The translations under genes and the position numbers were made by a program. A stretch of 37,455 nucleotides of DNA from Betaproteobacteria bacterium. GTDB lineage: Bacteria > Pseudomonadota > Gammaproteobacteria > Burkholderiales > SG8-41. The DNA lies in contig JAIOOZ010000304.1 of the NCBI GenBank assembly GCA_021414185.1, forward strand, positions 1 through 37,455, in the 5' to 3' direction. This document shows, one piece after another, positions 1 to 37,455 of this stretch; the first letter of the stretch is position 1, and every line of letters begins with the position of its first letter. A model generated the notes under the pieces. That model was not told the DNA's origin and searched no databases. It was given only the letters and a program-made list of their open reading frames with translations.

Positions 1-957
1 AAGGTTGAGCCGGTTGGCGAGTTGCATGGCGGCGGGACGGCTGGAATCCGGGATCGGGATCACCACGTCGATGTCGAGCTGGGAAAAGTTGCGCTTGATT
101 TTGTCGCCGAGGCTCTCGCCCATGCGCAAACGCGTCTCGTAGACCGAGATGCCGTCCATCACCGAATCCGGCCGCGCCAGGTACACGTACTCGAACAGGC
201 AGGGATTGAGCGTCGGGTTCAGCGCGCACTGCTGCGCGTAAAAATGGCCGTCTTCGTCGATGAAGATGGCTTCGCCGGGCGCAATGTCGCGCACCAGTTC
301 GTAACCCAGTGCGTCGAGCGCCACCGACTCCGACGACACCAGATACTCGGTGCCATGCTCGGTCTCCATCTTGCCGTAGACCAACGGGCGTATGCCGTAG
401 GGATCGCGAAACGCGAGCAGACCGTAGCCGGCAATCATCGCTACCACCGCATACGCGCCACGTACACGCCGATGCACGCCCGACACCGCGGCAAAAATCG
501 TCGCCGGGTCGAGTTTGTAATTGGCGGCACCCTCCTGCAGTTCGTGGGCGAGAACATTCAGAAGTACTTCGGAATCCGAATTCGTATTGACGTGCCGCAG
601 GTCCTGGCGAAACAGGTCGCTTTTCAGCTGGTCCGTGTTCGTCAGGTTGCCGTTGTGCCCGAGCACGATGCCGAACGGGGAATTGACGTAAAACGGCTGC
701 GATTCGGCGGCCGACCAGGCTGAGCCGGCAGTCGGGTAACGCGTGTGCCCGATGCCGCAGGCGCCGAGCAGGCCGCGCATGTTGCGCGTGCGGAACACGT
801 CGCGCACCATGCCGCCGCCCTTGTGCATATGGAAGGTGGCGCCTTCGGCGGTCACGATACCGGCAGCATCCTGGCCGCGGTGCTGCAGCACCAGCAGCCC
901 GTCGTAGAGGACCTGGTTGACCGCGTTTTTCGCTACCACGCCAAGTATGCCGCACAT
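1..957 (-). CDS. purF: amidophosphoribosyltransferase (PurF), 3' end cut by the window edge
   Basis: Absent from the ORF track because it runs off the window. The reverse-strand ATG at 957..955 translates to MCGILGVVAKNAVNQVLYDGLLVLQHRGQDAAGIV..., the Cys2 Ntn-glutamine-amidotransferase N-terminus. It follows cvpA, as in the classic cvpA-purF arrangement. Confidence 0.9.
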   Translation of the reverse strand, partial: MCGILGVVAKNAVNQVLYDGLLVLQHRGQDAAGIVTAEGATFHMHKGGGMVRDVFRTRNMRGLLGACGIGHTRYPTAGSAWSAAESQPFYVNSPFGIVLGHNGNLTNTDQLKSDLFRQDLRHVNTNSDSEVLLNVLAHELQEGAANYKLDPATIFAAVSGVHRRVRGAYAVVAMIAGYGLLAFRDPYGIRPLVYGKMETEHGTEYLVSSESVALDALGYELVRDIAPGEAIFIDEDGHFYAQQCALNPTLNPCLFEYVYLARPDSVMDGISVYETRLRMGESLGDKIKRNFSQLDIDVVIPIPDSSRPAAMQLANRLNL

Positions 958-965
958 AACAATCC

Positions 966-1457
966 TTACCCGTAGTTGATGTGCTTCGCCATATCGTCAG
1001 GCAGCCAGACTTTAACCCAACTGGCCAAATTTACCAGCGGTCCGCTGAACAACGCCTGCTGCCACGCCGGATCCCGCGGCAGCGCGGTCAGCCCGGCCAG
1101 CAATACCGCAATCACCACTATCGCCAAACCGCGCACCAGCCCGAAAACCGCGCCCAGCGCGCGGTCCGCGAAACCAAGCCCGGCAGCCTTGATCAATCCC
1201 GACAACGCCATCGCCAGCAGCGTCATCGCTATCAATACCGCAAAAAACACGCCCAAAAACCCGGCCAGCAGGCGCAACGACGGGTTCTCCAGCGCCGCGG
1301 GCAGCAGTGATGCGACATTCGCCGAAAAGATCTGCGCCACCACGAACGCCACCACCCACGATGCGAGCGCCAGCAGCTCGCGCACCAGGCCGTGAATGAC
1401 GCTCATCAGGATCGATATGCCAACGATTGCGATGACCGTGTAATCGAACCAGGTCAT
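966..1457 (-). CDS. cvpA: CvpA-family (colicin V production) inner-membrane protein
   Basis: 163 aa with four hydrophobic segments (MTWFDYTVIAIVGISILMSVIHGLVRELL...). Its start overlaps the stop of the upstream SPOR gene (ATGA at 1454..1457). It lies between the SPOR gene and purF. Confidence 0.85.
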   Translation of the reverse strand: MTWFDYTVIAIVGISILMSVIHGLVRELLALASWVVAFVVAQIFSANVASLLPAALENPSLRLLAGFLGVFFAVLIAMTLLAMALSGLIKAAGLGFADRALGAVFGLVRGLAIVVIAVLLAGLTALPRDPAWQQALFSGPLVNLASWVKVWLPDDMAKHINYG

Positions 1458-2206
1458 TTCGGAATAACGTTGCCGGCCAGCCCCATGCCCTTCAACTTGT
1501 CGCGCGCTTTTTCGGCATCGCCGCGCGACCCAAACGGGCCCGCGCGCACGCGCGTTACATTGCCCTTGGCCGTCGGCACCACCTCGGTGTAGGACTTGAC
1601 GCCGGCAGCCGCGATCTGGTCGCGCATCTGCTTCGCCTTGTCCGGATCGTTGAGCGCCGCCACCTGCACAACGTAACCCGCAACACCTTTGGCGGCAGGT
1701 TTTATTTTTTCCACGGGCTTCGCTTTTTCCGCGACCTTCGGCTTCTCGGCGACAACTGGTTTGGCGGGTGCCACCGCTTTCTCGGGCGCAGACTTCTTGG
1801 GCGGGGCGGCTTCGGTATCGTTCGCGGGCGGCACTACGGGTTTCGCAGCCGGCGCAACTGCCGCGACCTTCGGCGGCTCGGACTTCGCAGGCGCGGCGAC
1901 CTTGGGCGCTTCTGATTTGACAGGGGGCGGCGGGGCGGCGGGTTCCGCTGTTGCCGGCGCTTCTGGCTTCGGAGCATCCGGTGCGGGTTTCGCGGCCGGG
2001 ACTACCGGCACGATCTTGGAGGTAAACGCGCTGGAATCCGGCGAGGGGATCTTGATGCTGACGTCCTGGCTGACCGGTTTGGGCTCATGATCGAGCACCA
2101 TCGGCAGGAACACGGCGATGATGGTTACCAGGGCTATCGCGCCGACCAGGCGGCGGCGCGCGCGTTTTCTGAGTTGCAGTTCTTCTTCGCTAATCGATTT
2201 CGCCAT
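1454..2206 (-). CDS. SPOR-domain cell-division protein (DedD-like)
   Basis: N-terminal membrane anchor (LVGAIALVTIIAVFLPMVL), then a long Pro/Ala/Lys-rich linker. The C-terminal SPOR-like module is GYVVQVAALNDPDKAKQMRDQI...RVRAGPFGSRGDAEKARDKLKGMGL. It occupies the dedD position between folC and cvpA. Confidence 0.8.
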   Translation of the reverse strand: MAKSISEEELQLRKRARRRLVGAIALVTIIAVFLPMVLDHEPKPVSQDVSIKIPSPDSSAFTSKIVPVVPAAKPAPDAPKPEAPATAEPAAPPPPVKSEAPKVAAPAKSEPPKVAAVAPAAKPVVPPANDTEAAPPKKSAPEKAVAPAKPVVAEKPKVAEKAKPVEKIKPAAKGVAGYVVQVAALNDPDKAKQMRDQIAAAGVKSYTEVVPTAKGNVTRVRAGPFGSRGDAEKARDKLKGMGLAGNVIPK

Positions 2207-2221
2207 GTCGGTCCGGAGTTT

Positions 2222-3496
2222 TTACCTGCGCTGCCGCTCCCGCATCACCGCGGCAACGGTAAGAAACGATCCGAAAACGATGATTTTATCATTATCGGCC
2301 GCCAAATTACAGGCGGCATGCCAGGCTGCGGCTACATTTGAATATTGCGCCACCGGTGCGCTCGCACCCGAGTGCGCCAACACTGCAGCGAGCTGCGCCG
2401 CGCTGGCGCCGCGCGCGCCTTCGGCGTCTGCCACCAGCCAATCGGTGATGTACGGACGGATCGCAGCCACGACGCCGGCGATGTCCTTGTCTTTGAACAT
2501 CGCGCATACCGCCAGCGTCCTGCCGCCGGCCGGCATACTCGCCAGATTGGCCGCCAGAGCGCGCGCCGCATGTGGATTGTGCGCGACGTCTAGAATGACC
2601 TGCGGCTGCCCAGGCAACACCTGGAAGCGCCCCGCCACTTCCGCCTGCAGCAATCCGCCGCGGACATCCTGCGCGGTAACCGGCAGGTTCCCGCGCAGGC
2701 AGTCGAGCGCCGTCAGGCAGGCGGCAGCATTGCCGAGCTGGAATGCCCCGCGCAGCGCCGGATACGGCAGGCCATGGCGCTTGCCGCCCGGCCCCCAGTA
2801 ACGCCACTGCTGCGGCTTGGCTACGTAGCCAAAATCACGGTCGATCACCATCAAATCGGCGCCGATTTCGCGCGCATGCGCGACCAGCGCTGCCGGCGGC
2901 TCCGCATCGGCGCAGACCGCCGGCCGGCCAGCGCGGAAGATGCCCGCTTTTTCCAGGCCGATCGCCTCGCGCGTATCCCCCAGGTAATCCTGGTGGTCGA
3001 GATCCACGCTAGCAACCAGCGCGCAGTCCGCATCGAATACATTGACGGCGTCGAGCCGGCCGCCCAACCCGACTTCGAGTATGGCGACATCAACCCCCGC
3101 TTCGCCAAACGCCATGACCGCCGCCAGCGTGCCGAACTCGAAATACGTCAGCGAAGTGTCGCCACGCGCCGCCTCAATGCGTTCAAATGCGCGGCACAAA
3201 ACCTCGTCTTCAATTTCACGGCCGCCGATACGCACGCGTTCGTTGTAGCGCAACAGATGCGGCGACGTATAGCAACCGACATGGTAGCCGGCGTGCAGCA
3301 GCATGGCTTCGAGCATCGCGCAGCACGAGCCCTTGCCGTTGGTGCCGCCGACGGTGATGACTGCAAATTCGGGAGAGAGCCCCAAAGCCTGCGCAACCTG
3401 CGACACACGGTCGAGGCCCATTGCAATCGCCTGCGGATGCAGTTGCTCGAGGTAAGCCAGCCACTGCGCAAGCGTGCGCGGCGCAGTTTTATCCAC
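2222..3496 (-). CDS. folC: bifunctional folylpolyglutamate synthase / dihydrofolate synthase
   Basis: 424 aa with the Mur-ligase P-loop VGGTNGKGS. It sits in the accD-folC-dedD-cvpA-purF context. Confidence 0.9.
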   Translation of the reverse strand: MDKTAPRTLAQWLAYLEQLHPQAIAMGLDRVSQVAQALGLSPEFAVITVGGTNGKGSCCAMLEAMLLHAGYHVGCYTSPHLLRYNERVRIGGREIEDEVLCRAFERIEAARGDTSLTYFEFGTLAAVMAFGEAGVDVAILEVGLGGRLDAVNVFDADCALVASVDLDHQDYLGDTREAIGLEKAGIFRAGRPAVCADAEPPAALVAHAREIGADLMVIDRDFGYVAKPQQWRYWGPGGKRHGLPYPALRGAFQLGNAAACLTALDCLRGNLPVTAQDVRGGLLQAEVAGRFQVLPGQPQVILDVAHNPHAARALAANLASMPAGGRTLAVCAMFKDKDIAGVVAAIRPYITDWLVADAEGARGASAAQLAAVLAHSGASAPVAQYSNVAAAWHAACNLAADNDKIIVFGSFLTVAAVMRERQRR

Positions 3497-3523
3497 GGAG
3501 AATTGGCGCCCTCGTTGAAACGG

Positions 3524-4390
3524 TCAGGCTGCCGCTGGCAGCTTTTGCAGCAGCGTGATGACGCTCGCCAGCTTGTCGCGCATTTCGCGCCGGTCGACGA
3601 TCAGATCGATGGCGCCGTGCTCGAGCAGGAATTCCGAGCGCTGAAAGCCTTCCGGCAGCGTTTCGCGAACCGTCTGCTCGATTACGCGCGGACCGGCAAA
3701 ACCGATCAGCGCCTTGGGTTCCGCGAAAACCACGTCGCCGATCAGCGCAAAGCTCGCCGACACGCCGCCCATGGTCGGATCGGTCAGCACCGAGATGAAC
3801 GGCAGTTTTTCGGCGCCGAGTTGGGTGAGCGCGGCGCAGGTTTTCGACATCTGCATCAGCGACAGCAGGCCTTCCTGCATGCGCGCGCCGCCGCTCGCCG
3901 TAAAACACACGAACGGCAGTTTCTGCTCGAGGCACACCTGCACGCCGCGCACGAAACGCTCGCCGACCACCGAACCCATGGAACCGCCGAGGAATCTGAA
4001 TTCGAACACCGCGGCAACCAGCGGTATGGTCTTGATGCTGCCCTGCATGACGATCAGCGCGTCGTCTTCCTCGGTCTCCTTGCGCGCTTCGTCCAGACGC
4101 TCGGTATAGCGCCGGCTGTCCTTGAACTTGAGCGTGTCGACCGGCAGCACTTCGTAGCCGATCTCGTAGCGGCCTTCCGGATCGAGCAGGGAATCCAGGC
4201 GCTCGCGCGCCGACAGCCGGTTATGGTGATTGCATTTCGGACATACGTAGAGGTTTTTTTCGAGGTCGGTGCGGTAGAGCACCGCCTCACAGGCGTCGCA
4301 CTTGCTCCACAGCCCTTCGGGGACGTTTTTTTTCGGGCTGCCGCCGTCGCGGTTGATCTTGGGCGGCAGCAGTTTTTTCAACCAACTCAT
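3524..4390 (-). CDS. accD: acetyl-CoA carboxylase carboxyltransferase beta subunit
   Basis: 288 aa. N-terminal zinc ribbon CDACEAVLY...CPKCNHH, followed by a carboxyltransferase core ([18 protein letters not shown]). Confidence 0.95.
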
Positions 4391-4402
4391 GGCGTTAGCC
4401 TT

Positions 4403-5200
4403 CTAGCGGTCGATTGCACTGCGGATATCCTTAACCAGAATCGAGATGTTGTCCAGCGCCTTGTCGCGCGGGCTGGCTTCGATTTCCTGCACCAGCCGGC
4501 TACCGATGACCACCGCGTCGGCGACTTGCGCCACCGCCCGCGCCGTTTCTGCATCGCGTATGCCGAAGCCGACGCCGATCGGCAGCTTGATGTGAGCGCG
4601 AATCTCGGGCATTTTTTTTGCGACCTCGCTGACGTCGAGGTTGGCGGCGCCGGTCACGCCGCGTAACGAAACATAGTAGATATAGCCACTGGCGTAGCGC
4701 GCGACTTCCTTGATGCGCGACTCGGTCGAAGTCGGCGACAGCAGGAATATGGTGTCTATCTTGCACGCCGACAGCAATTCAGCAAGCTGTGCTGCTTCGT
4801 GTGGCGGGTAATCGACCACCAGCACGCCATCGACCCCTGCGGCAAGCGCCGCATCGGCGAATTTTTCGCAGCCCATCGCTTCGATCGGGTTGGCATAACC
4901 CATGAGCACGACGGGCGTTGCGGTATTGGTCAGACGGAATTCGGCGGTGAACTCGAGCACGTTCTTCAGCGATGTACCGTGCTTCAATGCGCGTTCGCTC
5001 GCGCGCTGTATGGTCGGACCATCGGCCATCGGGTCCGAAAAAGGCACACCCAGTTCGATCACATCGGCGCCGGCCGCGGCCAGCGCGTGCATCAACGGTA
5101 CCGTCATCGCCGGATCAGGATCGCCGGCGGTGACAAAGGGAATCAACGCCTTGCGATTTTGCTTTGCGAGCGCGGCGAAGGTGGGGGCGATTCTCGACAT
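4403..5200 (-). CDS. trpA: tryptophan synthase alpha chain
   Basis: The track ORF (4403..5374) has an Arg/Gly-rich 58-aa lead that overlaps trpB. The homologous protein starts at internal Met 59 (ATG 5200..5198): [28 protein letters not shown]...[17 protein letters not shown]. Confidence 0.93.
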
Positions 5201-5205
5201 TGTGA

Positions 5206-6405
5206 CTAGAACTTCAGGCCGGACTTCTCGGCCACCGTATGCATGTCCTTGTCGCCGCGGCCCGACAAATTGACCAGCAGGATCTGTTCTTTCTTCATGC
5301 GCGGCGCCATTTTCGCCGCGTAAGCGAGCGCGTGGCTCGATTCGAGCGCCGGGATGATGCCCTCCAGCAGGCACAGGTCGTGAAACGCTTTTAGCGCTTC
5401 ATCATCGGTCACCGACACGTATTCCGCGCGGCCGCTGTCTTTCAACCAGGCGTGCTCAGGTCCGACACCCGGATAATCGAGGCCCGCCGATATCGAATGC
5501 GTTTCTATGATCTGGCCGTTGTCGTCCTGCAGCAGGTAGGTGCGGTTGCCGTGCAGCACGCCAGGTTTGCCCGCGCTCAAAGTTGCCGCATGCTTGCCGG
5601 TCTCAAGTCCGTGGCCTGCCGCCTCGACGCCTACTATGCGCACTTTTTCTTCTCCGATATACGGGTAAAACAATCCCATCGCGTTCGAGCCGCCGCCCAC
5701 GCACGCGAGCACCGCATCCGGCTGGCGCCCGGCCATTTCCAGCATCTGCCACTTGGCCTCGATGCCGATCACCGACTGGAAGTCGCGCACCATCATCGGA
5801 TAAGGGTGCGGACCGGCGACCGTGCCTATGATGTAGAAAGTATCGGTCACATTGGTGACCCAGTCGCGCATCGCTTCATTGAGCGCGTCTTTCAGTGTCT
5901 TGGAGCCGGACTCGACCGGCACCACGGTTGCCCCCAGCAGTTTCATGCGATAGACGTTCTGCGCCTGGCGCTGGATGTCTTCGGATCCCATGTAGACCAC
6001 GCACTTCATGCCGTAGCGCGCGGCGACGGTCGCCGTGGCCACCCCATGCTGGCCCGCGCCGGTCTCGGCGATCACGCGCGGCTTGCCCATGCGCTTGGCG
6101 AGCAGCGCTTGGCCAACCGTGTTGTTGATCTTGTGCGCGCCGGTGTGATTGAGGTCTTCACGCTTGAGATATACCTGCGCGCCGCCGAAATGCTCGGACC
6201 AGCGTTTCGCGTGGTAGACGGGGCTCGGCCGGCCGACGTAATGTTTGAGTTCGTATTCGAACTCGGCGCGGAACACCGGGTCATTGCGGTAATGCTCGTA
6301 CTCGGCCTTCAGCTGATCCAGCGCCTGGATCAGCGTTTCGGCCACGAACACGCCGCCGTACGGGCCGAAATGTCCGTTATCGTCGGGCAAGTCATACATC
6401 TGCAC
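5206..6405 (-). CDS. trpB: tryptophan synthase beta chain
   Basis: 399 aa with a GTG start at 6405..6403. Carries the PLP-lysine motif [11 protein letters not shown] and the GGGSNAMG loop. Lies directly upstream of trpA. Confidence 0.95.
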
Positions 6406-7015
6406 TGCGCACCTCTTTCATGAATGCCGCGATTTTTTGCGGGTCTTTGATACCGGGACTTGCTTCGACACCCGAACTGACGTCAACCGCCCATGGCGCG
6501 ACACGGCGTATCGCTGCTGCGACGTTGGCGGGATTCAGCCCGCCAGACAATATCACCTGCAGCGGCAGGCCGCGCGGAATGAGATTCCAGTCAAACGCCG
6601 TGCCGGTGCCGCCATGCGTGCCATCGACGAAAGCGTCGAGCAGCAGGCCGCGCGCAGCACCGTAAAGCTGCGCGTATTGTAACAAATCAAGCCCTGCCTT
6701 GACGCGTACCGCCTTGATATAAGGGACGCCAAACTGCGCGCAAAAGTCGGCTGGTTCCTCGCCGTGAAACTGCAGCAGATCGAGCGGCACTTCCTTCAAT
6801 ACGTTTTCGACTTCGCGCACCGCCGGATTGACGAACAGCCCGACTGTCGTGACGAATGGCGGCACTGCTTTGACGATTTCCGCGGCGCGCTCGTTGGCGA
6901 TGTTGCGCGGACTTTTGGCATAAAAAACGAAACCGAGCGCGTGCGCGCCCAGGCGCGCCGCTTCCTGCGCATCAGCGCGCCGCGTAATGCCGCAAATTTT
7001 GACTGCTGTCGCCAT
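6392..7015 (-). CDS. trpF: phosphoribosylanthranilate isomerase
   Basis: 207 aa, [27 protein letters not shown]... Its 3' end overlaps the trpB start by 14 nt. Confidence 0.9.
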
Positions 7016-7023
7016 AGATTCGA

Positions 7024-7809
7024 TCAGATCTCTTCAAACCACGCCCGGCGCGCGAGCGCGGGCAAACCCCATTTCGCATCATAGCTCACGTGCGCAAGAT
7101 AGAGCCCCGCCGCCTCCAGCGTCGGCGCCGCCAACGCGCGATCGCCGCTTGCCAGCACATCCGCCAGCCACGCCGGCTCATGCTTGCCGTTGCCCACGTA
7201 GACGAGGCTGCCGACGATGTTGCGCACCATGTGATGCAGAAACGCATTGGCTGCAAGGTCGAACACGATGTAGTCGCCGCTGCGGCGTATGGCCAGGCGC
7301 CGCAAATCGCGTACCGGCGATTTCGCCTGGCACTCGGCGGAGCGAAACGCGCTGAAATCGTGCTCGCCCAGCAGTTGCGTGGCCGCAGCGCTCATACGCG
7401 CAATATCGAGCGGTGCATGACACCAGGCGACCCGCCCCTGATTCAGCGCCGGCCGCACTGCATGGTTGAACAGCACGTAACGGTAGCTGCGCTCCCGCGC
7501 GGAATAACGCGCGCTGAAGTCCGCCGCCACCGGCTGCATCCACGTCACCGCCGCGCCGGACGGCATCGATGTATTGGTGCCGCGCACCCACGCCGAGGCG
7601 GGACGCTCGACGTTACAGTCGAAATGCACCACCTGCGCCAGCGCGTGCACGCCGGCATCCGTGCGCCCCGCGCAGATGGTCGCGATTTTTTCGCCTGCAA
7701 TCGCGGCCAGCGCGCGCTCGAGCGCGTCCTGCACGGCGCATCCCGACGGCTGGGTCTGCCAGCCGCAAAACGTGGCGCCGTTGTACTCGATGCCGAGCGC
7801 GATTCTCAT
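7024..7809 (-). CDS. truA: tRNA pseudouridine(38-40) synthase
   Basis: 261 aa, MRIALGIEYNGATFCGWQTQP...GRTDAGVHA (catalytic Asp motif). The stop is 8 nt from the trpF start. Confidence 0.92.
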   Translation of the reverse strand: MRIALGIEYNGATFCGWQTQPSGCAVQDALERALAAIAGEKIATICAGRTDAGVHALAQVVHFDCNVERPASAWVRGTNTSMPSGAAVTWMQPVAADFSARYSARERSYRYVLFNHAVRPALNQGRVAWCHAPLDIARMSAAATQLLGEHDFSAFRSAECQAKSPVRDLRRLAIRRSGDYIVFDLAANAFLHHMVRNIVGSLVYVGNGKHEPAWLADVLASGDRALAAPTLEAAGLYLAHVSYDAKWGLPALARRAWFEEI

Positions 7810-7827
7810 CGCAGGATTTCAATCTCC

Positions 7828-7860
7828 AAAATAAAACTGGCCGCACCGTAGCGCAGCCAG
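7828..7860 (-). terminator. candidate intrinsic terminator between fimV and truA
   Basis: Minus-strand RNA reads CUGGCUGCGC-UACG-GUGCGGCCAG, a 10-bp stem including 2 G-U pairs with a 4-nt loop, followed by UUUUAUUUU. It lies about 60 nt after the fimV stop and just before the truA SD (GGAG). Confidence 0.5.
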
Positions 7861-7919
7861 TCCATGATCTCGAGCAGTTGAACCGGCGCAACGTTTCGCC
7901 AGCCCTCCGCTGCCTTGCG

Positions 7920-10916
7920 TCAACCGAGAGAGTTGAGCAGTTGCTTCGCTTCCGTCTGCTGCGCCGCGTCGCCCTCTTTGATGACTTCCTGCAGGATTTC
8001 GCGCGCACCGTCCTTGTCGCCCATTTCCTGGTAAGCCTTGGCCAGATCGAATTTGGTTTGCACATCGTACCAATGATCGTCCTTGGCGCCAGCCCCGGCC
8101 GCGGCGTCCGCTTTGGGCGCGTCGTCGAGGTTGAGGCTGATATCGTCAAGCTTGATATCTGGAATGTCGAGAGGGGGAATGGCCGGAGCGCTGCCCGGCG
8201 CCATCGTTACGTCACCGCCGAGGTCGAGTTTGAAATCGGGGTCGAGCGGCACCACCGAACTGGTGCCGACCGGTGCGGCAGGCGCCGCGCCGGCGATGTC
8301 GAAATCCATCGTGAGGCCGGCGGCATTGTCCTGATTTTCCGGGCTGATAACTACCGTGCTGTCGTGCTTGAAGTCAGCGGGTTCGGCCGGCTTGGCGGGT
8401 GCGTCCGCCGCAGCCGTCGCATCAAAATTGAAATCGATCACGCTGGCCATCGGCACCGCGGAGTCGCCGGTGACATTGGTCTTGGTCATGTCGTTTTCGC
8501 CGCCCGGACCAACCGTAATGTCGGTCATGGTTGCAGGAGCCGCGCCGGCAGGAACGTTCAGCGTGAAGTCGGGCGATGCCGCTTCGGTAAACGCTTTGGC
8601 GGAAACCGAATCCTGGGTGATATCGTGCATTTCCGGGTCGGGCGGCAGCCCTGAGGCGCCCGCCGCCAATTCGCCGGGGCGCATCATCATGGTCTTCTCG
8701 CCGCTGTCCAGCGCCACGTCGGTCTTGGTTGGGCCGCCCGCGCCCGGCGCCAACTCGAGATCGAAGTCTAGGTCGGTACCTGGGATCCCGCCGCCAACCG
8801 CCGGTGCCGCGGCCGCTGGCGCCGACTTGCCGGCTTCGTAGAGCGCATTTTCAGGATCGAACGCATAGCCCATGCCGGCTGCTTTGAGCCAGTTGTCGCC
8901 AACGCCCGCCGTTTGCGTGTGCAGCTTGCTGGCGATTTTCTCGAATTCTCCCTTGTCCTTGCGCGCGGCGTAAATCTGCAGCAACTTGAGCTGCGCTTCT
9001 TCATGTTGCGGATTTTTCTCGAGCGCTTCTTTCAGCACTTCTTCGGCCTGCGCATCGCGGCCGAAGTTGAGGTAGAGGTCGGCTTCCGCCAGTGGGTCGA
9101 CGTCATCGCTGCCTGCGACCGCGGGACTCATCACCGGCGAAGCCGTCATCGCCGTAGCGGGCGCTGCGCCAGGTTTGGCAATCGTCGGCGCGGTTTTCGG
9201 GGCTTTACCGCCGCCATCGCCGTCCTGCGCACGCCGGCGGCGCGCGAACCAGAAGGCACCGCCGCCTAGCACCGCAAGTCCGCCGAGACCACCGGCCAGA
9301 TAAATGGGATCGGTGGCTGCGCTGATGATCTGATCCACCAGGCTCGGCTCCGCCACGACAGGGGGAGGTACCGGCTTGGGTTTCGGTTTAGGTGCCGGCT
9401 CGGCTTTCGGCGTATCGGCCTTGGGCGCTTCGCCTTTGGCCATATCGGCTTTCGGCGCATCGCCTTTAAGTGCTTCGCCTTTTGGCGGCTCCACTACCGG
9501 CGGCACAGCTTTCTGGTCCGCTTTTTGATCGGCTTTGGGCGGTTCGACAGGGGCTTTGCCGGCGTCTTTCGGCGGCTCCATCTTCGCTGCCTCTGCCTTC
9601 GGCGGTTCCGCTTTGGCGGGGGCGGGCGGCGGCGCTTTAGTTGCTTCGCCTTTCGCCTCAGCCTTCGCAGGCGGCGGAGTTACGGCCGGTTTCGCGCCCG
9701 GCACCGTACCTTTAAGTTCGAGCAGGCGCTGCATGTCCTTGATATTCTTTTCGAGCTGCGCGACGCGTTCGTTGGCTTCGGCCAGCGATTTCTCGCGCGC
9801 CGTTGCCTCTTCTTCCATCATGCGCAGGCGCTCTTTGGCCGAAGCCGGTTTGCCGCTGCCGGCCTTGCCTGGCGCGGCTGCGTCGCCCTTCGTCAGTTTC
9901 AGCACTTCTTTGGGCGCTTCTTTGCCCGCCGCTTTGTCCTCGGCGGCTGTAATCTTGCCGCTCGCCGCCGACTTGGTCGATTCCTGCGCCGGCGTAGTGC
10001 CTGCGGCGTCCGCCAGCTTGGCGCGATAAGCATTCCAATTCGAGGCCTGCACGCGAACTTCTTTGGTCGCCGCGGCCGGCGCCGTTTCGGCGATGCTTTC
10101 TTTTTCCGGCACGCGCAGGATCTTGCCGGTCTTCAACCGGTTCATGTTGCCGGCGAATGCATCCGTATTATTGCGGTAGAGCGTGACCAGCATCTGATCG
10201 AGAGTCACGCCTTCGGGCTTGACGCTGGCGGCGATCTTGGCGAGCGTATCGCCGCGTTTGACCGCGTATTCAGAGGCGGCGGCCTTCGCGGGCGCTGGTG
10301 AAGGCGCCGCTTTGCCGGCCGGCGCTTTCGGCGCAGGCGCGGCGGCAACCGCTTCAGGCTGCGGCGGCGGCGGCGTTGGCGCAATCGCCTTGGTCTCGGG
10401 CGCCGCAGACGGCGCGACTGGTGTCGCAGCCGCAACCGGCGGCCGCACAGGGGCAGGCGCAGTCGGCGTATATCCCGGCGGATCGATCAGCGCCGTGTAT
10501 TCGCGCAGCAGGCGTCCTTGTGCCCAACTCAACTCGATCAGCACGCCCAGAAAAGGCTCGTTGATCGCGCGGCTCGAAGTCATTTTGATATAGGGCTTGC
10601 CGTCGGCGCGCCGCTCTATGCTCAGGCGCACGCCGATCAGGGCCGGGCTGTACTGCATGTTGGCTTGCTGAAATGCTTCGGGCGAAGCAAGGCGTGCCGT
10701 CAGTGTGGCTAATTCGTCCTTTTGCACAGACACCAGATCGATTTCCGCCGACAGCGGCTGACCCAATGACGACAAAACGGTGAATTTGCCCAAGCCGGCC
10801 GCATGGGCAACCCACGGGTACAGCAGGAAAACTCCTGCCCATAACCATGTTTTATATGGGATTTTGCGCACGGCCCAACCTTTTGTTATTTTCTGCAACA
10901 AGTAAATTAACATCAA
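7920..10916 (-). CDS. fimV: FimV-like peptidoglycan-binding (LysM) / TPR scaffold protein
   Basis: 998 aa. Signal-like N-terminus, LysM module (YAVKRGDTLAKIAASV...GKILRVP), long Ala/Pro/Lys low-complexity linkers, and one TM (IYLAGGLGGLAVLGGGAFWFARRRR). TPR-like segments follow, ending in the FimV-type C-terminal motif DDHWYDVQTKFDLAKAYQEMGDKDGAREILQEVI. The start is uncertain: TTG 10916, ATG 10913 or GTG 10871. Confidence 0.85.
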   Translation of the reverse strand: MMLIYLLQKITKGWAVRKIPYKTWLWAGVFLLYPWVAHAAGLGKFTVLSSLGQPLSAEIDLVSVQKDELATLTARLASPEAFQQANMQYSPALIGVRLSIERRADGKPYIKMTSSRAINEPFLGVLIELSWAQGRLLREYTALIDPPGYTPTAPAPVRPPVAAATPVAPSAAPETKAIAPTPPPPQPEAVAAAPAPKAPAGKAAPSPAPAKAAASEYAVKRGDTLAKIAASVKPEGVTLDQMLVTLYRNNTDAFAGNMNRLKTGKILRVPEKESIAETAPAAATKEVRVQASNWNAYRAKLADAAGTTPAQESTKSAASGKITAAEDKAAGKEAPKEVLKLTKGDAAAPGKAGSGKPASAKERLRMMEEEATAREKSLAEANERVAQLEKNIKDMQRLLELKGTVPGAKPAVTPPPAKAEAKGEATKAPPPAPAKAEPPKAEAAKMEPPKDAGKAPVEPPKADQKADQKAVPPVVEPPKGEALKGDAPKADMAKGEAPKADTPKAEPAPKPKPKPVPPPVVAEPSLVDQIISAATDPIYLAGGLGGLAVLGGGAFWFARRRRAQDGDGGGKAPKTAPTIAKPGAAPATAMTASPVMSPAVAGSDDVDPLAEADLYLNFGRDAQAEEVLKEALEKNPQHEEAQLKLLQIYAARKDKGEFEKIASKLHTQTAGVGDNWLKAAGMGYAFDPENALYEAGKSAPAAAAPAVGGGIPGTDLDFDLELAPGAGGPTKTDVALDSGEKTMMMRPGELAAGASGLPPDPEMHDITQDSVSAKAFTEAASPDFTLNVPAGAAPATMTDITVGPGGENDMTKTNVTGDSAVPMASVIDFNFDATAAADAPAKPAEPADFKHDSTVVISPENQDNAAGLTMDFDIAGAAPAAPVGTSSVVPLDPDFKLDLGGDVTMAPGSAPAIPPLDIPDIKLDDISLNLDDAPKADAAAGAGAKDDHWYDVQTKFDLAKAYQEMGDKDGAREILQEVIKEGDAAQQTEAKQLLNSLG

Positions 10917-11083
10917 ATAGTTAGGGTTGCAAGCTAACCTTGCCTCTAACCTTATGAATCTATTGGCTAGCCGATAATCATTATTTTACCAGAGACCACC
11001 CATTCAACCCTGTGGATAAATGCCTGGAATCCGGCGTTTTGGTCGCTTTTTTTAATGCCTGCCGCCAAGTATGCAGGCACTGA

Positions 11084-12211
11084 CTAGCGTTCCAACAATA
11101 TGCGCAACATGCGGCGCAAAGGTTCGGCGGCGCCCCATAGCAACTGGTCTCCAACGGTGAATGCGGACAGATAGTCGCCGCCCATCGCCAGTTTGCGCAA
11201 ACGCCCGACCGGAATATGCATTTGCCCAGTGACCGCGGCAGGCGTCAATTCGCGCTCGGACCGCTCGCGCTGATTGGGCACGACGCGCACCCATTCATTG
11301 GCCGATGCCAGCATGCCGGCTATCTCGTCGAGCGGGACGTCCCGCTTCAACTTGATGGTCAGCGCCTGGCTGTGGCAGCGCATCGCACCGACGCGCACGC
11401 ACAGGCTCTCGACCGGCGTTACCGGCGTGCCGAAGGCGTCGCCGCGCCCGAGTATCTTGTTGGTCTCGGCGCCGCCTTTCCATTCTTCGAGCGACATGCC
11501 GTTGCCCATGTCCTGGTCTATCCACGGAATCAGGTTGCCAGCGAGCGGCACGCCGCGGAAATTTTCCATCGGCAGCGCGCCGCCCGTCTGGCTGGCGTGC
11601 ACCTTGCGGTCTATTTCCAGAATGGCCGAAGCCGGGTCGGCCAGCAGGTCTTTGACCTCGGTATGGACCAGGCCGAACTGGGTCAGCAGTTCGCGCATGT
11701 GCTGCGCGCCGCCGCCCGACGCAGCCTGGTACGTCATGCATGTCATCCACTCGACGAGATCGTGCTGGAACAGGCCGTGCAGGCCCATCAGCATGCAGCT
11801 CACGGTGCAATTGCCGCCGATGTAATTGCGGATGCCCTTGGTCAGCGCGTTCTTGATGACAGGCATGTTGACGGGGTCGAGAATAATGACCGCATCGTCT
11901 TTCATGCGCAGCGTCTTGGCCGCGTCTATCCAATAGCCTTGCCAGCCCGCCGCGCGCAATTGCGGATACATCGCCGTCGTGTATTCGCCGCCCTGGCAGG
12001 TGATGATGACATCCATCGCTTTCAACGCATCGACGGAACTCGCATCCTTGAGCGGTTCGATGTCCCGGCCGATGGCGGGACCTTTGCCGCCGACCTGCGA
12101 AGTCGTGAAAAAAAACGGCTCTATGAGGTCGAAGTCACGCTCGGCCTGCATGCGTTGCATCAGCACCGAACCGACCATCCCCCGCCATCCGACAAAACCT
12201 GTACGCATCAT
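11084..12211 (-). CDS. asd: aspartate-semialdehyde dehydrogenase
   Basis: 375 aa, [21 protein letters not shown]... with the active-site region GGNCTVS. Confidence 0.93.
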
Positions 12212-12265
12212 GATTGCATTACTTAAATAAATCCTAACGTTGCATGCATCGCCGGGGTTGACGTA

Positions 12266-13333
12266 TCACTGCATCGCGGCGACGACCGCATCGCCCATCT
12301 CTATGGTCCCGACGCGCCGCATTTCGGTCTCGTAGATGTCGGCGGTGCGATAACCCTGGCCAAGGACCTTCTTTACCGCCGCCTCGATGCGCTTGGCGGC
12401 TTCTTCTTCATTGAACGTGTAGCGCAACATCATCGCAGCCGACAATATCGTCGCCAGCGGATTCGCCAGATTTTTACCGGCGATATCGGGCGCGGAACCG
12501 TGCGCCGGCTCGTACAAACCCTTGTTGTTCGCATCGAGCGAAGCAGACGGCAGCATGCCGATAGAGCCGGTCAGCATCGACGCTTCGTCCGACAGGATAT
12601 CGCCGAACATGTTGCCGGTGACGATGACGTCGAACTGCTTGGGATTGCGCACGAGCTGCATCGCCGCGTTGTCGACGTACATGTGCGACAACTCGACCTG
12701 CGGATATTTTTTGGCGACGTCCTTGACGATTTCGCGCCAGAAGCGGCTCGTTTCTAGAACGTTTTCCTTGTCGACCGAAGTCAGCTTTTTGCCGCGCTTC
12801 ATCGCCGCCTGAAAACCCACGTCCGCGATGCGCCGTATCTCGGACTCGGAATACAACATGGTGTCGTAACCTTCGCGTTCGCCGCGCGCATTGGTGCGCC
12901 GCCCGCGCGGTTCGCCGAAATAGATGTCGCCCGTCAATTCGCGCAAAATCAGGATATCGAGACCGGCAACCAGCTCGGGCTTCAACGAAGACGCGCTGGC
13001 AAGCTCTTCGAACACCTTGGCCGGACGCAGGTTGGCGAACAGCTGCAATTCCTTGCGTATGCGCAGAATACCCTGCTCGGGACGTTTTTCGCGCGGCAAC
13101 GCATCGTATTGCGGGCCGCCGACGGCGCCGCACAGCACGGCATCGGCTGCACGCGCGAGCTTCAACGTGGACTCGGGCAATGGGTCGCCGTGCGCGTCGT
13201 AGCCGGCGCCGCCGTACGGCGCCGCTTCGAGTTCGAGCTTGAGCCCGTCGCGCCGCAGCACTTCGAGCACCTTGTGCGCCTGCGCGATGATTTCAGGACC
13301 GATGCCGTCGCCGGCCAGTACGGCGATCTTCAT
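12266..13333 (-). CDS. leuB: 3-isopropylmalate dehydrogenase
   Basis: The track ORF extends to 13384. The homologous N-terminus [15 protein letters not shown] begins at the internal ATG 13333..13331. NLFGDILSD-type motif present (NMFGDILSD). Confidence 0.93.
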
Positions 13334-13343
13334 CGCCGGGAAA

Positions 13344-13436
13344 GGCGTGAGGCGTGAGGCGCGAGGCGCAAGGCAAAACAGCACCGAGAGACGAAAACCG
13401 GGTTTATTCCCTTATTCTTCACTCCTCACCCCTCAG
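13344..13436. repeat. heptad-periodic inverted-repeat element, copy A (leuD-leuB spacer)
   Basis: The plus-strand left arm is GGCGTGA GGCGTGA GGCGCGA GGCGCAA GGC (13344..13374). The right arm is CCTTATT CTTCACT CCTCACC CCTCAG (13410..13436). The reverse complement of the right arm (CTGAGGG GTGAGGA GTGAAGA ATAAGG) aligns to the left arm at about 19 of 27 positions plus G-U pairs. Confidence 0.7.
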
Positions 13437-14075
13437 TCAATTAAACAGCCAGTGCTGCTCGCCGCGCCGTTTGGTCTCGAACGCCTTGATCTTGTCGGCG
13501 TGTTCCAGCGTCAGGCCGATTTCATCGAGGCCGTTCTTCAGGCAATGCTTGCGAAACGGATCGATGTCGAATTTGATCGATTCGCCGCCGGGCGTCGTCA
13601 CGGTCTGTTCGTCGAGATCTATGGCCAGTCGATAACCGGACTGCGCCGCGGCTTCCTTGAAAAGCCGGTCGACGATCTTGCCGTCCATGCGGATCAGCAA
13701 AAGACCGTTCTTGAAGCTGTTATTGAAAAATATGTCGGCGAAACTCGGTGCTATCACCGCCTGAAAACCGTATTGCAGCAATGCCCACGGCGCGTGCTCG
13801 CGCGAAGAGCCGCAGCCGAAATTCTCGCGCGCGAGCAAAATCTGCGCACCCTGGTAACGCGGCTGATTGAGTATGAAATCGGGATTGAGCGGGCGCTTCG
13901 TATTGTCCATGCCCGGCTCGCCGTGATCGAGATAACGCCACTCGTCGAACAGATTGGGGCCGTAACCGGTCTTCTTGATCGATTTCAGGAACTGCTTGGG
14001 AATGACCGCATCGGTGTCCACGTTGGCGCGGTCGAGCGGCGCCACCAAACCTTCACGCGAAATGAATTTTTCCAT
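13437..14075 (-). CDS. leuD: 3-isopropylmalate dehydratase small subunit
   Basis: The track ORF (to 14282) overlaps leuC. The homologous start is internal Met 70 (ATG 14075..14073): [31 protein letters not shown]... Confidence 0.92.
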
Positions 14076-14083
14076 GTTAAATC

Positions 14084-15493
14084 CTAAGCAAGTGTGCGCA
14101 CATCGACGAAGTGGCCGCTGACCGCCGCGGCCGCCGCCATCGCCGGACTCACCAGGTGCGTGCGTCCGCCCGCGCCCTGGCGCCCTTCGAAATTGCGGTT
14201 CGAAGTCGACGCGCAACGCTCGCCCGGCGACAGCTGGTCTTCGTTCATGCCGAGGCACATCGAGCAACCCGGCTCGCGCCATTCAAACCCGGCTTCGACG
14301 AATATCTTGTCCAGCCCTTCCTTCTCAGCCTGGCGTTTCACCAGCCCCGAGCCCGGCACCACCATTGCGAGTTTCACGTTGCCCGCCACCTTGCGGCCGC
14401 GCGCGATCGCAGCCGCCGCACGCAAATCCTCGATGCGCGAGTTGGTGCAAGCGCCGATGAACACCTTGTCGATCTGGATATCGGTGATCGCCGTGTTCGG
14501 CTTGAGCCCCATGTATTTGAGCGCGCGTTCTATCCATTCGCGCTTGACCGGGTCGGTTTCCTTCGCGGGGTCCGGCACTTTGCCGCCTATCGTCGTGACC
14601 ATTTCAGGCGAAGTGCCCCAAGTCACCTGCGGCTGGATGTCGGCCGCGGCGAGCGTCACCACCTTGTCAAACTTGGCGCCATCGTCGCTTTTCAGCGTGC
14701 GCCAGTGCGCGACGGCCTTGTCCCACATCGCGCCGGTGGGCGCGAGCGGCCGCCCTTTTACGTACTCGATGGTCGTGTCGTCGACGGCGACCATGCCGGC
14801 GCGCGCGCCCGCTTCGATCGCCATGTTGCACAGCGTGAGGCGCGCTTCAATCGACAACGCGCGTATCGTGCTGCCTGCAAATTCGAGCGAATAGCCGGTG
14901 CCGCCCGCGGTGCCGATCTTGCCGATCACCGCCAGCGCGATGTCCTTGGCGGTGACGCCTGCGCCCAGTTCGCCCTCGACCAGCACCTGCATCGCCTTGG
15001 TTTTTTTCTGCACCAGGCACTGTGTCGCCATCACGTGTTCGACTTCGGAAGTGCCGATGCCGAACGCGAGGCAGCCGAGCGCGCCATGCGTGCTGGTGTG
15101 GGAATCGCCGCACACCACCGTCATGCCCGGCAGCGTCGCGCCGTTTTCGGGCCCGATCACGTGCACGATGCCCTGCTTCTCGTGCAAAAACGGAAAGTAG
15201 CTAAGCGCGCCCCACTCCTTGATGTTGGCGTCGAGCGTTTCGACCTGCAGGCGCGAGACCGGCTCCGTGATGCCTTTGTCCCAGTTGCGAGTCGGCGTGT
15301 TGTGGTCAGCGGTCGCCACGATGGAGCTCACGCGCCACGGCTTGCGGCCGGCGACTTTGAGGCCCTCGTACGCCTGCGGGCTGGTGACTTCGTGCACCAA
15401 GTGGCGGTCGACATAAATCAGCGCCGTGCCGTCCGCGTCCTGCTGCACTACGTGGTCGTCCCACAATTTGTCGTAGAGTGTGCGTGCTGCCAT
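14084..15493 (-). CDS. leuC: 3-isopropylmalate dehydratase large subunit
   Basis: 469 aa, [16 protein letters not shown]...[15 protein letters not shown]-type motif. Aconitase-family Fe-S cysteines are present ([15 protein letters not shown]). Confidence 0.95.
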
Positions 15494-15700
15494 GATGATT
15501 GCCGTTAAAAGTGTCTTTGATAACCTGAAATTATCCCATAATCCCGGCGCTCGTGACTATAACGGTCAACCGGCAGAATTTGCCGAACCACTATCGAGGC
15601 AGCGCCACCGGTCACCATGCCGGCGAAAGCGCACAGGGTGGCCTTGGTTAAACGCAATTTTCTGGTTTTGTTTCCGACCGATGCTGAGCGCGACAGTTGC

Positions 15701-18700
15701 CTACTTCGCGCCGTCTCCGACCAGCGAGAACGGCGCCCAGAACATCGGGTGCGCATAGGAGTAACGCATTTTGCCGCTGTTGTCGCTCGCGCCCGGCCCG
15801 TCGATTAACGCGAGCATGGCCTGACGCAGCGCTTGCGCGCGGGTGAGATTCGGGTCTTGCATCTGCCGCCGGAACAACTCGGTGGTCAACAAGCGCGCCG
15901 AGACGGATTCCACGGGCCAGTTGGAAACCAGCAGCGCTCGCGCGCCGGCGTAGAAAAACGCGCGCCCGAGTCCCGACACTGCCTCGCTGCCCGCGCCGTC
16001 GCCCGCCGCAGTGTTGCACGCCGAGAGCACCACCCAGTCGGCGTTGAGCTTGAGCGCCAGGATCTCGTCCATGCTGAGCAGCCCGTCGCCGTCGCCGTCG
16101 GCAACCGCCGGCGCCGACAACGCCAGCGCCGGCTGCGTCAAGCCGTCGAGATCGCCCGGCACCAGTCCGTGGGTCGCAAACGCGATCACGCGCCGGTTCG
16201 ACAGATCCATGCGCTTCACCGTGCGCTCGCTCGCCGTCTGGCCGAGGAAAACATCCTGTGCAGGGTCGGCCTTCAAGGCCTGCGCTATTTCACGAATTTC
16301 ATCGGCGGTGTCGGGCAGGCGGGCCAGTTGCGCGAGCGTCGATGAATTCGCCACGTGCTTCCCCACCACGGAAGGTGGTGCACCCGCCTCACTTGCCGGC
16401 AGGCCGTCCATCGACGACGCCGTGGCTTCCACGCGCGCGATCGCGAGGTTACGCAGTCCGAGGTCCGCGCTTGCCAGTTGCACGCGGCTTTCACGAGCCG
16501 CTTGCGCTTGCTGCTCCTTGCTGAAGTACGGATCGCCGAAGCCGGCGAAGGCACGTCGCGCCGCATCCCCCGGCGGCAGCTTGCGCAGGGTTACCAGCGT
16601 GTTGACCGACGGCAATTGCGTGATCGCCACGCGCCGCACCAGCCACGGCACCGCCTTGTACTGCGCGAACATGACGCTGGTGCCGCCGGCTTCAGCAGCG
16701 GCGCCGGTCGGCAACAGCGCGAATGGAAGCTGCCCCAGCGCACCGTGCGGCACGATCAACAGGCTCTGCGCATCCTTCCACGCGGGCTCCACCGGCTTGA
16801 GTAACGCGTCGTAGACCTGTTGCCCGCGCGCAAGATCGAAGCTCGGTATTTGCGCGAGCCCGGTCGCGCCCGAATCGAGCGCCCTGCGTAACCTCCCCAC
16901 GATATCGATAAACTGCGCTTCGCCGAGTGGTGCCATGGCCAAAACGGGCTCGCCCTGCCGGGGTACTGCCCACACGTAAGTCTGGTCCGCGCCGACGTAG
17001 ATCGAGATCAGGGTCTCGCCCGCCTGCAATGCGGCCTGCGCTTCGCGCACCGTGGTGGGCTTGGGGTCGATCAGATTGGCATAGTCGGGAAAGCGCCGCT
17101 CAATTTCGGTCCGCAGTTGCGCGCGCTCGCTGCGCAACGCTACGATCGCGGCACGCATATCGGCCACCACCTTCGGCAACTGCTGGTCGCGTGGCGCCGA
17201 CGCGAGCCGGTTCACCAGGTCCGTCAACACGCCAAGGCGATGCTGGCCATCCTGTTCGCGGCGCGCGAGTTCAGCCAACTGCGGGTCGCGGATCGAAGCG
17301 CGCGTGGCGCTCGAGCTCAACGCGCGCTGCACCTGGCTGCCGCGCGCCACGTCGGCAAGACGGAACGATTCGGCCACCGCTTCCTGACCGGGAGACCCCT
17401 GGGTCAGCAGTGCAATGTACGCTTCCAGGATGCGCGTGAGTCGCAGCGCGCGCGCAATACCGCTGCTTTCTTCGCCGCCCTGCTCCTGGCGCGCAAGTTG
17501 CAGCAGTACCGGCACCGCCATTGCGAATTCCCGCGATGCCCCCGCGCGGTCCCCGCTCGCGGCAAGCGCGATGGCGAGATACCCGCGCAACTCCGCGACC
17601 GAGTAGTCCTGATCACCCAGCCGCGCGCGCGCCGTATCGAACAGTTGCTGCAGCATCGCCGCCGCTTTGGCGGCCTCGCCCGTCATCGTCAGCGCATAGC
17701 CCCAGTTCAGATCGCCAGTGCCGAACTTTTGCAGCAGCAACGGATCACGCGCGAGCCCTTCCTGCATCGCTTCGTACACTGGCAGCGCCTCGCGATACTT
17801 GCCCTGCGCGACGAGCGTCGCGCCGTAGATCTTGCGTGTTTCGGCGAGCCTGATCGATTCAGGAACGACGCCAGTCTTCTCAAGGGTGTCGACCGCGATG
17901 CGCGAAAGCGACTCTGCCTCGCGATAGCGGCCTTGCTCGGACACGACGCGCGCGAGCCGGCCCACAGTAGAGGCGCTGGCCGTCGAAAAGCGTCCGAAAA
18001 GGCGCAGATTGCGCATCAGCACATCGCGATAGGCGGCTTCCGCATCGGCGAGCCGGCCAAGTTGCACTAGCGCGTCGGCGCGATCCTGCTCCTGGAGGTT
18101 TCGGAAAAAGTGGAATTGCCCGGGCGTCCCGAGTTCGCCGCCCCTTTTTTTGATGAGGCCCAAATAGGCTTCCTGGTTTTCATCCATCAGCGCCACCGCC
18201 TTCCCGTAGGCCTGCGCCGCTGCCGCATATTTACCCTCGGCAAGGGCAACGTCTCCCCGCGTGCGCTCGACCGTGGCGCCAAAACGGCGCCGGTACGCCA
18301 CGTCCCAACTCGACATGGACGACAACGATCTCTCCGCCAGCGCGAGGCTTTCTTTTGCCGTGGCGAGGTCGCCGAGGGCCGCGTTGATGCTGGCGACACC
18401 CTGATAAGCAGCGATCAAAAAGGCAGGGTTTGGACGCGCCGTTGAGCGCGTCACGCTCAGCAATTGCTCGGACAGGCGCAGTGCATTGACATAGTTACCC
18501 CCGCCCCGTTCCATTATCGACAGCTCGAACAGCACGCGGCCTTCGATATTGGAGTCTGGTTGCCCGCCAAGACCGCTCGTCATGCCTTTCGCGTGCTCGG
18601 CGGCGATGCGCAAGTCGGCAATGTGGCTGCTCATCATGCCGAGTTCCCCGCGCGCGCGGGAGCGCTCGAAATAGAACCGCGCGAGCGCCGCCTTGTCGGC

Positions 18701-18970
18701 GCCCGCCGGCGGCTCGAGATTCGCCGCCTCTGTCGCGCGCGCTATCCTGGCTGGATCCGGCTGGTAGCTGTCGAGCAGCGCGTTGATGTCTTCGATGTTG
18801 CGCGGTGGCGCGGGGTAGCGACCGGACACTACGGATTCAAGATCCGCCGCCGGGAGCGGCTGCGCGCCCGCTGCCGAGCCGGCCGGCAGGCCACCCGCGG
18901 TCAGCGCAACCAGCGCAATGCACAGGCCCTGCGGGAAAATCTGGCGACGGCGGCTGGATGTCGGGTTCAT
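15701..18970 (-). CDS. exported TPR-repeat / CHAT-domain (caspase-fold) protein
   Basis: 1089 aa. The N-terminal signal has an RRR n-region (MNPTSSRRRQIFPQGLCIALVALTAGGLPAGSAAGA). About 600 aa of helical TPR-like repeats follow. The C-terminal CHAT core has the dyad contexts IAFATHG (His codon 16169..16171) and VVLSACNTAAGD (Cys codon 16016..16018). Strong SD GGAGGAGGG. Confidence 0.85.
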   Translation of the reverse strand: MNPTSSRRRQIFPQGLCIALVALTAGGLPAGSAAGAQPLPAADLESVVSGRYPAPPRNIEDINALLDSYQPDPARIARATEAANLEPPAGADKAALARFYFERSRARGELGMMSSHIADLRIAAEHAKGMTSGLGGQPDSNIEGRVLFELSIMERGGGNYVNALRLSEQLLSVTRSTARPNPAFLIAAYQGVASINAALGDLATAKESLALAERSLSSMSSWDVAYRRRFGATVERTRGDVALAEGKYAAAAQAYGKAVALMDENQEAYLGLIKKRGGELGTPGQFHFFRNLQEQDRADALVQLGRLADAEAAYRDVLMRNLRLFGRFSTASASTVGRLARVVSEQGRYREAESLSRIAVDTLEKTGVVPESIRLAETRKIYGATLVAQGKYREALPVYEAMQEGLARDPLLLQKFGTGDLNWGYALTMTGEAAKAAAMLQQLFDTARARLGDQDYSVAELRGYLAIALAASGDRAGASREFAMAVPVLLQLARQEQGGEESSGIARALRLTRILEAYIALLTQGSPGQEAVAESFRLADVARGSQVQRALSSSATRASIRDPQLAELARREQDGQHRLGVLTDLVNRLASAPRDQQLPKVVADMRAAIVALRSERAQLRTEIERRFPDYANLIDPKPTTVREAQAALQAGETLISIYVGADQTYVWAVPRQGEPVLAMAPLGEAQFIDIVGRLRRALDSGATGLAQIPSFDLARGQQVYDALLKPVEPAWKDAQSLLIVPHGALGQLPFALLPTGAAAEAGGTSVMFAQYKAVPWLVRRVAITQLPSVNTLVTLRKLPPGDAARRAFAGFGDPYFSKEQQAQAARESRVQLASADLGLRNLAIARVEATASSMDGLPASEAGAPPSVVGKHVANSSTLAQLARLPDTADEIREIAQALKADPAQDVFLGQTASERTVKRMDLSNRRVIAFATHGLVPGDLDGLTQPALALSAPAVADGDGDGLLSMDEILALKLNADWVVLSACNTAAGDGAGSEAVSGLGRAFFYAGARALLVSNWPVESVSARLLTTELFRRQMQDPNLTRAQALRQAMLALIDGPGASDNSGKMRYSYAHPMFWAPFSLVGDGAK

Positions 18971-19113
18971 GCCCTCCTCCTCTACGTTGCGCGCATGCGA
19001 CGCGTGGTCACCCGCCCGACGATTCGCGGCTCGACAGTGCGCGAGCCCAGACTGGCCCTCACAATACCAGCTTTCGCGCGCGAATCCCGCCCCGGCGCTT
19101 CGCCACGAAACGT

Positions 19114-20259
19114 TCAGCGCTCATTGCGAGTGAGCTTCCATTGCAGCAGCAGCATTCCGCCAAGCGCGCACACAGCCGCGCCGCTGAACGTACTCACCGC
19201 GCCGAAATGCTCCCATGCATATCCCGCGTACAACCCGCCCAGCGTGCCGCCCAAGCCGAATGTGAGGCTGGTGTAAATCGCCTGGCCACGCGCCTGGTTG
19301 CGGCCGCGGAAAAAGCGGTGCACGTAACCGAGTGCCGCCGCATGAAACGAGCCGAAGGTCGCGGCATGCAACGTTTGCGCGATCAGCAGCAACGCCAGGT
19401 TGTCGCCGCAGGATGCGATGATCGCGAAGCGGATGGCGGCGAGCCCGAAACTGGCAATCAGCACCTGGCGCAGCGTAAAAGCGCGGAACAAATGCGCCAT
19501 CCAGAAGAAAATCGCGATTTCGCAGATCACGCCCAGCGACCACAGCCAGCCGACCGCGCCCTTGGTGTAACCGTAGCCAACCAGGTGGATCGAGTAGAAC
19601 GTGTAATACGGCCCGTGCGCAACCGCCATCAGCGCGCACGCCACGATCAACGCAATGACCTGCGGCTCGCGCATGACGTGCGCAATCGGCGTGTGATCGT
19701 GCGCATGCGCCTCCTGCGGCGCTTCGGGAACCAGCAACAGCAATATGGTTACGCCGGCGAGGATCGCCAGCATGATCCACAGCAGCACGGCAATTGGCAC
19801 GACGTCGAGCACGTAACCCACGATCAGCACCGCTGCGATGAAGCCGAGCGAGCCCCACACGCGGATGCGCCCATACTCCGTGCTGCGCGCACCGAGATGC
19901 GAAAGTGTCGTGAGTTCGACCTGCGGCAGCGCCGCGCTCAGAAAAAAACTCATCAGCAACACGATGGCGAACAACGCTTCGAAGCTCTGGGCGGCAAACA
20001 GTCCGCAGTAGACCGCGGTACCGATGGCGGTGCAGATACGCGCAACGCGCAAGCGATGTCCGCCGTGATCGGCGAGCCATCCCCACAAATGCGGCGCGAC
20101 GATACGCACCAGTTGCGGCAGCGCCAGGATCGCGCCGATCCCGGCGGCAGCGATGCCGAGCGAACTCAGGTAAAGGCTGAAATACGGCGCGAACGCACCG
20201 AGATAGGCGAAGTAGAAAAAATAAACGCCGGCGAGCCGCCAATAAGGCAATGCGTGCAT
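19114..20259 (-). CDS. MFS transporter (PPP / HcaT-like subfamily)
   Basis: 381 aa with about 12 hydrophobic segments. The N-terminus WRLAGVYFFYFAYLGAFAPYFSLYL is typical of the MFS_1_like/HcaT group. The subfamily assignment is from memory. Confidence 0.75.
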   Translation of the reverse strand: MHALPYWRLAGVYFFYFAYLGAFAPYFSLYLSSLGIAAAGIGAILALPQLVRIVAPHLWGWLADHGGHRLRVARICTAIGTAVYCGLFAAQSFEALFAIVLLMSFFLSAALPQVELTTLSHLGARSTEYGRIRVWGSLGFIAAVLIVGYVLDVVPIAVLLWIMLAILAGVTILLLLVPEAPQEAHAHDHTPIAHVMREPQVIALIVACALMAVAHGPYYTFYSIHLVGYGYTKGAVGWLWSLGVICEIAIFFWMAHLFRAFTLRQVLIASFGLAAIRFAIIASCGDNLALLLIAQTLHAATFGSFHAAALGYVHRFFRGRNQARGQAIYTSLTFGLGGTLGGLYAGYAWEHFGAVSTFSGAAVCALGGMLLLQWKLTRNER

Positions 20260-20292
20260 TGCGCTACACCGCGCGAAGCCTGACGCCGCGCG

Positions 20293-21456
20293 TCACGCTT
20301 CGTCGGGATCGGGGTTCTCGGTGGCAGCCGCCGCGCGCAGTCGCGCGACCACGTCGCCCGGCGCCTGCGCCGCAATTTTCGGCGTCGCGCACTGCACATC
20401 GCCGTTTTGCGCGCGATGGCGCAATGCGTGGTCCATCAGGGTCAATGCCAGCATCGCTTCGCAAATCGGCGTCGCGCGTATGCCGACGCAGGGATCGTGC
20501 CGCCCGTGCGTCTCGATGGTCGTCGCATTGCCTGCCTTGTCGATAGTGCGGCGAGTGAGCCGTATGCTGGACGTCGGCTTGACGGCAACATTGACGATGA
20601 CATCCTGCCCGGTCGAAATGCCGCCGAGTATGCCGCCCGCATTGTTGGTGAGAAAACCCTGCGGCGACATCTCGTCGGAATGCTCGGTGCCTTTTTGCGC
20701 GACCGCCGCGAAACCGGCGCCGATCTCCACGCCTTTGACGGCGTTGATGCTCATCATGTTGTACGCGATATCGGCATCGAGCTTGTCGTACACCGGCTCG
20801 CCCCAGCCGACCGGCACGCCGGACGCAATGGTGGTGATTTTCGCGCCGACCGAATTACCGGACTTGCGCAGCTTGTCCATGAATTCTTCGAGCTGCGGCA
20901 CGGCGTCCGCATCCGCGACGAAAAACGGGTTGCTGCCAACGACATCCCAGGTTTTGAACGGCACTTCAAGCGGCCCCAGTTGCGACAGATAGCCGCGCAC
21001 CACGATCCCGTATTTTTCACGCAGCCATTTTTTCGCCACCGCCGCCGCGGCAACGCGCACCGCGGTCTCGCGCGCCGATTGCCGTCCGCCGCCGCGATAA
21101 TCGCGGATGCCGTACTTCTGCCAGTAGGTGTAATCGGCGTGGCCGGGACGAAACGAGTCCTTGATCTTCGAATAGTCTTTGCTTTTCGCATCCACGTTGC
21201 GGATCAGCAATCCGATCGGCGTGCCGGTCGTCTTGCCTTCGAACACGCCGGACAATATCTCGACGATGTCGTCCTCGCGGCGCTGCGTGACGTGGCGCGA
21301 GGTGCCGGGCTTGCGGCGGTCTAGATCGAGCTGGATATCGGCTTCCGACAATTCCATCCCCGGCGGGCAACCGTCAACCACGCAGCCGATCGCCGGCCCG
21401 TGACTCTCGCCGAACGAAGTCACGCAAAACAGTTTGCCGAGTGTGCTGCCTGACAT
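20293..21456 (-). CDS. aroC: chorismate synthase
   Basis: 387 aa, [33 protein letters not shown]...RHDPCVG. Confidence 0.95.
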
Positions 21457-21513
21457 GATGTTCTCGTATCGACCCGAAAAAACAGATTACGAGTTTAACA
21501 TAGCGCGTCCTGA

Positions 21514-22953
21514 CTACTTCGCCGCGTCGTCGCGCTCCGCCGCTTTGGCGCCTGCCGCCAGCTGGCGCATCAGCCGCCAAGCCATCGCGCCAAGTATCAG
21601 CACGCCGACGACCAGCGCGCCCCACAGGCTCCAGCGCTTCCAGTCGATGGCCGCGCGCAAGCGCTCGGCCCCGCCGAGTTCGTTTTGCGGAAAAGCCGCC
21701 GCATGACGCACGTTTACTTTTTGCGCAGCGGAAGTTTTCGCGGCCTTGATCGATTGGACCGCGTCTTCGCGGTAGCCCGGCACCAGCGTCTCGATCGCAA
21801 AAGCCGCGGGCTTCGCGCCGCCATTGCCGTACGCCAGCAGGAAGGGCGGCGCGCCGCGCGCGCTGAACACCAGGCGGTGCGGCAGCCAGCCCGCCTGTAT
21901 CTGCGGCAGGCCGGACCCGATGCCGCCGCCGCGCTGATCGACGCGCAAGAGCCAGTAACGGTCGGCCGTCACGCCGATGGCAAGGTCAGGGCTGGTGATT
22001 TCGCCACTCTGCTGGCGCAAGCGGTAAGCAACACCGCGCGCCACCGTGCGCCACGACTTTTCGGTCGCGTCCCGCGCCAGCAGTTCGAACTGCGCGACGG
22101 TATTCAGCTCCGGCAACTCGAAACGGATACGGTCTATCGGCGCATGGGCGCGCGTATCGAACACGTATTCGCCGGGTTTCTCGCCCTGCACTGCTTTGAA
22201 CGGCGCCCATTCGCGCGGAACATCGACGACCTTGTCGGCAAGCTCCCCGCGCACCATGGTGAGTTCAGGCTCAGCCTGCCCCCTGCCGTCGGCGAGCCAC
22301 GACAAGCGCAGATATTTCAGCTTCTGCTGCGGCAGCTCGATGCGCTTCTGTTCCAGCTTCTGGCCGCCGACTTCCAGACTGAGCAGGGGCGCGCCCGTAA
22401 CCAGCGGGCGCCATGCTGCGAGGTCATCGCTGCCATCGACCCTGAGCTTGCCCGAAAATCCGCCCGCCTCTGCTTTCCAATCCACGTCGAGCGCGCGCAA
22501 CGCGCGTTCGAGCGCCGTATTGTCGATGAGATAACCGGCCACGCGCGACTGCTTGTCGCTCGGACGCGCACCGCCGGAGGACATGACATTCACGCTCACG
22601 GCGCCGCCTGCGCTGCGTTGCACGCGGATCGACAGGGCATCAACGTTCTCGCCGGACTGTGCGCGCAACGGGAACAAAGTGAGTTTCTGCAGCGGCTGCG
22701 CCTCGCTGCTGGTCGCGCGACGCGGCCGCCACGCATGCGGCACCACCTCGCCGGCTCCGTTGAACACGCGCACATCGCCGAGGTCCGCGCGCGCAACGCC
22801 TTCGTACAGCGTCACCGGCGCCACTACTTCGTAAAGCGCTTCGCTGCCGTCGGCGTCGATAACGGCGCCGTACGCAAAGTCGGCGGGCTGCTCCGCGGCC
22901 AATGCAGGCGCCGCACAAAACATCGCTATCCCGGCAATGGTCCACGCTTTCAT
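21514..22953 (-). CDS. DUF3999-like exported protein with C-terminal membrane anchor
   Basis: The real start is the internal ATG 22953..22951 of the 940-aa track ORF, preceded by AAGGAGGA. The sequence begins MKAWTIAGIAMFCAAPALAAEQPADFAYGAVID...DLGDVRVFNGAGEVVPHAW. The C-terminal TM is WSLWGALVVGVLILGAMAW. The start overlaps the upstream stop (ATGA). The family call is from memory of sequence character. Confidence 0.7.
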   Translation of the reverse strand: MKAWTIAGIAMFCAAPALAAEQPADFAYGAVIDADGSEALYEVVAPVTLYEGVARADLGDVRVFNGAGEVVPHAWRPRRATSSEAQPLQKLTLFPLRAQSGENVDALSIRVQRSAGGAVSVNVMSSGGARPSDKQSRVAGYLIDNTALERALRALDVDWKAEAGGFSGKLRVDGSDDLAAWRPLVTGAPLLSLEVGGQKLEQKRIELPQQKLKYLRLSWLADGRGQAEPELTMVRGELADKVVDVPREWAPFKAVQGEKPGEYVFDTRAHAPIDRIRFELPELNTVAQFELLARDATEKSWRTVARGVAYRLRQQSGEITSPDLAIGVTADRYWLLRVDQRGGGIGSGLPQIQAGWLPHRLVFSARGAPPFLLAYGNGGAKPAAFAIETLVPGYREDAVQSIKAAKTSAAQKVNVRHAAAFPQNELGGAERLRAAIDWKRWSLWGALVVGVLILGAMAWRLMRQLAAGAKAAERDDAAK

Positions 22954-25841
22954 GCGGAATCCTCCTTGGTTTTGGGCGGCACCGGCGCGAAGTAGCCGAT
23001 CACGATCACCAGCAAGCCGACGCCGATGAACGATACCCAGCGTTCGACCGTGCCCGAATTGGCGAGGTCGATCAGAAAGAGCTTCACGATCACAGCGCCG
23101 AGCAGCGTCGCCCCGACCGCCCACAGCCCGCGCAACTGGCGGCGCGTTGCCATCACCATGGCGACCAGCGCGAGCAATGTCCAGAACAACGAGAACGCCG
23201 CCTGCACCAGCACCGAACGCATCATCGCGTCGAATCGGAATGGCACGTCCGCGTAATGGTGCAACGTGCGCAGCAGCACGCCATTCAGCGCAACAAAGGT
23301 AATCGCACCCAGCAGCTTGAGCGCAGCATTGGGGTCCGGCAAAGTCGCATCGGACAGGTCCAGTCGGCGCATGCCGATGAACCAGCTCACGATCGCCAAT
23401 AGCGCGCCCGCCTGCGCAAGATCGAGCGGATTCAGCAGCGGCACGTACGGCAGAGGCGCAGGATCGCCGTTGCTCGCGAAGTTCACGAAAAGTACCCAGC
23501 CCAGCAGGAAGACCGCCAGCGGCAGCGCGCCCGCATATAGATAGGCATGACGGTGCGCGGCGACCGGCCAGCCCAGGCGTTCGCCGCGCGCAGCGAACAG
23601 CGTTACCAGCGCACCGGGCACCAGCGCCCACGCAATCAGCGGCCACACGCGCCGGCCCTCGACATAGTGGTCGATCTGCCAGCCAACTTCCCACGACAAC
23701 ACGACCGCAAGCAACCAGAATCCCGCCGCGTGCAACCGCTCGAGCTGCGTCTGGTTGCGTCCTTTGTGCAGCTTCAGCACGTACAGATGCACTGCGAAGG
23801 CAACAATCCAGCCTATCCACGCCTGGGCCGCGAATGGATGCGGCTGCGCGCCCGGCGCCATGAACGTCCACAATAAAACCAGTGTAGACAGCGGCACGCT
23901 GGCCAGCGCGACAAAACGCGCCGCATTCCAGACGAGGCCGCGCCACAACAGCGCGAACATGGCGCAAGTGCCGGCGAAGAACAGTAACTGCGGATGGAGT
24001 CCCCAGGCATGGGGCGCGTGGCGCTCGATCTCCAGCAGTCCCGCACCGAACCACCACAAGACGCCCCAGATGAAAAGCACGCTGGCCGCTCCGAGCTCCG
24101 TCGCCGTCACACTTTCCGAATTTCTTTGCAGGTAATAGCTGCAGAACAACCCCCCCGCGCTGACCATGACGGCGCCGAGGTAAGCGCTGTTGAGTATCGG
24201 TGTTGCGCCGAACGGGCCGTGTCCTGCAAGAAAGGCAATGCCGGCGGCGATCTGCAACAGCAAGCCGAACGCGCGCGCAAGCGGACGTCCCTGGCGCACG
24301 CCGGTCCACACGATGGCCGCACCTTCGACCGCCCATACGGCAGAAGTGAGCCGGCCTTCAAACGCCAGCGGTACCGCGAGCGTCGCAAAGCCGACGCCGA
24401 GCGCCAGAAACGATTCGACGAGCAGCACCAGCGTTTGCTGCTTGCGCGCATAAAGAATAGTGGCCAGCGCGAGATAAAAGGCTGCCAGCGCGAACGCGCT
24501 CCACGCCGCGCCGAATTCCATGTCGCGCACGAGCGCGGTCTGCATACCGAAGGCAATCAGCGGCGTGCCGAACACCAGCGTGCCATCGACGTAATGCGTG
24601 AGCCGCGGCGCCTGGCGCAATGCGAACAGCACTGCGATTGCGACGTAGAACAGGAAAAACAAAATCAGAAAAGGCTCGGTCGTGGCGTAGAGTTCCGGCC
24701 GGTAATACTTGGAGCCCCACGCCAGCCCGATCACGAACGTGAACAGGAATCCGACCAGATTGAGTTCGCGCCATGACTTGTAGAACGCGATGACCAATAT
24801 GCCGACATCCAGCACCGCATAAAAACTGAACAGCGCAACGTGGCTGCCGCCGCCGGTGGACGTGAGTACCGGGGCGAGAAAACCGCCGATGACGCCCGTG
24901 ATCGCCAGAGTGCGCGAATCCTGCAGCACGGCAAGCGCGGCCGAAAATACGGCAACACCCGTCAGCACGACAAATGCAAACGTCGGCGGCAACAGGTGGT
25001 AGAGCCGCAGTGCCGCAAACACCGTCAGGTACATCAGCCCGATGCCGCCGCCCTGCAGCGCCAGCGCGTAACCGCTGCGCCGCTCGCGCAACCGCCAGCC
25101 GAACATGAGCAACGCAATCGCACCAACCGCCACCGCGGCGAGCCGCAGCTCGATTGGCACGATGTCGCGTTCGGCCGCGTACTTGAGCAAAAATGCGACG
25201 CCGAAAAACAACACGATGACGCCAATGCGCACCAGCGTGTTGCCGCCAAACAGCCACCGGGTCACCGGGTTGTCGGTGAGCAGATCCGGCTGCGTGGCGG
25301 CAGGCGTAGACGGGCCCTCCTGCGACGTAACGCGCTCGGCCGCAGGAGTCGGCGCGAGCGGCGAGGTAGCGAGCCCCTCCATTGCGATTGCCTCTTCGAC
25401 CGTAATCTCAGAACGCTGCACGATTGCAGCCGCTACCGGTGGCGTCGGTGGAGTGTAATCCGCAGGACGTCCGCCCGGATCCGGAATAGCGCCGTACTGC
25501 GTACCGCCGGAAGTCACGGTACTACCTTGCGCGTCTGGCGCAGTAGCCTGCTGAATTCCCGGCTTCTCGAGCGCAACCAGCCGCGAATGAATGTCCGCGA
25601 GCGATTTGTATATGTTGTCGACCTGGCGCTCGATATACGCGAGGCGTGTTGCAGTATCGTTCTGCGACGCGCCGGAGATCGTATCTGCGGTCCGTGCGGA
25701 TTCCCCTGTGCCCACATCCGACTTGGCAGACGCGCCCAGCGCCGCGCCGACTATCGTGCCCAGTATTGCGCCAAGAAACGCGGTGCCGAAACCACCCAGC
25801 GAACCGATCAGGCCGCCGATCACCAATCCTGCGAACCACAT
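22950..25841 (-). CDS. DUF2339-like giant polytopic membrane protein
   Basis: 963 aa. N-terminal glycine-zipper helix (GLVIGGLIGSLGGFGTAFLGAILGTIVGAALGA), a short coiled segment, a Pro/Thr linker, then about 25 hydrophobic segments by eye. SD AAGGAGGGG. Confidence 0.75.
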   Translation of the reverse strand: MWFAGLVIGGLIGSLGGFGTAFLGAILGTIVGAALGASAKSDVGTGESARTADTISGASQNDTATRLAYIERQVDNIYKSLADIHSRLVALEKPGIQQATAPDAQGSTVTSGGTQYGAIPDPGGRPADYTPPTPPVAAAIVQRSEITVEEAIAMEGLATSPLAPTPAAERVTSQEGPSTPAATQPDLLTDNPVTRWLFGGNTLVRIGVIVLFFGVAFLLKYAAERDIVPIELRLAAVAVGAIALLMFGWRLRERRSGYALALQGGGIGLMYLTVFAALRLYHLLPPTFAFVVLTGVAVFSAALAVLQDSRTLAITGVIGGFLAPVLTSTGGGSHVALFSFYAVLDVGILVIAFYKSWRELNLVGFLFTFVIGLAWGSKYYRPELYATTEPFLILFFLFYVAIAVLFALRQAPRLTHYVDGTLVFGTPLIAFGMQTALVRDMEFGAAWSAFALAAFYLALATILYARKQQTLVLLVESFLALGVGFATLAVPLAFEGRLTSAVWAVEGAAIVWTGVRQGRPLARAFGLLLQIAAGIAFLAGHGPFGATPILNSAYLGAVMVSAGGLFCSYYLQRNSESVTATELGAASVLFIWGVLWWFGAGLLEIERHAPHAWGLHPQLLFFAGTCAMFALLWRGLVWNAARFVALASVPLSTLVLLWTFMAPGAQPHPFAAQAWIGWIVAFAVHLYVLKLHKGRNQTQLERLHAAGFWLLAVVLSWEVGWQIDHYVEGRRVWPLIAWALVPGALVTLFAARGERLGWPVAAHRHAYLYAGALPLAVFLLGWVLFVNFASNGDPAPLPYVPLLNPLDLAQAGALLAIVSWFIGMRRLDLSDATLPDPNAALKLLGAITFVALNGVLLRTLHHYADVPFRFDAMMRSVLVQAAFSLFWTLLALVAMVMATRRQLRGLWAVGATLLGAVIVKLFLIDLANSGTVERWVSFIGVGLLVIVIGYFAPVPPKTKEDSA

Positions 25842-25885
25842 GGCCCCTCCTTTCCGGATGCGAATCTCAGAATGCGGTTAGAGAA

Positions 25886-27766
25886 TTATTTCCAGTCGCC
25901 GCGCAATACGGCAATGCGCTGCTGCAGGTACTCGGGCGTTGCCTGCTGCGGCGGCACCGGCGCGGCGACGACCAGTGATATTTTTTTGAATAGCGCGATG
26001 CGCGAGAGATTGGACATGGCGCGGCCATCCATGCGGCTGAAAAAGCTGCCCCACAAGCCGCGCAGCGCCATCGGCACCACCGGCACCGGCGTGCGCTCGA
26101 GTATCTGGGTAACGCCTGGCTTGAACGGGTACATCTCGCCGGTGTTCGTCATATAGCCCTCGGGAAATATGCAGATCAGATCGCCGGCGATAAGGCCCGC
26201 CGCAATATCGTCGTAGGCCTTTTCCAGCAACCGCGGGTCTTCCTTGCGCGTGGCGATCGGAATGGTTTTACCGGTGCGAAAAATGAATTTGAGCACGGGA
26301 ATCTGGAAGTTCTTGTAATACATGACGAAGCGGATCGGTCGGCGGCATGCCGCCGCGATGATCAGCGCATCGACGTAGCTCACGTGATTGCACACCAACA
26401 CCGCCGGCCCTTCTTCCGGAATGTTCTCCACGCCGCTTGTGTCGAGGCGGTAGATCGAATGCACCAGCAGCCAAATCAGGAAGCGCATCAGGAATTCGGG
26501 CACCAGCGAGAAGATGTAGATCGCGACCGCGGCATTGAGCAGCGCCGTAATCAGGAAGAGCTGCGGAATGGTGATGCCGGCATTGAGCAGCACGACGGCC
26601 ATGATTGCCGACGCCACCATGAACAACGCATTGAGGATGTTGTTGCCGGCGATGATGCGCGACTGATGACTGCGTTCGGCGCGGCTCTGGATCAGCGCAT
26701 ACAAAGGCACGATATAAAAGCCACCGAACACGCCGATCATGACAAGGTCGAACAGGATGCGCCAGTTGGCGGGATGCGCCAGGAACTGCATCGCCCCCAT
26801 GTGCTCCGTCACCGCCGTCGGGCTGGCAAAATAAAGGTCGAGCGCGAACAACGTGAGGCCTATGGAGCCGAACGGCACGAGACCTATTTCCACCTTGTGG
26901 CCCGACAGGCGTTCGCACAACAACGAGCCCGCGCCGACGCCAATGGAAAAAGTGGTAAGCATCACCGTCGCGACATGCTCGTCGCCGCCCAGCACGTCCT
27001 TGCAATAGTTCGGAAACTGCGCGAGCAGCGTGGCGCCATAAAACCAGAACCACGAGATGCCCAGCACCGAGAGGAACACCGTGCGGTTCTGCCGCGTGAA
27101 CTGCAGATTCGCCCACGTTTCGGTGAACGGGTTCCAGTTGATCTTGAGATCGGGCGCCGCCGGCGGCGCGCTCGGTACCGCGCGGCTCGTGAGATAACCC
27201 GCGCATGCTATTGCAATCACCGTAACCGAGACCAGCATGGCCGAGTTTTCCTGCGCGATAAGCACGCCGCCCAGCACGGTGCCGATCAAAATGGCGAGAA
27301 AGGTGCCGGACTCCACCAATCCGTTGCCGCCGACGAGCTCCTCGACTTTCAGGTGCTGGGGCAGGATCGAATACTTGACCGGCCCGAATATCGTCGAATG
27401 CAGCCCCATCAGAAACAGCGCGCCGATGAGTAAAGTCAGGTTCTTATTCAGGAAACCGGCCGCGCCTATCACCATGATGACGATTTCGAGCAGCTTCACG
27501 TAACGGATGATGCGCGACTTCTCGTATTTGTCGGCGAGCTGGCCGGCGGTCGCGGAAAACAGAAAGAACGGCAGGATGAAGAGTCCCGCGCACAGGTTCA
27601 CGAGCGTGCCGGAATTCAGCGTCGTGAGCGTTGCGGCATGAAACGCCAGCATGATAACGAGCGCGTTTTTGTACACGTTGTCGTTGAACGCGCCGAGAAA
27701 CTGCGTGCAGAAAAACGGCAGAAAACGCCGTTCGCGCATGAGACTGAACTGGTTCTGCCCGGACAT
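25886..27766 (-). CDS. fusion of LplT-type MFS lysophospholipid transporter and PlsC-family acyltransferase
   Basis: 626 aa. The N-terminal MFS part resembles LplT (RFLPFFCTQFLGAFNDNVYKNAL). The C-terminal part carries the acyltransferase H(X)4D box (CNHVSYVD) and the FPEG box (IFPEGYMTNTGE). SD AAGGAGAA. Confidence 0.8.
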   Translation of the reverse strand: MSGQNQFSLMRERRFLPFFCTQFLGAFNDNVYKNALVIMLAFHAATLTTLNSGTLVNLCAGLFILPFFLFSATAGQLADKYEKSRIIRYVKLLEIVIMVIGAAGFLNKNLTLLIGALFLMGLHSTIFGPVKYSILPQHLKVEELVGGNGLVESGTFLAILIGTVLGGVLIAQENSAMLVSVTVIAIACAGYLTSRAVPSAPPAAPDLKINWNPFTETWANLQFTRQNRTVFLSVLGISWFWFYGATLLAQFPNYCKDVLGGDEHVATVMLTTFSIGVGAGSLLCERLSGHKVEIGLVPFGSIGLTLFALDLYFASPTAVTEHMGAMQFLAHPANWRILFDLVMIGVFGGFYIVPLYALIQSRAERSHQSRIIAGNNILNALFMVASAIMAVVLLNAGITIPQLFLITALLNAAVAIYIFSLVPEFLMRFLIWLLVHSIYRLDTSGVENIPEEGPAVLVCNHVSYVDALIIAAACRRPIRFVMYYKNFQIPVLKFIFRTGKTIPIATRKEDPRLLEKAYDDIAAGLIAGDLICIFPEGYMTNTGEMYPFKPGVTQILERTPVPVVPMALRGLWGSFFSRMDGRAMSNLSRIALFKKISLVVAAPVPPQQATPEYLQQRIAVLRGDWK

Positions 27767-27800
27767 CCGCGGTTCTCCTTGTCAAATTGCGTGTTGCAGA

Positions 27801-29486
27801 CTATGCCTTGCGTGCGCGCCTGCGCCGAACTGCGCGCACGCCAAGAATGCCGGCGAGCAACAACCCTGCGGTGACCGGCAGCGCCCCGTTGTTCTGCGTT
27901 GCGGGTTCGGTCGCGGCGCTGACAAATTCGGACGGAAATGGCCGCGGACCGACCGGCACGATCTTCCACTGCGCGCGGTCTGCCGGTGTGCGCTGCATAT
28001 ACTCGTCGATAGAGGCGACCGGGAAGCTGCCAACGGCGCGGCTCGACGGAATCTGCGGTATGCGCACGAAAATGATCGCCTCGACTTCGCTCTTCAGCAA
28101 TTCTTCATACGCGCTGGCGGCAGACCGGCCCGCAGGCTGCGCGCCAACGAGCTGCAGCAGATCGTTGCCTATCGCATCGAACGCGACTGCCGGGTACAAA
28201 CGCGTCTGTTCCTCGCTCAGGTAGTCGAACGAGCTCTTGCCGCTGTCGAAGCTCATCTCCTTGAGCGCCATGTACGGATACGCCGCGGCCGCTTTCGCGT
28301 AGCTCGTCGCGCCTCGCGCCGGGATGTTCCAGCCCAGCGACCGCAGCGTGTCGATGCTGATCCCCGCGCAATTCGCACCCGCGTGCCGGTAGCGGAAATC
28401 ATGGCGATAAAAATGGTTGTAGACCCGCGCGATGGCGCCCTGATACGCAAACACGGCGCGATCGCTGCGCATGAGTGCTACCAGCATATAAGAAGGCCGG
28501 TAATACGCCTGCCCGCTGTTCAAATCCATCAGGTAGTTGTCCATCGGCACCATCGAAGCGACGATGCCTTTTTCGCTGAACGAATCGAGGTTGTAAAAAT
28601 TGTTGACCAGCCAGTCGCTCCATTCGCCGCGGGCGTTGCCGCGGCCCGTCACGATTGCGAAATGTCCGCCGTGCGCCTCGTCGTCGTCGCCTTGCGAGCC
28701 GTTGAGCATCACGCCCAGTGCGGCAAGTTGGTCCCAGTTGCGCGGTTGCCCTGGAGTCCGCTCCCACAACAGACGTGTTTCATAGCGGGGCGCGCTGTCG
28801 GCTTGCCGCACGAGTCCGCTCAACGTCTCTCCCGCGGCCAGCGGCGAAAGTTTGCTCGCGGCGGCATCGATGACGTAATCCTGCGGCCAGATGGTGCGCG
28901 CAGTCACCGCCGGCTTGCCGTCAACGCCTTGCGCGACAGTGCCGCGAATGCGCAGCGGGCGTTGCGTGAAAAACTTCGCGGTACTCGCATCGTAATACGA
29001 GAGATTGGCCGGGATTTTCGGCGTCACCGCGAAGCGCGTGACGGTACCATCAGCGAGTCGCAACGCGTTGCCGGACTCCTGCAACCTCGCGTCTGTAATT
29101 ACACTGGGCGATCCGACCCATATCAGCGGCGGGCGCGCCTGTAACTCCTCCGGACCCGCCGCGGCGTACCAGCGCCGCACATCTTCTTTGGCCGCAACGC
29201 CGTCTGTAAATCCGGCGACTTTGGCGCCCGGCCCCGGCACCGCGATGAGATCGTCACGGAAATACCACAACGCTTCTTTTGGCGTCGGGCAATCCGCGCA
29301 GGTACCCGGCACCAGGCGAAAGTCGGCGGCAGGAAACAAACCGAGGCTGCCGGCGGCCAGCGCGGGCCGCACGGCGGGCTCTGCTTTCCCGGCTGCCACT
29401 GACGAGGCTGCATTGGCTGCACCCGACGCCGACAGCCAAACCAGCACGTTGGCAATTACTGTTCTGAGGAAACCCGGTTTCAACAT
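27801..29486 (-). CDS. exported protein of unknown family with a C-terminal TM plus Arg-rich tail
   Basis: Start chosen at internal Met 29 (ATG 29486..29484, SD AAGGGGAG), which gives a signal peptide MLKPGFLRTVIANVLVWLSASGAANA. There is a CADC pair near the N-terminus. Motifs are HGGHFAIVTG (His codon 28662..28664) and HAGANCAGISID (Cys codon 28368..28370). The C-terminus is PVTAGLLLAGILGVRAVRRRRARKA. Confidence 0.7.
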   Translation of the reverse strand: MLKPGFLRTVIANVLVWLSASGAANAASSVAAGKAEPAVRPALAAGSLGLFPAADFRLVPGTCADCPTPKEALWYFRDDLIAVPGPGAKVAGFTDGVAAKEDVRRWYAAAGPEELQARPPLIWVGSPSVITDARLQESGNALRLADGTVTRFAVTPKIPANLSYYDASTAKFFTQRPLRIRGTVAQGVDGKPAVTARTIWPQDYVIDAAASKLSPLAAGETLSGLVRQADSAPRYETRLLWERTPGQPRNWDQLAALGVMLNGSQGDDDEAHGGHFAIVTGRGNARGEWSDWLVNNFYNLDSFSEKGIVASMVPMDNYLMDLNSGQAYYRPSYMLVALMRSDRAVFAYQGAIARVYNHFYRHDFRYRHAGANCAGISIDTLRSLGWNIPARGATSYAKAAAAYPYMALKEMSFDSGKSSFDYLSEEQTRLYPAVAFDAIGNDLLQLVGAQPAGRSAASAYEELLKSEVEAIIFVRIPQIPSSRAVGSFPVASIDEYMQRTPADRAQWKIVPVGPRPFPSEFVSAATEPATQNNGALPVTAGLLLAGILGVRAVRRRRARKA

Positions 29487-29627
29487 TTCGCACTCCCCTT
29501 GAGCGACCTCTTTTTTCCGCCATGCTAACCGCATATTCGCACTTCCGCATGAACGCTGCCAATCGGGCAACGATTTCCCGTGCTTAATGTTGCTGGCATA
29601 CCGACATTGCCAATTTGCGCCGTGCTC

Positions 29628-29939
29628 TTACACGTTTTTCTTGATGTAGCCGATCACCGTTTCCATCGCGTCGACCAGAAAATCCTTGTTGATCCAGAAA
29701 TACACTTCCTTGCCTTCTTTCAGGCTTTGCAGAACGCCCGCCTCGCGAAGTATGCGCAGGTGATGCGACACCGCGGTGCGGCTCAACGTGGACACGTCGA
29801 CGATCTGGCCGATGTTCAGGCGCTCGCCGGGCTCGAAAGTAAGCAGGATGCGCTGGCGATGCTCGTCGCCCAGCGCGGCATACACCTTGGAAATATTGCG
29901 CCACTCGCGGGGAATGGCACGCATGTAGTTCTTATACAT
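29628..29939 (-). CDS. ArsR/SmtB-family winged-helix transcriptional regulator (no cysteines)
   Basis: 103 aa from ATG 29939, MYKNYMRAIPREWRNISKVYAALGDEHRQRILL... with HTH IGQIVDVSTLSRTAVSHHLRILREAGVL. The protein contains no Cys. An alternative start is at 29924. Confidence 0.8.
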   Translation of the reverse strand: MYKNYMRAIPREWRNISKVYAALGDEHRQRILLTFEPGERLNIGQIVDVSTLSRTAVSHHLRILREAGVLQSLKEGKEVYFWINKDFLVDAMETVIGYIKKNV

Positions 29940-29957
29940 AACTACATTATTAGTTAT
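29938..29957. promoter_or_regulatory. perfect 7-6-7 inverted repeat (candidate ArsR operator)
   Basis: ATAACTA-CATTAT-TAGTTAT. It spans the -10 box through the first bases of the arsR-family ORF, in a locally AT-rich patch. Confidence 0.5.
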
Positions 29958-29975
29958 ATAGTTTTGTTCTGTCAA
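29946..29975 (-). promoter_or_regulatory. candidate sigma70 promoter of the arsR-family gene
   Basis: Minus strand reads TTGACA (29975..29970), an 18-nt spacer, then AATAAT (29951..29946). The A of ATG 29939 lies 7 nt after the -10 box. Confidence 0.5.
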
Positions 29976-29998
29976 GCCCGCCGACTGCGGCGGCGGGC
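29976..29998 (-). other. GC-rich hairpin after the M17 peptidase stop
   Basis: GCCCGCCG (29976..29983) pairs with CGGCGGGC (29991..29998), a perfect 8-bp stem with a 7-nt loop. No U-tract follows on the minus strand, so it is at best a non-canonical terminator or RNA end-stabiliser. Confidence 0.3.
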
Positions 29999-30028
29999 GC
30001 CGCCGCCCCAAACATCAGCTAAACAGAA

Positions 30029-31486
30029 CTAAATGCGCCGCGAATCAAGCAGTTCGAGCGTCCAGCCGACGCCAAAACCCGTTGCATCGGAAGCGACAGC
30101 GCCGAGCCCGCCCTTGCTGCTGTGCGCCGACAGGTCGACGTGTATCCACGGCGTGGCGCCGACGAAGCGCTTGAGCAAGCGGGTCGCCAGTATATGGTCG
30201 GCCTCGCCGTCGAGCGTGCATTGCTTGACGTCGGCGATCTTGCTGTCGAGCGCGCTGTCGTAATCGTCGTCCTGCGGGAACGCGCACACGCGCTCGCCTG
30301 CCGCCCGCCCCGCAGCCACGGCCTGCGCAGCGAGTTCATCGCTGGTCGCGAAAATGCCGCTGTAGCGGTCGCCCAGCGCGACGTGCATGCTGCCGGTCAG
30401 CGTCGCGTAATCGACGATGAGGTCCGGCTTGCCGCGCGCAGCCAATGTTAGCGTATCGGCCAGCACCATGCGCCCTTCGGCGTCGGTGTGCATGACTTCG
30501 ATGGTAGTGCCGTTCAGCGCGCGCACGACTTCGTTCTGGTGGTAAGCGCGCGGACTGATGTCGTTGCGTGAAATCGCCAGCCAGCAATCGATGTTGATGG
30601 GCAGCTTCATGCGCGTCGCCGCCAGCAATGTGCCGAGCGCGACCGCCGAACCGTTCATGTCTTCGTGCATGCCGTGCATATAACGCGCGGGCTTGAGATT
30701 GTGCCCGCCGGTGTCGTAACAAATGCCCTTGCCGACCAGCGCGACATGTTGCGTCGCACGCGGATGCGTATAAGTCAGGTGCACGATTGCGGCGTCGCGC
30801 GATTCGCTGCCCTGCGCCACCGCGCAAAATGCGCCGGCGCCCATTTTCTTGAGCCGCGCATAATCGTATTCTTCGCGCCTCCAGCCGTGCTCCTTCGCCA
30901 GTTGCTTGATGCACTCGCGATAGGTTGCCGGATTCAGTTCGTTCGGCGGCAGCATCGTGAGTTCGCGGCACAGCACGTTGCCTTCCGCGCGCGCGCGCTG
31001 CGCGGCGAATCCATCCTTGTCGCGATGACCGTATAAATGAATAGCCTTGAGCGGCTTGCGCGCCGGCTTCTTTTTGCGCTCGGGCAGCGCTACGCCGTTG
31101 ACCCAGGCGCAATACACCGCGAGTTGCGCCGCGCGCCGGCGCTGCGACTCATCGCCGCAAACAACCAGCGCAATTTCAGAGGGGTTCTCGGCAAGCAGCG
31201 ATTGCAAAGCACCGCGCACCGCAGCCTGCGCTTCAAAAACCGTTTTCTTCGGCTCCAGCATGATCCAGCTCGCGAGCGCGCCGTCCTTGAGGTTGCCGCT
31301 CACCGGCGATTTCCCGAGTTCGCCTGCTTTCATTTTCCGGCGCGCGAGCAGCGTAGCCAGCACGTCACTGGCCGGCCACGCGCGGGACAGTTCCCTGGCG
31401 AACGGCAGGATGAACAGAAAATGCGTGTGTTTGCGCAGCGCAGCAGCGCCCGCAACGGCCGCTTGCTGATTCAGTTTGGCGAGCAT
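30029..31486 (-). CDS. M17-family leucyl aminopeptidase-like protein
   Basis: Metal-site and active-site motifs VGKGICYDTGGHNLKP and HTDAEGRMVLADTL. Start taken at ATG 31486 (MLAKLNQ..., SD AGGAA) rather than 31516, which would cross the divergent promoter. Confidence 0.85.
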   Translation of the reverse strand: MLAKLNQQAAVAGAAALRKHTHFLFILPFARELSRAWPASDVLATLLARRKMKAGELGKSPVSGNLKDGALASWIMLEPKKTVFEAQAAVRGALQSLLAENPSEIALVVCGDESQRRRAAQLAVYCAWVNGVALPERKKKPARKPLKAIHLYGHRDKDGFAAQRARAEGNVLCRELTMLPPNELNPATYRECIKQLAKEHGWRREEYDYARLKKMGAGAFCAVAQGSESRDAAIVHLTYTHPRATQHVALVGKGICYDTGGHNLKPARYMHGMHEDMNGSAVALGTLLAATRMKLPINIDCWLAISRNDISPRAYHQNEVVRALNGTTIEVMHTDAEGRMVLADTLTLAARGKPDLIVDYATLTGSMHVALGDRYSGIFATSDELAAQAVAAGRAAGERVCAFPQDDDYDSALDSKIADVKQCTLDGEADHILATRLLKRFVGATPWIHVDLSAHSSKGGLGAVASDATGFGVGWTLELLDSRRI

Positions 31487-31515
31487 AATTTCCTGTCGAG
31501 GACGTGAGCGCGCCA

Positions 31516-31523
31516 ATTATAAT
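31516..31523. promoter_or_regulatory. palindromic ATTATAAT box in the divergent spacer (possible shared -10)
   Basis: ATTATAAT is its own reverse complement, so TATAAT reads on both strands. On the plus strand it ends 6 nt before ATG 31530. No convincing -35 on either side. Confidence 0.35.
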
Positions 31524-31529
31524 CGTTCC

Positions 31530-32345
31530 ATGCGCAGGTTCCGGGAAACGGCACTCAAAACCACCGCGGGCATCGGCATCATTGCCGCCCTGCTGCTCCC
31601 GGCGTCGTTTGCGGCCGCGCAGGAAATCGTGACCCTGCAAACACGCGAAGGCGTGACGCAAACTTTTCTGCTGAGCACCCCAATCAATCCGCCGCACGCA
31701 GTTGCCATCCTGTTTCCCGGAAGTGAGGGAAACATCCGGCTGCGCTCCGAAGGTGGCCAGATAAAACTCGGCGAAGGCAATTTCCTGGTGCGCTCGCGCA
31801 ATTATTTCGTCGATGGCCGCGTGGCGACGGCCGTAATGGATTCGCCATCCGATCAGGCAACCGGCATGAACGACGGCTTTCGGCTCGGCGACAAGCACGC
31901 CACCGATATCGCGACCGTAGTTGCTGAACTTCAGAAACGCTACGCAGATACGCCGGTATTTCTTGTCGGCACCAGCCGCGGCACCCTCTCGGCAGCCGCG
32001 GCTGGACGGGCGCTTTCCGACCGCGTTGCCGGCGTCGTGCTGACCGCGACCATGTTCAACGCCGCCCGCTCGGGCCAGGGATTGAGCGGCTTCGATTTCA
32101 CGACCATTCGCCCTCCCGTGTTGTTCGTGCATCATGCTGACGATGGATGCAACGTCACGCCTTACCGCGGCGCCAAGTCGCTGTCGGCGAAGTTCCCTCT
32201 TATCACGGTGCAGGGTGGCGAGCCGGCGCGCTCGGATCCCTGCGAGGCATTCAGCGCGCACGGATTTCTCGGGAAGGAGCGGGAAACCGTCGAAGCGATG
32301 GTGAACTGGATGCTCAAAAAACCTTATCGCAGCAATATCGATTAA
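31530..32345 (+). CDS. secreted alpha/beta-hydrolase-fold protein
   Basis: Start at internal Met 19 gives a signal peptide MRRFRETALKTTAGIGIIAALLLPASFAAAQE. Nucleophile-elbow-like VFLVGTSRGTLSAAAAG, with later HHADDG and SAHGF as possible Asp and His positions. Confidence 0.65.
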   Translation: MRRFRETALKTTAGIGIIAALLLPASFAAAQEIVTLQTREGVTQTFLLSTPINPPHAVAILFPGSEGNIRLRSEGGQIKLGEGNFLVRSRNYFVDGRVATAVMDSPSDQATGMNDGFRLGDKHATDIATVVAELQKRYADTPVFLVGTSRGTLSAAAAGRALSDRVAGVVLTATMFNAARSGQGLSGFDFTTIRPPVLFVHHADDGCNVTPYRGAKSLSAKFPLITVQGGEPARSDPCEAFSAHGFLGKERETVEAMVNWMLKKPYRSNID

Positions 32346-32378
32346 AATTATCAGCGTGAACAGCGCGCCGCACTTGCC

Positions 32379-32400
32379 GAATCCTGACTCCTGAATCCTG
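32379..32400. repeat. solo heptad-repeat arm (copy D) next to the thyA start
   Basis: GAATCCT GACTCCT GAATCCT G ends 3 nt before ATG 32404. Its reverse complement (AGGATTC AGGAGTC AGGATTC) matches the GTCAGGA/GTGAGGA units of copy C. No partner arm found upstream. Confidence 0.45.
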
Positions 32401-32403
32401 CCC

Positions 32404-33198
32404 ATGCGCCCCTATCTTGACCTCATGCAGCACGTGCTGGCGAACGGCGCCGAGAAGAGCGACCGCACCGGCACCGGCACCCTCTCGGTGTTCGGCGCGC
32501 AATTGCGCTTCGATCTCAACGCGGGCTTCCCGCTGCTGACGACCAAGAAGGTGCACCTGAAGTCGATCATTCACGAACTGCTGTGGTTCCTGAAAGGCGA
32601 CACCAATATCAAGTACCTGAAAGACAACGGCGTCGGTATTTGGGACGAATGGGCGGACGCTCAGGGCAACCTCGGCCCCGTCTACGGCTACCAGTGGCGC
32701 TCGTGGCCGGCGCCCGACGGCCGCCACATCGACCAGATCAGCCAGGTGCTGGAACAGATCAGGAAAAATCCCGACTCGCGCCGCATGATCGTGTCGGCGT
32801 GGAACGTGGCCGATCTCGACAAGATGGCGCTGATGCCGTGCCACGCGTTTTTCCAGTTTTACGTCGCCAACGGCAAGCTCTCGTGCCAGCTCTATCAGCG
32901 CAGCGCCGACATTTTTCTCGGCGTGCCGTTCAACATCGCCTCCTACGCGCTGCTGACAATGATGATCGCGCAGGTCTGCGGACTTAAGCTCGGCGATTTC
33001 GTGCATACCTTCGGCGACACGCATCTCTACACGAACCATCTGGAACAGACGCGCGAGCAACTATCCCGTCAACCACGCAAGCTTCCGACGATGCGGCTCA
33101 ATCCCGCGGTCAAGAACCTGTTCGACTTCACCTATGCGGATTTCACGCTCGAAAACTACGACCCGCACCCCGCCATCAAGGCGCCTGTCGCTGTATGA
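32404..33198 (+). CDS. thyA: thymidylate synthase
   Basis: 264 aa, [31 protein letters not shown]...[14 protein letters not shown] (catalytic Cys)...[10 protein letters not shown]. Confidence 0.95.
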
Positions 33199-33758
33199 CC
33201 GGAGAGACGAGAGGCGAGACGCGAGAGGCGGCAGAAGGCTCTAATCCCCGTCTATCGTCTCTCCTCCCCCGGCGTCTCTCGCTTATCGCAGCGATGGCCA
33301 GAAATCGCGTCATTGGCGCGAATAAAGCGATCCCGTGGCACCTGCCCGGCGAACTAAAAATGTTCAAAACAATCACAATGGGACACCACATCGTCATGGG
33401 GCGCAACACGTGGGAATCCATCGCAAGGCTGTTGCCGGGGCGCACTACCGTGATCGTGACGCGGCAGCCTGATTACAAGGTCGCGGGCGCCATCGTTGCG
33501 CCGACGCTGGCCGGCGCCATTGCAGCGTGCGGCAGCGATGACGAGATATTCGTCATCGGCGGCGCCCAGCTGTACGCCGCTGCGCTGCCGCAGGCCGACC
33601 GCATTTACCTGACCGAAGTCGACGCCGAAGTCGCGGGCGATACCTATATGCCGGAAATCGACATGCAGCAATGGCAGGCGGGCGCGGTCACGGCATATGC
33701 CGCCGATGACAAGAACCCCTACAGCTACAAACTGACGGTACTGGACCGCATGGCGTGA
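33195..33758 (+). CDS. folA: dihydrofolate reductase with an unusual 27-aa N-terminal extension
   Basis: The core [31 protein letters not shown]...GRNTWESI...VIGGAQLY aligns by eye to E. coli DHFR from residue 2. The only in-frame canonical start upstream of the first beta-strand is ATG 33195, which overlaps the thyA stop (ATGA). Confidence 0.85.
33202..33282. repeat. heptad-periodic inverted-repeat element, copy B (inside the folA 5' end)
   Basis: The left arm is GAGAGAC GAGAGGC GAGACGC GAGAGGC (33202..33229). The right arm, CCCCGTCTATCGTCTCTCCTCCCCCGGCGTCTCTCGC, contains CGTCTCTC (33273..33280). That octamer is perfectly complementary to GAGAGACG (33202..33209), and further CGTCTC units are present. 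Confidence 0.6.
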
Positions 33759-34438
33759 TATTCATGCGCAATCATCCGGCCATCGCCATTACGTTCCTTG
33801 CACTGACGCTCGCTACCGGCGCGGGCGTTGCGCAGGACAACAACATTTCGCTTAACGATTTGAAGATACGCGCCGATGCCGGCGACAAGACGGCAACGCG
33901 CCAGATTGCCGAAGCCTATTACCTGGGCAGAGACGGTGTAGAACAGGATTTCAAGCTGGCGGCACAGTGGTACGAAAAACTCGCCAAGCAGGGCGACGTG
34001 CGCGCGCAGACTTCGCTGGGCCTGATATATGCGCGCGGCTACGGCGTCGAGAAAAACCTGAAGCTCGCACTCAAGTGGCTGAACCTGGCGGCGGCGCAAC
34101 GCGATCCCGGCGCGCAGTACAGTTTGAGCACTATTTATTTCCGCGGCGACGGAATTCCGCAAAACCTCGCCGAATCCGCCCGCCTGCGCAAGGAAGCCGC
34201 GGCGCGCGGCCACCTCCAGGCGCAGGCCGATCTCGGCAGCATGTATTGGGACGGCAAAGGCGTCGAGAAGAATCTCGTCCTTGCCTATCAGTGGCTCGGC
34301 ATCGCCGCGCAACTGGGCGACGACACCGCACCCGACACCATGAAGAAAGTCGCAGCGGAAATGTCCGGCGACCAGATCAGGGAAGCCGAAGGCTACGTCA
34401 AGGACTGGATGGAGAAGAACAAGAAGATACGGAAATAA
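33755..34438 (+). CDS. exported Sel1-like repeat (SLR) protein
   Basis: Signal peptide (MRNHPAIAITFLALTLATGAGVAQ) and at least 4 Sel1 units (A.WY.KAA.QG...AQ..LG.MY..G.GV..N). The start is either GTG 33755 (GTGA overlap with the folA stop) or ATG 33764. Confidence 0.8.
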   Translation: MIFMRNHPAIAITFLALTLATGAGVAQDNNISLNDLKIRADAGDKTATRQIAEAYYLGRDGVEQDFKLAAQWYEKLAKQGDVRAQTSLGLIYARGYGVEKNLKLALKWLNLAAAQRDPGAQYSLSTIYFRGDGIPQNLAESARLRKEAAARGHLQAQADLGSMYWDGKGVEKNLVLAYQWLGIAAQLGDDTAPDTMKKVAAEMSGDQIREAEGYVKDWMEKNKKIRK

Positions 34439-34450
34439 GAGCCGTTCCGG

Positions 34451-36709
34451 CTATCCGCCGGACGCCTTCAGCGAAACGCAATCTACGTAGTACCTTGAAC
34501 GCCGGCTGGTCTCGTCCGCGACCAGCCCGTGAATGTCGGTATCGAATCCCGGGAATTTCTGGTTGAACGATTTCGCGAACTTGAGATAACGCACGATGGT
34601 CGCGTTGAAACGCTCGCCGGGAATCAGCAACGGTATGCCCGGCGGATATGGCGTGAGCAGTACGCTGGTAATGCGGCCTTCGAGCTGGTCGATCTCCACG
34701 CGGTCGATTTCACGGTGGGCGAGCCGCGCCCACGCGTCGCCCGGCCGCATCGCGGGCTCCATGTTGGACAAATACATTTCCGTCGTCAGCCGCGCGATAT
34801 CGTTCGCCTTGTAGACGCCGTGAATCTGCGTGCACAGGTCGCGCAATCCCACCTTCTCGTACTGCGGATACTTGCCCACGAACTCGGGCAGGATGCGCCA
34901 CAGCGGCCGGTTGTTGTCGTAATCGTCCTTGAACTGCTGCAGCTCGGTGACCAGCGAATTCCAGCGGCCCTTGGTGATGCCGATCGTGAACATGATGAAG
35001 AACGAATACAGGCCGGTCTTCTCGACGATGATGCCGTGTTCAGCAAGGTATTTGGTGACCACTGCCGCGGGCATGCCGGGATTGGAGAACGCGCCGGATA
35101 CGTCCAGCCCCGGCGTGATGACGGTCGCCTTGATCGGATCGAGCATATTGAAGCCGGACGCGAGATCGCCAAAGCCGTGCCAGCGGTCGTTGGATTTCAG
35201 TATCCAGTCGTCGCGGCTGCCGATGCCTTCTTCGACCAGTTGCTCCGGGCCCCACACCTTGAACCACCACGAATCGCCGAACTCGTCGTCGATCTTGCGC
35301 ATCGCGCGCCGGAAATCGATGGCTTCGAGTATCGACTCCTCGACCAGTGCATTGCCGCCCGGCGGCTCCATCATTGCCGCGGCGACATCGCACGACGCGA
35401 TGATCGCGTACTGCGGCGAAGTCGAGGTGTGCATCAGGTAAGCCTCGTTGAAACTGTGGCGGTCGAGCTTGCGCGTGTCGCTGTCCTGCACCAGGATTTG
35501 CGATGCCTGCGAGAGGCCCGCCAGCATCTTGTGGGTCGACTGCGTCGAGAAAATCACCGACTCCTTGCAGCGCGGCCGGTTCTGGCCGATCGCATGCATG
35601 CCGCGGTAGAAATCATGGAACGTTGCGTGCGGCAGCCACGCCTCATCGAAGTGCAGCGTATCAACCTTGCCGTCAAGCATCTCCTTGATGGTGTCGACGT
35701 TATAGACCACCCCGTCATAAGTGCTTTGCGTGAGAGTAAGCACGCGCGGCTTGGTATTCACTTCCCGCGCGAACGGATGGGCCTTGATTTTTTTCTCGAT
35801 GTTTTCCCAGCGAAATTCCTCGAGCGGAATCGGGCCTATGATGCCGAAGTGATTGCGCGTCGGCATCAGGAACACGGGAATCGCACCGGTCATCGTGATG
35901 GCGTGCAGAATCGACACATGACAGTTGCGGTCGACGATAACGACGTCACCGGGCGCCACCGTCGAATGCCACACCATCTTGTTGGAAGTGGAGGTGCCGT
36001 TGGTGACGAAATACAGGTGGTCGCAGTTGAATATGCGCGCCGCGTTGCGCTCGGACGCCGCGACCGGCCCGGAATGGTCGAGCAACTGCCCGAGTTCATC
36101 GACCGCGTTGCACACGTCGGCGCGCAGCATGTTCTCGCCGAAAAACTGGTGAAACATCTGGCCGACCGGGCTCTTGAGAAAGGCCACGCCGCCCGAATGT
36201 CCCGGGCAGTGCCAGGAATACGAGCCGTCCTGCGCATAATTGGTCAGCGCGCGGAAAAACGGCGGCGCGAGACCGTCGAGATAAGTGCGCGTCTCGCGGA
36301 TGATATGGCGGGCGACGAATTCCGGCGTGTCCTCGAACATGTGAATGAAGCCGTGCAGTTCACGCAGGATGTCGTTGGGAATGTGCCGCGAGGTCTTGGT
36401 TTCGCCGTAGAGATAGATCGGGATTTCCGAATTGCGGAAACGGATCTCTTCGATGAAAGCGCGCAGATTCAGCACCGCCTGGTCGATCTCGGGCCCCGGC
36501 GTGAATTCCTCGTCGTCGATCGACAGGATAAACGCGGAGGCGCGCGACTGTTGCTGTGCGAACTGCGAAAGATCGTTGTAAGTCGTCACACCGATGACTT
36601 CGATGCCCTCGTCTTCAATCGCCTTGGCGAGCGCGCGTATGCCGAGCCCGCTCGCGTTCTCGGAGCGGAAATCCTCGTCGATGACGATGACCGGAAAATG
36701 AAATTTCAT
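34451..36709 (-). CDS. Orn/Lys/Arg decarboxylase family (large, wing-domain type) PLP enzyme
   Basis: 752 aa from internal ATG 36709 (SD AAGGAG). MKFHFPVIVIDEDF... is a receiver-like wing domain. PLP-lysine motif FSTQSTHKMLAGLSQAS. Substrate specificity cannot be read from the sequence alone. Confidence 0.88.
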   Translation of the reverse strand: MKFHFPVIVIDEDFRSENASGLGIRALAKAIEDEGIEVIGVTTYNDLSQFAQQQSRASAFILSIDDEEFTPGPEIDQAVLNLRAFIEEIRFRNSEIPIYLYGETKTSRHIPNDILRELHGFIHMFEDTPEFVARHIIRETRTYLDGLAPPFFRALTNYAQDGSYSWHCPGHSGGVAFLKSPVGQMFHQFFGENMLRADVCNAVDELGQLLDHSGPVAASERNAARIFNCDHLYFVTNGTSTSNKMVWHSTVAPGDVVIVDRNCHVSILHAITMTGAIPVFLMPTRNHFGIIGPIPLEEFRWENIEKKIKAHPFAREVNTKPRVLTLTQSTYDGVVYNVDTIKEMLDGKVDTLHFDEAWLPHATFHDFYRGMHAIGQNRPRCKESVIFSTQSTHKMLAGLSQASQILVQDSDTRKLDRHSFNEAYLMHTSTSPQYAIIASCDVAAAMMEPPGGNALVEESILEAIDFRRAMRKIDDEFGDSWWFKVWGPEQLVEEGIGSRDDWILKSNDRWHGFGDLASGFNMLDPIKATVITPGLDVSGAFSNPGMPAAVVTKYLAEHGIIVEKTGLYSFFIMFTIGITKGRWNSLVTELQQFKDDYDNNRPLWRILPEFVGKYPQYEKVGLRDLCTQIHGVYKANDIARLTTEMYLSNMEPAMRPGDAWARLAHREIDRVEIDQLEGRITSVLLTPYPPGIPLLIPGERFNATIVRYLKFAKSFNQKFPGFDTDIHGLVADETSRRSRYYVDCVSLKASGG

Positions 36710-36787
36710 GCCGTACTCCTTAGAATGGCGGCAGCCGCACGGCACAGAGGCCGGCGGCATCGGTAGGATAAAACTGGTTCACGCGCG

Positions 36788-37360
36788 CTAGATTTTAGGC
36801 AGGGTAACGCCCTGCTGGCCCTGGTACTTGCCGCCGCGGTCCTTGTACGAAGTCTCGCAGACGTCATCGGGATCGGATTCCAGGAAAATCACCTGGGCGA
36901 CCCCTTCGTTGGCGTAAATCTTGGCGGGCAGCGGCGTCGTGTTCGAAAACTCCAGCGTCACATAACCTTCCCATTCCGGTTCGAACGGCGTGACGTTGAC
37001 GATGATGCCGCAGCGCGCGTACGTCGATTTACCCAGACAGATGGTCAGCACGTTGCGCGGAATACGGAAATATTCGACGGTGCGTGCAAGCGCAAACGAA
37101 TTCGGCGGGATCACGCACGATTCGGCCTTGATATCGACGAACGACTTGTCGTTGAAGTTCTTCGGATCGACGATCGTGCTGTTGATGTTGGTGAACAGCT
37201 TGAATTCGTCCGAGCAGCGGATGTCGTAGCCGTAGCTGGAAGTGCCATACGACACAATGCGCTGGCCGTTGACCTCTTTGACCTGGTTGGGTTCGATCGG
37301 CGCGATCATGCCGTGCTCTTGCGCCATGCGCCGTATCCAGCGGTCGGATTTAATGCTCAT
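36788..37360 (-). CDS. dcd: dCTP deaminase
   Basis: 190 aa, [19 protein letters not shown]...SYGYDIRC...[23 protein letters not shown]. Confidence 0.93.
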
Positions 37361-37368
37361 GAGAAAGC

Positions 37369-37451
37369 GTCAGGAGTGAGGAGTTAGGGGTAAGGAGAAA
37401 TTCGGGTTCGGCGGGATTTTACACCTCCCGCCTCACCCCTCACACCTTACG
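37369..37451. repeat. heptad-periodic inverted-repeat element, copy C (upstream of dcd, near the window edge)
   Basis: The left arm is GTCAGGA GTGAGGA GTTAGGG GTAAGGA G (37369..37397). The reverse complement of the right arm (37422..37451) is GTAAGGT GTGAGGG GTGAGGC GGGAGGT G. About 21 of 29 positions are complementary. Confidence 0.65.
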
Positions 37452-37455
37452 TATT

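Follow-up and report, generated by a model that had tools for sequence, protein, structure and literature searches.

A putative operon for envelope lysophospholipid damage joins arc3AB and an aas-type fusion to an ArsR-type regulator gene and an unannotated protein family

To our knowledge, LplT/Aas is the only characterised route by which lysophospholipids are cleared from the Gram-negative envelope, and the mechanism of Arc3 is not established. The remodelling of lysophospholipids by LplT/Aas has been described in E. coli (Harvat, 2005; Lin, 2018; PMC11416262), where lysophospholipid is the substrate of the system (PMC11416262). According to the Arc3 study (Ting et al., 2022, eLife, PMC8926400), Arc3A (PF10101), which has many transmembrane segments, and Arc3B (PF13163), which is encoded beside it, shield Pseudomonas aeruginosa from phospholipase toxins, limiting the build-up of lysophospholipids. 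There, Arc3B is described with an N-terminal lipidation for the outer membrane and, at its C-terminus, an inner-membrane helix, and is proposed to bridge the two membranes. The same paper reports that aas, which encodes an LplT-acyltransferase, often adjoins arc3 in many bacteria (PMC8926400). The P. aeruginosa loci are PA5114 (Arc3A), PA5113 (Arc3B) and PA3267 (Aas), and the protection given by arc3A and aas extends to the lipases TseL and Tle1 (PMC8926400; PMC12663445). PA3267 is there a single LplT-acyltransferase polypeptide that lacks the acyl-ACP synthetase part (PMC8926400); it is unlinked from arc3AB, and regulation there is by Gac/Rsm.

The array and its Aas-type and Arc3 homologues

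The window, that is, the whole stretch of betaproteobacterial DNA analysed here (37,455 nt), carries on its minus strand five ORFs in the order arsR-p561-LplT/PlsC-arc3A-arc3B. They are arsR (29628-29939, 103 aa), a 561-aa gene (27801-29486) whose product is here termed p561, an LplT-acyltransferase gene or Aas-type fusion (25886-27766), a DUF2339 gene (22950-25841, 963 aa) and a DUF3999 gene (21514-22953, 479 aa). An ORF check reproduced the coordinates given in the earlier note and the distances of 141, 34, 44 and -4 nt between successive genes, the last being an overlap of the arc3B start with the arc3A stop by 4 nt. The strong Shine-Dalgarno (SD) sequences that had been claimed for the last four genes could all be read upstream of the starts: AAGGGGAG before p561, AAGGAG before both the LplT-acyltransferase and the DUF2339 gene, and AAGGAGG before the DUF3999 gene. 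The terminator scan found no terminator-like site inside any intergenic gap of the array; the 18 that it counted across the region do not exceed chance (14.6 +/- 4.3 expected). We infer from the short gaps, the 4-nt overlap, the strong SDs and the terminator-free gaps that the five genes are co-transcribed. As had also been noted, aroC (20293-21456) and then an MFS_1_like gene (19114-20259) continue 3' of the array on the minus strand. Neither Rfam families nor tRNAs were found in the window, and its composition carries no signature of a genomic island.

In the Aas-type fusion, an LplT-like MFS part (about residues 19-430; Pfam MFS_1, E=8.5e-22) is followed by a PlsC-type acyltransferase (residues 442-568; PF01553, E=3e-26), whose HX4D motif reads NHVSYVD in the translation. 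The fusion matches the LplT model NF008397 over residues 14-414 (E=1.4e-33) with 116.6 bits, under the full-length equivalog cut-off of 297, and aligns to positions 3-599 of the 1140 of PRK06814 with 578.9 bits (cut-off 1349). No Pfam match to an acyl-ACP synthetase (AMP-binding) domain was obtained. PA3267 is described with the same architecture and shows the same truncation (PMC8926400). The window gene also shares with E. coli LplT/Aas the coupling of an MFS flippase to a PlsC-type acyltransferase, through genes that are adjacent or fused. However, E. coli Aas is a separate protein with an acyl-ACP synthetase (AMP-binding) domain, which the window gene lacks. Among related loci, those of Methylophilaceae and Rhodocyclaceae encode this domain on a separate Aas, and those of Nitrospira within a triple fusion.

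The DUF2339 product matches PF10101 over residues 199-955 (E=7e-182) and has more than 20 hydrophobic segments by the Kyte-Doolittle scale, while the DUF3999 product matches PF13163 (E=3e-114) and has a transmembrane helix at 443-461. Judged by these matches, the two are Arc3A and Arc3B homologues, and the pairing of a giant polytopic DUF2339 protein with an adjacent DUF3999 partner is that described for P. aeruginosa (PMC8926400). The N-terminus of the Arc3B homologue, MKAWTIAGIAMFCAAPALAAEQ, reads as a signal peptide in which AMFC is not a canonical lipobox; lipidation at this end is described for the P. aeruginosa Arc3B (PMC8926400). The earlier note counted three of the five components as lacking a published function, which is wrong for two of them, since DUF2339 is Arc3A and DUF3999 is Arc3B (PMC8926400). 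Because the adjacency of aas is noted there as well, three of the five genes represent a known pair of lysolipid defence and repair.

The system of Arc3A/Arc3B and LplT-acyltransferase is thus already known (PMC8926400); what is new here is p561 and the ArsR-type regulator as conserved partners in the array. Unlike in P. aeruginosa, aas and arc3AB are contiguous in the window behind an ArsR-type repressor gene, and p561, which the available portions of the Arc3 papers (PMC8926400; PMC12663445) do not mention, is encoded between the regulator gene and aas.

The ArsR-type regulator and its predicted operator

The arsR product matches HTH_5 (PF01022, E=9e-9) and passes the cut-off of 55 for NF033788 with 58.8 bits, whereas NCBIfam equivalog models of specific sensors all stay far under cut-off and the SdpR-family model (49.8 bits) stays under its own. 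The nearest solved structures are Lmo1102, SmtB, ArsR, CadC and HlyU. Its 103 residues contain no cysteine, which leaves no room for the canonical alpha-3N metal site or for one based on thiols. Homologues of this protein (49-91% identity) stand first in the LplT/Aas/p561 clusters of other lineages.

A promoter scan revealed a sigma-70-like promoter, TTGACA-18-AATAAT (11 of 12 positions matched), at 29975-29946 on the minus strand, with the -35 at 29975-29970 and the -10 at 29951-29946. It is overlapped by the inverted repeat ATAACTA-n6-TAGTTAT (29957-29938, minus strand), which spans the -10 and the arsR start codon, where its right arm ends, and which can be extended to a 7-14-7 repeat at 29965-29938. 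This repeat occurs once in the window, with no match in 100 shuffles and 0 expected, and no second copy was found upstream of p561. The description of a cysteine-free ArsR-type regulator with a palindrome of its own, made before the present analysis, is thereby borne out. Among the 21 loci compared, TTGAC is found 35-37 nt ahead of the arsR ATG, and an inverted repeat ends at or near the start codon in 12, with arms that vary by lineage (ATAACTA/TAGTTAT, ATAACCA/TGGTTAT, ATGTCGA/TCGACAT). The ATG (29939) lies only 6 nt past the -10, so that the arsR mRNA is probably leaderless, and no SD was found upstream of the gene.

These features are consistent with a regulator that would bind the inverted repeat over its own -10 and start codon, and would repress a leaderless arsR-p561-aas-arc3AB transcript until a signal releases repression. 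Control of the downstream genes by ArsR is read from the layout, and a second promoter may exist within the 141-nt gap between arsR and p561. With the ArsR/SmtB proteins that are free of metal sites, such as HlyU and the SdpR-type autorepressors, the window protein has in common a winged helix of about 100 aa and a putative inverted-repeat operator over its own promoter; it differs from them in the lack of cysteine, the apparently leaderless mRNA and the operator arm that ends at the start codon.

The p561 family

The product of the 561-aa gene consists of an N-terminal signal peptide, a cysteine pair (C63/C66), an OB-like beta-barrel, a core and a C-terminal transmembrane helix (residues 535-553) followed by the tail RRRRARK. 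Neither Pfam nor NCBIfam has a match for it, and searches with 14 and then 50 family members (Pfam at E<=10, NCBIfam at E<=1) returned noise alone; nor were relatives found among PDB sequences by HMM search. At least 1960 homologues carry no domain or name, and clustering at 50% identity gives 484 clusters. p561 belongs to an unannotated family, not previously described, and is a new component of the array. No paralogues were present among the 8424 ORFs from the loci examined, and no homologue was found on a plasmid. One UniRef homologue bears a name that refers to a PEP-CTERM sorting signal; since NCBIfam gives this no support, the C-terminus is taken as a plain transmembrane anchor with an Arg-rich tail.

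The AlphaFold2 (AF2) model of p561 from a 50-sequence alignment has a pLDDT of 92.9 and a pTM of 0.90, and supersedes an earlier one from 14 sequences (pLDDT 65), which had given no Foldseek result. Foldseek against the PDB with the better model yielded no match at E<0.1. The best papain-like matches were TseH 6v98 (E=0.41, TM 0.33, 162 columns) and PaJOS (E=1.5), and the OB-like barrel recurrently matched RPA, IF1 and the tRNA-synthetase N-domain, all weakly. Because a joint alignment of the distant clades has no conserved stretch, these were analysed clade by clade. Across 50 sequences H275 is invariant and C373 near-invariant (>=90%), and a conserved acidic run, GDDDE, adjoins H275. In one distant clade (Methylocaldum and others), which is not LplT-linked, C373 is replaced by Ser. 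In the model, helix 373-383 has C373 at its N-terminus, and strand 275-282 begins with H275. The invariant His, together with a helix-N-terminal Cys that becomes Ser in one clade, suggests that p561 may form an acyl-enzyme.

This order of residues recalls the permuted NlpC/P60 enzymes. Among them, DUF4105/Lnb has an NCT motif as well as a conserved His. Permuted NlpC/P60 enzymes that act on lipids include LRAT/PLAAT, YiiX, TseH, Tox-Act1 and DUF4105/Lnb, the last being a lipoprotein N-acyltransferase with conserved His and Cys that occurs in lipid-metabolism gene contexts (PMC12994826). In these enzymes, as in the p561 model, a His on a beta-strand is followed about 90-110 residues later by a Cys at a helix N-terminus. 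However, p561 has a far larger core, to which N-terminal domains and a C-terminal anchor are added, and in one clade Ser stands in for Cys. Profile comparison by hhalign gave a probability of 4% with PLAAT3 and of 0.15% with E. coli YiiX, both weak tests with single-sequence templates. The best local alignment to YiiX sets its catalytic Cys on C373, yet it is not counted as evidence because of the 0.15% probability. For DUF4105/Lnb, no Pfam match to p561 appeared. The likeness is one of residue order, and membership of the superfamily is not claimed. Of the resemblance to a thiol acyltransferase or phospholipase proposed in the earlier note, the conserved His and Cys/Ser stand, while the profile comparisons with PLAAT3 and YiiX were negative and Foldseek returned nothing significant.

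Gene neighbourhood, proposed mechanism and alternatives

Conservation of the neighbourhood, the check proposed when the array was first noted, was assessed in 75 distinct p561 loci, each flanked by 4 kb or more on either side. In 33 of them (44%) an LplT-like MFS gene lies on the same strand within 4 kb of p561, and in 29 a PlsC gene is as near; the arsR homologue occurs no more than 6 kb away in 20 and DUF2339 no more than 8 kb away in 10, so that arc3 accompanies p561 in about 13%. The LplT-linked loci belong to several betaproteobacterial orders and to Nitrospira, with varied gene orders and domain fusions. For example, Methylophilaceae have arsR-Aas(PlsC+AMP-binding)-LplT-p561 or arc3A-arc3B-LplT-p561, and in Nitrospira an LplT-PlsC-AMP-binding fusion is followed by p561. 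The closest relatives are collinear with the window from an M17 peptidase gene as far as aroC and the MFS gene, arsR included. p561, LplT, PlsC/Aas, arsR and DUF2339/DUF3999 thus do recur together, and adjacency that is kept through rearrangement, fission and fusion argues for functional coupling. In the other 42 loci (Massilia, Pseudoduganella, Janthinobacterium, Casimicrobiaceae and others) p561 stands away from LplT, and therefore it is not an obligate partner. These comparisons support a conserved, lipid-centred module, and the lysolipid theme fits the published Arc3 and Aas experiments cited above.

On balance we hold it probable that the array is a chromosomal operon for envelope lysophospholipid damage, probably read from one autoregulated promoter, with control by ArsR and an enzymatic role of p561 included in this reading. 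Homology and published work on relatives indicate that the LplT domain would flip lysophospholipids from the inner membrane's periplasmic leaflet, that the fused PlsC domain would re-acylate them, and that Arc3A with Arc3B would limit their build-up after attack by phospholipase toxins. With lower confidence, p561 may be an enzyme that faces the periplasm and is anchored in the inner membrane through its C-terminal helix. Its H275 and C373 (Ser in one clade) would form an acyl-enzyme, with phospholipids or lysophospholipids as substrates, and p561 could then serve as a transacylase or lysophospholipase that works upstream of or parallel to LplT-PlsC. A wider interpretation, which we advance tentatively and with distinctly less confidence, is that p561 represents an unrecognised family, maybe with a new fold, of membrane-tethered periplasmic Cys/Ser-His (lyso)phospholipid enzymes, forming a third extracytoplasmic arm beside LplT/Aas and Arc3, and that ArsR is a membrane-damage switch that replaces Gac/Rsm outside the gammaproteobacteria. 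An operon that joins arc3AB, aas, a repressor gene and p561 would offer a cleaner setting than Pseudomonas, with its scattered genes under global Gac/Rsm control, and the predicted ArsR operator a simple reporter for finding the phospholipase-damage signal. As a candidate periplasmic lysophospholipid hydrolase or transacylase, or a lysolipid-producing acyltransferase, p561 is a good target for structure and enzymology, given the size of the family and a confident model that has no structural neighbour.

Could p561 instead be a non-catalytic lipid-binding or scaffold protein of the periplasm, which hands lysophospholipids over to LplT or bridges the inner and outer membranes, its His, Cys and acidic cluster being structural or metal-binding? 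The weak matches of its OB-like barrel, the GDDDE run that could bind a cation, the failure of Foldseek to find a known hydrolase fold and a C-terminal tether like that of Arc3B would suit such a role. However, an exchange of Cys for Ser at one site, together with an invariant His, is typical of a nucleophile and would be uncommon in a residue that binds metal or has a structural role, and the model places the Cys at a helix N-terminus; we therefore regard this explanation as unlikely. Much the same doubt attaches to the converse possibility, that p561 makes lysophospholipids as a periplasmic acyltransferase, moving an acyl chain from phospholipid to a protein, lipid or glycan acceptor as Lnt or Lnb do, with LplT-PlsC recycling the by-product. 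Lnt produces lysophospholipid in E. coli. The by-product would be the substrate of E. coli LplT/Aas (PMC11416262), the order of His and then Cys is that of the DUF4105/Lnb N-acyltransferase (PMC12994826), and the many genomes with p561 but without arc3 or a nearby LplT would suit a housekeeping modification enzyme. Against these points, no relation in sequence or fold was detectable between p561 and DUF4105, Lnt or LRAT, and its conserved neighbours include no candidate acceptor gene. The association of p561 with a repressor and with the defence genes of Arc3 points to a role induced by stress rather than a constitutive one.

The preferred reading, of a functional module, must also be set against synteny without shared function, that is, independent genes that happen to lie between the M17 peptidase gene and aroC within a single clade of betaproteobacteria. 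The collinearity of the closest relatives is what common descent by itself would produce, and aroC and the MFS gene do follow on that strand without a clear terminator. However, the linkage of p561, LplT, PlsC/Aas, arsR and arc3 is found in other orders and in another phylum, reordered and without aroC or the M17 gene, and the adjacency of aas and arc3 was noted independently in PMC8926400. The comparative data largely refute this explanation, which we consider very improbable; by our own estimate, the chance that a single-copy gene lies within 4 kb of another is far below 1%, versus the 44% observed.

The five-gene locus and the Arc3/Aas system

Five genes lie on the minus strand, encoding an ArsR-type regulator (arsR, 29628–29939, 103 aa), the exported protein p561 (27801–29486, 561 aa), an LplT-acyltransferase (25886–27766, 626 aa), a DUF2339 protein (22950–25841, 963 aa) and a DUF3999 protein (21514–22953, 479 aa). 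In this order they are spaced by 141, 34, 44 and −4 nt, and the starts of the last four are preceded by the Shine-Dalgarno sequences AAGGGGAG, AAGGAG, AAGGAG and AAGGAGG, respectively. No terminator-like site was found in any gap between the five genes, and such sites are not enriched across the region (18 vs. 14.6 ± 4.3). The coordinates and gaps listed in the earlier note were reproduced, and every one of its domain calls was matched by Pfam and NCBIfam, p561 being without any match. The locus is chromosomal and not part of an island. The G+C content is uniform throughout the window, and the flanking core genes encode a leuC-like aconitase, asd, FimV, a CHAT-TPR protein, MFS_1_like, aroC, an M17 peptidase, thyA, folA and an Orn/Lys/Arg decarboxylase. 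The nearest relatives are uncultured Burkholderiales MAGs.

The Arc3 literature was found by a full-text search on the names DUF2339 and DUF3999. According to Ting et al. (2022, eLife, PMC8926400), Arc3A (PA5114) is defined by Pfam PF10101 (DUF2339), and Arc3B (PA5113), encoded alongside it, is PF13163 (DUF3999); the two proteins co-purify. The same study describes arc3A as the most important gene of P. aeruginosa for surviving the T6SS phospholipase Tle3, with lyso-PE and monolyso-cardiolipin building up in arc3A mutants and additive effects of Aas and Arc3A. In a later study, protection against the lipases TseL and Tle1 by arc3A and aas was confirmed. The 626-aa protein of the window has the MFS and PlsC parts (HX4D motif NHVSYVD), and aligns to the PRK06814 model only at positions 3–599 of 1140; therefore it is an MFS-PlsC protein that lacks the acyl-ACP synthetase part, for which Pfam gave no match either. 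The P. aeruginosa Aas (PA3267) has the same architecture. Three of the five genes are thus the published Arc3A/B plus Aas system. The interpretation in the earlier note, which had proposed a module generating or sensing lysolipids and repairing them, is partly supported. Its lysolipid idea was sound in that the module is real, as conserved linkage and the Arc3/Aas literature indicate, and concerned with lysophospholipids. The core of the module is not novel (PMC8926400), and the statement that DUF2339 and DUF3999 had no published function is outdated.

The closest long relative of the window (L002, 11535–15693) carries LplT-PlsC and aroC genes 82 and 94% identical to those of the window. Between them is a DUF2339 gene (1114 aa) only 35–39% identical to that of the window; after it, where the window has DUF3999, comes a Ceramidase-family (PF05875) protein of 278 aa. 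The arc3AB pair of the window is closer to those of more distant relatives (62–64%). A cassette swap is possible, and the pattern resembles the turnover that defence genes typically undergo. In addition, a 1089-aa TPR-CHAT protein (15701–18970) is encoded four genes downstream of the module, and a 998-aa FimV-like protein (7920–10916) shows in its middle region (9001–10000) a very strong AT skew (−0.42), which probably comes from a low-complexity repeat.

Gene neighbourhoods of p561

At least 1960 homologues of p561 were found, and not one carries a Pfam domain or is informatively named. The family counts 484 clusters at 50% identity in 1.8 billion representatives, and 456 loci among one-genome-per-species contigs, mainly in Betaproteobacteria, with some in Gammaproteobacteria, Nitrospira and a few others. 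We fetched 180 loci around family members and scored them by tblastn with the proteins of the window as queries, and by clustering all ORFs against one another. In 75 distinct loci whose flanks both reach 4 kb or more, the same strand as p561 carries an LplT-like MFS gene within 4 kb in 33, a PlsC domain within 4 kb in 29, an arsR homologue within 6 kb in 20 and DUF2339 within 8 kb in 10.

Gene order differs among lineages. In the window's clade it is arsR-p561-LplT/PlsC-arc3A-arc3B-aroC, in some loci with genes for two small exported proteins between arsR and p561; in Rhodocyclaceae, arsR-Aas(PlsC+AMP-binding)-...-p561-LplT/PlsC; in Methylotenera, arsR-Aas-p561-LplT; in Methylophilus, arsR-Aas-LplT-p561; in other Methylophilaceae, arc3A-arc3B-LplT-p561; and in Gallionellaceae, Aas-LplT-p561. 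In Nitrospira, a different phylum, a 1127–1150-aa LplT-PlsC-AMP-binding fusion is followed by p561, and 3' of p561 lie a CdsA-like (CTP_transf_1) gene and a 210-aa PlsC gene (L090, L085, L095, L107), with an additional Hydrolase_4+Methyltransf_20 protein in L090 alone. In composition this cluster may resemble the P. aeruginosa Arc1 cluster, which is phospholipid-synthesis-like. Neighbourhood conservation, which the earlier note had named as a check on its module, is thus observed, with p561, LplT, PlsC/Aas, arsR and arc3 recurring together in varied orders. The adjacency persists where genes have been reordered, where domains have been split or fused, and across phyla, which is strong evidence that p561 and LplT/Aas are functionally coupled. 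The linkage is not universal, p561 standing alone in Massilia, Pseudoduganella, Janthinobacterium, Casimicrobiaceae and others; for example, in Massilia sp. PAMC28688 it has a gene for a MOSC protein on one side and one for a YchF-type GTPase on the other.

Several loci contain further genes. In sister loci (L009, 8637–9893; also L006, L025 and L033), two extra exported proteins, absent from the window, lie between arsR and p561 or adjoin arc3A: one of about 141–159 aa with no Pfam match, and a DUF2145 protein of 260–272 aa. In Methylophilaceae, a conserved 654–662-aa Sulfatase-family (PF00884) membrane protein follows the LplT/p561 cluster (L117, 10799–12763), and may be a further enzyme that modifies envelope lipids (LtaS/EptA-like). 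The next ORF encodes a protein of about 750 aa, with the same clusters in L123, L126, L137, L139 and L145. A marine Nitrospiraceae MAG (L158, 5625–9452) carries a tandem pair of p561 paralogues.

Topology and fold of p561

The N-terminus of p561 is a signal peptide, and the C-terminus has a single TM helix (535–553) followed by RRRRARK; therefore most of the protein is predicted to be periplasm-facing and anchored to the inner membrane. It appears to be a new, widespread and unannotated periplasmic partner of LplT/Aas. In the confident AlphaFold model from a 50-sequence alignment (pLDDT 92.9, pTM 0.90), a small region at the N-terminus holds a conserved Cys pair, and the model further shows an OB-like barrel and a large alpha/beta core. 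In these 50 sequences H275 (in GGHFAI, at a strand start) is invariant, and C373 (in ANC[AT]GIS, where helix 373–383 begins) is at least 90% conserved. In a distant clade of Methylocaldum and other Gammaproteobacteria (L154–L157), Ser (NS[ST]) replaces C373 and an N-terminal lipobox-like Cys (G-C) replaces the C-terminal TM anchor; this clade is not linked to LplT. In L156 (9833–13037), p561 precedes genes for a MacA/HlyD-like protein, a putative ABC ATPase and a MacB/FtsX-like protein.

The Cys/Ser exchange, seen alongside a His that never varies, is the pattern of a catalytic nucleophile. In the leading reading p561 would be an enzyme. It could remove lysolipids, acting as a lysophospholipase or transacylase, or could make them, with an Lnt/Lnb-like acyl donor reaction; the rival to both is a non-catalytic, lipid-binding protein. 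The permuted NlpC/P60 enzymes (LRAT/PLAAT, YiiX, TseH, Tox-Act1, DUF4105/Lnb) all act on lipids (PMC12994826), and share with p561 the order of a His on a strand and, about 100 residues on, a Cys at a helix N-terminus. TseH is the best papain-like Foldseek match of the model, at E = 0.41. Foldseek gave no PDB fold match with E < 0.1, Pfam gave nothing for the family at E ≤ 10, and hhalign against PLAAT3 and YiiX, as single-sequence templates, was negative. Membership of this group is a lead on the fold class, not demonstrated. The sole fold matches to which Foldseek gave an appreciable probability (0.75–0.98 over 175–211 columns), the best in BFVD, are uncharacterised giant-virus (Klosneuvirus-like) proteins from Homavirus (A0A3G5A5F0), Terrestrivirus (A0A3G4ZPI4) and Hyperionvirus (A0A3G5AA49).

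The ArsR-type regulator and its promoter

The regulator scores above the cut-off of the generic ArsR/SmtB model but not of any sensor-specific one, and its 103 residues include no Cys, as the earlier note had stated. Its promoter is sigma-70-like, with an 11/12 match. No Shine-Dalgarno sequence precedes arsR, the −10 element ends 6 nt before the ATG, and the −35 element (TTGAC) lies 35–37 nt 5' of the ATG in 21 homologous loci from three betaproteobacterial orders. These features (29923–29975 in the window) point to a leaderless arsR mRNA.

Twelve of these 21 loci have an inverted repeat between the −35 element and the ATG, and its right arm stops at the start codon or close to it; in the remaining nine, the best repeat of the scan is unrelated. 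The arms of this putative operator are lineage-specific yet complementary: ATAACTA/TAGTTAT in the window and close relatives, ATAACCA/TGGTTAT in a sister clade, (T)CATGTCGA/TCGACATG(A) in Rhodocyclaceae and TTCATAACTAAA/TTTAGTTATGAA in Methylotenera. The ATAACTA/TAGTTAT repeat occurs once in the window, the search finding no second copy before p561. In the simplest reading, ArsR would repress its own promoter, from which the downstream genes are probably transcribed as well. An ArsR-type autoregulator that is dedicated to the locus and would stand in for Gac/Rsm control appears to be new.

Follow-up and report, generated by a model that had tools for sequence, protein, structure and literature searches.

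A betaproteobacterial protein family, unnamed and predicted to be tethered to the inner membrane, at the head of a lysophospholipid-clearing operon

Lysophospholipid-clearing systems and the operon in the window

Two defence systems that clear lysophospholipids, aas and arc3BA, have been published. Aas and Arc3 have been tied to this clearance by experiment and are known gene neighbours; Arc3B corresponds to PF10101 and Arc3A to PF13163 (PMC8926400), and a PA3267-type fusion of LplT to an acyltransferase has also been described (PMC8926400; bioRxiv 10.1101/2021.08.22.457286). The gene analysed here (the target) is not mentioned among the neighbours of arc3 or aas in that paper or its preprint.

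Here, we propose that the target product is best read, for annotation, as the founding example of a family, as yet without a name, whose members are periplasmic enzymes attached to the inner membrane. The target lies in a betaproteobacterial stretch of 37,455 nucleotides, the whole of which we call the window, in the following setting:

29946..29975, minus strand: putative sigma-70-like promoter, TTGACA-18-AATAAT, 11/12 matches (from a consensus scan only, which is not evidence of function)
29628..30011, minus strand: ArsR-family HTH regulator directly 5' of the target (HTH_5, E=1.4e-8)
27801..29486, minus strand: target coding sequence, 561 aa (ORF list), with the SD sequence AAGGGGAG; member of an unnamed conserved family
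25886..27766, minus strand: aas-type gene encoding LplT (MFS) joined to a PlsC acyltransferase (Pfam matches MFS_1 and Acyltransferase; NCBIfam matches LplT and, at positions 3-599, PRK06814)
22950..25841, minus strand: arc3B homologue, a DUF2339 polytopic membrane protein (PF10101, E=7e-182)
21514..22953, minus strand: arc3A homologue, DUF3999 (PF13163, E=2e-113), with a signal peptide and a C-terminal TM helix

The genes are separated by 141 nt (arsR-target), 34 nt (target-aas) and 44 nt (aas-arc3B), and the last 4 nt of arc3B are shared with the start of arc3A. An SD sequence, AAGGAGA, lies in the target-aas gap, no terminator was found in those 34 nt, and the arc3A ATG at 22953 has AAGGAGG upstream. 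The promoter-like match falls just 5' of the probable true start of arsR, ATG 29939; arsR homologues at target loci are 103-122 aa long. The target heads an operon whose other genes clear toxic lysophospholipids. A sequence-only reading of the window had placed it directly upstream of an LplT-acyltransferase gene, as the 34-nt gap to the MFS plus PlsC-type fusion confirms. The coupling to lipid metabolism that this reading suggested is much stronger than it supposed, with both aas and arc3BA in the operon, but its "lysolipid-producing" enzyme has to be reframed, since these partners remove lysophospholipids.

The partners (P. aeruginosa PA3267 and PA5113-14 for Aas/LplT and Arc3A/Arc3B) share the operon in the window, and the set recurs elsewhere in varied orders. 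They have no homology to the target, although Arc3A is likewise periplasmic with a C-terminal TM helix. Arc3B, in a system whose mechanism its authors call unsolved, lacks obvious catalytic residues (PMC8926400), whereas the target has candidate ones.

Across 80 genome loci, lplT or aas adjoins the target in 31, in four gene orders that include a split aas-lplT-target and arc3B-arc3A-lplT-target, and this linkage spans Burkholderiales, Rhodocyclales and Nitrosomonadales/Methylophilaceae. DUF2339 is present at 11 of the 80 loci, arsR lies 5' of the target at 21, and a distant family member adjoins pgpA. At about 60% of loci, the whole Massilia/Oxalobacteraceae group among them, no lipid gene neighbours the target. 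By its neighbourhood the target belongs to the aas-arc3 cluster, on the same strand, at tight spacing and recurrently across lineages.

A further family, DUF2145, has been classed as Ser-type and papain-like (PMC10318531). It is encoded between arsR and the target at 9 genome loci and 2 metagenome loci, and at one locus (L087) it occupies the target's slot directly 5' of aas. DUF2145 hence shares or takes over the operon slot of the target.

The target sequence was absent from the sole RNA run of the source sample, a very small run; other sequencing runs yielded DNA-like contigs, and a matching operon was found in a related organism at ~92% identity. A target fragment joined to the C-terminus of Lnt (P0214) begins just 22 nt inside a 3-kb contig, and was therefore dropped as a probable assembly artefact.

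The family, its conserved residues and its C-terminal tail

The target frame stays open beyond its ATG, up to a TTG at 29570 (ORF scan). We take the ATG as the likely start because AAGGGGAG lies 6 nt upstream, at 29493-29500, and because the N-termini of homologues coincide with this position. The homologues number at least 1,960, none with a Pfam domain, and fall into 425 clusters at 50% identity, with loci in 435 species-level genomes; judged from these members, the family is large, betaproteobacterial and unnamed. Searches of Pfam, NCBIfam and PDB sequences with the single sequence, with a profile and with 54 members at E<=10 gave no consistent match, and none came from the literature either. 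The earlier statement that the protein could be placed in no known family therefore stands. Its parts are as follows:

29409..29486, minus strand: predicted Sec signal peptide, residues 1-26, cleavage after ANA (by eye from sequence)
28797..29384, minus strand: N-terminal beta-rich periplasmic domain, ~residues 35-230 (AlphaFold full-length model, pLDDT mostly 80-93)
29289-29300, minus strand: C63-x-x-C66 pair (C63-A-D-C66), invariant among homologues
27927..28796, minus strand: conserved catalytic-type core domain, ~residues 231-520 (AlphaFold core model, pLDDT 92.1, pTM 0.91)
28644..28691, minus strand: acidic loop G266-D-D-D-E and His box GGH275FAIVTG (His275 codon 28662-28664)
28599..28604, minus strand: Asn295-Asn296, candidate third triad residue, on the strand after His275 (conservation and models)
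28350..28385, minus strand: H368-A-G-A-N372-C373-AGISID box (Cys373 codon 28368-28370)
27804..27890, minus strand: C-terminal TM helix and RRRRARKA, residues 533-561 (hydropathy, family-wide conservation)

The N-terminus, MLKPGFLRTVIANVLVWLSASGAANA followed by AS, has the look of a Sec signal whose cleavage site is of the AxA kind, and homologues share a comparable hydrophobic segment there. The two boxes, EAHGGHFAIVTG (residues 270-281) and HAGANCAGISID (residues 368-379), put His275 and Cys373 98 residues apart. Everything that the sequence-only reading had listed is found in the ORF, namely the signal peptide, the CADC pair, two boxes at this distance and a C-terminal helix with Arg residues, and the codon positions it gave for the His and the Cys are correct.

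That reading had made much depend on whether the His and the Cys are conserved, which they are. His275 is kept in 53/54 sequences, the exception (P0200) being frameshifted at the site, and is thus invariant among intact sequences; position 373 carries Cys in 50 sequences and Ser in the other 4. Within the proposed His box it is H275, the residue singled out by coordinate, that holds, whereas H272, which comes first in "EAHGGH", is only weakly conserved (24/54). N372 is conserved in 53/54 and N296 in 51/54 (D or Q in the remainder), and G266-D267 is nearly invariant. Considering 31 and 54 homologues, C63, C66, the DDDE loop, G274-H275, N372-C373 and the C-terminal RR are all invariant or nearly so, and such features are therefore evidently not chance. 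The core carries many invariant polar motifs (DDDE, NNFYN, SEKG, NSGQ, YRPS). Invariant polar residues could also mean a polar, non-lipid substrate or a metal site.

The target has three Cys only. Because two of them form the invariant CxxC pair, Cys373 is the sole unpaired one, and would be a lone thiol in an oxidising compartment. In the sub-clade with Ser, three changes go together (R361C, H368R, C373S), and a Cys/Ser swap at this position appears typical of a nucleophile. Conservation thus supports the view that His275 and Cys373 behave like catalytic residues. These observations bear on whether the target is an enzyme at all. It might instead be a tethered periplasmic accessory that binds a lipid or a partner for LplT/Aas or Arc3, its Cys and His being structural or metal-binding. 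Arc3A, from the same operon, offers a precedent with its comparable periplasmic domain and C-terminal TM helix, the acidic cluster beside the His is compatible with a metal site, and a known catalytic fold was not detected. We nevertheless regard a non-enzymatic role as distinctly unlikely: exchange of Cys for Ser near an invariant His is typical of nucleophiles and not of metal ligands, a lone thiol at position 373 argues the same way, and the family that substitutes in the target's slot, DUF2145, is itself enzyme-like.

At the other end of the protein, residues 534-553 hold the sole strongly hydrophobic 19-residue hydropathy window, with RRRRARKA next. We predict that this tail is an inner-membrane anchor, with a layout that is only generically sorting-signal-like. 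The sequence-only reading had seen an exosortase-type signal here, and a true exosortase, sortase or rhombosortase signal would imply that the mature protein is cleaved and moved to the surface or the outer membrane. Such a signal would have the three-part layout observed, in which a TM helix separates a short motif from an Arg cluster. In addition, some isolated tails pass the cut-offs of anchor models: that of the target, which reads "LPVTAG", scores 16.7 bits against LPXTG_anchor (cut-off 15.9), and that of P0107 reaches 16.6 with PEP_CTERM (cut-off 16) and 20.9 with MYXO-CTERM (cut-off 20). One distant family member also lies within an exopolysaccharide cluster, of a kind that often accompanies exosortases. 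A sorting signal is nonetheless quite improbable in our estimation. The matches are borderline, extend over the unrelated LPXTG, MYXO-CTERM and PEP-CTERM classes and lie in the stretch of TM helix and Arg residues; the target tail reaches just 8.8 bits against TIGR02595 (PEP-CTERM, cut-off 16), P0107 is the one tail of the 10 scanned to attain the PEP_CTERM cut-off, and full-length scans with the anchor models gave no match. Neither a PEP nor an LPXTG nor another motif is family-wide, most members lacking LPXTG and the equivalent positions reading ALPV, VPLP, PPWAP or nothing comparable, and the target lacks the PEP motif. Full annotation of the 37-kb window revealed no sortase or exosortase gene, in agreement with the earlier reading on that point.

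Comparison with permuted papain-like enzymes and other folds

The nearest described enzymes by layout are the lipid-acting clades of permuted NlpC/P60 proteins, and Lnb, TseH, Tox-Act1, YiiX/C92 and LRAT/PLAAT have in common with the target a periplasmic, membrane-attached domain. In these clades the residues follow the order seen in the target: the His lies on a strand, the Cys at a helix N-terminus, and between them comes a polar residue, for which the target has a candidate, on the strand after that of the His. A lipid-metabolism gene context (PMC12994826) is shared too, as is, at the level of sequence, a GD motif shortly 5' of the His. For papain-like enzymes in general, a His at a strand and a Cys at a helix start is the described placement (PMC10318531). 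In the full-length and core AlphaFold models alike, DSSP makes His275 the first residue of a beta-strand (275-282) and Cys373 the first residue of a helix (373-383/384), with N295 and N296 on the next strand (293-296/299). In the core model G266-D267 lies in a loop after a strand, not on beta1. The conserved His (53/54 sequences) precedes a residue that is Cys or Ser in 54/54. The broader idea of a permuted papain-like enzyme is plausible but unproven: the order of His and Cys agrees with what the sequence-only reading had supposed, and their placement on strand and helix fits, but neither profiles nor Foldseek link the target to PLAAT, YiiX or DUF2145.

Lnb (DUF4105), a lipoprotein N-acyltransferase of Bacteroides, compares closely in spacing. 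Its experimentally probed triad is His49-Asn66-Cys148, at intervals of 17 and 99 residues against 21 and 98 in the target (PMC11573676). Lnb has five TM helices, however, whereas the target has a single C-terminal anchor. Compared with the permuted clades as a whole, the target has an additional CxxC-bearing domain of ~200 residues at its N-terminus, and a much larger core (~290 residues) with many family-specific invariant polar motifs. By HMM, hhalign or Foldseek, no similarity was found to those of these clades that were compared, among them LRAT/PLAAT and YiiX/C92.

Could the target be a true LRAT/PLAAT phospholipase A/acyltransferase, making lysophospholipid that the downstream LplT-acyltransferase recycles? 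The resemblance lies in H-[FW]-A-I after GD, an N-C box ~100 residues on, a C-terminal membrane anchor and an adjacent lipid-recycling gene. The order of secondary structure also matches the topology of PLAAT3, which carries its His on the second strand and its Cys on the second helix. The LRAT triad is Cys-His-His, the second His standing ~12 residues after the first; no conserved His lies on the strand after His275 in the target, where N295-N296 are found instead. Pfam PF04970 (LRAT) matched neither the target nor, at E<=10, any of the 54 members. With an LRAT profile of 19 sequences, hhalign returned a probability of 0.35% on a spurious segment, and we rejected this top path, which pairs the chance strings FYRHWAIY (PLAAT3) and FYRHDFRY (target) and not the His or NC boxes. 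No PLAAT entry was among the 50 Foldseek PDB matches listed for the core, with 4FA0, 4DOT, 2KYT and 4Q95 in the PDB copy searched. The operon partners, moreover, are lysolipid removers, and do not point to a need for recycling lysolipid that the target itself would make. Membership of LRAT/PLAAT is thus highly improbable, and the likeness noted earlier does not hold up as kinship.

Profile comparisons with LRAT, YiiX/C92 and DUF2145 all gave hhalign probabilities <=0.4%, with shallow profiles, and positive controls of this shallowness were likewise non-significant (C92 against LRAT 4.6%, DUF2145 against C92 3.2%). The best paths against YiiX and DUF2145 fall in the catalytic register, though non-significantly. 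Comparisons with PLAAT3 and YiiX/YaeF singly were non-significant, and forced global alignments were uninformative.

DUF2145 shares with the target, besides the slot between arsR and aas, export and a series of motifs: GxD, an [SG]H-hydrophobic strand, a G-x-W...LN strand, NFF/NFY...P and N-[SC] at a helix start. PF09916 (DUF2145) had no match in the 54 members, and hhalign against DUF2145 profiles of 8 and 17 sequences gave 0.18-0.27%; the best path, at 0.2-0.3%, sets GD on GD and His on His. DUF2145 differs in its length (~265 aa), in having neither the N-terminal domain nor the C-terminal anchor, and in its Ser nucleophile type.

The sequence-only reading had proposed Foldseek on an AlphaFold model as a check for a permuted papain-like core. 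The core model has no PDB neighbour at E<=0.001, and the full-length model returned noise only from the PDB, comprising OB-fold proteins for the N-terminal part, where such weak OB-fold-like matches were the only ones, and a Josephin "clippase" at probability <=0.07. For the core, structural matches came near significance in two cases only, both of them uncharacterised giant-virus proteins in BFVD (A0A3G5A5F0 and A0A3G4ZPI4; the two E values are 1.7e-3 and 0.023).

The apparent Cys-His-Asn triad would also suit a periplasmic cysteine peptidase or amidase acting on peptidoglycan, lipoproteins or incoming protein toxins. Many NlpC/P60 and papain-like proteins have such activities (PMC10318531), the many invariant polar residues would suit a polar substrate, a toxin-inactivating enzyme is plausible in a defence operon, and the Massilia loci are devoid of lipid genes. 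The recurrent linkage of the family, however, is to lplT, aas and pgpA and not to cell-wall or protease genes, and similarity to any peptidase family is lacking. We consider a peptidase or amidase unlikely.

A possible role in envelope lipid repair

In light of these comparisons, what might the target do? The reading that we put forward, with confidence evenly balanced between its being right and wrong, is that the target is an inner-membrane-tethered periplasmic thiol acyl-enzyme acting on (lyso)phospholipids and co-expressed with Aas and Arc3B/Arc3A. The sequence features and their conservation, the predicted topology and secondary structure, and the recurring gene linkage are what the analysis shows; from residue conservation, the models and the operon we infer catalysis by Cys, His and Asn, a lipid substrate, and a direction of reaction, lysolipid being consumed as against generated. 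The Sec signal peptide would be removed on export, leaving the N-terminal beta-rich domain, with its CxxC as a disulfide or metal site, and the ~290-residue alpha/beta core facing the periplasm. The C-terminal helix and its cytoplasmic Arg cluster would fix the protein to the inner membrane on its outer face. A thiol active site would be built from Cys373 at the helix N-terminus, His275 at the strand start and Asn296 on the neighbouring strand, with the DDDE loop beside the His, and might form an acyl-thioester intermediate on a membrane glycerolipid, as an acyl hydrolase or transacylase on phospholipid or lysophospholipid. Co-expressed with Aas (LplT flippase and PlsC acyltransferase) and Arc3B/Arc3A, it would help to keep lysophospholipids from accumulating.

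A functional analogy exists for the version in which the target produces lysolipid. Lnt, an inner-membrane, periplasm-facing thiol acyltransferase of the CN-hydrolase fold, works through an acyl-Cys intermediate derived from phospholipid, and the lysophospholipid left over is the substrate classically handled by LplT/Aas. In fold and sequence, however, Lnt is unrelated to the target. Handling or clearing of lysolipid is at least as coherent as its production, because the operon partners aas and arc3BA remove lysophospholipids. As both partner systems are clearance systems, we lean towards consumption or transacylation of lysolipid.

A bolder version of this thiol acyl-enzyme reading is more doubtful, and we offer it tentatively. 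In it, the family would be new, with no solved-structure neighbour and with giant-virus proteins as its sole detectable structural relatives; the target would form a third, catalytic arm beside Aas/LplT and Arc3, as a periplasmic thiol lysophospholipase or transacylase that destroys lysophospholipids, or re-acylates them, on the inner membrane's outer face; and DUF2145 would be its Ser-type counterpart.

Because it heads a lysophospholipid-clearing operon, the target probably belongs to the machinery by which bacteria repair their membranes and withstand phospholipases, as a part not described before. A confident structural model now exists for ~2,000 "hypothetical proteins" across 435 species genomes, and two unannotated families, that of the target and DUF2145, emerge as alternative occupants of one operon slot. 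In betaproteobacteria, the target is thus a concrete candidate for a catalytic step so far missing from the repair of envelope lipids and from the defence against toxins of the phospholipase type.

A conserved, predicted exported protein without a named family

Here, we describe the first protein of the operon as a member of an undescribed family, lacking a detectable fold neighbour among solved structures. The genes concerned, from a freshwater metagenome, are as follows.

27801..29486, minus strand: target coding sequence, 561 aa counted from the ATG
34 nt 3' of the target, same strand: aas-type fusion (LplT::PlsC)
Within 21514-25841, minus strand, 44 nt 3' of the aas-type fusion: arc3B (DUF2339, PF10101), 963 aa
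Within 21514-25841, minus strand, start ATG 22953 (Shine-Dalgarno AAGGAGG), overlapping the arc3B stop by 4 nt: arc3A (DUF3999, PF13163)

The open frame of the target extends 5' as far as TTG 29570; the ATG is the likely start because a Shine-Dalgarno sequence, AAGGGGAG, lies 6 nt upstream and homologues begin at the same place. The sequence-only reading had described a Sec-type signal peptide, a CADC pair, His and Asn-Cys motifs 98 residues apart, and a C-terminal hydrophobic helix with an Arg cluster, and each of these was found. The N-terminus reads as signal-peptide-like (ending ANA/AS), the pair is C63-A-D-C66, the motifs are EAHGGHFAIVTG (residues 270-281) and HAGANCAGISID (residues 368-379), with 98 residues from His275 to Cys373, and the helix is followed by RRRRARKA.

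That reading could place the protein in no known family, and we agree: the target has no match in Pfam, NCBIfam or PDB sequences, the family profile has none in the PDB, and no Pfam family recurs among 54 aligned members at E<=10. At 90% identity the family divides into at least 1,960 clusters, every one named "hypothetical" (425 clusters at 50%), and relatives occur in 435 species-representative genomes. Labelled genomes carrying it are overwhelmingly Betaproteobacteria: Burkholderiales (including Massilia and other Oxalobacteraceae), Rhodocyclales, and Nitrosomonadales/Methylophilaceae.

The 31 full-length homologues share about 130 invariant positions, including C63, C66, D267-E270, G273-H275, V294-L300, S304-G307, H368, N372-C373, and the C-terminal Arg pair. 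Across a wider set of 54 sequences, with identity down to about 32%, His275 is kept in 53 (the exception, family member P0200, is frameshifted there), as is Asn372, while at position 373 Cys occurs in 50 sequences and Ser in the other 4. The proposed His motif stands at His275 but not at its first histidine, H272, which is poorly kept (24/54). A non-catalytic accessory factor is, in our estimation, improbable. Cysteines number exactly three in the window protein, as in most relatives, and since two form the CxxC pair, Cys373 would be the protein's sole unpaired thiol in the periplasm.

The Ser373 sub-clade (P0141, P0146, P0153, and P0156 in alignment A2) shows the coupled changes R361C, H368R, C373S, and E270G, with N299P also among them; the neighbours of P0153 encode a dienelactone hydrolase and a MacAB-type ABC system, and aas is not among them. 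In P0128 (748 aa), an N-terminal DUF2238 predicted membrane domain is fused before a full-length family protein. P0214 (locus L081, 22-1512), which starts 22 nt inside one end of a 3-kb contig, joins family residues 279-410 to the C-terminal part of Lnt (LNT_N, CN_hydrolase), followed by glyQ; assembly or gene calling probably created this chimera.

Predicted fold and membrane anchor

The AlphaFold model of the full-length target is fair (pLDDT 78, pTM 0.80), and confidence is very high (pLDDT 92.1, pTM 0.91) when residues 228-525, the core, are modelled by themselves from a 54-sequence alignment. The core model runs in this order.

Strand 255-262; acidic QGDDDE loop; strand 275-282, first residue His275
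Strand 293-296/299 with N295-N296; two further strands; helix 343-360
Helix 373-383, first residue Cys373; four more helices; last strand

This placement of Cys373 at a helix start and His275 at a strand start resembles that of papain-like enzymes, which are characterised by a Cys opening the core helix and a His on a strand (PMC10318531), and the intervals of 21 and 98 residues are similar to those in His49-Asn66-Cys148 of Lnb (PMC11573676). With such a layout a peptidase or amidase comes to mind, a reading that we consider unlikely. Foldseek against the PDB returned nothing at E<=0.001 for either model. Near-significant structural matches to the core model were limited to two uncharacterised giant-virus proteins in BFVD, A0A3G5A5F0 (Homavirus; E=1.7e-3, probability 0.99) and A0A3G4ZPI4 (Terrestrivirus; E=0.023), over about 200 aligned columns at 11-12% identity.

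The motifs had been likened to those of LRAT/PLAAT thiol enzymes. PLAAT/HRASLS structures were present in the searched PDB copy (a PLAAT3 sequence matched 4FA0 exactly), and the family profile was also compared by hhalign.

PLAAT3: probability 3.7%
LRAT profile (19 sequences): 0.35%
E. coli YiiX: 0.14%
E. coli YaeF: 0.07%
C92 profile (24 sequences): 0.04%

With no PDB match at E<=0.001 and a score this low against the LRAT profile, the resemblance was not borne out as family membership, and we regard a true LRAT member as highly improbable. The PLAAT3 and LRAT-profile alignments were driven by a chance FYRH string, the catalytic boxes not being aligned. This string (target residues 358-366, FYRHDFRY; human PLAAT3 residues 19-26, FYRHWAIY) is what produces the top hhalign path and could mislead a motif-level comparison. 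The non-significant YiiX and C92 paths place Cys373 on the YiiX catalytic Cys128. Positive controls also scored low (C92 against LRAT, 4.6%; DUF2145 against C92, 3.2%), and the profiles are therefore too shallow to settle membership of the permuted papain-like superfamily.

The C-terminal helix and Arg cluster are kept across the family; the short motif preceding them is not (ALPV, VPLP[IV], PPWAP or absent). Full-length scans matched no sorting-domain model, and tails scanned alone gave borderline matches to LPXTG_anchor, MYXO-CTERM, PEP_CTERM, PVV-CTERM, and others, mostly over the transmembrane and basic part. The sequence-only reading had noted that the window lacks a sortase gene; in the now full annotation, exosortase and rhombosortase genes are absent as well. 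That the protein is truly sorted to the surface is quite improbable; the simplest reading of the tail is an inner-membrane anchor, N-terminus outside and C-terminus inside. Arc3A, encoded further along the operon, also ends in a helix of this kind.

Gene neighbourhood

The neighbour previously named as an LplT-acyltransferase is indeed a fusion of an MFS/LplT-like transporter with a PlsC-type acyltransferase; it has its own Shine-Dalgarno sequence, and the 34-nt gap contains no terminator-like site. The arc3A start/arc3B stop overlap suggests translational coupling. PF10101 and PF13163 are Arc3B and Arc3A of the Pseudomonas aeruginosa "antagonism resistance cluster 3", which keeps lyso-PE and monolyso-cardiolipin from accumulating and thereby shields the cell from a type VI phospholipase toxin, and fused LplT-acyltransferase "aas" genes adjoin arc3 in many bacteria (bioRxiv 10.1101/2021.08.22.457286 / PMC8926400). 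The target family is not mentioned in that paper, and its place in the aas-arc3 cluster is a new observation.

An lplT or aas gene adjoins the target in 31 of 80 genome loci. Unbiased clustering of flanking ORFs, then Pfam scans, resolved four gene orders.

Arrangement 1 (window order): arsR, sometimes DUF2145, target, lplT::plsC, arc3B, arc3A
Arrangement 2: arsR, aas (acyltransferase + AMP-binding domain), Tat-signal amidohydrolase, target, lplT::plsC, sometimes arc3B
Arrangement 3: aas, lplT, target
Arrangement 4: arsR, lplT, target, sometimes then aas; related order arc3B, arc3A, lplT, target

Massilia/Oxalobacteraceae loci lack lplT, aas, and arc3 neighbours, the flanks being MOSC, GGDEF, Na/H exchanger, and ABC transporter genes. 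One distant member (L095, 2060-4063) adjoins pgpA (phosphatidylglycerophosphatase A), another is surrounded by exopolysaccharide genes (L096, 1-13671; Wzy_C, Bac_transf, GNVR, glycosyltransferases), and the contexts of others are uninformative. The amidohydrolase (Amidohydro_2, about 410 aa) of Rhodocyclales-type loci lies between aas and target at about 6680-7909 (plus strand) in L070, with equivalent gaps in L056, L061, L071, L078, and L079.

A public run contains a 13.5-kb contig collinear with window 21000-31496, from arc3A to pepA, at about 92% identity; a related organism therefore carries the same operon. The window ArsR frame as listed (TTG 30011, minus strand) is probably too long, its homologues (about 103 aa) pointing to ATG 29939. 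Only 7 nt separate that ATG from the end of a strong match to the sigma-70 promoter consensus (TTGACA-18-AATAAT, 29946-29975, minus strand), so the arsR mRNA may have little or no leader. The operon is followed by aroC and MFS genes, and about 1 kb past these lies the gene of a 1,089-aa TPR and CHAT (caspase-like) protein (15701-18970, minus strand).

A DUF2145 gene, absent from the window, lies between arsR and target in nine genome and two metagenome loci (L004-L009, L024, L025, L069, L084, L085). In L087 the order is arsR, DUF2145 (888-1580), aas, with no target gene and DUF2145 in its place directly 5' of aas; in L089 DUF2145 (3334-4074) is divergent from aas. Published work counts DUF2145 among the papain-like families, with Ser replacing Cys (PMC10318531), and its conserved motifs (GxD...YSH-MAF, G-x-W...H-x-LN, GNFFLDD-F-x-E...P, QNSNQW) follow the same order as those of the target. 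It has two invariant Cys (C33, C105) besides the QNSNQW box. In the best hhalign path the GD and His of one family fall on those of the other, and NFYNLDSFSEKGI falls on NFFLDDVFEFESI, at a probability of only 0.18-0.27%. We offer this as a lead only: the two families may be analogues, or very remote relatives, that fill a single functional slot.

Possible role in envelope lipid metabolism

What, then, might the protein do? The analysis establishes its sequence features, their conservation, the predicted topology and secondary-structure placement, and the gene linkage; catalysis, the substrate, and the reaction direction we infer. The likeliest reading, at about even chances, is a periplasm-facing, inner-membrane-tethered acyl-enzyme acting on (lyso)phospholipid and functionally coupled to Aas and Arc3. 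Its active site would comprise Cys373, His275, and Asn296, and its substrate would be a phospholipid or lysophospholipid. Because both partner systems clear lysolipids, a lysophospholipase/transacylase role is favoured over the lysolipid-producing role proposed earlier; by analogy with Lnt, the protein may be a producer whose by-product is recycled.

The most fitting class for the family would be the Cys-His acyl-enzymes of envelope lipid metabolism. There is a considerable chance, though below even, that it represents a new catalytic arm of anti-phospholipase defence.
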